Assembly: GCF_964188315.1 (NCBI RefSeq)
Contig: NC_135669.1
Coordinates: forward strand, 13,144,001 to 13,208,000
Source of the DNA: Podarcis muralis
Lineage: Eukaryota
Length of the DNA: 64,000 nt
Reading direction: 5' to 3'
The position numbers were made by a program, and so were the translations under genes. The notes under the pieces were generated by a model. The model had not been told where the DNA came from. It searched no databases and saw only the letters and a program-made list of their open reading frames with translations. Shown here in pieces: positions 1 to 64,000 of this stretch; positions within the stretch are counted from its first letter, which is position 1, and each line of letters begins with the position of its first letter.

Positions 1-2813
1 ACCTGCATTCAGGGAGTATTTTTAGCCCTGTGGGGTACGCACTGGGATTGGCAAAGCCCTTTCCATACTTGATATTAAAAGACACACTTTGTGGGTTTTG
101 CAAACCCTATAGCTTCAGGTCTTCAGTAGTAAATTGAAAGCAGGTGATCTGGAGAATTGATCCTTGGGTGGAGAACATCAGGGGGCCAAATGCAGCCTGC
201 CATCCTCTCTAACTGACCTGTGGGACTCTACCGCAAACACTCTTCTCAGACCTCCCTCTGCTTTGCAGGCTCGACTGTTATTGCCTGGCTGGAATGAGCC
301 TTTTGATGGCTGGATGGGAGGGTTTAAAGGGGGGGATGTTTGAATATGAAGAAATGAGCCTACTGTGCAGGAACAAAATTCATATTTGTCCTACCCACCA
401 CTTGCACATATGGATGCTGGGTGATTGTTCAGAAGGCTCTCAGGCTGAAAAGGGTTCCCCATCCCTGGGACAGCAGGATAAAATTATATTTTTGATTGAT
501 TGAAATATTAGAAAGCAGCTCAGTTTCAAACCTTTGCTCTAGCCTGAGGCAGCACTAAGCACTACTATTTAACATTTGTCATTATCATCCTAGCTACCAC
601 CCTGTAAGGTGCAGAATTATTATTCCATCCTGTTGCAAATGGGGAGACTGAAGCTGAGAAAAGGTGGCTTGTCTGTGTCCATGGCAGAGGGAACAACTGG
701 GAACTTCCAGATTTCTAGCTTAGTCTCTTAACTGTTCTACCAACAACTACCAAAGCAAAGCAATGTCCCAACCTACCCAAATGTCTCTCTTTACCAGAAG
801 TCAATGGGCCAGGTGGCTCTAATGCAGTATTTCAGCACTTGCAATACCCAGTCAAAACATTTGGAGAGCTCAGCCACTGCCAGCTACATCCAAGCTACAC
901 AGGCAGATTCATAAGACTAAGCCATTTGCATAGCTGGTTTCTTGCAATGAGTAGAGAGGCATCCATCCCTTCTGAAATATCTGCTACCTCCCAGGACATT
1001 TCCCACAAACTATGCCGCCAAACTGGGAACCAGTATTTTTGTTCTGGTTAAGACATTGGTTTTCAATCCGATATTTGCAGCATGTTTCAGTGTCCTACAA
1101 AATCTTCCCCTCTAGCAAAACTCTCAAGTGTGGAATACCTTTTCCCTAATCTACTCTCTCACCCCTGGTAATCTTTGTCCTGGACATGTACACTGTAGGG
1201 TATGGGATGAAGCATGTCCTTGATTTAATTAGGACACTGAATTACATGCCTAATATCAGCGCCAGCGGAGATTTTCATAGGAAGCCACAACTGCTGATAT
1301 TCAAATACTACTACTAAAAGCACATCTCTTAGAACACTGTTCATCAACTGATGGGTCACAACAGGAACACTACCATTCTGTAAATTGATGTTAAAAGATT
1401 AAGAGATGTATTAAAGTTTGGGTTGAAAGTGAGTCTTGGGTCTGAAAAGGTTGAAGATACATTTTTCAGAAGACCAAATCTTATTGACAGACTTCTCTCT
1501 AAGAACCCTTCAAGGTGCCTTGTAGTTAGAGTTGCATTTTCTGTCCATCCATTAGAACATGTTGCTATTGTTCAACATTTCGTTGAAAACACTCTTAGGG
1601 TTTTTTTTTCCCCCTTTTCAGAATTACAGCTAACATTTCATTGATGAATTCTGCAGTTCTGTGGATCAATTCTGTGTTACTACAGAATATAGCAGTCATC
1701 AATATGCCACCTTGCCCCTCACACCTAAAACAAGAAAGCCATGCAAAATTATGCAAGTGGCTGGGGTGCTAAATGCTTGAATTTGGTAGCTGCCACTAGA
1801 AAGGCATCTTTTGTCTTCTTATTTACAGCCTTAAATGCCACAATTTCTTATTATGTTTGCAACTGTATTGTAGCCACAAGTATCCTATATTTTGTGGTAA
1901 ACAAAGCACCAACATGCAAATGTGAACTCAGAAAAAACATTTGGAACAGTTAGGGCTTTGGGGAATTTTTTTTATTGAATTAAGCAGCAGTTTAGGAGGA
2001 AATGCAAGAATCAAAGAGGCTAGACATGGTGCAGCAGCCAGTCTCCATATTACACTAGGGCAGAGGTTGGAAATTGGTGCCCCCCCCATTGGTTCCATAT
2101 AGTAGTCATAGATGATGTGAGCTGTCATCCAGCAAACATCTGGAGGCCCACAGGCTACCCACAAACCACAGGCTGTAGATTTGGACGCTCAAGTCTGGGC
2201 ACAACACTAAACCAAAATATAGCTTAGCTCCAATAGCACACAGCAGCAGCAGGAGCAGCAGGAGCACTTCTGTCCCAGAACCCACTCATTTGTATTAAGC
2301 CATGGTCTGGCTGAGTGTTACTTGTGAACTGGGCCTAAGAGAAAGTCTAGCTGTCTAAAGCCAGCAGAGGCATGATTTGAACCCAAGGGCTTCTCAGTGT
2401 GTAGCTGACTTCCATACTATTACATAAGAACAAACTCCAGAATGAGTCTTCCTTCAAAAAATCCCTGTTAAAATTACATCATGCCCATTCTGTCAATTTC
2501 TTCAAGCAAGAACGGGTTACAGATGCCTCGACTGCTGTCTCCATCGCCATGTCCGTCAAGAGGACTACTGCATCTTCAAAAACCCCTGTCTGAAACCTAC
2601 TGGGACCCCCGTCTTCACTTCCCATGGCAGCTGAATACAGAGCCTCAGCACTTGCCACAAAGATTCTCTGGACAGATGTAGGCTTCTAGGAGAAGCAAAT
2701 CTTGCAGTTCCATGGTTGGCCACTTTAGAGTCCAAAAAGCTCCGCACTTAGTGGAATTCCAGGAACTAGGAGGTCAAGAAAATCACGTTTCTCCAATAAA
2801 GTTACACAGGCCA

Positions 2814-3035
2814 TCATTGCTTTGGTTCACTATTTCGTATTTCTGGGAACTCCAGCTTCAGTCGCTGTAAGGAGCGAATGAAGAACAGGGGTGGCTTGCA
2901 AACCAAGTGGATTTTATCTTCTTCGCTGCCGTTTTTTGCAGGCAGAGTGAGTTGGCAGGCATGGAGGTGAAGTGGGAGGTGGCGAGCTTTGACTTGTTCC
3001 AAGCCCAGCCTCTTCAATGCAGCCTTTGGAAGCTT
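2814..3035 (-). CDS. RPUSD4: RPUSD4 last coding exon
   Basis: KLPKAALKRLGLEQVKARHLPLHLHACQL...EPKQ*; TTTTTGCAG acceptor; total CDS 1098 bp. Confidence 0.95.
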   Translation of the reverse strand, partial: KLPKAALKRLGLEQVKARHLPLHLHACQLTLPAKNGSEEDKIHLVCKPPLFFIRSLQRLKLEFPEIRNSEPKQ

Positions 3036-4814
3036 CTGCAAAAAAGGAGGAAAGAAATTGTTAAATGGTAAATGGTAAATGGCAAGGATTTCTTAACTTT
3101 CCACTTTAGATCTCCAAGTGTTGGGAGGTGGAAATGCTCTCTTGCGCTGTCCGAAGACACTTCCGGGTCACGTGGCCAGTGTGACGAAGCTGCGTTTTTG
3201 CAATAACGGTCTACTCTGTTCTAGCTATCAGTGCTACTCTGTATTTGATTTGTAATAATAACAAAATTAATATTAATATCATAAATGGCACTGCTTCATC
3301 TCCAAACAGATCCAATAAATATGCACCTGGACAGTTCTAGAAGCACTAGAGACTGCAGCATGCAGCAGGCACATGCCAAAGGATGCAGCGAATACCCAGT
3401 TGGATTAGTGCTTCACAACAACTCAGACTAAAAGCTCTTTTGGATTCAGCCATAGCAGTGCTCTACAGATTCCAGGTCAGGATGGCAGCATCTCATCCAA
3501 ACTCCTACTCCATGCAGGAAATCTAGGGCTACAGAATCTCCAAGAGTCGACTGTCAAACCTCTACATGAGGACTGCCAGCAATTACCCTTCAGGTAACTG
3601 GTTCCAGAGATGAACTGCTCTTCCTGTCAACGTATTTCTCCTGTTCAGCCAAGATCTACCCTCCCGTAATTTAAGGAGCCTTGTGGAATGGTCCCTCCCT
3701 GATGGTGTCCTGGCAGGTGTTCAATGTGTTTTAGTGGGTTGTTATTCTGTTGCATACCACCTGGATGACTTCTGGTTAAAGGAGGCATATAAATGATTTT
3801 TCTGAAATAACTAAATAGCTCCATCAGGCCTCCTCTCCTACAACTGTCAGCTGGTTGCAGTCATTCCATCTGGCTGCCTCAGTGGGAAAGGAGGGAAGCA
3901 GGGCTCATTCCATCAGCTTTGCTGAAAGATCAGCTCCATCAGTCACTTCCTGCCCCTCATCTGTTTCTATGCCAGCTGGTCATTATAGCTACTATTTAAG
4001 AATTGTGAGATCTGTTTTTTAAAAAAAAGAATATAAGTCTGAAGGCAGGGACTGTCTTGTTTTAATGTACTGTATGTAAGCCGCTCTGGCAACCTTTTTG
4101 GTTGGAAAGCTGAGTACATATGCTCTAAATAAATAAGTGAATAATACACTCCTTAGATCTCGCCCTGCCTTCTTGGGCAGCAGAGAGCAAGCCCTTGCAG
4201 TCTTCTGTGTGACAGCCGTTCACACAGACCAGGAGTGGACACCTGGCAGCCCATGAATTTTTATCTGCATCCAAGCGGTTCTTTCAAAATGTCACTGATA
4301 CACAGTAAAAAGTCAGCCAGGTTTATGTAGCCAGTAGCCTGAGGCTACTAGTACCTGGTACTTTCCTACCTAAAGCATTTAGCAGCAGGTGCAAAGGGAG
4401 TGGTTGTTTGGACTGGACTGGAGTTTGAAACAGATGACAACCACCGCAGGGCAGGAGATCAGTCTACCAAATTGAGACCCCACCCACCATATATTTTGAA
4501 ATGGATGAGAATGCAAGCCAGGTTCCTTTCTAGAACTTGGCTGAGGCTTGGATCCTAAGCAAACTTAATCATGGTTTAAGGACCTTTGGCCATAATGAGC
4601 CCTACTTCCAAGTAGGGTTTGAGACTCAACCAGTCCACTAGTTGTAAAAACCTAATGTTTTCAGAGCACTCAAAAGATCATACATAAACTAATTTGATAC
4701 TTATGAGAAGTTAGAAAACTGATGATTGTTCACAATAACAGCTTGTCCAAAGTAAAACATTGCATGTAATTCTTACAACATTACCATGTATTTTAAGTCA
4801 TTTCTGATTTAATA

Positions 4815-5025
4815 CAGTGGTACCTCTGGTTACAAACTTAATTTGTTCCGCAGGTCCGTTCTTAACCCGAAACCATTCTTAACCTGAGGTACCACTTTAG
4901 CTAATGGGGCCTCCCGCTGCCGCCCCAGGATGTTCTCATCCTGAAGCAAAGTTCTTAACCCGAGGTACTACTTTTGGGTTAGCGGAGTCTGTAACCCGAA
5001 GTGTTTGTAACCCAAAGTACCACTG
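4815..5025. mobile_element. Tc1/mariner-type MITE (CAGTGGTACC family)
   Basis: TA duplication and CAGTGGTAC/GTACCACTG termini; further copies at 12291-12517, 19082-19323, 36850-37090, 38395-38609, 45734-45969, 52121-52372, 56383-56624, 62127-62344. Confidence 0.85.
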
Positions 5026-5459
5026 TAGTTAGCTTTTAACTGATTTAATCTGTTGTATGGGTCGATCTTGCTTAGAGACAACTATAATTAAGTAGTATAT
5101 AATTGAAATAAGTTAAACACATAGTAATACTACATAAGGTTTTTTTAAAAAAAGGGAACAATTTGCTGAACAGTTCTTCTCTTTCACTTTGAACTTGAAA
5201 TGTCAGGGTCAGCCTACACTTGTCCAAAAAAAAGGGTAAAAAATAAAATTTAAGTAAGCACCCATTGTTAAAAACAGTCCTGATAAGTAGGCAGGACTGT
5301 TCAAGGATCAAGGAACACCTGCCAATATCTGACCAGTGCCAATCTAATTTTCAAGTAAGCATGCATAGGTGTGCAGTGACAGCAGAGGCATAAGAGGCCC
5401 TTATTTCATCCTACTGTCTTCTTTCACTGAATAAGCTCCTTTCATCATGCTTCTCTTAC

Positions 5460-5557
5460 CTGTGGTGCAAGCTTGTTCCAATGGGAGTATTTGTGGTCTC
5501 CAAGGATTGGACAGCCTAAGCCATAGGCCAAGTGGACTCTGATTTGGTGCTTCACTC
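5460..5557 (-). CDS. RPUSD4: RPUSD4 coding exon 6 (absent from the ORF track)
   Basis: Hand translation [33 protein letters not shown] (RluA-family HQxRVH and PIxGDxKY motifs); 98 bp. Confidence 0.95.
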
Positions 5558-6225
5558 CTACGTACAGGGGGAAGGCAAAGAGAAAAAATTAAGCACACAT
5601 GTATAGAGAAAGCCACAACCACCAAATACACCCGTCTGCTCATTCTTAGCAATGGGCTGCCCATACTGAGTTCCATTTGCAGTTTGCTAGAAATGGTGGA
5701 GGAAGGAGGAGAGAAAGGGTGGCTCCACTCATCTACCTCTGACATGCAGCCCCCAAAGGGAATGCAGTTCCTGCACCACTATCATAGTGTGAACAAATCG
5801 CTGGTCATTAAATTAAAAGCTTATAATTCAAGTAGCACATTCATGCCTTCCTTTTCAAACAGCAGCCTGTTTTTCCTACATGTACTTCAGCAGTAATGTG
5901 CTTTTCTGTTTGCACTGACTCTCAAAGAACAGCAGGGCTTCGCCCTGAAAAGCAACATGAGTCCTTTCAATAAGTAAAATTAAATATACTTCTGCATGGG
6001 TAAACACTACTGTATGCTCCACCAGAAGACTTCAAGATGACCAAACTTGCTCTGTACTCAATTGAACAGAACAAGGGGCAAATAATAATAATAATTTTAA
6101 AATGCCCAAATAAGAAAAACTGTCAGGCTTAGAGATGCTCAGGAAGGCTTTTAAGTACTCAGTGCTGATGGCACTGCTCTGCAGAAGTTCCTGAGCAGTT
6201 CCTGTGCATGTATGTGAGGCCTTAC

Positions 6226-6376
6226 CTGTGACTGGGTGCAGTTCAAGGAGGGAACAAGAGGAGGAACTACTCAGCACTCGGTACTGGGTCACTGCCATAC
6301 TGGCATCTCTGTGCTTGCGGACTTTGAACATATTCCCATCCTCAGAGGACATGCGATAGTTTGGCGCAAGTGTCAT
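6226..6376 (-). CDS. RPUSD4: RPUSD4 coding exon 5
   Basis: MTLAPNYRMSSEDG...AVTQYRVLSS...LLELHPVTG; 151 bp; GTAAG donor. Confidence 0.95.
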
Positions 6377-6807
6377 CTAAGCCAAAGAGAGATAAATAGA
6401 TGTATCATGCCGTAGAGGTCCATCACTCATTATCCACCTCCCAGCACTTTGTCACTGAAGGATCAGGCAGCATCAGTGAATAGAAGGGCCTTTTACCAGT
6501 TGTAGCTGGTGCAAAGTTATGGCTGCCCCTGGAATGGGAGTGTATGACCCTAGTAGTTCAGGCACTGGTTACTTCAAGAATGGTTTACTGGCATGTGGAG
6601 CTTCCCTTGCTCTTGAGATGGAGTGCAGAATGCTGCAGCACAGTTGCTGACAGAAGTGAGGTCCTGTAAGCGTAGGACACCTCTGCTCAGAAAGCTGCAC
6701 TAGTTGTGCATTTGCTATTGGCCAAATTCAAGGTATAACTATTATCATATAAAACTCTTAACAGCTTGGGAATTTGCAGGATCCCTTTACTACTCTATAT
6801 AAAAAGA

Positions 6808-7165
6808 AAAAGGTAAAGGACCCCTGGACAGTTAAATCCAGTCAAAGGTGAGTATGGGGTTGCGGCGCTCATCTTGCTTACAAGGCCAAGGGAGCCAGTG
6901 TTTGTCCACAGGCAGCTTTCCGGGTCATGTGGCCAGCATGACTAAACCGTGATGTAAACCAGAGCGCACAGAAACACCATTTACCTTCCTTCCACAGCGG
7001 TACCTATTTATCTACTTGCACTGGTATGCTTTCGAACTGCTAGACTGGCAGAAGCTGAGACAGAGCAACGGGAGCTCACCCCGTTGTGGGGATTCGAACC
7101 ACCGACCTTCTGATCGGCAAGCCCAAGAGGCACAGTGGTTTAAACCACAGCGCCACCCGTGTCCC
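6808..7165 (-). mobile_element. Sauria-type SINE
   Basis: tRNA-like head GGGACACGGGTGGCGCTGTGG...GGTTCGAATCCC and (ACCTTT)n tail. Confidence 0.85.
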
Positions 7166-7379
7166 TATATGTGCCCATCTGACTGCCATGATTTGCGGAA
7201 CTGACACTGGAAAGCTGTTCCAAATCCAACTCACACACTGTGTTGAATTTCCCAGGAATAAAGCTTAAATAATAAATCAGTGCCTTGGTGCTTGGGAGAA
7301 CTGGAAAGCATCAGAAAGCCCTCCTGTGAAATGGTGTGGCTAGAAGAGTCAAGACACTGCTGACAGGAAGCAAACTCAC

Positions 7380-7473
7380 TTTATAGTGCAATTGGTTGCC
7401 CTCGGCTTCCTTCTCCATGATGGGAATATCCACCACTCCCTCTGCTGGCTTTGGTTCTCCAATGCAGATCGCC
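7380..7473 (-). CDS. RPUSD4: RPUSD4 coding exon 4
   Basis: AICIGEPKPAEGVVDIPIMEKEAEGNQLHYK; 94 bp; AG/GTGAG. Confidence 0.93.
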
Positions 7474-7696
7474 CTACCAAGATAACAAGTGATGAACAGT
7501 GTCATATTTCAGCTTGTTACAGCCATCATCTCTCCTTTCAAGAGGGAAAGAAAATGAATTCAGCATTTCATTAACAGGCACTGTCCCAGAGATGCAGTGC
7601 TGAAGGGGCTACTGGCTTATAAGAAGTCAAAGTTTCTATAAAAGCTGAAGGTGGGAGTTGGGAAGAGTCTATGAACCCCAGTAATGTGTCTCATAC

Positions 7697-7898
7697 CAAT
7701 ATTTTTTCTCCACCTGTCGGGTTTTGAAGAGCTGCTGGATCTGGTGTGCGGTGTCCTCATCCCGGGCAAGCACCATCACTCCAGTTGTTTCTTTATCCAG
7801 CCGGTGACAGAGATGAAGGGGTTCAGCTTTCATGCCATCCAACATCTTTGCCAGTACTGGCAGCACATCAGTGATGCACATTTTTACCTTGGGGCCAC
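7697..7898 (-). CDS. RPUSD4: RPUSD4 coding exon 3 (catalytic HRLD motif)
   Basis: [14 protein letters not shown]...[17 protein letters not shown]...KKYW; 202 bp; phases fit neighbours. Confidence 0.97.
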
Positions 7899-8969
7899 CT
7901 GGAAGGAAAGCAGAAACAGCTTTGATCACATAGCCTCCAAAGAGCAATTTCTTTTCCCTTAGCAACTTCACCTGCAATGTGTAAACACACCAATATCACA
8001 GATCTAAAAGGATATTTTTCCTGAAGCCCAGATTCTCACAAGCATCTCCTAAGCAAATTGGAAAGACTGTTAGATGTCCACATAATTACGCACGCATCTG
8101 TTCAATTATAGCCAGAAGCCAAAAGCTGTTACTTGAATACCAAGCAACTGTATATGGGAAAATTGAGAAGTGCTGTATTTGCTTTGCTCCCCTTTGTCTC
8201 TCTTCCCTAGTAGAAAAAAATAGATTTTGTGTGTGTGCGGGGATTAACCCCACACCCTATTGCATTTCCCCAGGAAGGAGATAGTCACATTCCACAGTTG
8301 CTGCCTCTGTAGTGTGTACCTTTCCAGTAGAAGTAGAAAAGACTTACACAAGAGAAACACCTCCTGAATTATTATTGGCAAGCTGGTCTGTGTAGCACTC
8401 AGAACACAGGTGGCAATGGCAGAGGCAGCTCCTACATGTACATGCCGCATTGAGGTTTCATTGCTTATAATGTAGAAGAAATGTCTCTCTGGGAAGACTA
8501 AAGTTAATAAGACACTAGTCCGGCAATCTGGGAAGCTCTTAAGCAGAGGATGATGAGAGAAAACTATCCTTTTGTCATCCCCTCACCCACAACATCTAAT
8601 TCAGAAGGTTATACTGCCTCTCAGTATCGCTGAGAGTAGGGTAACTAGGATTCTGCTCCACAGAATGAATTCACATTTAACCTGTTGAAAAGCCAGTACA
8701 GACCTCAAAAACAAATAAAAGCAATGACTCTGATTAAGTCATAGAGGAGGAGATATCTGGATAGTTAGCAGGGCTCTTTGCAATGAGGAACCTGTGGTCC
8801 TCTAGATGTTTCTGGATGACAACCTCTGACCATTTGCCATGCTGACTGAGGCCGATGGGAGCTGAAGCCCAACAACATCTGAAGGGCCACAGCTCCTCCA
8901 TCCTCTCTTTATAACTACCAATCCACTATAACAGTCTTTCAGTAACATCACACCACTCATTCCTCTCAC

Positions 8970-9135
8970 CATGAACAGGGAGGCCATAAGGTTTGTTAAT
9001 CACCACAATCTCTTTGTTCTGGTAGAGGATTCCATTTTTTAGTGCCTTGGCCAACACATTAGGATGAACCCGCTGCAACTGCTTCGTAAGCTGAGCAAGT
9101 TCTTGCACCCGCCGTGATACTCTGTCTTTAGGAAC
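8970..9135 (-). CDS. RPUSD4: RPUSD4 coding exon 2
   Basis: VPKDRVSRRVQELAQLTKQLQRVHPNVLAKAL...VVINKPYGLPVHG; AG/GT ends; 166 bp. Confidence 0.95.
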
Positions 9136-9316
9136 CTTTGAAGGACCAGGGAAGAAAGAACAAAGTAGTTCATCAATCCTTTATTGTATCATTCCTGGTG
9201 TCACAAAATAAGTATAGGCATGCATGTGCAAAAAGAAATAAATGGTTTTTAAAAAGATAAGAACGGAAACTACTGATGAAAAAATACACTAGATCTCTCT
9301 CCCTCTCTATACACAA

Positions 9317-9320
<4 letters not shown>

Positions 9321-9357
<37 letters not shown>
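9321..9357. repeat. (CA)n microsatellite
   Basis: Direct reading. Confidence 0.95.
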
Positions 9358-9362
<5 letters not shown>

Positions 9363-10726
9363 ACCTTAATTGCTAAGAAAATAGCACTGCAACTGGAAAT
9401 CATAAATCTCTGCCACCAACTTGCAACAAGCAAGTCAATTAAAGATGTGGAAGAAGAGGTGGAATGTTTATTTATTTTCCCTCTGGCCATTTCCCCACAA
9501 CAAAAAGGTGCGGGTGGAAAAGCGTGGTGGTGGTCTTTCAGAAAAGCAGGCACTGCAGGAAAGGAAAAACAGCCTCTACTTGTGGATTCCACCACTCAAG
9601 CTAATTCAAGTGTTCTATCAGATTACAGCAGCAGGAGAGATGGGAGTTCAGACCCCTCCACTAAAACTGTTGGAAGATCAGCTCTATTAGGCTCCTCCTC
9701 TCCGTAAGCATTTTAAGAAACAATAGCTAACTTTAACAAAAACCATAAGAAGCTGTCTTTATGAAGATAACACCATGCATGTGCCAGCTTGGTCCCTGGT
9801 CCCTGTACGCTTATGCCACGATGAACTTGCGTGACTTTTAGCTGGAACACAGGAAGCTGCCTTATATAGAACCAGGCCATTGCCAGCATAGCCTGCACCG
9901 ACTGGCAGCAGCTCCCAAGAGTTTCGGACAGGGTACATTCTCAACAGCCACAATGACCTAAGTAGAACTGGATTATTTTTTTTAAGAGAGAGGATACGCT
10001 GCCCCAAGCAACACTACATGTCAGAAAGTATAAAACAGGAGCCTGCATGCAGTCACATCATATTATTTTATGGAAGTTGCCTTCAGCTTTAATTTACTTT
10101 GTTAGCTATATATTTTGCTTCCCCCACACCCTGTCAAGGCAGAAATAAGGCAGGGGTGTGTATGATAAACGATGACATAAATTATCATACATAACAATTT
10201 AACTACAAAAGTTAAATCCAAGATTAAAAACAAAACCTATGTTTAGGTTTTGCCAGGAGCTTGAGTGTTTACACGATATAGAAGTAAAGGTTGATTATTT
10301 AGGAGACCACTGTAAGCAGATGAAAACATTAGCAGGATTTTAATCTCACTTGTAATGTAACAACCACTATGGACAATATGGAGAGATACAAAAAATGGTC
10401 ATGAAATAATATGCAGTTGAAAATGTTGACAAAAAGACCCATGGCTGGTAAGTCTGGATATTCAGAGAAATCTCTAAATGTGGATATGTATTGGTATAAC
10501 AATACCAGTACTTGGTATTGTTATAACTTTACGCCTGTAAAATCAAATAAAAAAGCTTTTCAAAAGAAAGAATTGGGTTGGGAGTTCCAACCTTAAATTG
10601 CATATGGAACCACACACCAACCCCTGTAAGGGCTGCTGAAGAATGTTGCATGCTGGGAAGTGTAGTCTTTCCTTCCCGGCGCAATGCACTCTGGGAAATA
10701 GAGTCCCAACTGACCAACGGACTCAC

Positions 10727-10891
10727 CTCGGCCTGCTTTTTCTTCTGCTCCTGCTTCTCGGCTCGTATTTTCTCCGCCAGCTGCTGGGCGCTGAGAGGGG
10801 CGGCCGCGCCCTGGCTGTGAGAAAAGGCCCTCCGGCCAGCTTTCAAAACGAGCCGCAGAGCGCGGTGAGGGGCGCCACTCTGAGCCGCCAT
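10727..10891 (-). CDS. RPUSD4: RPUSD4 coding exon 1 (mitochondrial RluA-family pseudouridine synthase)
   Basis: ATG at 10891 in aagATGGCG context; MAAQSGAPHRALRL...AQQLAEKIRAEKQEQ resembles the RPUSD4 N-terminus; GTGAGT donor; 165 bp, phase 0. Confidence 0.9.
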
Positions 10892-11440
10892 CTTGTTTAG
10901 GGCTGTCCGAAAAAAGCAAACGGAACCCGGATGTGGGCGTGGCCTGCGCCGCCCTCCCCTTTCGCTCGCGCGCTACCATGGCGGCAAACCAAGCAGGGCA
11001 GGGCATTAGAAGAGGTTCCGGCTAATCTCGAGCAAGGTCCTCCCTTCCTCTCCAATGAGATAGCCGTGCGGCGTTCTCCGTATCCAATGAAAAGCAGTCC
11101 TTACGTGCAGTGGGTGGGAGAAGAATGTTGGCGCACCAATGAAAGATGGCGGAACGGGAGCGGACCAATCATGGAAAGAGGGCGGACCTTGCTATTTCCT
11201 TTTCGGTTTGAACAACGGCAGTTGTGCGGCGGAGTAACCGTCGTCGCGCGAGGGCAGAAGGAGCCGGAGCCGGCGGCAGCAGCGATCAGGTATTAAGCGA
11301 AGGGCGCAGGCCGGCAGAAAGCGCACGTGGCCGGTCGTGGAAGATGCGCGCGCATTCGCTTCTGGCCGAGCCTTGTCCTCTCTCATCCCCCCCCCCCCTT
11401 CCTTTTTAAAATTCTCACAAGAACTTTGTGAGGTAGGTTA
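10880..11440. promoter_or_regulatory. CpG-island promoter of RPUSD4, probably bidirectional with HYLS1
   Basis: CpG-rich; CCAAT at 11052, 11084, 11136, 11165; AAGATGGCG (YY1-type) at about 11143; TTTGAA (CHR-type) at 11207; plus-strand donors at 11290 and 11433. Confidence 0.7.
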
Positions 11441-11870
11441 GGCCGAAAGATACAGTGGTTGGTTCAAAGGTGGTTCACTGAGCTTCGTTGCGAAGGGGGG
11501 TTTGAACGGTAGTTTCCTATCCCTGCCTCTGGTGCTCTAAGCCAGGGTGGGGAATCTGTGGCTCTGCAGTTGTTGGTACTCCAGCCATGGGGATGGGGGG
11601 GAGCTGACCCCTCCCCCCTGAATCAGGTAAATAAAAATATATATGCTTAACTAAATGTCGAAATAAATCAGAATATTTGAAATCGAAATGATCCCTGGGG
11701 TCACTTGGAGGATGTTGGGAAACCCAGCCAAATGGGTGGGGTATAAATAATAAATTATTATTATTAGTAGTAGTAGTAGTAGTGGAAGACAGGAGTGCCT
11801 TGCGTGCTCTGGTCCATGGGGTCACGAAGAGTCAGAAACGACTAAACAACAAGAAGTAGTATTTATTATT

Positions 11871-12288
11871 ACATTGGTTCCCAGTACGTTTCCGAGCACA
11901 ATTCAAAGTGTTGGTGCTGACCTTTAAAGCCCTAAATGGCCTCAGTCCTGTATACCTGAAGGAGCATCTCCACCTCCATCGTTCAGCCCAGTCACTGAGG
12001 TCCAGCTCTGAGGGCCTTCTGGCAGTTCCCTCATTGCGAGAAGTGAGGTTACAGGGAACCAGGCAGAGGGCCTTCTTGGTAGTGGCGCCCACCCTGTGGA
12101 ACGCCCTCCCAGCAGATGTCAAGGAATTAAACGACTATCTGACTTTTAGAAGACATCTGAAGGCTGTTTAGGAAGGTTTTTAAAGTTTGAAATTTTATTC
12201 TGTTTTTAGTGTTCTGCTGGGAGCTGCCCAGAGTGCCTGGAGAAACCCAGCCAGATGGGCAGGGTATAAATAATAAAATTATTATTAC
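11871..12288 (+). mobile_element. L2 LINE 3' fragment
   Basis: LVLTFKALNGL...RAFLVVAPTLWNALP...FRRHLKA and an (ATT)n-type tail. Confidence 0.85.
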
Positions 12289-13063
12289 TACAGTGGTACC
12301 TCTGGTTACGTACTTAGTTCGTTCCGGAGGTCTGTTCTTAACCTGAAACTGTTCTTAACCTGAAGCACCACTTTAGTTAATGGGGCTCCTGCTGCTGCAC
12401 GATTTCTGTTCTCATCCTGAAGCAAAGTTCTTAACTCGAGGTACTATTTCTGCGTTCGTGGAGTCTGTAACCTGAAGTGTATGTAACCTGAAGTGTACAT
12501 AACCCAAGGTACCACTGTATTAGCAACCTGATTGAGTGGTAGACAAGGCAAACAGAGGATGACAGGTGCCCCGCCCCCCAAAATACCCCAAACCATAAAT
12601 CATGGCTTTGCCCAGGACTCCAGCTGCCATAATCTCTTGACGGGTGGATGAGAGATGGAGCACAGCATCACCCCAAGAGCCACAGGGTCCCCATCCTTTC
12701 TCTAGTACCACACTGGCCGCAGCATTAGCTCTGGGCCTTTTTTTTTTTTTTTAAAGCCCTGTTTCCAACCTAGATCCTATCAGCACTCTGCAATGTAAGC
12801 AGCATTGTACTGCTGTAAACACTCGTTGCTTCTTCCAAAGAAGCCTCTCCTGGGATCTGTAGTTTGCCAAGGGTGCTGAGAAGCTGCTAGGAGACTCCGG
12901 TTCCCCTCAAAGAGCAACATTGCTCAGAATAACTTGGGAAGAGAAGCCCAACACTGCAAGCTGGAACAAACCTTATGCATTCGAGATTTTACACACGCTA
13001 ACTATTTAAAGGGATGTCAAAAGAGGATTAGTGGTTCTTTTAAGACCCACTAAAGTAGAAACA

Positions 13064-13428
13064 GGGACGCGGGTGGCGCTGTGGGTAAAAGCCTCAGCGC
13101 CTAGGGCTTGCCGATCGAAAGGTCGGTGGTTCGAATCCCCGCAGCGGGGTGCGCTCCCGTTGTTCGGTCCCAGCGCCTGCCAACCTAGCAGTTCGAAAGC
13201 ACCCCCGGGTGCAAGTAGATAAATAGGGACCGCTTACTAGCGGGAAGGTAAACGGCGTTTCCGTGTGCGGCTCTGGCTCGCCAGATGCAGCTTGTCACGC
13301 TGGCCACGTGACCCGGAAGTGTCTGCGGACAGCGCTGGCCCCCGGCCTCTTAAGTGAGATGGGCGCACAACCCTAGAGTCTGGCAAGACTGGCCCGTATG
13401 GGCAGGGGTACCTTTACCTTTACCTTTT
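13064..13428 (+). mobile_element. Sauria-type SINE
   Basis: Full length; TAAAGTAGAAACA target duplication. Confidence 0.9.
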
Positions 13429-14467
13429 TAAAGTAGAAACAGTGGGTTTAAATTACAGTAAGGTAAGCTTTAAACAAAAGCTGCAGTCTTAAAATATATT
13501 TCCTTATGAACGACTTCCACTAAATTCAATGGGGCTTAGTTCCAATTAAACTTCTGTAGGATTGTGGCCCCACCCCAATGTAAACTGGCATTGGAATAAG
13601 TTATACTGTTAAACTGCAGTAGAAAGGGATTGACCAGGTGGCATGGTGCCAAATCAATTAATGTAATAATAATAACAACAACAACAACAACAACAACTTT
13701 ATTGTCATTGTACAACCTGTGTACAGTGAAGTAATACATACAAATGATCTTTTTCATGTGAATTTTAACTAAAGTAACTATTGAGTGGCTGCTATGCTTT
13801 CTAATAGGCCACAACGTATCTGCTCATCACATCCCTGACTAGTGGAACTGTTCTTTCTCTTTTTCTGAGGTCCTAGTAACCTAGTTAGTCCAGCTTTTCC
13901 TAGTTTTTATTTTGCTCCTTTGTTCCTATCACTTCATCCATATGGAAGAGCAGGATGAGGCTGAACATAAGGAAGTGTAGAAAGAGGTGAGTCCCAACCT
14001 AAAGATGTTACTACTTGTTTATTCTTGTAAATAAAAAAAGGCACCACACCCAGCTCCATTGATATGACAAGGCTGATTCACATATCCAGCTTGTGATGTG
14101 GTGGCCATATAAGAAGACCCTAATCTGCGGCCACTTACTCCTCTCCATACAGTTACCCACCTGTTTTACAGATTTGTTTTGGCAATGATAAATTGCTTAC
14201 AACTGTTCTAAGAGCTATAGATGCTTTCAGTGGTTGTAGCAGTAGGAAGAGAATGTGGAGCTAATAAAGGGATTTACCTGTATTTTGAAAACAATTTCAC
14301 ACCTGCTTTATGCTATTATTTAAAAAAATGTTTATTTCTTAAATGCAAAGCATTTAGTGGTATGCCTGTGTTCTTAAAAAGAACAAAAGTAAATAAGGAT
14401 CCCAACAGGTTTGCATGAGAAGAGATCTGGAGATATCTGCTTGGAGATAAGAGATGGCGTGGAAACT

Positions 14468-14784
14468 TCAGTCTGAACTCGTACAGACTCTTTTTGCAGC
14501 TTGTTCTGGAACATCATTGTCTGTCTCCACACTTTTGCTGTGGCTGCTCTTAACTTCCATCTCTTCATCCGATTCCTTTTCAGAGTGCTTTGTTTTCTTA
14601 AGGTGTGGAAGTTCAATGCGTCCTCTACGCACAAAGTAACTGATGCGAGACTCCAACCCTTCACATTTGGGGCGATCCATTAATGGCTTGTAGTTTCGGG
14701 CTTTTGCTCCCTCGATTAAGGCACTGATCTGATTGTGGACTGGGGGTTTCAGCTCTCCCCACCGAATTGTGCTGTTGCTTGAAC
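14468..14784 (-). CDS. PUS3: PUS3 last coding exon
   Basis: TTTTCAG acceptor; EGAKARNYKPLMDRPKCEGLESRISYFVRRGRI; stop at 14468; AATAAA (minus) at 14331-14336; total CDS 1455 bp. Confidence 0.92.
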
Positions 14785-14979
14785 CTGAAAACATAACAAG
14801 TGCCAACAGGTCAACAAGTCATGTGTAGCATATTATTATTCACCAGTTGCTTCTATCCCCTTTTAAATTACCCAGTTCTGTACCCATATATGTAATCACT
14901 AGAATAGTGCCTTAGAGCCACACTCATACCTAGCAACAGTGAATACGGTTAGAATTCTACAGAACTATGCATCTCCTAC

Positions 14980-15170
14980 CTGTCTCTGTAGGCATCTCAG
15001 CAAAATCAAGCCCTTTTAACATGCTACGCAGCATATGCGTTTTAACAGCATGGTTGGCCCAAAGCTGCTGTAAATGAGTGACGTTAAACTCCTGGACATT
15101 GCGATCATAGATCCACTGGATATTTTCAAATTCACAGTCATACAAAACCAGAGGAAATTCCACTGCCATG
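14980..15170 (-). CDS. PUS3: PUS3 third coding exon
   Basis: SMAVEFPLVLYDCEF...QLWANHAVKTHML; GTAGG donor; 191 bp. Confidence 0.93.
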
Positions 15171-15393
15171 CTGCAAGAAAAGGAGAAGATAAGGTGTTAA
15201 GGAGCTTAAATCAGATGTCTGTGACTTAAAACAGGGAAGTACATGCATAAGACTGAGTAACAATCTGATGTGATACAAAGCAGTGATTAATTTTTATAGT
15301 GTTGGATTCCCATACATGTAAGGCAATTGATGTTGAGCTTTCTGTGCCAGTAACGGGAGTGCAGTTTTTAGTGCACACTAATGACATCTATAT

Positions 15394-15733
15394 GGGACGT
15401 GGGTGGCGCTGTGGGTTAAACCACAGAGCCTAGGACTTGCTGATAAGAAGGTCGGCGGTTCGAATCCCCGTGTCGGTGCGAGCTCCTGTTGCTTGGTCCC
15501 TGTGCCTGCCAACCTAGCAGTTCGAGAGCATGTCAAAGTGCAAGTAGATAAATAGGTACCACTCCGGCGGGAAGGTAAACGGCGTCTCCATTCGCTGCTC
15601 TGGTTCGCCAGAAGCAGCTTAGTCATGCTGGCCACATGACCCGGAAGCTCCCTCGGCCAATAAAGCGAGATGAGCGCCGCAACCCCAGAGTCGGCCACAA
15701 GTGGACGTAATGGTCAGGGGTCCCTTTACCTTT
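15394..15733 (+). mobile_element. Sauria-type SINE
   Basis: Head, core and ACCTTT tail. Confidence 0.85.
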
Positions 15734-16144
15734 ACTAACGCACATCTATAGCTTCCCTTTCCACCCACTCTTCAGCATCTTGATGTGGTTTTGCCTGCAG
15801 TCCAATTGTATTATGGAGCAATGGCACTGGAAAAGCTGTACTAAAGAGCTACAGAAATCCCAATTATGTTTGCCAGGACTTTGCTAAAGACTGGCATGCA
15901 TTTTCATAGGCAAGACAGGGGTATGGTGATGGCTCAGAGCTCTGGCAGAACACAGGCCTTGCATACAAAAGGTCCCAGGTTCAATCGCTATAACCTCTGA
16001 TTAAAAACGGCTCTCTGATATTAGGTCTAGGAAAGACCTCTGTCCAAGATTTGCATCCACTGCTAATGAGTAAAATAAGCTTGTTTCACATCTAACACAA
16101 ATATTATACTGGCTATATATTTTAATTTATTTGCAAAGTCATAC

Positions 16145-16713
16145 CTGTATTGTGGTTTCCGAGGGTTGTTCTCTACATCCAGCAGCACATCGATAATCTC
16201 TGGCTTTTCCATCCTTTGTCCAATCAGGAAGAGAATAGCCATCATGCAACGGACCTGGTGGTAGAGGAATGCTTGGCCTGTCACTTCAAACAGGTACATT
16301 TGGAAAGGGTTGTGCAGCTCTGCATCCTCTGCTCTAGCCACGGGCTTCACCTCTGCAGTAAGAATTGTCCGTTGAAAGTTGGTCACACCGTTGGCTACAT
16401 CCATCTTGCATAGATTACGAAAATCATGGGTCCCCACGAGCTTCTGAGCTGCAGTATTCATGAGAGCTACATCTAGATCAGCACGAGGGAAGAAATAGCG
16501 ATAGGTCCTTTTGAGGCAACTAAACCTAGCACTGAAGCTGGGATCTACTGGGGCCCAAGCCAGTACCCGTATGTCATGAGGGAGCACTTGATTCAATATG
16601 TGTGTGTAGTGGATCTCCTCTGCAGTATTTGTGGCTGTGTCCCTCGTTGCACCCTCGGGTTTATTTGCTGCTTTATCCTTTGACAGGTTTGAGCGGAGAT
16701 CTAGGGAGATCAC
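16145..16713 (-). CDS. PUS3: PUS3 second coding exon
   Basis: VISLDLRS...FSARFSCLKRTYRYFFP...GTHDFRNLCK...GQAFLYHQVRCM...KPQY; 569 bp. Confidence 0.97.
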
Positions 16714-16947
16714 CTGAAACATTGGAGAAGGATAATATGGAGTAAAATATGCAAAAACAACACTATGGGCAGTATCTGGTGCCCTCATTCCGTGACACCC
16801 CCCCATGGGCACCTTGCACCATCCACAATCCTTGTGCAAACTGTACGAATGACTTAGCACGACTTTGGATACAAACCTAAGGGGGTAGATCCCAAGTTTG
16901 CCATACTTGGAGTAGACCCATTGAAATTAATGGGCATGAATAAATTA

Positions 16948-17313
16948 CCGTATTTTTCGCTCTATAAGACACACTTTTCCCCTCCTAAAAAGTAATGTGT
17001 GTGCGTCTTACGGAGAGTCTTATGGCACGAATGCAGGCTCCATGGCTTCGCGTTGCTTTTGCTGATGCCAGGAGAGCAAGAGGGGTCGGTGCGCACCGAT
17101 CCCTCTTGCTCTCCTGGCTTTGCTTCGTCAGAGAGGCTCTGCGCAGTACCCCTTCAGCGAAGCGGGAGGAGAAATGGAAGGGACTCTGTTTCTCCTGCTG
17201 CTTCGCTGAAGGGGCGCTGCGCAGAGGGAGAAAATTATTTTTTTTCTTGTTCTCCCCCTCTAAAACTAGGTGCGTCTTATGGTCGGGTGCGTCTTATAGA
17301 GTGAAAAATACGG
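16948..17313. mobile_element. Tc1/mariner-superfamily (pogo/Tc2-like) MITE
   Basis: TA|CCGTATTTTTCGCTCTATAAGAC...GTCTTATAGAGTGAAAAATACGG|TA. Confidence 0.85.
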
Positions 17314-17521
17314 TAGGTCCATTAATTTCAGTGTGTCTGCTCTGAGTAAAACATAGTTGAATACACCTCTAATATTTATTTTATTTTTTACGGAATCAAT
17401 GAGAATTTTCCAAATACGATGGTGTTGGTGTAGCTTCCTCAATGACTATTTGGACCTGAAATGATCTGGTGATAGGTTTTATCTTGCAGTCCTGGATAAC
17501 TCAGGCTACAATCTTTTACAT

Positions 17522-17710
17522 CAGGCACATCCAAAGTCCATCTCGGGGGCCTAATCCGGCCCCCGTGGCAGTATATGTCCTGGGGTAAAATCCTTTTTTA
17601 AAAAAAGAAGCTCAACAACTTTAATTCTAAAAAAACCTCAATGACTTTGGTCGGCCCTCACACATGTTCACTTCATCAAATCTGGCCCTCTTAAAGTTTG
17701 GGTACCCCTA
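17522..17710. mobile_element. Degraded hAT MITE
   Basis: TTTTACAT/TTTTACAC flanks; imperfect termini. Confidence 0.5.
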
Positions 17711-17978
17711 TTTTACACACTTTCCTGGGAGGAAGCCCCGTTGAATGAGTTTTGATATCAGCATATCTAATACCCAGTATTCAGCTCCACATTCAGCTAA
17801 GAACTCTTTGCTAAGCGGGAATATCACAGAAGGTAATGCTGTTGCCCCCACTTTATTTCATATTCTGCTGGATCCACATCCCCCCTCCCTCACCCTCTGA
17901 GCAGGTTCACTCATTTTCTGCTGTGAGTTGAGCAGGTTGGTTTCATAAAAATGGAGGATAGACAGATGCGGAACTCAC

Positions 17979-18356
17979 CTGTCCAAAGGCACTGACTCCC
18001 TTGTCAGTGCGCCCACAGCGGTGATAGTTGGAAGTCTGTCTGCTGGCTACCAGTCGGGTTTTGCTGAGAGCCTCAAACAGCTTTTCTTCAATAGTATTGT
18101 TGGTGTTCTCTTGGCTAGCAAAGCCCTGATATCCCCAGCCCAGGTAGGCTATCTTCAGCGCCACGTGTCTCTGGCCATAAGCACTAAAATCAAATGGCCG
18201 CTGCTGCCGTTTCTTAGTCTTCCCTGCTGCTGAGAGGCTGCCTTCTGTGCCTGCAGTCTGCTTGCTCTCTAGCTTTTCTTGCAGCCTTTGCACCATGTCT
18301 TCCAGTTCCTGGACTCTCTTCAGTAGCTTCTCTGTTTCTGCTCCATCTCTGGCCAT
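17979..18356 (-). CDS. PUS3: PUS3 first coding exon (TruA-family tRNA pseudouridine 38/39 synthase)
   Basis: RHVALKIAYLGWGYQGFASQE and catalytic CGRTDKGVSA; acceptor at 18368/18367 before the ATG; 378 bp. Confidence 0.97.
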
Positions 18357-19415
18357 TGTGAGAGTCCCTAGGAAGGGAAAACGAGTTTCTACAATTCAAA
18401 CTTTTGTATTTGCTGATAGAGGAGAGGCTGTTCAGCTGGGGACAGTCAACGTGCTACCCAGCTTTCTGCTTTTATTTTCTACCTATACTGTATTGCATAT
18501 TTGAACGTAATGAATTGTGAGTGCATGTCTTTCTCCATTTACTGATAAAGTCATACTAATTCCCAGTGGGCTTTCAGGACATGTTTTTTGTTTACATGGA
18601 CTGCAAGGTGTAGGGGACCGAAAGGGTTTGCTCTTGACACCCTTGGGCTACTCCTGCATAAGGAAACCCTTTTTGTTCTGAAGTGCACATATTTCATGTG
18701 AGATACTGGTCCGCCCTGTTGGGTCTCGCAGTTCCCAGTGTGAACTGAACGTGCACCATAAAGCATACTTAACATCAGGGAGGAAGATTTTCAAGTTGCA
18801 GGCAAACTGCCTTTCAGGGATTCAGATCCACCATTACTGATTCCCATTGTGGAATCTGATACATTACTAAACAGCCTCAGGATTTGCTGGAAAATAATTT
18901 GAAACCCACTAGTATAGCTAATAACTGTAAGACTTAACACGTTCTCCAACGTACTGCAAAGGGGGAACATTGTAACGCAGCAGTACTCAGGATTTTTATT
19001 GTATCCTAAGCTGACTTAAGTGAAAGCAAATTCTTGCTGGAAATAGGTAAATGACTATTCAGTCAGTGAATAAATTTAGTACAGTGGTACCTCGCTTTTT
19101 GAATGTAATCCGTTCCGGAAGACCTTTCAACTTCAAAAATGTTCGAAAACCGAGGTGCAAAGGATGGCCTGCAATTTCAATGGAGAAAATTGGGGAAAAC
19201 TCAGCGGAAAACTGTTCAACTTCTGAGGTGCGTTTGAAAACAGAAGCATTTACTTCTGGGTTTTTGGCGCTCAAAAACCCAAACGTTCGGCTTCTGAGAT
19301 GCTCAAAAACCGAGGTGCCACTGTACTTAAACTTGTTTTGGGTAGATATAGCACACTGTGAGAATTAACATCTCTCTCTTTTAGAATCAGTGACTGCACC
19401 AAGCCAAGAGAAGCA

Positions 19416-20321
19416 ATGGAAACATTCATGGGACTTGATCGTCCCCGCTGGGCCTCTATGAGCCATGAAGATCGGCTCAAAGAAGCTGCAATGGCATTCA
19501 TCCGCCTTTGCGCAGAACAGGGAGAAGGTGATAGCCCAAGGAAGATGTGTTTTGCACCTCAGCTGGACCCCTACACAAGAGCCTCGGTGGCCTCTTTGGT
19601 CAGACCCACACTTCCTGTGAAGATTAGGCATCTTCATTCGGGACCCACCTTGCAAGCAAAGACTCCCGAGGAACCCAGAGTTGCTAGGAAACCTATAATA
19701 AAAAGGAAAGTTCTGAGGCGAAGGCCTGATGGAGAAGTAGAGGTGACGGATGAGTCCATCACCAGCACACCAGAGACCAGCAGTCAGAGTGACCCCGAGT
19801 ATGGGGAGTTGAGTCAAAGAATGCACAGTCTGAAGACTCAGCAAGAGAAAGAAGAGTCCGAGGAGGAGAGCGAGCCAAGCATTTGCCCAGAGTCTGAGAC
19901 GGCTTATTCCTGGATAACTACAGAGAGCCAGAGCCAAAGCTCGCAAAGAGAGAGCCAGAGCCGCAGCAGCACATCCTATGAGCAGGACTTGATTGTTGCT
20001 GGCCACCCAAAATCCTTCATATTACCAAGATTTGATCAGCTAAGCCGGAACAGAATGAAGACCGACCGGGTAGCCCGTTACTTGGAGCATAAGCATGACT
20101 GGGAATCTCTGCGGCTACCCGGGGAAGATCCCAGGAAAGGGGTGCGCTGGAGCATCCGGGAACAGATGCTCTGCAAGTCAGAATTGCCTCCTAGGGCTCA
20201 GCACATTTATATTCCCAACAACTACCTGGTGCCTACAGAGAAAAAGAGGTCTGCCCTGCGCTGGGGAATACGCTGTGACCTGGCAAATGGCGTGATGCCT
20301 AGGAATACCTACTCCTCCTAG
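19416..20321 (+). CDS. HYLS1: HYLS1 centriolar/ciliogenesis protein, single coding exon
   Basis: 301-aa ORF with RKPIIKRKVLRRRPDGEVEVTDES and C-terminal KTDRVARY...YIPNNYLVPTEKKRSALRWGIRCDLA; acceptor at 19384; ATTAAA at 20731. Confidence 0.96.
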   Translation: METFMGLDRPRWASMSHEDRLKEAAMAFIRLCAEQGEGDSPRKMCFAPQLDPYTRASVASLVRPTLPVKIRHLHSGPTLQAKTPEEPRVARKPIIKRKVLRRRPDGEVEVTDESITSTPETSSQSDPEYGELSQRMHSLKTQQEKEESEEESEPSICPESETAYSWITTESQSQSSQRESQSRSSTSYEQDLIVAGHPKSFILPRFDQLSRNRMKTDRVARYLEHKHDWESLRLPGEDPRKGVRWSIREQMLCKSELPPRAQHIYIPNNYLVPTEKKRSALRWGIRCDLANGVMPRNTYSS

Positions 20322-21376
20322 AAATGCAGAGGTCTCTATAGTGCCATCCACAGGAGCATGCCTTGCTTAGCACAGCCCAAATATCTAACTACTCCAGGCA
20401 AGCAGCTAAGCTATTTTGTTTCCTTTGAAACCCTTTCAAATCCTTATTGGTTTTAAATCTGGCTTTCAGAATGAGTGTTCCCACAACACAAAAGGATTTT
20501 ACTTATTCGTGCTTCTTGAATAGTTGTCCCATATAGGATCATTTAGAGATTAATATTGCCTCATCAGAAGCCAGGCAGAAGATGAACCAAAGTTTACTGA
20601 AGTATATGTCAATGAGAATAATTTTTATTTTTATTGCAAGATCTTTTAAACCCACTTCCTCTTCCTAGCGCAATCATCATACTTCTGTATGATGTTGTTT
20701 TTAAAGAAAGTTTAGCTTCTAGATGTATGGATTAAATTAAAAGTGTGTGGTATAAAAGGATTGCCTCTAGTTTCTCTATTGACTAGTTAATTTGTTGAGA
20801 AAGTAATATTTTATCCGGAACAGAAGGCAGGTCAAAAGCTTCACCTCATTTATCAATTGTTGTTGTGTGGGACTGCTGTGCTACATTGTAAACAACTCTT
20901 CACTTTCAAGTGGGTATGTGGTTCTTTTCCAATTGGGAATATTGTCTTGGTTCATATCTATGTATTTTTTAAAACAATTTTATTGAAGGTTTTTAACATG
21001 TTAAGCAATAAAATCCAAACACATTTATAAAACAATAAAAATATATTAAAAAAGAGAGTAATAATAAAATACCTATATACAGGCAACTCACAGTTTAGGT
21101 GCCAAACCTAGAAGTAGCCCCAAAACATCACTGATAGTGGAGGGGTGGAGCACAGTGGGCGTCCACATGCTCCCCTATAAACCAGAATTACTTGTACTAA
21201 GGTTCTCGTGCAAAGTGCTTTTCTTCTGTTCTAAGTTTCTTTCCCTACGTGGAAACACTACGGATATAATGAAATATGGGTTGCATATTGGAGAAGACAA
21301 TGGACAATTGGAGAAGATTTTAATTATGCCTGGCTGTAAGCGTAAGCACCAGTGAACACACTGAAACTTCTGAGTA

Positions 21377-21583
21377 CAGTGGACGCTCAGGTTGCGAATG
21401 TGATCTGTGTGGGATGCATGTTTGCAACCCGCAATGGTGCGTCTGCGCGGGTTGCAATTCGGCGCTTCTGTGCATGCGTGACCGCCAAAACCCAGAAGTA
21501 TCCCGTTCTGGTACTTCCAGGTTTCAGCGCGTCTGTAACCCAAAAAATGCAACCTGAAGCGTCTGTAACCTGGGATATGACTA
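21377..21583. mobile_element. Tc1/mariner-type MITE with asymmetric ends
   Basis: CAGTGGACGCTC at one end and a CAGTCATA-type end at the other; related copies at 38875-39118 and 56627-56866. Confidence 0.7.
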
Positions 21584-22084
21584 TATAGTGGAGCAAGGAA
21601 ACTGCTTTAGCCAGAAGGAAGGCTGCTTTTCCTTCTGGGTAATATACCAGTGGTGGGTAGGGCTGAAGGGGGAGAAATGGGCAGAATAACTGGTCCAAAT
21701 TCTATCTTTGTACAATGGGCTAATTTCTACACACGCCTGCACACACCTCTGTCCTCTGTTCAGACTAGAGATGGGAAGGCCTGGAAAAAACCTAGAAAAC
21801 GGAGGGTAAGCTTTGGGGGGGGAAAGCCCTGGTTTTTTTCTGGGTTTTTCCCAGGCCTTCCTGTCTCTAAGACAAGCAGTATTGTGGCATGATTTTCATG
21901 GGTAAGAACTCATTGGGTACATGAACTGCCAGAATCTGTAAAACTTGAGCTAGTTGACACTTTTTCTTACCCTTAATGTGAAATTACAGCCCAGTTAGCT
22001 TAATGTTTTTTCCTGGTAAACTGGTGGAAACTGTTAACAATAAAATTACCAACCCTATAGAAGTCTTGCTGATAACTTCTGTAA

Positions 22085-23545
22085 GGGTAAGTCTTGTCTA
22101 CCTAACCATTTTAGAGTTCTGCGAGAGTATTATGCAAATGGGGTGATCTTGGATGTGTACCTGGACTTAACTGGTTAAAGAATGCTAAGCGGAGAGTAGG
22201 ACTAATTGACAGTTCTAACAATGGAAGGCTTTAGTAAGCAAGGTTCTCCCAAGATCTGTAATGAAAACAGCTTTTTAACTTATTCATAACTCTGGAATCA
22301 GGGAGCAGTGAGGTGGCCAAGTTTGCTGATGACACCAAATGGTTTAAGGCAGAGCTTTCCAAACTTTTCACGCTGGCTTTTTAGGCGTGCATCATTTCAT
22401 GACACAGCAATTCAGTTTTGCATCATTTCGCGACACAGTAATTCAGTTTTACTATCAAACCAGAGGTTAAACTAACCCTTTTCCCAGCCCGGAAGGAGCA
22501 TTTGTGGGACCCACCTACACACAGCAGCCAACACACTAACATGTCACAACATACAGTTTGGAAAGCTCTCATTTAAGGTGATTAAAACCAAAAGGGATTG
22601 CCTGGAGCGCCAAAAGAATATCTCCTGACTGGGTGAAGGACCATTAAAAATGCATACAATCTTAGTTGGAAGGGATCCCCTAAAGGTCCAATCCCCTGCA
22701 ATACAGGAATCTCAACTAGATTTTGACAGAGTCCACCACCTCTTGTGGGAGTCCATTCCACTGTCAAACAATTCTGTCAGAAAGTTCTTCCTGATGCTTA
22801 ATCGGAATCACCTGTATTACAACTTGAAGCCATTGGTTCAAGTCCTATTTTCCAGAGAAGGAGAAAACAAGCTTGCTCCATACTGCATGTGTCAGCCCTT
22901 GAGATATCTGAAGATAGCTATCACCTCTCAGTCTCCTCTTTACCCAATTCCCTCAACCGTTCTTCATAAGGCTTGGTTTCCAGACCCTTTATCATCTTGG
23001 TTGCCCTTCGCACATATTCCAGCTTGTCAATATCCTTAACAGAACTGGACACAGTACTCCAGGTATAGTCAGACCAGGGCAGAATATAGTGGGACTATTA
23101 CTTCCCTTGATCGGTGGAAAGTGATGCATGCTGATGCAAAAAAACCCCCAATAACTTCCCATGTATTTATAGCGTCTGAACTGGTGTTAACTGGCCAGGA
23201 AGGAGATTTGAGAGTTGTGGCAGATAGCTTGAGAAAGATGTTTTCCTAGCATGCAGTAGCTATGAAAAAGGCAAATTCCATGTTAGGGATAGTTAGGAAA
23301 GCGATTGAAACCACCAACAGGAGGCCCTTATACAAATCCATGCTGCAACCACACTTCGAATAGTGTATGATTCTGGTTGCCGTACCTCAAAAAGGCTCCT
23401 GCACATCAAGAAAATGGCAACCAAAATGATTAAGGGAGTAGAACAACTCCACTATGAGGAAATGTTACAGCATTCAGGGGTTTCTAGCTTATAAAATGTG
23501 GGCATGATAGAGGTGCTAAGATTCTGCAAGGTGTGGGGAAAGCAG
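22085..23545. mobile_element. Nested degraded CR1 LINE fragments
   Basis: FADDTK-like coding stretch at about 22321, KKANSMLG-like at about 23265; opposite-strand CR1 piece at about 22660-23110. Confidence 0.6.
22350..22570. mobile_element. hAT MITE inserted in CR1
   Basis: CAGAGCTTTCCAAAC inverted termini; GTTTAAGG/ATTTAAGG duplication. Confidence 0.75.
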
Positions 23546-24364
23546 TTTTTTCTTCCTACTATGTGAAGATAATGCTAGAACACAAAGTCAACCGACACCA
23601 ATTCTCTACTGACTGTTTTTTTAATTAAAGAAAACAAGTATACTAGAAAAACATTAAAATATACTGTTATTGGACAATTGAACACACTGGTCCATGAGAA
23701 TAGGCATGCATTTAAGTGCTTTTTGCACCAGTGAATCGAGCAGCCTTATCCTGTGTATCTTTATTCGGAAGTAACTGCTATTGAGGTCAATGAAGCTACC
23801 TGCTAAGGATTACAACATCCTAGATGCATCTTTACTCAATGGGATTTCAAACCCTGCACCCAGTGAGTGTGCGTAGCAGAAGATGAGCCCTGTTGGATCA
23901 GGCCGATGGTCCGTCCAATCTAGCATCCTGTTCTCACAGTGGCCATCCACGTGCCTACGAAACATCAGCAAGCAGGACCTGCGTGTTCCCCACGTGCGGT
24001 TCTCAGTACTTCGAACACGCGTGATCGTGGCTCAGGGTTTGAAGTCGGGCCACTAATTTCGGACAGAAACGGCCAGTGTAAGAGCTAATCACGGAAGGCT
24101 AATCAGAACAGGCCAACTAGTAACACCCCCCAAAACCCCCATATATATATAATTTTCAAAGGGTTCAGAATTGTTATATGTACAGCGGTGGGGGAGAGAC
24201 GGGCGATCCAATCAACACCGCCATAAGGCTGCCTGTGAAGGCGATCAGCTTCATTAAGGGAGCGATCCTAAACGCACTTACTCAAGAGTAAGCCCATCGA
24301 ACACTGTGGGATTTGCTCCCGTGTTAAAACATGCGCTGTGAACGCGCGACTCCCGTGTTCCTAC

Positions 24365-24450
24365 CTTTTACGCAGACGTTCGTTGAGAGCAAAAGCCTCT
24401 GAGCGCAGGCATGCCGCCCCGTCCACGATTTCTCCGCAGGAAATGACGTA
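24365..24450 (-). other. PUS3: Probable non-coding exon 1 of PUS3
   Basis: AAG|GTAGG donor at 24365/24364 inside a CpG-rich patch; the coding exon below needs an upstream exon; 5' end approximate. Confidence 0.5.
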
Positions 24451-24620
24451 AAGGCTTCCCTCCCCCAACACATGACACAGAGGAGGTTTGTGGGAAATGT
24501 AGTCTTTCTCTAGAAAGCGGCCAGATTAGCCGTTTACTTCCCACAGCAGGCAGCCAAATGTTTTTGGAAGGTTACAGAAGGTTATCCTGAACGGGATAGC
24601 CCTCCCCTCCTTGTCTGACG
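24440..24620 (-). promoter_or_regulatory. Probable PUS3 promoter
   Basis: TGACGTAA at 24444 and TGGGAAATGTAGTC (ZNF143/THAP11-type ACTACAnnTCCCA motif) at 24491-24504 in CpG-rich sequence. Confidence 0.55.
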
Positions 24621-24761
24621 CCAGCCCCAGAGATATGCTGCCTCTGACATGGAGGCTCCATTTTAGTTATCATGGCTATTAATCATTGAAAACTTTATCC
24701 GCCATAATATGTAAACTCATGAGCTACTGAATTGAGGTGTTAGGCAAAATATTACTGTTTT

Positions 24762-25328
24762 TTATGCAACGAATTGAAGAAAATGTTCCATTTAACATTT
24801 GTTAAAAAACCTGAAGCATTTTTATTAGGGATTGTAGGGAAAGATCTGCCAAAAAAGCTGAAAAACATCTTCATGTATGCGACAACGGCCGCAAGAGTTT
24901 TAATAGCGCAAGGATGGAAGACTGAAGAAACCCCAACTAAAGAATCATGGCAAGAAAAATTGATGGACTATGCAGAACTGGCAAAACTGACATACAAGCT
25001 ACGGGACAAGGATAACTGTGACTTTAGATATGAATGGGAACCCTTTACAAAGTATTTGAAGACGCAATAAAGCGAACTGGACTCCTTGGCTGGTTTTGAA
25101 TAAACATTCACAAACTTTTTATTGATAATAATCAGCTAAATAGTTTGAGGATCTATACAACTGTGTAACATGCAGAAAACAGCATTTTTAGAGAAATCAA
25201 AGACTGGAACTGAGGGAAGGTGGGGGGGTCTGTGGGGGGGGAGGGAGGTAAAATGGGGGGGGAATAAGGATGATGTGTTTCTGGATAATATGTTTTGTTT
25301 TAATTTTGAATAAAAAGTTATTTAAAAA
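24762..25328 (+). mobile_element. 5'-truncated L1-clade LINE
   Basis: ORF2 C-terminus KKPEAFLLG...YATTAARVLIAQGWK...WQEKL...WEPF, 3' UTR and A tail; ATTACTGTTTT duplication on both sides. Confidence 0.85.
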
Positions 25329-25430
25329 ATTACTGTTTTAATTCCGGCCTCAATGGTTGCTTCTATTTCAACAATAATTTAGTGTCCAGGGTGCTTCTTG
25401 AGAAGCATTCACCTCAGCTTATTGCCGTAC

Positions 25431-25954
25431 TGTAGCCTTATTAATCCACGGGTAGGAATAATTGTTGCACCCGAGCAGAGACAAAAGGAGCCAAACGACA
25501 CCAAGGGGTTAATCCAGAGAAAGAGCGTTTTATTCTGCCATCCGGAGGGGCAGAAGGCACCTGTGTGGTTCAGTTCACAAAAGACAGGCCGCACCGAAAA
25601 CATTTTACAAGCAGGTTTTATCCTTTTTTGCAAACCCCTTTTTTCCTCTCCCCCTTCACAGGTTCTTACATAGAAATGTTGCTTTTCGTTCTCTGGCTTT
25701 GTTCCCGGAAGTATGTTGCAAGTCAATGTACCAGGACAAGGTTATTTGGATCTGGGAAGCGAAAAGCTTTTCTGTTCTCAGCTATGGGTTTGTTACAGCG
25801 TTTTTGTTACAGAGAGGACTGCTTAGCTCATGCTTTTTGTCTTAGAGGAATATGCAGTTTTAAAAATGCGTACGCCGAGGCCTGGCTGGGGGGGGGGGAA
25901 TTCATAAACAGTTTTTTTAGGGCTTTCTGGGGTAACCCTAACTGTACCCCTTCA
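25431..25954 (-). repeat. ERV 3' LTR (524 bp)
   Basis: Matches 30477-31001 by eye except 11 vs 12 G in a G-run; AATAAA on the minus strand near 25528; preceded by purine-rich GAGAGGTATGGAA. Confidence 0.95.
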
Positions 25955-25987
25955 TTCCATACCTCTCAAATTTGGACAGCCTTTTTC

Positions 25988-27322
25988 TTAAAAAGGCTCG
26001 TCCCAGGAAGGCACAGGCTGATATTCTCGGGTCAGAGCTATAATCTGGGGGCGAAGCATGCGAGAAATCATATTGCGTGTCATTGTATGCAAGCATTGCA
26101 GCAGGCAAGGTACAGAAAAGCAAAAAATTAGCAAAATGAAAAGTGGGCCTAGCAGCAGCAAAAACAGGCCTTTTACCCATCCTAGTTTTGGCAACCAGTC
26201 AAGCCATGACATGTCCCATCCCTCCCAGGTTTGGGTAGGAATATGGGCCACTGTTTCAAGTCCTGCTGCCAAATTGCGAATGGCCTCACCATGATCAGAG
26301 ATGTTAAAGCAACAGGCCCCACCTGTGAGATTTAACGCTGCACAAAAGCCGCCATGTTGCGCCAGGAGAAATTCCAACGCTAATCGGACTGAGAGAAACG
26401 CATTGCGTGTCTCATCCAATTGCGTGGCAATTAGCCTAAGGGTCGTGGCTGTCGTGTTAGCAACAATCTCTACCACTGCCTGGAGTCTGATTACGCGGTT
26501 CAAGTTATAGATCGGCCCCCTTGCCCCAGAGATTTTCTCTCCCCGATTCCATGAGGCTGGAGCATAATGGGCCAGTATCCTTTCCGGAGGCCACTGATTT
26601 TTGCCCCAATTCTGGGAGCTGCCACCTGCAAGTATTGCCAGGTCAGCCGAACGCCTCCTTCTACGGGGTGCAGAGGCAATCTGGTCAGGAATCCACATGG
26701 GGGGTATTAAGTAGGCTGGAAAACAGACCCCATACCATCCTCTTGGGAGGGCATGATAGGCCTTCCTGCCACACACCCAGTAAACGTCCTGACCATGGGC
26801 AGATATGGTGCCTCTCAGTAAGCGGGCCAGGCATGCAGTCAAATTGGAACCAGAAAAGGTTCCTGTCTTGGACTCAGGCATGTTAGTTGGGGCTGGGAAG
26901 GTACGATCACAGTGGGAAGTGCCCACATAGGTCTGAGAGTCAGTTGCGTCATTTGATTTGTTGACACAAAGGCAGCCAGTGATCCTGTGAACCTGGAAAG
27001 GGACGGAATGATTCCATAAAGAAGAATGGTTGCCCAGAGGCTGGAAGGCAACAAGTGGAGTTGTAACCAAGGATTCATTCCAAGGCACAGGGAGGAGTGG
27101 CATTCCTCCCAGAGCATCTACAGGGGCCAGAGTGCAGACGGCACAATTGGTCCGATTTGCAGAGAACGCAACCATCTCAGCAACCTGAATCCACTTATTA
27201 TATGTGTGGTGGGCCCCCCACGATTGCAGCAGTTGTCTGGTCACTGTGAGTGGTATTGGTATTTCAAAGGTCAAAGGCAGCAGAAATACCAGCATGGGGA
27301 CCCACAGTCGTATTTGAGCCAT
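25988..27322 (-). CDS. env: Intact retroviral envelope ORF (444 aa from ATG 27322)
   Basis: Signal peptide, CAVC (CXXC), YWVCG...LPRGWYGVC, RRRRR furin site, WPPERIL...PIYNLNRVIRLQAVVEI, ISD-like segment, CX9CC, TM helix, YQPV tail; no stops. Confidence 0.95.
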   Translation of the reverse strand: MAQIRLWVPMLVFLLPLTFEIPIPLTVTRQLLQSWGAHHTYNKWIQVAEMVAFSANRTNCAVCTLAPVDALGGMPLLPVPWNESLVTTPLVAFQPLGNHSSLWNHSVPFQVHRITGCLCVNKSNDATDSQTYVGTSHCDRTFPAPTNMPESKTGTFSGSNLTACLARLLRGTISAHGQDVYWVCGRKAYHALPRGWYGVCFPAYLIPPMWIPDQIASAPRRRRRSADLAILAGGSSQNWGKNQWPPERILAHYAPASWNRGEKISGARGPIYNLNRVIRLQAVVEIVANTTATTLRLIATQLDETRNAFLSVRLALEFLLAQHGGFCAALNLTGGACCFNISDHGEAIRNLAAGLETVAHIPTQTWEGWDMSWLDWLPKLGWVKGLFLLLLGPLFILLIFCFSVPCLLQCLHTMTRNMISRMLRPQIIALTREYQPVPSWDEPF

Positions 27323-28462
27323 TGTATGCACGGGGAGGGGCTTAGGTAAGTGCTAGAGAGTGGGCTGGGGTGTAATCACGCTGAAAGAAAGGACCCACTA
27401 GGCACCCTCCTCTGCAGGGGTGGCGTAAAACAAACTAGGCCCAGGTACCTTCAATAAAGTTCAGTTATGCAAAAGGAAAGAAAAGAAAATGTGAAAATGT
27501 CCTCTTTCAATCCATGCTGGATTCTGGAGCCGTGCCAAGCGTCAGCGTCCGGAGTGACGTAGGCAGGGCGGTAGTCTGGTGGGCGTTGGGTCGTCTGGTG
27601 GGCTTTGGGCATCTTGGGTCTCTTCCAACAAGGCTGGAGCGATGTCTGGGCGTCTGGGTCCTCTGGTGGGCGGTGTAGATCAGGTGTCACAGATGCCGGT
27701 GACTTTAACAGCTGTAGATAAACAGGACAGCCTCTGGCCGGTTTACCTGTCAAGAGAAGAGAAAAACAAAGACGGCAGCGATTGCACAGAACAAATTGAT
27801 AGATAACATTTGCACATAAGGAATATTAACTCAAAGGGGACAGCATGGCAAGAAAATTTGCAAGGGGACATGGCAACCCAGTTTGACAGTCCTGTTGCAT
27901 GGGTTAAGTTGCCAGCTGAGATTTTTCAAAGTCCTATTTGTGTGCTCTAAGTTTCAGAGCTTTAAGCCATGTTGCAAATTTCAGTTCATTTGCCAGTGTC
28001 TGTAGAAAGAACAATGCGCTCCTTGCTTCTGGCAAAGTTTCAAAATTCCTATGTTATGCTGCGGCTCCTTTTTCAGAGTAAAATTGCACCTTAAAAAGAA
28101 AAACTTGACAAAGTTCACAGAAAGCATTCACTTGCTTTTTAAGAAAGTCACTTTCCAGGTTAGTACTTTGGGGCAAAGCCTTGGCATTCTGGTTTTTATG
28201 TGGCTGAACTGTAAATCCAGAAAGTGTGAGGTTCAGGGTAGCTGGCTGAATGCAGCAGTGTCCTTCTTGGAATAGCTGCCAAGAGATAACGCTCTGAAGC
28301 TACCTCCAAGCGCCTGGCACAAAGGGGGGGGGGGGAGCTGATGTCCTGTTACATGCATGATTTAAAAAAAAACAAAACAACAACAGTCTGTTCACTTGCT
28401 TTTTCGCTGCAACAGTCTTTTGAGCAAGAACAGAGATGAAAAGAAATCATTTTTGAGAAATC

Positions 28463-29777
28463 TTATTGTTCCCAGCCTTTGGGAGTGGGGTGTGTCGGGC
28501 GTGGGGCCTGTGGGCATTCCATTTCCCAATGACTCCCTTGCCTGCAGATGGCGCACTGGCCTCTTCCCTAGGCGTCTTCTGACCCTCCCATGGACACCCT
28601 CACTCGCTCCAGGATTGCGTTTTTGGCTTTCTGGCTGCTGGCTGTTTGAAGACAAACCCCTAAGTATTTTGGCTGGGTCCTCTTCGATTTTTCCAATTGC
28701 AAATATCGGAGCTTGTAAAAGGGACATGTTGAATGGTAAAGGTCCTTGGTGGTCTAACACCCCGATCATTTGGCTGTTCCAAAGGATCATACACTTGCCT
28801 GAGAGGGGCCACCACAGTGGGTTTGGACAAAGCCTTCGATTTAAGTGTCTCTACATGTTTTGTTGCCCTGTCCCACGCTGTTCTCAAAACCTTTTGCCTT
28901 TTTCTCCAATTCTCATCCTGGCACTGGGCTGCTTCTAGAACCCAGGGGGCCACATCCAGTTCTGTTTTAAACAGTTCTACATACTGGAACACTCTGTCAA
29001 ACTGCTTACTAGTCCATCTTATCTCTTTATCTAGAGTTTTTCTGAAGTCTTCATCATCATCATTATCATCATCACCTTTCTCTTCACCTTCCTTGCTTGC
29101 ATCACAAGGGGGTTGGGGAGGGGCTGAGGGGGGAATCTTCTCATTTGGGTCCTCAGTCTGGGCAGTGGGCGGAGAAGCAGCCCTATTTGCTCCCAGATTT
29201 GGTTGCCTGGGCGCAGTGGCTGCATATGGTGGTGGTGGGGTAATTATCTCCTCTTCCAGGACTGGCAAAACTGGTGGCTTTTTAACTTGTAATTGTACTG
29301 AACACAGTTACAGATAGGTAGCCGTGTTGGTCTGCCATAGTCAAAACAAAAAAAAATTCCTTCCAGTAGCACCTTAAAGACCAACTACCGTAAGTTAGTT
29401 CTTGGTATGAGCTTTCATGTGCATGCACACTTCTTCAGATACACTGATCACAGTTTGACTTGGACAGTCACAATTCTATTTTTCCGAAGCCATGAGGGAT
29501 TTTGATCCACATTGGCTTTCCAGATAGAAATATAGGGAATCTGATCTGTGTGGGCCTTGAAAATGTTACTCCATAAAATGTTGACCAAGTTTGGATCAAA
29601 GGATCCTCCAGTAGGCCATTCTGGTAAATACGAAGGCCAGTCAACTTCACATAAATGTTGGAGTCTGCTTTTTCTGAGTTTACATCCCCACTCTTCTGCT
29701 TTCATGGCACATTTCCAGTTTTCCAGAAAGCTCTGTAGTGGTGTCTCAAGAATTATATTACTGCTTTTATTTCCCAT
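28463..29777 (-). pseudogene. gag: Disrupted gag (MA, late domains, start of CA, NC knuckle)
   Basis: MG start; MA-like CEVDWPSY...WPTGGSF...HTDQIPYISIW; PPPPY and PSAP; APLRQV...HVPFTSSDICNWK; CAICRQGSHWEMEC at 28514-28555 in another frame; TAA at 28463. Confidence 0.9.
29310..29455. mobile_element. 146-bp insertion in gag, Penelope-like terminal-repeat fragment
   Basis: CACAGTT duplicated at 29303-29309 and 29449-29455; same sequence in opposite orientation at 44081-44580; family assignment from recall only. Confidence 0.7.
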
Positions 29778-30454
29778 GACTCTGGGATCCTGGGGACACT
29801 GGGACACTCAGCCCTCCTAACGTTATTTTTTTTTCACTCAGTCACAGGCCAGACGTTGCTTTCAACGCCTCACACACTCAAAACATTCACTGGAGTGTCC
29901 CCACACGCACATTCAGAAAAACCCATGCACCTCCCCCAATCCCCCCTTCCCTCCCCCCAAAAAAAACCAAAACCACAACCGGCAGCGCTTAGACTTCGAC
30001 CGGGGCCCAAGAGCACCTTTTTTTTTTTTTTTTTTACTGCTTCTTCTGGGCACAAAACCAACAACCAACCATAACCGGCAGCGCTTAGACTTCGACCGGG
30101 GCCCTAGCAGCACCCTTTGCTGCTTTTTCTGGGCGACACCAAAACCAGTGGCACTTCGTCTACCCTGCTGGCGGAGTTGATCAGACTCTCTTTTTGCTCG
30201 CACCTATCCTTGTGGAGCTTGCTCCCACCTATACCCTGTGGAGCTTACCTTTTTCCTCGAGGTACCTTCTTTCTGCACGGCCGTTGCTCTTTCTCTCCGT
30301 CACTTTGTCGCGTGTCCACTCAGGAACGGGTGGCCAGTCCCTCCCACGAAGTTGGCAGGATGTGCACTGGAACTGCTGACCCGGTATCCCGAGCTGCTCG
30401 CCTTGCAGTGACGCCCTGGACCTCTTTGTCCCTCGATCTCGGGGAACGTGCTTA

Positions 30455-30472
30455 TTCCCGGCCAACGCACCA
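30455..30472 (-). other. Primer-binding site for tRNA-Gly(UCC)
   Basis: Minus strand TGGTGCGTTGGCCGGGAA; the plus strand TTCCCGGCCAACGCACCA equals the 3' 18 nt of vertebrate tRNA-Gly(UCC) as recalled. Confidence 0.85.
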
Positions 30473-30476
30473 GAAA

Positions 30477-31001
30477 TGTAGCCTTATTAATCCACGGGTA
30501 GGAATAATTGTTGCACCCGAGCAGAGACAAAAGGAGCCAAACGACACCAAGGGGTTAATCCAGAGAAAGAGCGTTTTATTCTGCCATCCGGAGGGGCAGA
30601 AGGCACCTGTGTGGTTCAGTTCACAAAAGACAGGCCGCACCGAAAACATTTTACAAGCAGGTTTTATCCTTTTTTGCAAACCCCTTTTTTCCTCTCCCCC
30701 TTCACAGGTTCTTACATAGAAATGTTGCTTTTCGTTCTCTGGCTTTGTTCCCGGAAGTATGTTGCAAGTCAATGTACCAGGACAAGGTTATTTGGATCTG
30801 GGAAGCGAAAAGCTTTTCTGTTCTCAGCTATGGGTTTGTTACAGCGTTTTTGTTACAGAGAGGACTGCTTAGCTCATGCTTTTTGTCTTAGAGGAATATG
30901 CAGTTTTAAAAATGCGTACGCCGAGGCCTGGCTGGGGGGGGGGGGAATTCATAAACAGTTTTTTTAGGGCTTTCTGGGGTAACCCTAACTGTACCCCTTC
31001 A
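30477..31001 (-). repeat. ERV 5' LTR (525 bp)
   Basis: TGAAGGGG...GGCTACA on the minus strand, followed by TTTC and the primer-binding site. Confidence 0.95.
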
Positions 31002-31274
31002 GTACCACCCTGAACATGCGCAATCTCGGACCATCATTATGCCCTCACAAAAAAGTGCTTGGAGTTTATTCATTTATTTAAGAATAACTAGTAATAGATA
31101 CCAAAGCAACATATTCATAGCCAACATCTAAATGTTCAAAATATTCCAGACCAGACCAACTATCAGGTTCACGTGAAAGGCCCATTAATTTCAATGGTTG
31201 TGAGTAGAAGTATGTTGAATACAACCCTTGGAATATGAAGGAAGGTATAGAAATTTAATAACAATATTAATGTT

Positions 31275-31277
<3 letters not shown>

Positions 31278-31324
<47 letters not shown>

Positions 31325-31722
31325 TTATTATTTATACCCCACCCATCTGGCTGGGCCTCCCCAGCCACTCTGGGCGGCTTCCATAGAAACCAAAAATACA
31401 GTAAAATATCACACGTTAAAAACTTCCCTGAACAGGGCTGCCTTAAGATGTCTTCTGAATGTCAGGTAGTTGTTTATCTCTTTGACATCTGATGGGAGGG
31501 CGTTCCACAGGGCAGGCGCCACTACTGAGAAGGCCCTCTGCCTGGTTCCCTGTAGCATTGCTTCTCGCAATGAGGGAACCGCCAGAAGGCCCTCGGCGCT
31601 GGACCTCAGCGTCCGGGCAGAATGATGGGGGTGGAGACGCTCCTTCAGGTATACTGGACCGAGGCCGTTTAGGGCTTTAAAGGTCAGCACCAACACTTTG
31701 AATTGTGCTCGGGAACGTACTG
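31278..31722 (-). mobile_element. L2 LINE 3' fragment with long (AAT)n tail
   Basis: Same L2 C-terminal translation as 11871-12288. Confidence 0.85.
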
Positions 31723-31944
31723 GGGTTTTTTAAAGGAAAACCACCATCATCACATAGAATCACTGAGTTGGAAGGGAGCCTAAGGGTCATTTAGTCCAAC
31801 CCTCAACAATGCAGGAATCGTAAGTAAAATAGAAACATCGCCACCCAACCTCACCCCCACCCATCTTTCCCCCCCTCCACCTCTTTCCCCCTTTTCTTCC
31901 CAATGTCTCAACAAATGAAACTGATTTGTAAAAATGTTACATGG

Positions 31945-31947
<3 letters not shown>

Positions 31948-31980
<33 letters not shown>
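31948..31980. repeat. (AT)n microsatellite
   Basis: Direct reading. Confidence 0.95.
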
Positions 31981-31984
<4 letters not shown>

Positions 31985-32652
31985 AAGAGACATTGCACAC
32001 ACTTTTGTAAATCAAGAAAATCTTTAATTAAAACAACAACAACACAGGAATCTCAACTAAAGCATCCATGACAGGCCATCCAACCTCTGCGTAAAAACCT
32101 CCAAGGAAGGAGCGTCTACCACCTCTCGTGGGAGTCCGTTCCACTGCCAAAAACCTCTTACTGCCAGAAAGTTTCCCTTACGTTTAGTTGGAATCTCCTT
32201 TCTTGCAATTTGAAGCCATTGGTTCAAAGTCATGACATCGATGTTCCTATTTTATTTTTCAAGCTTATGTTTGTTTGTCTATTTGTTTGTCGATGCCTTC
32301 GGCAGGCTTGGTCTAGAAAGGTGTGGGTGGGTGTTTCTAAATATATACATTTAACTATTACATCTACTCAAAAGTATTATTGTTTATTAAATTTCTATAC
32401 CACCCTTCATCCGAAGACTACAGGGGTGGTTAATAATAATAATTTATTATTCACACCCCTGCCCATCTGGCTGGGTTTCTCCAGCCACTCTGGGCGGCTA
32501 CCAATATTAAAAACACGATAAAACATCAAACATTAAAAACTTCCCTACACAGGGCAGTTTACAATATAGGCAACCATGCAGAGGGCCTTCTCGGTAGCGG
32601 CACCCGCCCTGTGGAACGCCCTCCCATCCGATGTCAAGGAAACAAACAACTA

Positions 32653-34177
32653 CAGGTGAAACTCGAAAAATTAGAATATCATGGAAAAGTTCGTTTATTT
32701 CAGTAATTCAACTTAAAAGGTGAAACTAATATATGAGATAGACTCATGACATGCAAAGCGAGATATGTCAAGCCTTTATTTGTTATAATTGTGATATTAT
32801 GGCATACAGCTGATGAAAACCCCAAATTAACAATCTCAGAAAATTAGAATATTGTGAAAAGGTCCATAACAACTGTAATGGGTTCCTGAGCCTTTAAATG
32901 GTCTCTCAGCCTGGCTCAGTAGGAAGCACAATCATGGGGAAGGCTGCTGACCTGACAGTTGTGCAGAAAGCAATCATTGAGACCCTCCATAAGGAGGGAA
33001 AGCCTCAAAAGGTAATTGCAGAAGAAGTTGGATGTTCCCAAAGTGCTGTATCGAAGCACATTAATGGAAAGCTATGTGGAAGGGGAAAGTGTGGGAGAAA
33101 AAGGTCCACAAGCAGCAGGGATGACCGCAGCCTGGAGAGGATTGTCAGGAAAAGACCATTCAAACGTGTTGGGGACTTTCACAAGGAGTGGACTGAGGCT
33201 GGAGTTAGTACATCAAGAGCCACCACACACAGACGGATCCTGGAGATGGGCTTCAAATGTCACATTCCTCTTGTCAAGCCGCTCCTGAACAAGAAACAAC
33301 GTCAGAAGCATCTTACCTGGGCTAAAGAAAAAAAAAAGAACTGGTTTGTTTCTCAGTGGTCCCAAGTCCTCTTTTCTGATGAGAGCAATTTTTGCAGCTC
33401 ATTTGGAAACCAAGGACCCAGAGTCTGGAGGAAGAATGAGGAGGCACACAATGCCAGATGCTTGAAGTCCAGTGTGAAGTTTCCACAGTCTGTGTTGATT
33501 TGGGGAGCCATGTCATCAGCTGGTGTTGGTCCACTGTGCTTCATTAAGTCCAGGGTCAATGCAGCCATCTATCAGGAGATTTTGGAGCACTTCATGCTTC
33601 CTTCCGCAGACGAGCTTTATGGGGATGCTGATTTCATTTTCCAGCAGGACTTGGCACCTGCCCACACTGCCGAAAGTACCAAAACCTGGTTCAGTGCCCA
33701 TGGGATTACCGTGCTTGATTGGCCAGCAAACTCGCCTGACCTGAACCCCATAGAGAATCTATGGGGCATTGCCAAGAGAAAGATGAGAGACATGAGACTG
33801 AGCAATGCAGAAGAGCTGAAGGCTGCTACTGAAGCATCCTGGTCTTCCATAACACCTCAGCAGTGCCACAGGCTGATAGCATCCATGCCACGCCGCATTG
33901 AGGCAGTAATTGATGCAAAAGGGGCCCAAACCAAGTACTGAGTACATGTGCATGCTTCTACTTCTCAGAGGTCCAATATTGCTCTATTTGCAGTCCTTGT
34001 TTTGCTGATTTCATTTAATATTCTAATTTTCTGAGATTGTTAATTTGGAGTTTTCATCAGCTGTACACCATGATCATCACAATTATAACAAATAAAGGCT
34101 TGACATATCTCGCTTTGCATGTCATGAGTCTATCTCATATATTAGTTTCACCTTTTAAGTTGAATTACTGAAATAAA
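32653..34177 (+). mobile_element. Tc1-family DNA transposon, IR/DR type, right end truncated
   Basis: TA then CAGGTGAAACTCG left IR of about 215 bp with repeated AAAATTAGAATAT; right IR 34017-34177 lacks the outer 41 bp. Confidence 0.92.
32934..33941 (+). CDS. Tc1 DD34E transposase, uninterrupted 335-aa ORF
   Basis: HTH region (GCSQSAVSKH), FSDES, FQQDLAPAH, WPANSPDLNPIENLW; 34 residues between D2 and E. Confidence 0.92.
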   Translation: MGKAADLTVVQKAIIETLHKEGKPQKVIAEEVGCSQSAVSKHINGKLCGRGKCGRKRSTSSRDDRSLERIVRKRPFKRVGDFHKEWTEAGVSTSRATTHRRILEMGFKCHIPLVKPLLNKKQRQKHLTWAKEKKKNWFVSQWSQVLFSDESNFCSSFGNQGPRVWRKNEEAHNARCLKSSVKFPQSVLIWGAMSSAGVGPLCFIKSRVNAAIYQEILEHFMLPSADELYGDADFIFQQDLAPAHTAESTKTWFSAHGITVLDWPANSPDLNPIENLWGIAKRKMRDMRLSNAEELKAATEASWSSITPQQCHRLIASMPRRIEAVIDAKGAQTKY

Positions 34178-34499
34178 TGTTTTGTTTTTATCGCATTGTT
34201 AATATTCTGTTCGGAGCCGCTCACAAGTGGCTGGGGAAACCCAGCCAGATGGGCGTGGTATAAATAAATGATTCTTCATTATTATTTATTATTATTTATT
34301 ATAAAAACACAAAAAATACATCCCACTGAAGCTCCATGGGGCGAGGAGGGAACCTACACAGGCAAGGAAGTGCGAATATGTCTTTAAAACACGTCTCTAA
34401 CCAGATTAGAGAGCCCCGCCTCGGAGCAGAGATCAAACGGGCGCGCGGGCGTTCTAGAACGCCCGTGGGCACATCAAACGACCCCCTTCGAACGCCCGT

Positions 34500-34600
34500 T
34501 TCTCCTCCGCCTCCTCACTTTCCCTGTCTCCATGGCAACCCCGGCCCCGCCCCGCCGGGTATAAATATTTACCAGTTTCCACTCGCCCCCGCCCCTTTCC
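34500..34600 (+). promoter_or_regulatory. DDX25 promoter: X-box, GC boxes, TATA
   Basis: GTCTCCATGGCAAC 34526-34539, GGCCCCGCCCCGCC 34543-34556, TATAAATA 34560-34567 in a CpG island. Confidence 0.65.
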
Positions 34601-34692
34601 CTGCCTTCACGCGAGGCTCCCGCGTCTCAGGGCCTCGTGCTGCTGCGGCGACGCCTCGCGCGGCCGGCGCGTTGAGCTTGCCCGGCGGGTGG

Positions 34693-34803
34693 ATGGACCA
34701 GTGGGCAGAACGGCGGCTGGGCGAGATGTGGCCGAGGCGGGGCAGCTTGGGGAAGGGGCAGGAAGCGAGTTCCCGCGGGGTCGCCGAATCTCTGCCTCAG
34801 AAA
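34693..34803 (+). CDS. DDX25: DDX25 probable coding exon 1
   Basis: ATGG about 130 bp after the TATA box; MDQWAERRLGEMW...SLPQK; GTAAGG donor; poorly conserved region, so the start codon is uncertain. Confidence 0.6.
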
Positions 34804-35834
34804 GTAAGGGAAGACGCCAGGGACTAGCGCCTTGAGTTCCTTTTAAGTTCTCTCTCTTAACAGCTTTTCTAACAGCGTCTTCGAGCCCTCCTTCTTCCCC
34901 CTCCGCTTTTTTTTGCGTGTTCTGACCCGCAGTACTTCCTTCCTTCCTCCTCCTCCTCTCTCACACATGCTTGCTGGAGATGGAAGCCAAAGCTGACCTC
35001 CAATTTTATATAGGGGATGGTTTTTGGCAGAGAATGGGCTCTCTGCACATGCTCGAAGGTCCCTTTCTAAAAATTATTTCCGCACAAGTTAAGGCTGTGC
35101 TTCCTGCTAGCTCCCACAAAGAGCTCTTGTTGCAGGGTCTCAATTTGCAGGTTTTTAGGGACAGGCGTAGCTGCCCTGTGTCATTAGCTTAGGTCATTTG
35201 CACACATACCTCAGTATTGTCTACACTGACTGGCAGCATGCTCCAGGGTTTCAGACAGGGGACATTCCTAGCTTTACCTGCTCTATCACTGAACTATGAC
35301 CCTTCCAGTTTGAAGTTGTTGGCATTATATATCAGATGTCTCGTTTTGAACAATGACCTGGAAGAGCTTTTGTCCTAGAAGGCAGGATATAACCCATATA
35401 TGTGTGTAAAAAAAAGGTAAAGGACCCCTGGACATTTAGCACCTAGCCCACCATCACTCTCCCCCCCACCCCAATGCATCAACTCAGTTATGTGACCCCT
35501 GAGCTAAGGAGATAAGTAACTCTACAACCTTTAGAAGACATCTGAAGGCAGCCCTGAATAGGGAAGTTCTTTAATATTTTATTAGGTTTTTATATGTGTC
35601 GAAAGCAGCCCAGAGTGGCTGGGGCAACCCAGCCAGGTGGGTGGGGTATAAATAATAAAAGTATTATTATTTATAATAATAGGACATCTCTATTTTCATC
35701 GGGGAAATGTTGGAGGATATGCAACCAGAAACCCAATGGAAGTCAGTAATTCTGCTGCTGTTTGTTTCCTAGCTACTGCTTGTTGTGTCTGAAGATTTTA
35801 CTTGGCTGTGCTGATCAGTAGCTACTGACTAATC

Positions 35835-36289
35835 CAGGGTTAGGCAACCTAAGGGCCGTGGGCTGGATCCGGCCCAAATGCCTTCTCAATCCAGCCCACA
35901 GACGGTCCGGGAATCAGCGTGTTTTTACATGAGTAGAATGTGTCCTTACTTACTGGCGGGAAGGTAAATGGCGTTTCCGTGTGCTGCGCTGGCTCGCCAG
36001 ATGCGGCTTCGTCACGCTGGCCACGTGACCCGGAAGTGTCTCCGGACAGCGCTGGCCCCTGGCCTATAGAGTGAGATGGGCGCACAACCCTAGAGTCTGT
36101 CAAGACTGCCCCGTACGGGCAGGGGTACCTTTACCTTACCTAGAATGTGTCCTTTTATTTAAAATGCATCTCTGGGTTATTTGTGGGGCACAGGAATTCG
36201 TTCATTTCCCCCCCAATATATAGTCTGGCCCCCCACATGGTCTGAGGGACAGTGGACCGGCCCCCTGCTGAAAAAGGTTCCTGACCCTG
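35835..36289. mobile_element. hAT MITE
   Basis: CAGGG...CCCTG ends; GACTAATC/GACTAACC duplication; same family as 55282-55532. Confidence 0.8.
35948..36140 (+). mobile_element. 5'-truncated Sauria-type SINE inside a hAT MITE
   Basis: TAGAATGTGTCCTT duplication at 35934-35947 and 36141-36154. Confidence 0.85.
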
Positions 36290-37312
36290 GACTAACCTAT
36301 CATTTATTGCATTTATATCATACCTTTTCCTCCAAAGAGCTCAAGGTGATGTTTAAGGAAGCTTTTAAGGATTAATAAGTTATTGTATTTTAGTGTTCTG
36401 TTGGAAGCCGCCCAGAATGGCTGGGGAAACGCAGCCAGATGGGTGGGGTATAAATAATAAATTATTATTATTATTATTATTATTTTATTATATTACATGG
36501 TTTTCCTATTTTATTCTCGCAAAACCTCAGTAAGGTAGGATATAGACCAAGAGACAGTGGCTGCTCCGAGGTCCCACAGTGAGCTTCATGGCTGTGTGCT
36601 GATTTGAGCCCCGGTTACCGCCGGCACTTTGACTGCTGCATCATACTGGCTCCATGAAACTCCCACCCCTTATTCTCCTGGCCTAGCCTTTTATAATGCC
36701 TGTTTTGTCTGTTCTCCCCCCCCCCCCCACCTTACTGTACTTCTCTTTAAAAGATTTGCCCCAGTTTTTTATTCACATTATTTTATTTATATCCTGCCTT
36801 GTGGGGGGGGCAGTGATGGGAATTATTCGGCGGCACAATATATCAAATACAGTAGTACCTTCGTTCTTGAACTTAATCTGTTCAGGGAGTCCGTTCGACT
36901 CCCAAAACGGTTCGAAAACCAAGGCGCGGCTTCCGCTTGGCTGCAGGAGCTTCCTGAATTTAATCGGTAGCCGCGTTGGACGTTCGGCTTCCGAAAAAAG
37001 TTTGCAAACCAGAACACTCACTCCTGGGTTTGCGGCGTTTGGGAGCTGATTTGTTCGGGAGCCAAGCCGTTTGAGTCCAAGCTACCATTGTACATTCATA
37101 AAACATCATAGCTAAGGCAAACAAACACATTTCAGATTTGCTTGTTACCCCCCCCCCCCCCCGTTGCATTTGGGGGGCTCATTTCTTTCTCTTTCCCCTC
37201 TCCCCGCTCCTCTCTAATGTTTTAAATGGCACTGAAATGGCCTTTTAACATGTGATGAGTTTGCTGTAGTTTTTACTGTTTCTTTCAATCTTTTGCTTTG
37301 CGAGTCGCCCAG

Positions 37313-37349
37313 AGAAGTCCTCACGGAGGCCTGTGGAGATCATCCCCAG
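37313..37349 (+). CDS. DDX25: DDX25 probable coding exon 2 (micro-exon)
   Basis: Long pyrimidine tract, CAG acceptor, CAG|GTAAGT donor; 37 bp phase 0 to 1; alternative acceptor at 37304. Confidence 0.5.
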
Positions 37350-37430
37350 GTAAGTGTGCATTGCAGCCCCTCTGGCCCAGTCTTTTCTTTAGCTTGCCTC
37401 TAGTATCACAGACGCGGTTGTAGTATCATT

Positions 37431-37770
37431 GGGGCACGGGTGGCGCTGTGGTCTAAACCACAGAGTCTAGGACTTGCCGATCAGAAGGTCGGCGGTTCAA
37501 ATCCCTGCGATGGGGTGAGCTCCCGTTGCTCGGTCGCTGCTCCTGCCAACCTAGCAGTTTGAAAGCACTTCAAAAGTGCAAGTAGATAAATAGGTACCGC
37601 TCCGGCGGGAAGGTAAATGGCATTTCCGTGCGCTGCTCTGGTTTGCCAGAAGCGGCTTAGTCATGCTGGCCACATGACCCGAAAGCTGTACGCCGGCTCC
37701 CTCGGCCAATAAAGCGAGATGAGCGCCGCAACCCCAGAGTCGGCCACGACTGGACCTAGTGGTCCTTTAC
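37431..37770 (+). mobile_element. Sauria-type SINE
   Basis: Head and core match the other copies. Confidence 0.85.
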
Positions 37771-40443
37771 TAAAATGTAAATTTAATTAATATTGTCTCT
37801 GCCGGCCCCTCTCTGTTGCCCAAGACCTTTCATTTCTCACATTCCTCCTACACCTCCTTAACTTTTCCCTTGTTGCCTTTCCCCCATTTCACTATTTCCT
37901 CCACAAGTTTCCTTTGCAATACTCCAAATTATTTTTTAAAAAGCCATATGTTGTCACCCACCCTTAATTTTTCTTGCGTGTGCCTTGCCTGGGTGTGTCA
38001 CAGGTTGGCTGTGCTAGACCAAAGAGTCTCAAAAAGCTTGTGATCTGTTTGGCTCATGCTTGTAACCATTCCTTCTTCTAGATGAATAGATCGTTATCCT
38101 GCGGGAAAAATCTTGGGTGTTTTCCGCATCGCCCTGTTTCAGGTAAGGGGATCCTTGGGGGTGCTTTGCTTGCATGTTTATCGCAACAGGTTTGTTTTCT
38201 GATCTTACCTGCCCTGAATCTTTGGCCACAAATTTAAGTACGATGCTCCTGGTAGCATCTCTTGAAACATATCACATTGGAGGGAGTGTGGATGCGTTGC
38301 CTTAAAGTCAAAGAGCCTACCATCACTCATTGTAAGAGAAAGCAAGGTATGTTTCATGATACAGATTTTTAAGCACATTGTCCAGAATGTTATACAGTGG
38401 TACCTCGGGTTAAGAACTTAATTCGTTCTGGAGGTCCGTTCTTAACCTGAAACTGTTCTTAACCTGAGGTACCACTTTAGCTAATGGGGCCTCCCACTGC
38501 CGCCGCATGATTTCTGTTCTCAGCCTGAAGCAAAGTTCTTAACCCGAGGTACTATTTCTGGGTTAGTGGCGTCTGTAACCTGAAGCATCTGTAACCTGAG
38601 GTACCACTGTATGTTTATTTTCTATGTTCCGCTTTTCAGACATTTGTCTCCCAGAGCAGAGCACCTCAAAAAAGTGACATAGCTTGTCATCTGTTTTTTT
38701 AAAAATAGGACATGGCACACAAACGAAGGGAAGTTGAGGGCAAAGGTTGTGGGATGTAATGCAAGCAGTCAAGTACAACACTTCCTGTTTGCCTAGAGTG
38801 GACACAGACAGGGATTTTGATCCAGCCATTTGAACTTCCTGTTGCACATGGACTGGAGCATTACCAGGAATATACAGTCATACCTCGGGTTACAGAAGTT
38901 TCAGGTTGCGTTTTTTGGGGTTACGGACCCCCGAAACCCGGAAGTACCAAAACAGGTTACTTCCAGGTTTCGGCGGTCGCGCATGCGCAGAAGCGCTAAA
39001 TCGTGCTTTGTGCATGCGCGGAAACGCCGAATCGCAACCTGCGCGTGTGCAGATGCACTGCTGCGGGTTGCGAGTGTGCATCCCGCACGGATCACGTTCG
39101 CAACTTGAGCGTCCACTACTCCAATCTGAACAAAGCCAGATTGGATTGCTTAAGTAAAGAGATTCAAATGAATCTACCAGCTAGCTTCCTGCTATATATT
39201 GGGGAATACACTCTGCTGCTGGCTCACAAGCGTGAGTTAGGAAGGATACTATTAAATCAATATTTCCTCTCCTAGTATCAACAGCATTCCCACAAAGGTA
39301 GATGGTGGAGACAATTTATTTCAAGGCCAGACCCAAGTGGTGAACCATAAGTAGGGATGGAGGAGGAGGAATTTGGTTTGGTTGGAATTTTAATGCAATT
39401 GTAGCTACTTTGCACTTCTCAAAGCAAATACGTGAAGCCAAAAACTGCTGTCCTTCAAAATGTGCACTTCTCCAGTTCTCCAGATGCAGTTCTCCAAGAG
39501 AATGTGGGCAAAAATGTTTATATTAGGGGAGAGTGCATGCAAATAAATATAGAATCATAGAACTGAAGAGTTGGAAGGGACCCTGAGGGTCATCTAGTCC
39601 AACCCCCTGCAATGCTGGGATCTCAACTAAAGCATCCATGTCAGATGGTCATCCAACCTCTGCTTAAAAACTTCCAATGAAAATAGTACAGTAGTGAAAT
39701 AATGTGGAAGTGAAAATAATGCATAACTAGAGAAAAATGCACTAATGGGCTTTTGAATTTTCATTAGGACTTAAAAAATCGCAAGCTGATGCACTAATGC
39801 TGAGAAATGAGAAAAGGAGAGGATCTGAAATTGATAGAGCCATCCCTTACCTATAAGCAGGCATTTTGTGTCTCGTTCAGCCTAGCCTGACCTCCCCTTT
39901 GTGGTGATGGGGCTTGGGTAGCAGTTGGTGCCTCGAGTTCCTTTGACCAATAGGAAGGGCCAGATGGTCCTGTCTCCTTGCTTCTGTAACCCTAGGGCAA
40001 TTGTTAGGTGGGGCAAAATGGTTCTTCATGGGAGGAAAGGAAGCTCCCTGCAGCTGCTCATTCTCTGCCCAGTAAATGGGACCAAAGGCAGAGGCTGCAG
40101 CATGCTTCACTTCAGCTCTGCATCTCTGCCGCAATGCAAAAGCATCCCCAAACTTCTCCCTCTCCCCCCCCCCCCCAGTGCTTTTTTCACAAAAATGAGA
40201 AATGTTTAGGGATACTCTCATTTTGACTCAAGAAAATTCATTTTATAGTTCAAATTGGGGGGAAATAAATACAGTAAATGGACAAAAGGCCACCACCAGG
40301 GGTAGCCACGGAACTGACGATTCACTGTGCTAGAGTAGAATCTAATTTTTAAAAATGTTTTAGTTCTGTTAGGTTCACAAAATGTTTAGAGGTATGTGTC
40401 CCCCTGCGTCCCCACAGAAAAAAGCTGTGTGTGTATGTATACA

Positions 40444-40487
40444 TGTGTGTGTGTGTGTGTGTGTGTGTATACACACACACACACACA
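40444..40487. repeat. Inverted (TG)n-TATA-(CA)n microsatellite
   Basis: Direct reading. Confidence 0.9.
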
Positions 40488-40489
40488 AA

Positions 40490-40852
40490 CTGTAATTAAG
40501 TTTTCTGTTTTACGAATTAGACTATTCATTTATACAACCTTAAAATATCCATGACTTCCCTTCTTCTTTTTCCATGGTTAATTTTACATAGCATAAATAC
40601 CTGCATATTTTACATAAACTAAACCATTCAGTATTCCATTATTATCAAAACTTCTATCAAAACTTATTTACACTGTTGAATTTATCTTAATACTGCCAAC
40701 ATTTTCAGGCATGCACAATTCCCCTCCCCATATATTCAATAAATATTTTCCAATCTTCTTTCAACAAATGTTCTTCTTGTTCTCTTATTCTATACCTTGG
40801 GTCCGCAAGCTGCGCATATCACATCAGTTTAAATTGCCATTCTTCTTTAGTT
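40490..40852 (-). mobile_element. L1-clade LINE 3' fragment
   Basis: Minus-strand KEEWQFKLM...IREQEE...EDWKIFIEY. Confidence 0.65.
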
Positions 40853-40985
40853 TAAGGTTACCAGATTTTTTTTAATGAATCTGGGGACACTTTTCAACTT
40901 CAGTAGGAATGATAGGATTTTGTATGGGGACTGATTTGTAAATCCGGGGACTGTCCCCAGGAAATGGGGACATCTGGTAACCTTA
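40853..40985. mobile_element. hAT MITE
   Basis: TAAGGTTACCAGA/TCTGGTAACCTTA termini; CTTTAGTT/CTTTAATT duplication. Confidence 0.75.
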
Positions 40986-41219
40986 CTTTAATTGGGACCT
41001 CGCTCATTTTCCATTTTGGGGCTAAGTAAACACAGGCCGCCCCCAAAGTTCTGATATGATGCACGTTGTCTGATAAGGCAAACTTTTAGCCAGCTAGATA
41101 TCTGCACTTGTGACTTAGAATGTTTCTTCACTTTATTTTTTGCAAGGTGCTAGTTTGTGGTGCCTTTAATTAAAAACATGTAGGCCAATCGTCTTAACAT
41201 TCTGAAAACTTTTTTAAAG

Positions 41220-41282
41220 AGAGCAGCGAAGGGAAGAGCGATGCAGATATGAAAAAGTTGGAGGACAATGATTGCGACCGAG
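41220..41282 (+). CDS. DDX25: DDX25 probable coding exon 3
   Basis: SSEGKSDADMKKLEDNDCDR, acidic like the mammalian exon 3; GAG|GTAAG donor; 63 bp phase 1 to 1. Confidence 0.65.
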
Positions 41283-41687
41283 GTAAGATGACAGGCAGCT
41301 GCCAGCTGTCTCCATTGTTAAAAATTGTGGTAGTAACCCTGAGCTTCTGGCTGCTTGTAGGGAGACACGATTGAGTATTCCTTCATACCAAAAATACCCC
41401 CCAATGTCTCACTGCCTATAGAAATCTTAATGTGTAAGGAAGAAGGCTAAGCTAGAGGCTTTCTTCCTGACATGCTAGCTCTCTGCCTGCAGGGATTTTT
41501 GTGAATGGAGGGGCTTTCAGTTGCATAAACCCTCTATGTCTCTCTTTAGTTTTTATTGTTTTCATATTAAATGTTGTCAGCTTTATGGGTTGCCTGTGTT
41601 AATCAATAAACTATACAGTATACTAAATGTATACTGCGTAAATTTAGTAAATAAATAACTGATGCCTTTTTTCTTCACGCAACACAG

Positions 41688-41823
41688 TACCTGCAGCAGA
41701 AACTTCTCTCTTAAACAAGCTGATTAGAAAATCTCTAGTGGAGTCCTACCATCACGTAGAGGTTTTACAGCGTGATCCCAGCTCACCACTGTTTTCCGTG
41801 AAAACCTTTGAGGAACTGCATTT
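41688..41823 (+). CDS. DDX25: DDX25 exon 4
   Basis: SLLNKLIRKSLVESYHHVEVLQRDPSSPLFSVKTFEELHL; 136 bp. Confidence 0.95.
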
Positions 41824-42554
41824 GTGAGTATCTAGAATCAATTGACGTTTGCATTTTTTTCGTAAGTTTTGTTCATTCAGAGACTCCTCTTCTCCGGGCT
41901 GTGGGTCTACTCGAAATGGATAATTATATATCAGAAACTGAATCAGCCCATGCCCGCTCACCAGAAAGTGCTCATCCACCCTGTGGTCTGGTACTTATTA
42001 TGGGTTTTGCATTTCCCAGAGCTCAGGTTCAGATCCTGCATTTCGCAAAAGCTTGTTTGGTTTACGAACCTAACGTGCTGCGTTTCAGTATGAGTCCATT
42101 GTCTTCTATTCCTATTGACCTTTCTGTTGGTTTCAGAGCGCCATTTGCTTCCATAGCACTTCTTATCCTTATAGCTCTGTTGACTTTTTCAGGATTTTAG
42201 CCTTGCTGAAATATTTAGGTGTGCTCTGGTCTGAGGCACAAGTCGTAGATTGTGGTTCAAGGACCCGACCTCCGCTTGGAGGAATAAAGACACGTGGACA
42301 CAGTGTATAAGGTTAATGGGCAAGAAAAGGCCACAACTTTATTGATTACAGCAAATGAGAAGGTATTGGCTTAGGCATTGGACCACGGAAGATTTGACTC
42401 CACCGCCTGCAGAAGCTAGGGATTGACCTTCTGCTTGCATGTGCTGTACCACTGAGCTACAGAAAATACATTATTGAAGAATATTTTCTGATAACCAATA
42501 CTTAAGTTAGACAAGGGAAAGTTTGAGAATGGTGGGTCTGAAAATTACACTCCA

Positions 42555-42975
42555 GATGATGGACTTTTGGGAGCTAGCTGACCTGACCGGAAGAGTCCGC
42601 GACCAGAAGGAGGAGGAGTACCAGGAGGAATGGATGAAATTCAAATACTATTTAGCTAAATATGCTAAGATAACTTAAATAGAAATACTTGCAAGTACCA
42701 GATTGGCTTAGGATTTAAATATGTGAAGTTATAGAATATTATGTTTAAAGCTAATATGAAAAGAAAGAAAGATGTTACTCGACTAAGTAAATTTTATGAG
42801 AAATTAGTTTTGGAAAACTGTTACAATGATATACATTGAAACTCAGCCAGGGGGATTCGAGGAAGTCACCTAATAATGTTAACAAAAGTGGAATTATTAC
42901 AGTTAGGATTTATGTTTGTTTGTTTATGTTTGTTATAAATTTGGAAAACGAATAATTTTTTTTGGAAAAAAAGAA
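42555..42975 (+). mobile_element. L1-clade LINE 3' fragment
   Basis: MDFWELADLTGRVRDQ...EEWMKFKYYL* followed by an AT-rich 3' UTR and A tail. Confidence 0.7.
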
Positions 42976-43449
42976 GAAAATTACACTTCTAATACTTAAG
43001 AAATGTTGGGATAAACCTGCAATATGCTGTTCTATGGGCCTCTCTTGCTGTTATTAATAAGCCACTTTTTGCATTAGCTGACTCCTTAGAAGGGGTTGAT
43101 GGGAACGCAACATCTTTGTAGCAGGCTGTTATTCTGGTTTTCAGGGCTTTTCATTTTGCTACCGCCCAAATCTATTGGTTCAAGACCAAATCGTATTGTT
43201 TATCTTGACATCATTTTGTGTGAAAGTGAGCCTAGCGATTTACTAAGTGTTCCGCCATCTATCCAAATTTCTCAGTTATGGCAACTCTTGATGCTCTAAA
43301 ATCATGACGGCTATTCCTTTTAAAGTCCACAGCAGTACATGGAGGTCAGGGGATCTTATTTACCAGACTGCTAGCATCCTCCAGTTTCACTCAGAAGTAG
43401 CTGAGCTGCTTACGGGTAAAACTGTTAACTTTTATTCTCATCTTAACAG

Positions 43450-43542
43450 GAAAGATGAACTCTTGCAAGGCATTTATGCCATGGGCTTTAACAGACCTTC
43501 CAAGATCCAAGAAACAGCACTTCCAATGATGTTAGCTGACCC
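43450..43542 (+). CDS. DDX25: DDX25 exon 5 (Q motif)
   Basis: KDELLQGIYAMGFNRPSKIQETALPMMLADP; 93 bp. Confidence 0.97.
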
Positions 43543-44080
43543 GTGAGTTGGTTTCAAACAAATTGAAAGATATTCTTTGTGTTGCAGCCAGCATGGGACA
43601 CACCTGTGCCAATTAGCCAGCGAACTGTTGAGCTAATTCATGTTAGATTTCTTGTAGACACTGGAGTTTCGTCTACTAGAATGGGTAACATAACTTCTGT
43701 CCCCAACTGACACACAGATTTAGGGGAGGGATATTTTCCCTCTGATTACTATTCTGTTGCCTAATAGTTTTTGCATCCCGTTATCAAATGAAAATCCGAA
43801 TAAAGATACCTTTTCAGGCTGGTTATCAACCACCTTTGAAATCAGATTTTTTCGTTCTGGTTGATCTGTGCTTTAGAAGGTTGTCAATCACTGTTTTCTG
43901 TTCTTTTCAACCTCCTTATTCCCAGTTCATGTGCTTAAAAGACTCGTTCTCCCAATGAAACTTGAAGTATAAAATGTTATTAACACTCTGAAAAGCAAAT
44001 CCCAAAGGTTTGCTAAACCACACTTCTATGTAAAACATTCTTCCCGCTATGCCTTTTGTGTGCCTCTCAAGTATCCTTTT

Positions 44081-44580
44081 TGTATCTGAAGGAGTGTGCA
44101 TGCACACGAAAGCTCATACCAATAACAAACTTAGTTGGTCTCTAAGGTGTAGGGACACGGGTGGCACTGTGGGTTAAACCACAGAGCCTAGGACTTGCCG
44201 ATCAAAAGGTCGGGAGTTCGAATCCCCACAATGGGGTGAGCTCCCATTGCTCAGTCCCTGCTCCTGCCAACCTAGCAGTTCGAAAGCATATCAAAGTGCA
44301 AGTAGATAAATAGGTACCATTCCGGTGGGAAGGTAAACGGCATTTCCATGCACTGCTCTGGTTCACCAGAAGCGGCTTAGTCATGCTGGCCACATGACCC
44401 TGAAGCTGTACGCCGGCTCCCTCGGCCAATAAAGCGAGATGAGCGCTGCAACCCCAGAGTCGGCCACGACTGGACCTAATGGTCAGGGGTCCCTTTACCT
44501 TTACCTTTAAGGTGCTACTGGAAGGAATTTTTTTATTTTGTTTTGACTACGGCAGACCAACATGGCTACCTACCTGTAAC
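44081..44580. mobile_element. Second copy of the same short Penelope-like element, split by a Sauria SINE
   Basis: TGTATCTGAAG...TAAGGTG [SINE 44152-44508] TAAGGTGCTACTGG...CTACCTACCTGT. Confidence 0.65.
44152..44508 (+). mobile_element. Sauria-type SINE
   Basis: Full length; TAAGGTG duplication. Confidence 0.88.
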
Positions 44581-44940
44581 TTGTTTCAGTTACATATATC
44601 CTTCCTCATTATTATTTCCTTGAAGCAGGAACACTCCTTAGGACCCCCGGCTTATTAACTCTGTAGCCCAAAAGCTGGGATCCCCTCCAAACCTGCGCCA
44701 AAGTTTTGCAGCCATTTTATGACAAAAACGCCACATTTTGCTGCGCTCCCCCAAACTGAGTAATTGATACATTAACCTGGGGCTCGAAGTTAACACCCAA
44801 AATTCCAATGGTGTCTGAGTCTCTTCAAACCAGTGCCAAAGTTTGGTGATAGTTTTGCAGCACTCCACAAACTGAGAAGCCCAGACCATTGGAATATTGT
44901 TGTCTTTTTGCGTTAATCCCAACTTGATTCTCTGTTTCAG

Positions 44941-45043
44941 ACCCCAAAATCTCATAGCACAAAGTCAGTCGGGGACAGGCAAAACAGCTGCTTTTGTTCT
45001 GGCTATGCTGAGCAGAGTGAACCCACAGGACAGATTTCCACAG
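44941..45043 (+). CDS. DDX25: DDX25 exon 6 (motif I)
   Basis: [26 protein letters not shown]; 103 bp. Confidence 0.97.
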
Positions 45044-45337
45044 GTAAAATAAACTCAACGATACAGCTGCCGGCTGCAGAGTCATCCTCAGTTCACTAAC
45101 GCCAACAAGAAATCGAAATCTGTGCTATTAACCTGAGTAAGGGCTGCTTCCCTGGGGTTTGTGCCTTTTCCTTCTGGTCCGCTGCTTCCGTAGAATGGCT
45201 AAGCATTTTCAATGCTGAGAGTTTCCTAAAAACCTGGAAGCTGGCTGGCGGAAGCAAACTGCCGTAAAATTGATACACAGACTAATCTTGCAGAAGTGGA
45301 ATTAAGCCTCAACATGGTAACAAAGTAATGTTGGCAC

Positions 45338-46079
45338 CAGGGTGGTTTTTATTTAAATCAAATCAATCTAAATCACGATTTAAATCACAAGTCAGTAAAA
45401 CTTGATTTAAATCACTGGCCAGTAAGATTTGATTTAAATCACTTTTTTTACAGAAAGACTCATTCTTCCTGGTATAATCTTAATATTTACAACCAGGTTT
45501 CATTTTTGGAATAAAAACTTTTCAGAGTAGTTTTTACAGTTATATCAAATATTACTGATTTGGTTATACTATTAGAAATACAGTGGTAGATAATTATGAA
45601 ATTATTGTGAGGTTTAATAAGTTAACTGTTTATATTTGGGCAACTTTTCTGCTGTACTTTATTGGAAGGAGGAAAAAGAATCATTTCCTTAATAACAATT
45701 TCAACAATTTATTTAACTAAAACAATAACAATACAGTGGTACCTCGTGTTAAATTCTTAATTTGTTCCGGAGGTCCGTACTTAACCTGAAACTGTTCTTA
45801 ACCTGAAGCACCACTTTAGCTAATGGGGCCTGCTGCCGCGCCGCCGGAGCACGAGTTCTGTTCTTATCCTGAAGCAAAGTTCTTAACCTGAAGCACTATT
45901 TCTGGGTTAGCAGAGTCTGTAACCTGAAGCGTATGTAACTTGAAGTGTATGTAACCCGAGGTACCACTGTAACATTATAGCATATATATCCATTTTATTT
46001 TAAAAATCCGATTTAATTTTAAAAATCCAATTTTTTGATATTTATTTTTTTGAAAAACCATTGATTTTTATCCACCCTG
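45338..46079. mobile_element. Non-autonomous hAT element with nested mariner-type MITE (45734-45969)
   Basis: CAGGGTGG...CCACCCTG termini and a perfect 8-bp GTTGGCAC duplication. Confidence 0.88.
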
Positions 46080-47076
46080 GTTGGCACAATCATCAAGCAA
46101 CCATCCCACTGTGTTCACCCATGCTCGTAGCTGTGACATACTGCATAGGGAAGGGACATTTAACCAGGGTTTTTTTTTTAAAAAAAATCCCATGATTCAT
46201 TTGTTTAAAATCACTTTTAACATTTGTGCTAATGCACTTAACACCCCCCCCCAAAAAAAACTAGTGCCATTGTGTGATTGCTTCAGCATTCAAAAGTACA
46301 AGACAAAAACTAACACGTTGATAAACTTGCACTGGATGGAACTTCTGTTTGCTCTAAAACACTTCTTTATGTGGGTGCTAAATTGAGCATATACTTCCAT
46401 TTTTAAAAACAGGCAAAGAAGCCCAAACCCAGAGATAGATTAAAAAGAATATGCTAAAATGAAGCCAGCCATACAGCGTTACGGTGGAGGTTTGGGAAGG
46501 TAAAGGAACATGGTCAAAACTGTAGCTTATTTAAAAAGACTAGTACTGAGGCGATCAACATCTGTTGGCGATTGCACTTATTCTCCCTTTTAAAATAAAA
46601 ACAAGATTTTCTGCAGTTTGAGAAAAGATAGGAGGAGCTTAAGGGAAACAGGAGAGCAGTGCTTTCAGGACTGTGTTGTGTAGATGCCCCATAAAAAGTA
46701 AATGAACAAATTGTATCTATTCCACATCTTTTCAGTGCCAGATAAACGCTTCTCTTTCTCCGCAGGCTGTAAGGTGATGTTGTTAGGTAGCTAGTGTACT
46801 GCCAAAACCTTCCTGGGGCTGTTACGGGCGTTGTTTGGTTCTGTTTTTATGCTGCAATGTATTCATATTTATGTTTTAAATATTCTGCAAGTCTGCTGGA
46901 GACTCTTTAGTGAGCAAGGGAAGAAGATGTCTAATAAATAACAGTAATAGCCTAATGCTAAAGTGAAAAGGAAACATGGCCTGCGTGTCCTGTTGGGGAA
47001 ACACTGCACCATTGCTGAAGGCTAAACTGACCTCCATCTTTCTGTTTCCTTCTACCTCTGTTGCCTCCTCCCAAAG

Positions 47077-47191
47077 TGTCTCTGCTTGTCTCCCACCTTC
47101 GAGCTGGCATTGCAGACGGGGCGAGTGATTGAGAAGATGGGAAAGTTTTGCGTCAACATAAAGGTTGCGTTTGCCATTCGAGGGAACAGAC
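47077..47191 (+). CDS. DDX25: DDX25 exon 7 (motif Ia)
   Basis: CLCLSPTFELALQTGRVIEKMGKFC; 115 bp. Confidence 0.96.
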
Positions 47192-47416
47192 GTAAGGCTC
47201 TCTCTTGATGCGTTTTTTCCTGCCTACGTTTGTCTTGCTGCCTAACACTTTTGTCGGAAGTGCTTTTGTTATAAAATCCAGATGTTACAAAGAACCACCG
47301 AACCACCCCCAAAGCTGTTGGTGCCATGAAATGCATACTAAATCCTGCATGCCTTTCGTAGATTAGATTTGGTGGCAGCTTCCATCTTTGGTAGCAGTCC
47401 TTTGTCATTAGGTGAA

Positions 47417-47752
47417 TGAAATATACTCGGAGTCGAGTGTGGGATTTCATGCTCTTTATTTAGCTCATAGTAGCGAGGAATAGAAGTTTACCCAAACTGT
47501 CTGATTTATAGACATTATTTACACAATGGGCCCCACGTGATTGGCTAATTCCGGGATTCTCCTGTAGGCCAATCAGGTTGCGTATTCACTTCCACCTGGA
47601 GCTGGATTGGGTGGCTCCTGCGGACCAATCAGACTGCTGCATTCTGGATCCTATTGTTCTAGGACCAATCAGACTGCTGCATTCTGAATCCTATTGTTCT
47701 AGGACCAACCAGACTGCTGTATTTTGGATCCTATTCAACTCAGTACATAACA
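47417..47752 (-). mobile_element. Solo LTR in DDX25 intron 7
   Basis: TG...CA ends, 5-bp GTGAA duplication at 47412-47416 and 47753-47757, minus-strand AATAAA, 40-bp tandem repeats with CCAAT. Confidence 0.85.
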
Positions 47753-48184
47753 GTGAACTAAGTATCCACCTTTTAAATTTGCTTCCTCCGTTAAAAAAAA
47801 AAGATTTCTCACTTACCAAGATGTTTATGCCATGAAATAGCTCCCCCCCTCCAACCACCACTCTAGAATTGAGTGTAAACCAGGGTAGCCAGTGTTGTTG
47901 CCTGCAGGTGTTGTTTGGGCTGTAGCACCCATCAGCCTCATGGATCGCAGCCATTGTAGCAGATGATGGAAGTTGAAGCCCCAACAACTTTTGGATGGCA
48001 TTCTGCTGGTTATCCCTTGTCTTGGCTGCTGTGTCCGGACTCAACGGCGTGCTTCCTTCTTGCCCCTCCCTAATTTTTTAAACCTGGTTTCTCTGCTCCT
48101 ATGGCGAGCTTTTCTTGGAAGAGTGTATTCCAGCTGGGCCAGTCAACAGGGCATATGTTTACAGTTTGCATGCACTGCTTAAGT

Positions 48185-48551
48185 GGGACACGTATGGCAC
48201 TGTGATCTAAACCACTGAGCCTCTTGGGCTTGTCGGTGGTTCAAATTCCCACAATGGGGTGAGCTCCCGTTGCTCTGTCCCAGCTCCTGCCAACCTAGCA
48301 GTTCGAAAGCATGCCAGTGCAAGCAGATAAATAGGTACCACTGTGGCAGGAAGGTAAACAGTGTTTCCATGCGCTCTGATTTCCGTCACGGTGTTCCGTT
48401 GTGCCAGAAGTGGTTTAGTCCTGCTGGCCACATGACCCGGAAAGCTGTCTGTGGACAAACACCAGCTCCTTCGGCCTGAAAACAAGATGAGCACCACAAC
48501 CCCACAGTCGCCTTTGGCTGGACTTAACCATCCAGGGCTCCTTTACCTTTT
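48185..48551 (+). mobile_element. Sauria-type SINE
   Basis: ACTGCTTAAGT duplication. Confidence 0.85.
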
Positions 48552-49130
48552 ACTGCTTAAGTAAAGTGGAGAAAGAACTGCAGGAGATATATCTCCATGT
48601 TTCTTCTTGGCACTTGGTTTTCTGCAAAATGATGGAGATCCTTTAAGCCAGGAATGGGCAGGGGGGACACCTGTAGCCTTCCAGGTCTTGTCAGACTCCA
48701 ACTCCCGTCAGCCCCAGCTAGCATCCAGGAGGACAGTACTAGTAGTTGGACAGCCCCTTCTCTGATTTAAGCCTCAGGCCAAGCTTGTGCAATTGCAGTA
48801 AGCATCTGAACATCAGTTTTATATATTTAGCCCTGGCTCTTGTGCTTATTGTTATTGTAAGTGTGTCGAAGAGCCGGGAGTGTATCTTGCATCCTTGCAC
48901 CGGACACAACGTCCACATACACTGTTTACCTGTGCACTTGTGTCCCCCCCTCCATTGCATGTGGTTAACAAGCTGCAGGTTTGGGGGCCAAGGCTAGCAC
49001 CGTGATAACAAGAAGGGGGAGAAACAGCAGCTGTTACTCTCCAAAAATTAATTGCAATAACCCCAAATCTTTTTAGTTTAGCAAATGTGCCCTGGCTGAC
49101 ATAGCAAAAGTAACTCAATCTCTCTCCCAG

Positions 49131-49308
49131 TTCCAAGAGGGACTGTAGTGGAAGAACAGATAGTAATTGGAACCCCAGGAACTCTGCTAGATTGGTGTTT
49201 CAAGCTAAACCTTTTGAATCCAAAGAAGATCAAAGTATGTGTGCTGGATGAAGCAGATGTCATGATCGACAAACAGAATTACTCAGACCAGAGTGTCCGA
49301 ATTCAGAG
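49131..49308 (+). CDS. DDX25: DDX25 exon 8 (DEAD motif II)
   Basis: QIVIGTPGTLLDWCFKL...VCVLDEADVMID; 178 bp. Confidence 0.97.
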
Positions 49309-51044
49309 GTAAGACAGATGTTGGAGAAGTAACTTACTTCTTGGTGAAAGTCCTGCATGTAGAACTTTTCTAGACCTGCTCATCCCTGTTGGAGCATCTG
49401 GGAAGGTTTCTAACCACTTTATTTGTATTGATAGAACTTGCTTTTCCACTAATTTATTATTACTTTGGAGAAGGCATGCCCTATTGAAGACTTGTCTGTG
49501 CCGAAAGCGGCTTCAGATGTAGACCTAAGGGCTTTTGTGCGGTCATATTGCTGCCATGTAGAAACAATAGCATTCTCGCCTTTCTTCTTGTACGTGTAGA
49601 AGATTAACAGCCTAAGTTCCCCACGTGGGTTACAACAATTTAAAAATACAATATTAAAAACAGTTTAAAACCAATTACTGCCACAAGAATAGGATGGGAC
49701 CTTAAAATATTTACCTCAGGTGTCAAAAAGGCCAGGGTAAAGAGGTGCTTCTTCAGTATATGATGGAAGCTGTACAATGCCACCATTGCACAAATCAGTC
49801 CCATCATTTGATCCTCATGTCCCTAGACTGGCTCCCTGTCTGCTCAACACAAGCTCCTTGTCCCTGACTTGAGAGCCTCACAAGGCTCCCTGCCTCCCTT
49901 TCTGCTTTTATATCCTGATAATGTTCCTTAACGCGTCCTCTGCTTATCCAACTCCTCTCTCAAAGCCTTTGCCCTTTCTCAAGCCTTCTGGTGTCCCTCC
50001 TTTCCTGCCCCTAGTGTCCTAGGATGCCTCTCAACAAACCCTAAGCATTTGCAACTGAAACAGTCACCTCTGCCCTTCCTCTGTTCTTCCCCCGTGCTGT
50101 AAGCTCCTGGGCAGATGGCTTTCCCCTTGTGCCTGCAAAGCTCCATGTACCTGGACATTTAAGAAGGAAAAACCCCACTGTGATTTGGCTTTTATAATTG
50201 GTCTGTTAGCAGGATGGAAGACGCATAGGCAGGCAGTCTTTTTCCAGGTTCATGGAAGTGCCTGAGAGGTTCGATCAAGACCTTATTAATTGTAAATACT
50301 TCTATCTAGGAACGGAGTCTGTGGAATATGGTGCCAGGGGAGAAATTTGAGGGAGGCAGACGGGCAAAGACAACCTCAGAGCCTGCCCCCTTCCCCTCCT
50401 CCCAAGTCCCAAGAAATTCGTATCACTGCCCTCTTAGAAGAAACATCTTTCAGTGGGGCTGGTGCTTTGGTTTTGTGTTTATGTGGATCTGGCCTGTATC
50501 TTACATATGTTTTATATATATATAGAAATAGCTGATTTGAATTCTCTAGTTGAAAACTGAGAGGTAAACCTACTTATTAGGAATGAGTAGAAATACACTG
50601 CAAAGTCTCCCTTCTTACCTGGTAACAAGTGAGAACGAAGAGGGTTAGATGCTGCCTTCTACCAAGGCAGGCAGTTGGTCATGAAGCTCAGCTGACTAAG
50701 CTGTGGGCCTCAAGGCTTTCAGGCAGGAGTCTTTCCCAACCCTTCCTGAAGTTTGAACCTCGTATCTTCTGCATGCAAAGCACAGGCTGCATCGCTAGGC
50801 CGCAGCTGCTCCCCAGTGAGTTCAGTTCTAACAGGTAGGCAATCTTTGGCCTGCCTGATGTTTGCCAAACTCCCATCATCCCTGCCCAATGGCCATGCAT
50901 ACTGGGGCTGATGGGAGCTGTAGTTTGGCAACACCTGGAGGGTCCAAGGTCCCCAAACCTGATACATAAAGAGGCAAAAGATTCATGGCCATGATTTCTC
51001 TTGAGAATGAAATGCAGGCTGCTTTTTGTTTTCCTTCCTTCCAG

Positions 51045-51282
51045 AGCTTTAGACCCCGGTTGTCAGATGCTTCTCTTTTCCGCCACCTTTGAAGACCCTG
51101 TGCTGCTGTTTGCCCAGCGCATCGTCCCCGAACCCAATGTTATTAAGCTCCGCCGAGAGGAGCTGACCCTGAACAATATCAGGCAGTACTACTTTGAGTG
51201 TGAGAACAAGGAGGACAAATACAAAGCCCTGTGCAATATCTATGGCAGCATCACAGTCGGCCAAGCGATCATCTTTTGTCAG
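51045..51282 (+). CDS. DDX25: DDX25 exon 9 (motifs III, IV)
   Basis: CQMLLFSATF...EELTLNNIRQYY...NIYGSITVGQAIIFCQ; 238 bp. Confidence 0.97.
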
Positions 51283-51984
51283 GTAAGGTGCCCTTGAAAC
51301 ATTGAGGTAACCTGGGGCCCCAGAAAACGTCCGGAGAGTATATTTGGGGTGGGGAGGAGTGGTGGGCCCATGGGCTTGGGATGAAGATTTGCTGACTTCC
51401 AACCCAGTCTTACTAGTCAGATACTGTCTTACTAGTCAGTTACAGGTGGTGATCCTTTTGCGCAGGGGTTCGTTCCTGGACCCTGCACCCATCAACACAG
51501 CACATGTCAGCCAGTCCCGTCCCGCCCTCTTTCAGGTCCAAAAGGACTGCGTCGGCAGCCACGCTTCAATTGGACTAGTGCAAAACGGTCGCCACCTATA
51601 CTTTGGGGGGTCCAGAGTGGGAGGGTAAATGACTCAGGACTGCAATACGTCACAGACTGCCTCTTTCCATATGAACCTACCTGGACCCTGAGATCATCTT
51701 CTGAGGCCCTCCGTGTACCGCCACCTCAAAAGGGCCAGAGGGTGGCAACACGAGAACGGGCCTTCTCTGCAGTGGCTCCTTGTCTGTGGAATGCTCTCCC
51801 CAGAAAAATTCTCCTGGTGCCTTCGTTATACACTTTTAGGCACCAGGAAAAAGCATTCCCTTTTAAGCAGGCCTTTGGTTGATCTGATTTACATCCTATG
51901 CCCTTTTAAAATGTGTTTTTTTTTTGTGGGGGACTATTGGGTTTTTATTATGTATTTTGTGGTTTTGTATCTTATATCTTTATT

Positions 51985-51993
51985 TTATCTATC

Positions 51994-52033
<40 letters not shown>

Positions 52034-52035
52034 CT
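51985..52035. repeat. (ATCT)n microsatellite
   Basis: Direct reading. Confidence 0.9.
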
Positions 52036-52500
52036 TTATATATTTATCTTAATTTTATTCTGTGAACCGCCCTGAGACCCCCGCGTATAGGACGGTATAT
52101 AAATTCAATTAATAATAATACAGTGGTATCTTGGTTTAAGAACAGCTTAGTTTATGAACAACTTAAATTAAGAACGCTGCAAACCCGGAAGTAGGCATTT
52201 TGATTTGTGAACTTTGCCTTGGAAGCAGAACATGTTTCGCTTCCTGTTGAGTGTGTTGCATTTGTAAATTGAGTCTCCCGCTGCTGTGGGAAAGCACGCC
52301 TTAGTTTAAGAATGCTTTGATTTAAGAACAGACTTCTGCAATGGATTAAGTTCATAAACCAAGGTACCACTGTAATAATAAATATAAATGGCTCAAGGCT
52401 AAATTCCTAAAAGCTGGACCTGCCAGAACAGAAATGTTGGTGTCATTGCAGGGAAGGCCATGACCTTGTGTGTCTCTTTTTTCCTGTGTTCCTTTGGCAG

Positions 52501-52663
52501 ACTCGTAAAAATGCCAAATGGCTTCACTGGGCTCTGTCGAACGATGGGCACCAAGTATCCCTGTTGAGTGGGGAGCTCTCTGTCGAAGAGCGTGCAGACG
52601 TGATCCAGAAGTTTCGCGATGGGAAAGATAAAGTCCTCATCACAACCAATGTCTGCGCCAGAG
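52501..52663 (+). CDS. DDX25: DDX25 exon 10
   Basis: TRKNAKWL...DGHQVSLLSGEL...KVLITTNVCARG; 163 bp. Confidence 0.97.
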
Positions 52664-52743
52664 GTAATGACTTGGACAAGCAAAAGCAAGGTGGATACTT
52701 GCTCCTTCAGCAGGAAGTGACCTTGTTTTGTGTCGCCTCGTAG

Positions 52744-52932
52744 GCATCGACGTGAAGCAGGTCACGATCGTTGTCAACTTTAGCCTGCCTACGACGACGC
52801 CCTGGCTGCCTGACTACGAGACCTACCTGCACCGCATAGGCCGAGCAGGTCGCTTTGGAAAGAAGGGTCTGGCGTTCAATATGGTCGAAAGCCATAATCT
52901 ACCACTTGTCTATGCAATTCAAGACCACTTCA
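52744..52932 (+). CDS. DDX25: DDX25 exon 11 (motif VI)
   Basis: [15 protein letters not shown]...[25 protein letters not shown]; 189 bp. Confidence 0.97.
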
Positions 52933-53891
52933 GTGAGCATGATATTTTCATGTGACTTAATAGTGCAGAAAGTTAGACATCGGGTTAGGGTAATCGGGGT
53001 TTGAATCTCTGCTCAGAAACATGCTCACTGGCTTTTAGCCTCTGAATTAGCTATAATTGGGAATTAAAAAGGTTGCACAGCAGTGGAAAAGAGAGAGAGA
53101 GGCTGAATTATAGTTGGGCATTTTTCCTGCCAGAAATGACTTGGTCTATTGCCTAGACAAATAACAGCATTTTAAAATAATTAAACTTTCAACATAGCAG
53201 CAGAACTACATTTTTAACCATTTGATACATACCCGAATTAACTAGACCAAATTCTTTATTGCATGCATCACATGCCTTTTCTTCAGGATGGTTAAGGTAG
53301 TTATTCATTTTTATTTATTCAAAAGCATTTATAAACTAATAATTAAAAAAAACTTTCAGCAGTGTACAATGTAATAATAATTCAGTATTATTAAAACAAA
53401 AAAACATCCTGGAATCAATAACAGGGTACCATACATGGCTGTCCCCTTTTTGCACACAACAACCTTGAGAGAGGCAGGAAAGATCACGAGATGGTGTCTG
53501 GCATGCTTCGCTTTGGTTAGGAGGCAGGCTCACGTTGCTTCATAGCTGCTTGGTGGGTCTGAAATGTCCTGGTCCAACACCCTAACCTAATGACTCCTCA
53601 AGTTGGCTAATTTCATGGGTTGAGAATATTAGGAGAAAATTCTGCCGAGTTGCCCTTTTCTTTCCATGCCATCTATTTTCTCAGACAAAGGTTGCCTTTA
53701 AAAATGTTGTCCCAGCCGTATCACAAGCATCTGTTGATCTCTCCGTCCACCGTGTGGGATTATTGTGACTCAGAGAGCAGAACAGGCCCAGAGTATTAGT
53801 CGCCCTCCCTGTGACCAGTGGCTTGTGAAGGGCTGAGTCCTTCTTTCTGCAATGGGATCCTCCTCCTAGCAAAAATGTCTTTCCTTTTCAG

Positions 53892-53953
53892 AGACTACCA
53901 TCAAGTGCCTCGATCCAGAGGATATGGAAGCACTGGAAAAAATAGACGACTGA
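53892..53953 (+). CDS. DDX25: DDX25 last coding exon
   Basis: TTIKCLDPEDMEALEKIDD*; TTTTCAG acceptor; the DDX25-over-DDX19 call rests on [22 protein letters not shown] and synteny with PUS3/HYLS1. Confidence 0.92.
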
Positions 53954-54694
53954 ATTCTTCTACGGCTTGAAGGGGAAATGGTGGCTTTCCAGAATACGGC
54001 TGGGCTCAATCTCCCAATTTTCCCTAGCCTGCATCGAAAGGAGCAAGGGATGGTGGGAGTTGGAGTCGAGCACGTTTGGAGGGCCTCAGGTTACCCATCC
54101 TAGAGAGTTCTGTAATGTTAAACCACTTTTCAGACGATGCTGATATTTTGTCAGAATAATAATAATAATTAAAAAACAAAACTCATTACTTGCCCTTGGG
54201 TTTCTTTTGCTTGCACCAACTATTAAGACACATCAGATGTCTTGTGTGTTTGGAAGAGCTATCCCTGAGTGCCTTTAATACTGCCTCCAGGCCACGTATG
54301 TGCCCTTTGGCGCTGCTATAGATATGAACTGCTGTGATTTGTGATCTCCCTTGAGAGAAATGGGCTCTCTCTTAGGGATACAGCCTGCACGTGATATAAT
54401 TCCATCCCCTGGTTCAGTCTGTAGCTCTCGTAATGTCAAGTGCTCAGATCTTTGCGTGTAATAAAATGGGACTCCTTGAGTGCTTCCCAATATGCAATAT
54501 TAATTGGTGTCAGCGGAGGTAAATTTAAAGATTAATGAAGTGAATAGACCTCCACATTTCAGTAAAAGCGGAATGAGCAAGTTTATTATTACTGGTGATT
54601 AAGCTACCAGCCTCTAGATGTCAGTGGCTCCTTTCACTTAATTTTGTGCCCTAGGCAAATCAGTTTTGACTTCAGAAATGTGTGATGTATGGAT

Positions 54695-54775
54695 GGAAGG
54701 AAGGAAGAAAGGAAGGAAGGAAGGAAGGAAGGAAGGAATTAAAGAAAGAGGGAGGGAGGGAGGAAGGAAGAAGGG
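54695..54775. repeat. (GGAA)n purine-rich repeat
   Basis: Direct reading. Confidence 0.9.
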
Positions 54776-55281
54776 GCTCCTACCCCAGGCCCCTTAAAAT
54801 ATGCAATTCGGCAAGGGTTTCAGCTTCTTTCAGTGATCAGTTGCCACCAGTTCGGAGCCAGGGGCAGAAAAGTGACAGTTCTTAGAGCTTTTCATTTTGG
54901 GAGCAGAATCCACAAATGCAAAAAGGGAACCAATTGGATCATGGGGCATAATTGAAGACAGCAGCCCTCAGAATGCTTCTTTGGCCAGAGACTTCATTCA
55001 CTCAGCAAGGTGGGACTTACTCTTGAGTCGGCCTGTATGAAGATTAGGCAGGCAAGTTCATCTCAGCCAGGTGAAGGCATTTTGCTGAATATGGTAGACA
55101 AGATGCTCCTTTCCTAATATGGCAGCCTAATTGCACCAGCAGTTGAATATTCAGCGCTGGGGACAGAATAGCATCTTCCATGGCAACAGAGGACAGCTGG
55201 GGAGGCCCATGGCTTGTACGGATCTCTTTCCCATCCTTCATGCTCACAGCCTGGGGAGTCCGCCTCACCTTTATTATAATA

Positions 55282-55532
55282 CAGGGGCCAGCAAACTTGT
55301 TCAGCAGGGGGCCAGTCCACTGTCCCTCAGACCTTGTGGTGGGCCGGACTATATTTTGAAAGGAAAAAAAGAACGAATTCCTATGCCCAACAAATAACCC
55401 AGAGATGCATTTTAAATAAAAGCACACATTCTGTTCATGCAAAAAGACGCTGATTCATGGACCATCCGCGGGCCGGATTTAGAAGGTGATTGGGGCGGAT
55501 ATGGCCCCCGGGCCTTAGTTTGCCTACCCATG
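55282..55532. mobile_element. hAT MITE
   Basis: TTATAATA/TTCTAATA 8-bp duplication. Confidence 0.8.
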
Positions 55533-57949
55533 TTCTAATACTAGGATTTCATAAAGAAACGCACAGACCTAGTAGGAAAGTGACAACTAACAGTGTCGTT
55601 TGGGTGTGACTTGAGCTGAAAATATTAGCAGGCAATATTAGTCAACAATTTGGTGCCTGCCAGAGTCTTCCTTGTTCCCCCTGGGATGAACCATATTCTC
55701 CAGGTTCCCAGATTTCTTACTTTTTGAAAACAAGTAATTTTCTAGCATTTTTAGAACCTGAGGTACCCGGCAATATGTACAGACACAACTCTTCCCCATT
55801 TTAAATGGGAAATTAACCCGCAACACCCTTTCGGTGTTTCAGTTTGTCGCCCCTTGAGAAAATTTGCTGCACACATCCCCATTTTGGAGGATGGGGGTAG
55901 AAAATAAGGTGGCAGTGGGGGGGGGGAGAGAGATAACCCTACCCCCCTCCCACTCCTTTGGCATTGGTCTCGTCCACACCTGGTCTGAGAGATGCAAACT
56001 TTCCCTTTCAAAAATACAGTTTTCTAGATTTCTATTTTTTTTATTGAATTCATTGTGAGCTAGCAGCTGCTTCTGTGCCCTTTGGGTCTTCTTGGGAGTT
56101 GCCAACTGTCTGGGGGCATGCCAGCCCTGCTCTGATGCCTTTTAATGGCTTGGTCTGCAGAAACCTTTTCACAGCATGCAGGTAAACACTGTCTTCTCCT
56201 GTTCTCTAGGTGGAGCGGCTGTTCAAGATACAGGGCAATAAAAAGATGGCAACCACCTTGTTTTTTAGAGGACAATGAATGTTGAACGCAGTGTAGCAAC
56301 AGCATCTTGAAGAGGGTTTGCAAAAAATAACCCCAGGGCAACTCGTAAAAGATGTTTATGCTGAAATCGTCCTTTTAATATACAGTGGTACCTCAGGCTA
56401 CAGACGCTTCAGGCTACAGACGCTTCAGGTTACAGACTCCGCTAACCCAGAAATAGTACCTTGGGTTAAGAACTTTGCTTCAGGATGAGAACAGAAATCG
56501 TTCTCCAATGGCGCGGCGGCAGCAGGAGGCCCCATTAGCTAAAGTGGTGCTTCAGGTTAAGAACAATTTCAGGTTAAGAACGGACCTCCAGAATGAATTA
56601 AGTACTTAACCCGAGGTACCACTGTACAGTCATACCTCAGGTTGAAGTAGCTTCGGGATGAATATTTTCAGGTTGCGCTCCGCGGTGACCCGGAAGTAAA
56701 GGAGTGTGTTACTTCCGGGTTTCGCCGCTCACGCATGCGCAGACGCTCAAAATGATGTCATGCGCAGAAGCTGTGAAGCATGACCCGCGCAGCCGCGTCT
56801 TACATTTACTTCAGGATGCGAACGGGGCTCCGGAATGGATCCCGCTCGTATGCAGAGGTACCACTGTATTGAAAAGTTGCTTAATAAAAAAAGATTTGAC
56901 ATGATCCTAGAAAAGAAAAGAAAAAAAGAGAGACAAGACATGCAAACTTGCAATTCCTCTCCGGCTGCCTCTGATCTTCAGCTGCACAAAGTGACAATCG
57001 TGGCAGTGGGTCTTCCGCGGGTCTTGGCGCCCTGGCAAATGCTCAGCCTTGCCATTCTCTGGATATAAGGCACCTTCCTTGGGGGCTTCAGATTAAGCCT
57101 CATGCTCCTTCCAGCATCACTTCCGTGTCCTTTGCACAGCCATCCATTGTCCTGGCAGAATTGTAAATACGTGAGCCTCTCTGACTATGTTCTGATCAGT
57201 CCATGGTACTTATTTCAAGTAGTAAAATCTCATATCAGAAGCAGCCCTACATCTTAAAATGTGATTGTAATTAAAGGAGCATGAAAGAAATGCAACCACC
57301 AAATGTATTTGATGAAACGAAGTACAAGCGCTTCCTTTGTGGCCCTCTTTTGCAGAAAAGTACAACCTTCCCTTGTTTCCCAGCCCCATTTGACACATCA
57401 TTATCCCTCTGCCATCTCTAGCCAAAACAGTCTGTAATAAAAGGGAATTAAGAATGATTACCGAGGAGTCACACTGCTTCTCGGCTGCCAAATTGTTTCT
57501 TACAAATTACAATGTATTATTTTGTTTTCTCACTGAAGTATTTTTATTAGGTCGGGCTCTTGACAATTTTGTCATTTGCTGGATTGGCCAGCACCCCCCA
57601 CCCCACCCCGCCAACTTCATCTTTGCTCATTTCTCTCCTGCCCCACACCCCTCAAAGACGGGTCTGTACTCTATTAGAACAAATCTAGAAGGACTCCTTT
57701 GCAAAATGACTCTGCAGACACTTTGGTCCCTATCTGCACTATGCATTTAAAACAGTATCAGGCCACTTTAAACCATCATGGTTTCCCCCAAGGCATCCTG
57801 GGAAGGGGCTGAGAGTTGTTAGGAGACCCCTGTTCCCCTCACACAGCAACAATTTCCAGAATTCCCTGGGAAAAGGGGTTTATAGTTTAACCGCTCTGAG
57901 AATTGAAGCTCTGTGAATAGGGGTTTCCTAACCACTCTGGGTTAATCCT

Positions 57950-58327
57950 GGGACGCAGGTGGCCTTGGGACGCGGGTGGCGCTGTGGTGCAAACCACAGA
58001 GCCTAGGACTTGCTGATCAGAAGGTCGGCGGTTCGAATCCCCACGACGGGGTGAGCTCCCGTTGCTCGGTCCCAGCTCCTGCCAACCTAGCAGTTCGAAA
58101 GCACGTCAAAGTGCAAGTAGATAAATAGGTACCACTCCAGCGGGAAGGTAAACGGTGTTTCCGTGCGCTGCTCTGGTTTCGCCAGAAGTGGCTTAGTCAT
58201 GCTGGCCACATGACCTGGAAGCTGTCTGCTGACAAACGCCAGCTTCCTCAGCCAGAAAAGCAAGATGAGCGCCACAACCCCGGAGTCATTTGCAACTGGA
58301 GTTAACTGTCAGGGGTCATTTACCTTT
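57950..58327 (+). mobile_element. Sauria-type SINE with duplicated 17-bp head
   Basis: TGGGACGCAGGTGGCCT TGGGACGCGGGTGGCG... Confidence 0.85.
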
Positions 58328-59677
58328 TAACCACTCTTAGCACCCTTAACACACTACAGTTCCAAATATCCTTTGGTGGAAGCCATGGCTATTAAAGTCG
58401 GATGATAGTGCTTTAAATGTGAGGTGCTCCAAACTAGGATGCAAATGTGACTTTTTTCTGGTCCATATTGCAATATGCTCAGCCACAAATCCATTCCATC
58501 TTGTCTCTACATTGAGATTTAAAAAGGAAAACTTAAGGCTCATCTGCACTGACCTTGGCTGTGGATCAGAAGCTCCTTGCATCTAAATTAAATTGGCATT
58601 GTCTACATATTGTCGGCCTCAATCGGCACCCATCTCACTCCTTTTCAACAGTAAATTTGGATTTCTCCAGCTGTAAACATACCCATAAACAGGCAGCGTT
58701 TATGCTGCACGATTTTTCAGGTGTGAACGTATCAGTATGAATGCTCAGTAAGGACCCCATCTGGAAGTTCTGTGTGTATTTTATTGGTGTTGTTTAAAGG
58801 CTATTATGGTAAACCTTAAAATCATTTGTGGTGAAAGGTGGGGTAAACCCTGTCAGGTTTTGCATCCCTGTTGCCTTCAGAAAATCAGTCAATTGTATCC
58901 AGTGTAATACTAAGATCTGACTGACTGCAGTGAATGGACATGATTCATTTAGGTCCATGAATGTCAGTGGGTCTAAACTGAGTCAACTGATTAAGAATGC
59001 GGTAATTTTATAGGTTTGATTTCCTGTCTGAATAAGAGGAAGCCTCTAATGAAAATACCTTTGAACCTTTGTGGCATTGCACCATGCTTGAGACAGCACA
59101 AAGAGTGGGCACATGACACAGCCAGCTTGGTGAAGCTAACCAGGCCTTGCTCTGGTCAGTGTCTGAATGGCACCAAGCACAATTGCATGTATGCCACCTC
59201 AGGTTCTGTGATGGAAGGAAGGCAGACTAAATAAAGTAAATTACAGAAGAATGTTGGTCATGGAGAAAGACCTTCCCTGGATAATATAGTGCTATATTTG
59301 TTTTTGGGTGATGTCGGCACACACTGGTCATAGTTGGCAACCTCTTGGAACAGATATTCCATTCTGTGCATGAGAGAAGGGAAAATACAGCTTTGAAGAT
59401 GACATTTGCCATCTGCAGTTTCACTAAGTAAACGTATTTTTAAATCCGCTGTCTGATTAATGGGGGGCGGGGAAGGATCTTTTCAGTTAAGCAAGAGGCT
59501 TTAAACCAATTAAACAAAGCAGCCCTTATTAAGAGCACTAAGGATGCAAAATGGGCTGGCACCAGAGCTCTGTGTCACTGGGAACCTGCCAAGACCCACA
59601 CAGCCCAGAGATGGGGATCACTGCTGAACTCTGGAGCTGCCTCCTCTCTGTTGCTGCCTGTGCAGCTCGTTTTTTAA

Positions 59678-60290
59678 CAATCAATCAATCAATTAATTAA
59701 TTAATTAATTAGGCTTTCCAAATTACAGTTTTACAATCACATATCCAACATACAACCTAAAAACAAGATTCCAAAGTATCTCCTGGACTTTCCTCCTTCC
59801 CTTTGTGGGTCCTATTGTTAGTCATTTCCTCCTGCATCTTTTATATTAATCCAAATCTTTCACATCTCCATTAGATCCGAAATTCACCTTTAAACTGCAA
59901 GTGTCATTCCAATCCTACTAATGATTTTAACTGTTTACAATGGTTTTTAAGATAAATTATAAATTTCCCCCATTCTTTATTAAGAAATTTGTCTTCCTGA
60001 TTTCTTATTCTTCCGGTCATTTTTTGCCATTTCGGCATAACCCATCAACTTGATCTGCCATTCTTATCTGTCAGGGGCTTTATCTTGTTTCGATCTCTGG
60101 GCCAATAATATCTGCGCAGCCGTGGTCACATACATAAATAGCATTTTCTGCTCCCTTGCGATTTTGGCACCTAAAATTCCTAAAAGAAAGGCTTCAGGTT
60201 TTTAAAGAAAAAGTTATTTAAAACATTTTTTTCACTTCTCTATATATATTGTTTCCCAAAATCCTTTTACTACCTGTTATTTCTGAGTGT
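59678..60290 (-). mobile_element. L1-clade LINE 3' fragment
   Basis: Degraded KPEAFLLGI...FMYVTTAAQILLAQ...WQIKLMGYAEMAK and a (TTAA/TTGA)n tail. Confidence 0.8.
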
Positions 60291-61379
60291 GCAAGCTGCA
60301 ACCATTTTGAGAAAATGGAAGGGCACGCTTGGTTTGCCTTCCACTTTGCCTCTGCATGGTTTTGTGGATAGAGCAAGTAAATTGGCCCCCACTCAATATC
60401 ACTTTGAAGGCAATGTACCTCTGCATACTTGTTGCTTGAGAACCAGGAGCTGTTGCAGCCGGGTTCTGCTTGTTGGCTCCCCCTAGACATCTGGTTGGCT
60501 GCTGTGAGAACAAGATCCTGGCGCAGATGGGCAATTCTTACATTCTTATACCTTGCCCAAAGTCTCCCCCAAAACCTGAAGCTGGCACTGCCTGCAAATG
60601 AAGGCAATGCTCATTTGAGAGTCGGTTCCGTCAACTCTGCAGCACTGACTTCCGAATAAACACGCCTAGGGACTGGGGGTTGCATTGCGTGTGTGTGTCA
60701 GCATGACAGCGGAGTAGGAAATGGCATGGAAACCAGAGGAGAGTAATTTTTATCCTGCAGAGACAGAGCCCTTTCCGGGGAATTGCATCACTGGCACTGT
60801 GGCACAGAGAAGTTTGTTCTGCAATTGCCTGCTACGTTGGTGGCCCAGGCATCAACAGGGTGAGTCAAGCCAACACCCCTCACCAAAACATTTCTTTTAC
60901 TTCTTGTTGAGCTCAGAAAGGAGATGCTCCCTCGGCCCAAGTTTCCCATGCGATCCTTTCTCCTGGCTCCTTTCCATTTGACCAAAATTCTTGACTAGTG
61001 AAAGCAGGCTGGGTTAGGAGGGAGGAAAGGAAGAAAGGATTATGTAGTAAACATGGCTTTTGGGAAAACAGTTTCCCCCACAAACTGTTCCCCTGGTCGC
61101 TCCCCACCACCACTTGACCAAAATCTCTGGGCAATTGAAAGATTGTTGGGGAAGAGGTTCAGAGAAAAATCAGCAGTGGGTGCAAGGGTTAAGCAGCCTT
61201 CACATATTCTGTCCTCCCTGCTGCTGCTTCGCACATTTTTAAATAAGCACTGGTTTGGGAATCCTGTGTTTACCCCACTAAACATTGTAGTTCTGCCCCT
61301 AGATAACTACAGTTTCCAGAATACCTTTCCAATTAGCCACAGTGCTGATGAAACCAGTTTCGAAAGGTATACTGCAGAG

Positions 61380-61860
61380 AGTTGCCCCATGACCACCGTG
61401 TTCAACATAAGCTTCGTTGGACTGGCCATGTTGTGTGGATGCCTGATGATTGTCTTCTAAAGCAACTCTCTATTTGGAACTTAAAAATGGCAAGTGTAAT
61501 GCTGGTGGTCAATAAAAGAGGTTTAAAGACTCTCTCAAGGCAAATCTAAAAATATATAGTGTAAGCACCAGCAACTGGGAAACTGGCTTGCATGCGCTCC
61601 AATTGGAGAACAGCCTTTGCCAATGGTGTCATAGACTTTGAAGATGCTCAAACTCAGGACAAAAGGGAGAAATGTGCTAAGAAGAAGGCACGCTTGGCAA
61701 ACCCTCACCGTGATCAACTCCTGCCCGGAAACCTATGGAAGGACATGTGGATCCAGAATTGGCCTCCACAGTCACTTATGGATTCCCTGTTAAAACCGTG
61801 TTCATGGAAGACAATCTTGGCTACAAGTGATTGATTGCCAAGGAAGGAGAAGAACACCAT
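61380..61860 (+). mobile_element. RTE-clade LINE 3' fragment
   Basis: LRWTGHVV...KRFKDSLKANL...NWRTA...GRTCGSRIGLHSH across frameshifts. Confidence 0.8.
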
Positions 61861-62878
61861 GAGGCTAGGCATGAAGGAGAACTTTATTTCAATTCAATTA
61901 CCCATTTCCTCACTTTCTGACACAGTACATGAACTGGAATGCACTCACCCTGTGCACTTCTCTGAATTTTGCAGTCCACTTCTCCAGCCAAGTACTGACT
62001 AAAAAAATGCATGCACCAGGATGAAGTATGTGTAGAAATGCATTATATTGTTTTAGGATTGGGGTTGGTTTGGATGAAGCCTGTGGGTCCCCATAAAGCG
62101 GGTGATTGAGTATCTGTGAGATGATACAGTGGTACATCGGTTTACAGACACTTCAGGTTACAGACTCCGCTAATCCAGAAATAGTACCTCGGGTTAAGAA
62201 CTTTGCTTCAGGATGAGAACAGAAATCACACAGCGGCGGCAGTGGGAGGCCCCTTTAGCTAAAGCGGTACCTCAGGTTAAGAACAGTTTCAGGTTAAGAA
62301 CGGACCTCTGGAACGAATTAAGTTCTTAACCCGAGGTACCACTGTAGTTTGTAGTAGAAGGGAACCACTGAACTGGTCTAACCAGTCTCTTTGTTCAGAT
62401 AGTGGCCCTAGCTCAGCCTTTAAGCATGACCAAGAATAGCCCCTGTTGCCATAGAGACAGCTGGAGGAAGATGTTATTTCAGGAAGGAACTCCTTTCCAT
62501 TGCTCTCACCTGGCTGGGTGTCACTAGGGATGGGGAAACAATTGGCCAAGGAGCTAGGCTTTGTGTTAGTCTTGTCTGTGGATGGAAAGACACAGAAATG
62601 CTTCTTGCTCTCTGTGGTGAACCAAAAGCTATGGCTTTGGGGTTCCCCTAGAAGCCTAATGATGAGCCTCGATCTGTTGGCGTGTTAATGCTGTGAGCCC
62701 TTCCATCTTATGTTGTATATATATGTAAATAAAACCATATACCCTAAAGACGCCACAGGCTGCATTGACCTTTATTCTAAGGAAACTAAACCCTGGGAAT
62801 GTTCTGGAACCCCACAAGTTTCTTACCACTCGGAGATTGGGCTGCCTGCAACAACATAGTGAAACTAACAGTCTAGTA

Positions 62879-63013
62879 CAGGCATCCCCAACCTGCGGCC
62901 CTCCAGATGTTTTGCCTACAACTCCCAGGATCCCTAGCTAACAGGACCAGTGGTCAGGGATGGTGGGAATTGTAGTCCAAAACATCTGGAGGGCCGAAGG
63001 TTGGGGATGCCTG
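62879..63013. mobile_element. Palindromic hAT MITE
   Basis: Near-perfect inverted repeat; GTCTAGTA/ATCTAGTA duplication. Confidence 0.85.
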
Positions 63014-63184
63014 ATCTAGTATATTAGGGGAAATTGCTTTGCAAAAATGCATATGCTAGGCAAAATTTTATTTTTAAAATGTGTATTTAATTGCACTAAA
63101 ATGCTGGTTAATTTTGATGAGGAGGTTTTGTGTTTAATGCAAATTGTAGTCAAAATGTGGAGAACTGACTCTGAAGTTGGGAAA

Positions 63185-63425
63185 AGGAAGAAGAAGAAGA
63201 AGAGTTTGGATTTGATATCCCGCCTTTCACTCCCTTTAAGGAGTCTCAAAGTGGCTAACATTCTCCTTTCCCTTCCTCCCCCACAACAAACACTCTGTGA
63301 GGTGAGTGGGGCTGAGAGACTTCAAAGAAGTGTGACTGGCCCAAGGTCACCCAGCAGCTGCATGTGGAGGAGCGGAGACGCGAACCCGGTTCCCCAGATT
63401 ACGAGACTACCGCTCTTAACCACAC
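63185..63425 (-). mobile_element. Squam/MIR-like tRNA-derived SINE
   Basis: CCCAAGGTCACCCAGC core, reversed B box (CGAACCC), (CTT)n tail. Confidence 0.5.
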
Positions 63426-64000
63426 TGGCTCTCAAATGAGAAACCGAAATGGACAGATTGGCCCATCCATCCCTACTTGAGGCTTGCATCACTGAGTCCC
63501 TGCACCCTCCCTCTGTTTGCTGGCATACTCTATCCTTTCCATGACTGGTCTGTGTCATATGTAGCTAATCAGCGGTGCTGCGGAGAAACAGGAATGATAA
63601 ACTGTTTTTATTAGTAGTATTTTAAAAAATTCAATCAAGTTAGTGGAGAACATTGGAAACAGCTGTAGGACTGAGTCTGGGAGCTTACTTGAAGTGGAAC
63701 TGGGGTGGCTAAGGCATCTTTGAGCCCTCATTGATGGAGTCACTTGTGTCGGGCAGCCTCACAAAGAGAGAGCCTGCACTTCCTCAACAGTACAGAGGAT
63801 GGCAGGACAATGTTCGGTTGATTTGAAACGTCCAGGAATTGTAGTAATGATCATTTTTCTTCTGGTCACAAGCTGGCACTAAACACATGCAGACACAGCC
63901 TTTTAAGCAGAAAAAAAAGCTCATGAAACAGAGGGCTTGGTTGCAAATCAGGAAGAGACCAAGTTGCAAAGGAAGGTCCTGGTTTGAATCTTGCCTCCAT

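Follow-up and report, generated by a model that had tools for sequence, protein, structure and literature searches.

A recently integrated class I endogenous retrovirus of Podarcis muralis with a complete env and no pol, probably mobilised by a helper from a defective source

Structure of the provirus

The DNA analysed here (the window) is a stretch of 64,000 nucleotides of the Podarcis muralis genome (NCBI RefSeq assembly GCF_964188315.1, contig NC_135669.1, positions 13,144,001 to 13,208,000) and contains no N. A provirus lies on its minus strand (Table 1), probably in sense orientation within the 5' intron of PUS3. The original prediction described LTRs that match apart from one G, a clean GTAC duplication and a perfect primer-binding site, and alignment and inspection of the sequence bore out all three. 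The LTRs have TG...CA ends, show no substitution over 524 bp (95% bound on divergence, at most 0.57%) and differ only by one additional G in a G-run. As was predicted, the copy is thus recent. Because the G-run lengths differ, the assembly did not simply duplicate one LTR. The primer-binding site has the same 18 letters that are given elsewhere as the 3' end of a tRNA-Gly template (bioRxiv 10.1101/400127). A search of the 64-kb window for a further copy or a solo LTR found none.

Table 1. Features of the provirus and its borders (positions in the window)
Feature	Position	Strand	Remarks
GTAC target-site duplication, left copy	25427..25430		
Whole provirus	25431..31001	minus	
3' LTR	25431..25954	minus	524 bp; AATAAA about 100 nt before its end
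Polypurine tract	25955..25967	minus	imperfect, 11/13 purines; read directly in the sequence
env	25988..27322	minus	444 aa; ORF from ATG at 27322 to stop at 25988; TLV_coat E 3e-11
Candidate env-proximal splice acceptor near 27380	27370..27390	minus	found by eye; below the filter used for acceptors
Integrase-tail remnants	27541..27715	minus	scrambled out of normal order; short internal repeats
Strong candidate splice acceptor	27746..27770	minus	17/19 pyrimidines
Spacer replacing pro-pol	27753..28480		about 730 bp; AT-rich, CpG-poor (CpG o/e 0.23); no database match
Nucleocapsid zinc-knuckle remnant	28505..28588	minus	frame differs from upstream gag; preceded by a stop
gag middle region and start of capsid	28659..29296	minus	shift of frame near 28685; capsid largely deleted just past 28659
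Putative Penelope-like repeat fragment	29297..29455	minus	interrupts gag
Minimal hammerhead motif in the insertion	29405-29442	viral sense strand	
gag matrix ORF	29448..29777	minus	109 aa; terminates at the insertion; Gag_MA E 2e-12
5' leader	29778..30454	minus	CpG-rich; presumed packaging region
Duplicated 41-nt unit in the leader	29971-30011 and 30067-30107	minus	
Candidate splice donor in the leader	30248	minus	
Primer-binding site	30455..30472	minus	tRNA-Gly 3' end, 18/18; 4 nt inward of the 5' LTR
5' LTR	30477..31001	minus	525 bp
GTAC target-site duplication, right copy	31002..31005		

The TG...CA LTRs, the short duplication, the tRNA primer site and the purine tract, imperfect as it is, are features of class I elements. 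Gag and Env are of gamma type, with Gag_MA and TLV_coat matches and with relatives that bear Gag_p30 and MLVIN_C. The element, itself devoid of reverse transcriptase (RT), is assigned to the class I (gamma-like) endogenous retroviruses (ERVs) from its LTR features, Gag and Env. Splicing and expression of env would be served by the candidate donor and acceptors; no ATG lies between the acceptor near 27380 and the env ATG, and two lie between the 27746 acceptor and the same ATG. The predicted folding of the 41-nt leader repeat, as well as that of the hammerhead monomer, was no better than that of shuffled sequences.

Lesions in gag and loss of pro-pol

The insertion, two frameshifts and large capsid deletion originally noticed in gag were all recovered, the insertion at 29297-29455 and the frameshifts around 28685 and 28575-28590. 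The deletion, near 28655, has removed about 180-200 codons and left only about the first 20 residues of capsid. Hammerhead features in the insertion comprise the core, a long helix II, an unpaired base before 10.1 and the palindromic 15.2-16.2 positions; two matches to the motif occur in the window compared to none in 100 shuffles, and the region has no Rfam match. The G10.1-C11.1 pair is highly conserved among motifs of this kind (PMC4209133), but the copy within gag has lost it through a CpG-type change while the other copy in the window retains it. We infer that the insertion, which contains no ORF, is a fragment of a Penelope-like element, a provisional family name. It is flanked by 13-bp repeats with a one-base mismatch. 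Use of this mismatch as a clock was dropped, as the second copy of the repeat starts with similar letters and the mismatch is not clean dating evidence.

The original prediction also saw no protease, RT or integrase motif. This holds for protease, RT and RNase H, for which tblastn of the element with five Podarcis Gag-Pol proteins gave nothing better than E 1.9, but not for integrase, whose tail has left remnants. Two segments in 27541-27651 match the integrase tail of a P. raffonei Gag-Pol protein with ungapped scores of 72 and 59, compared to a maximum of 41 in 60 shuffles; a third segment (27692-27715), identical at 8/8 residues, scores 37, which is within the null range. The core matches to this Gag-Pol family amount to 10/12, 8/8 and 13/15 residues, and gag is 37-59% identical to it. 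The reference Gag-Pol models do not contain the integrase core, and its absence is judged from Pfam and from length. Only about 1150 bp separate the zinc knuckle from env. The reading of the spacer as decayed pol found no support from tblastn with the five Gag-Pol proteins, Pfam, Rfam or self-comparison of the window; its 81-aa frame had no match in the ESM Atlas. Of the 43 stop-to-stop frames of at least 25 aa in 27350-28660, 27 were checked against Pfam, among them 20 of the 23 minus-strand frames.

The envelope gene and its family

The 444-aa env is stop-free from 27322 to 25988, as predicted. Its product has a hydrophobic N-terminus, a CxxC motif at 60, a furin site at 220-224, CX9CC at 327, a membrane span at about 380-415 and nine N-glycosylation sequons. 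The CX9CC in TM, the CxxC near the mature N-terminus and the lack of an N-terminal receptor-binding domain (RBD) assign it, from sequence, to group 1 of the EnvR supergroup. It aligns over its full length with Podarcis relatives with few gaps. A gene with an internal deletion was ruled out, since its length and the spacing of its motifs agree with these relatives and with the published description of group 1.

A multi-copy env family was also found. The relatives comprise 18 proteins of 81-98% identity, with P. muralis and P. lilfordi among their sources, and the family amounts to 15 distinct proteins in two species. The closest annotated copy is about 97-98% identical to this env, and the annotated proteins thus reveal no sister that shares its source. 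In six of the 15 family rows the segment 50-350 is shared (13-16 differences in 301 residues), whereas 43-45 of the 91 tail residues differ, and this divergent tail, represented by XP_028602404.1, groups with another env lineage (support 95/94). Among the relatives, one ectodomain is joined to two tails, which shows that recombination between the family and a second lineage has exchanged ectodomains.

Searches for gag gave a different picture. Among proteins of 65-2000 aa in the protein collection, none is closely related to the matrix; gag has 10 matches, none above 53%, with a word search that also overlooked relatives at 50-59% identity. No shared gag lesions were found among annotated proteins, data that are uninformative on the junctions. 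The env of this provirus is itself missing from the collection, though the neighbouring HYLS1 is present; the absence of gag relatives may therefore be an annotation gap.

The claim that env stayed under selection finds weak support, and the protein-based tests disagree. On the one hand, env shows no excess rate over its relatives (32 v 30; 29 v 29), whereas one of the matrix comparisons revealed such an excess (13 v 3, p 0.02), and CpG depletion is stronger in gag (CpG o/e 0.19 vs 0.39 in env, p 0.03). Several rate tests were made and most were not significant; those with P0045 and P0054 as mutual outgroups were set aside, as the two are probably sisters. On the other hand, with three duplicate gene models excluded, no constraint was detected within the family, conserved columns being hit by 8/19 shared substitutions and 10/27 singletons against an expected 45%. 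Moreover, this copy carries a private change at a column that is invariant in all 16 other covering rows, and about 970 bp of surviving gag are likewise stop-free. The probability that env stays open under drift, with an assumed indel rate, is 0.05-0.35 at 2% and 0.001-0.07 at 5%, and an env this near its relatives could remain open by chance.

It is unlikely that the env-only family persists by providing Env protein for gag-pol elements that lack env and copy the family in turn. Such a partnership would fit a whole env beside dead gag and pol, the absence of an env rate excess, the many env but no close gag proteins in the collection, and the retained splice donor and acceptors. The integrase-tail remnants, much nearer to the P. 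raffonei Gag-Pol family than gag is, would fit a co-packaged partner. However, other env families are abundant in Podarcis (clusters of 56 and 2 members), so that any helper is likely to encode an Env itself; the second env subfamily reflects transfer by recombination, which does not need protein complementation; the family shows no constraint signal; and at least 5 of its 15 proteins are truncated at the C-terminus. Only if this partnership were proven would the result be surprising. A broader version, also doubtful, takes the family as gag- and pol-dead throughout, a mobile cassette for an env that ranks among the smallest of gamma type; it would feed Env to env-less gag-pol partners, donate its ectodomain to other lineages by recombination and still insert into genes.

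The suggestion that env is on its way to host co-option, in receptor blocking or fusion and possibly driven by the PUS3 promoter via the viral acceptor, was not sustained at this locus and is very improbable. The whole env with all processing motifs, the putative position in PUS3 and the strong acceptor at 27746 speak for it. However, a co-opted env would be expected at an old, orthologous, single-copy locus with decayed LTRs, and this locus, with its unsubstituted LTRs, is too young for retention to imply host selection. The multi-copy family disfavours co-option of a single locus, as do the two ATGs that precede the env ATG downstream of the 27746 acceptor and the change, private to this copy, in a column without other variation.

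Age of the damage, mobilisation and known systems

The element carries at least six structural lesions with substitution-free LTRs. Its env has six residues that are private among the 15 family rows. If these changes had accumulated at this locus, the LTRs should have gained about six substitutions as well, but they have none (Poisson 0.002, conditional 0.014). These private changes, together with the degraded hammerhead and the CpG loss of gag, support the original view that the element was already defective when copied, the damage being older than this insertion. An old provirus that decayed in place, with LTRs made identical by gene conversion or assembly collapse, would explain all lesions, the gag CpG loss and the private env changes together, and would fit the failure to find a near-identical sister copy. 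This reading is nevertheless improbable: the LTRs differ in their G-run, the duplication and the two junctions show no flaw, CpG is more frequent in LTR and leader (CpG o/e 0.52 and 0.68) than in the flanks, and after gag-scale drift an open env would be unlikely without selection, by the probabilities given above.

Mobilisation in trans, also proposed originally, is supported as well. Protease, RT and RNase H are lost and yet the ends and the GTAC duplication are properly integrase-made, which argues for copying by another virus; absent pol, retained cis signals and recent integration are what is expected of a helper-mobilised ERV. We therefore consider it probable that the provirus is a recently integrated, helper-mobilised, non-autonomous class I ERV of Podarcis, similar to EAV-HP and derived from an already defective source. 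This source would have been an older genomic element from which pro-pol and most of the capsid were already gone and which had also acquired the Penelope fragment and an unrelated spacer. Its RNA would have retained the LTRs, tRNA-Gly primer site, leader, splice sites and purine tract, and would have been packaged, reverse transcribed and integrated by the Gag-Pol of a related helper provirus. Survival of env may be due mainly to its position in the retained 3' end and to the youth of the family, with some recent selection possible, and its ectodomains would have been traded with the second lineage through recombination.

Helper-driven activity of this kind points to recent ERV mobility in wall lizards by an element that, being pol-less, is invisible to RT-based screens; a published ERV screen begins from RT homologues and intact genes (PMC10435555). 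The whole minimal group 1 envelope and the ectodomain exchange in its family offer a natural case for studies of env capture. If the position in the PUS3 intron is true, a provirus in sense orientation that brings a splice acceptor and two poly(A) signals into the gene would be a candidate regulatory polymorphism. In literature coverage mostly without subscription papers, we found neither this proviral family nor an ERV pair of the env-only/env-less kind described.

Several known systems share parts of this organisation. First, bovine ERVK[2-1-LTR] D-type elements, mouse ETn and koala recKoRV are likewise trans-complemented, with the centre replaced by other retroelement sequence and the flanks kept (PMC10924933); as described there, they retain no functional gene (none intact in the D-type), while the lizard element has a whole env. 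Second, dog CfERV-Fc1(a) includes young gamma-like proviruses with inherited lesions that spread by complementation, env being mostly open in the youngest copies; unlike those here, the lesions are mostly small or in env, and the account consulted describes no wholesale replacement of pol (PMC6407205). Third, the group 1 EnvR Env of Podarcis reported by Hotzel (bioRxiv 10.1101/2024.03.17.585361) shares the short SU lacking an N-terminal RBD, the CxxC some 40 residues from the start of the mature protein and CX9CC in TM, although the SU after CxxC is about 14 residues shorter here than the quoted 175. The closest parallel is chicken EAV-HP, whose blue-egg insertion also has identical LTRs, no pol and a retained env, whose spread is credited to a helper, and whose env was passed on by recombination as donor to ALV-J (PMC3747184, PMC4607243). 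EAV-HP is alpha-related, whereas the lizard element belongs to class I and has an env of EnvR type and a primer site for tRNA-Gly. A single predicted protein matching both gag and env is reported for the EAV-HP insertion; in the lizard element gag is defunct and env has its own ORF. Since chickens carry this equivalent, the architecture is already known, and the lizard provirus adds a further case of an existing type of element.

A recent provirus and its probable older source

The two LTRs of the provirus (524 and 525 bp) align with 0 substitutions, one additional G in a G-run being the sole difference, which gives a divergence of at most 0.57% (95% upper bound). They end in TG...CA, and a GTAC duplication flanks the element on either side. 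These features agree with the original prediction, as does the claimed perfect primer site, whose 18 nt match exactly the 3′-terminal letters of a tRNA-Gly template shown in a part of bioRxiv 10.1101/400127. The polypurine tract is imperfect, and no further LTR copy was found within the 64-kb window.

Features of the provirus and its host locus (window coordinates)
Feature	Position	Strand	Remark
Provirus	25431-31001	minus	LTR-bounded element
Primer site	30455-30472		18 nt, tRNA-Gly
Matrix remnant	29744-29487		59% identity to Podarcis Gag/Gag-Pol
gag middle region and capsid start	29280-28684		retained, by comparison with Podarcis Gag/Gag-Pol
env ORF	27322-25988	minus	444 aa, no stop
HYLS1 coding exon	19416-20318		301/301 residues identical to P. 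muralis proteins
Pseudouridine-synthase gene, coding exons	16063-18395	minus	splice acceptor immediately before ATG
Nearest non-viral CpG island upstream of that gene	34251-35000

It had been proposed that the element was probably defective before it was copied, and this is indirectly supported. If the six env residues private to this copy had changed after integration, about six LTR substitutions would be expected, against the 0 observed (Poisson 0.002, conditional 0.014), a test that assumes neutrality and no closer env copy existing unseen. In gag, 9 CpGs were observed versus 47 expected (o/e 0.19), the ratios elsewhere being 0.39 in env (gag versus env, p 0.03), 0.52 in the LTR and 0.68 in the leader. 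Taken together, private env changes without LTR change, CpG loss in gag, a CpG-site change in the gag insertion and the number of lesions support a source element already aged in the genome. Word searches of annotated proteins (65–209 and 192–2000 aa) found 0 relatives of the matrix ORF, which would fit either a gag-dead family or patchy annotation; the latter stays plausible because this copy's own env is absent from the protein collection.

Remains of gag and pol

Podarcis Gag and Gag-Pol proteins found with HMMER (10 matches, top identities 37–53%) served as reference. Besides the retained parts, nine further capsid residues are present in a second frame, and a zinc knuckle lies in a third, with a stop upstream. 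Since the capsid domain covers residues 298–492 of the reference protein, nearly all of it is lost. The predicted insertion, frameshifts and large capsid deletion are all present, the insertion (29297-29455) being a putative Penelope-like repeat fragment 86–90% identical to a second repeat at 44081-44590, which is itself broken up by a SINE-like insert that has a short duplication.

Both repeats contain a minimal hammerhead motif (2 matches versus 0 across 100 shuffles), with features given for Penelope-like elements in part of PMC4209133; a section of PMC11167929 confirms hammerhead-bearing Penelope elements in Anolis. The highly conserved G10.1–C11.1 pair is altered, at a CpG, in the gag copy; in the second repeat the pair is intact and the core altered. 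The 13-bp repeats flanking the insertion differ by one base, a mismatch set aside as a clock because the other repeat begins with similar letters.

The claimed absence of pro/pol motifs held for protease, RT and RNase H, which gave no match in the element with Podarcis Gag-Pol proteins as queries, but it overlooked integrase-tail remnants at 27541-27715. Their order is scrambled; two segments score 72 and 59 (maximum over 60 shuffles, 41), and a third, 8/8 identical, is not significant alone. A strong candidate splice acceptor adjoins these remnants and likely explains their survival. They are far nearer the P. raffonei Gag-Pol family than is the element's gag. The five P. raffonei Gag-Pol models P0045 and P0057–P0060 all lack the integrase core and have varying upstream join points with an identical downstream residue, most likely as gene models sharing a single splice acceptor. 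The spacer of ~730 bp between knuckle and integrase tail had no match in self-comparison, in Rfam, in Pfam for 27 of the 43 stop-to-stop frames of at least 25 aa in 27350-28660, among the Gag-Pol proteins or, for its 81-aa frame, in the ESM Atlas; a 14-nt word repeated within it (28127-28140 and 28391-28404) could be an RNA element or chance. The element may be recombinant in its own right, and the P. raffonei Gag-Pol family may be a helper candidate.

Envelope relationships and selection

The env was predicted to be intact, and its reading frame is indeed stop-free, with CxxC at 60, a furin site at 220–224, CX9CC at 327 and a single membrane span. This env belongs to group 1 of the EnvR supergroup; since the type is described for Podarcis in part of bioRxiv 10.1101/2024.03.17.585361, its short length is natural. 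A protein search gave eight clusters, the closest four holding 18 proteins (including 14 from P. muralis and 2 from P. lilfordi); three were alternative models of the same loci, and 15 were retained. Five of these begin at the first Met and reach the C-terminal end, five start at a later Met and five are C-terminally cut. The closest relatives share 96.5–97.5% identity with this copy.

Six of the 15 (P0004, P0016, P0017, P0019–P0021) form a mosaic subfamily: residues 50–350 are common with this copy (13–16/301 differences), and 43–45 of 91 tail residues differ. Trees built from 14 rows, without the five truncated ones, join their tail to that of the P. raffonei env P0023 (support 95/94) and keep their ectodomain in this copy's family, which marks a recombination immediately beyond the CX9CC region. 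Because the six are tighter and their species-assigned members all P. muralis, they are suggested to be the recipients, in a tree unrooted at that point. Separately, two env copies, P0012/P0011 and P0013, differ at 9/280 residues and have the same end point at residue 329, short of the membrane span, which could be a shared truncation (yielding secreted Env) or one orthologous locus.

For the claimed selection on env, the evidence is mixed. Relative-rate counts (this copy v relative; env against P0023) show no excess in env (32 v 30, 29 v 29), with 13 v 3 (p 0.02), 11 v 3, 14 v 5 and 15 v 7 in matrix and 16 v 11, 9 v 9 and 16 v 10 in middle gag. On the other side, no constraint was seen within the family, at low power, since conserved columns hold 8/19 shared substitutions versus 45% expected. 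Residue 317, presumably within the immunosuppressive domain, is Glu in this copy alone and Asp in all 13 family rows and the 3 outgroups covering it. An env-sized ORF would survive 1% neutral drift with probability 0.23–0.59 (indel rate assumed), and because ~970 bp of surviving gag is likewise without stops, the gag/env contrast consists mostly of large deletions. Template jumps can produce such deletions in a single step.

Host locus and known systems

Compared with P. raffonei and P. lilfordi, the HYLS1 exon has 4 residue differences; together with its full identity to P. muralis proteins, this makes P. muralis the most likely host. Beyond the CpG island lie DEAD-box helicase exons (plus strand); by human synteny, this gene would be DDX25 and the pseudouridine synthase PUS3. 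The provirus would then lie in sense orientation in the PUS3 5′-UTR intron (18395-34900), downstream of the antisense HYLS1 exon, where it could trap or terminate host transcripts. A Tc1/mariner transposon at 32694-34177, whose 102-nt terminal repeats are perfectly complementary and whose 347-aa transposase frame (32898-33941, plus strand; DDE_3, HTH_Tnp_Tc3_2) contains no stop, is a second very young insertion, located probably in that intron. An env on its way to co-option, as had been proposed, is unlikely at this locus.

We consider it likely that the element is real, young and helper-dependent. Its pairing, as an env-only element, with env-less gag-pol partners seems improbable; the literature searched gave no account of such an ERV pair or of this proviral family. 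The screen of PMC10435555 included P. muralis, with RT and intact genes as prerequisites, and across 12 of its 14 supplementary files Podarcis occurs in the species list alone. Related cases appear in parts of the literature: trans-complemented elements with a swapped central segment in cattle, mouse and koala (PMC10924933), and dog proviruses that combine inherited lesions with an open env (PMC6407205); PMC10536682 reviews recombination of env as well as defective proviruses that keep it. According to sections of PMC3747184, PMC4607243 and PMC10820513, the blue-egg insertion of the chicken endogenous retrovirus EAV-HP has identical LTRs and gag and env matches without pol; EAV-HP is presumed to have spread with a helper and was env donor to ALV-J. 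The provirus resembles it in lacking pol, in keeping env and in its LTRs, which carry 0 substitutions here and are identical in EAV-HP.
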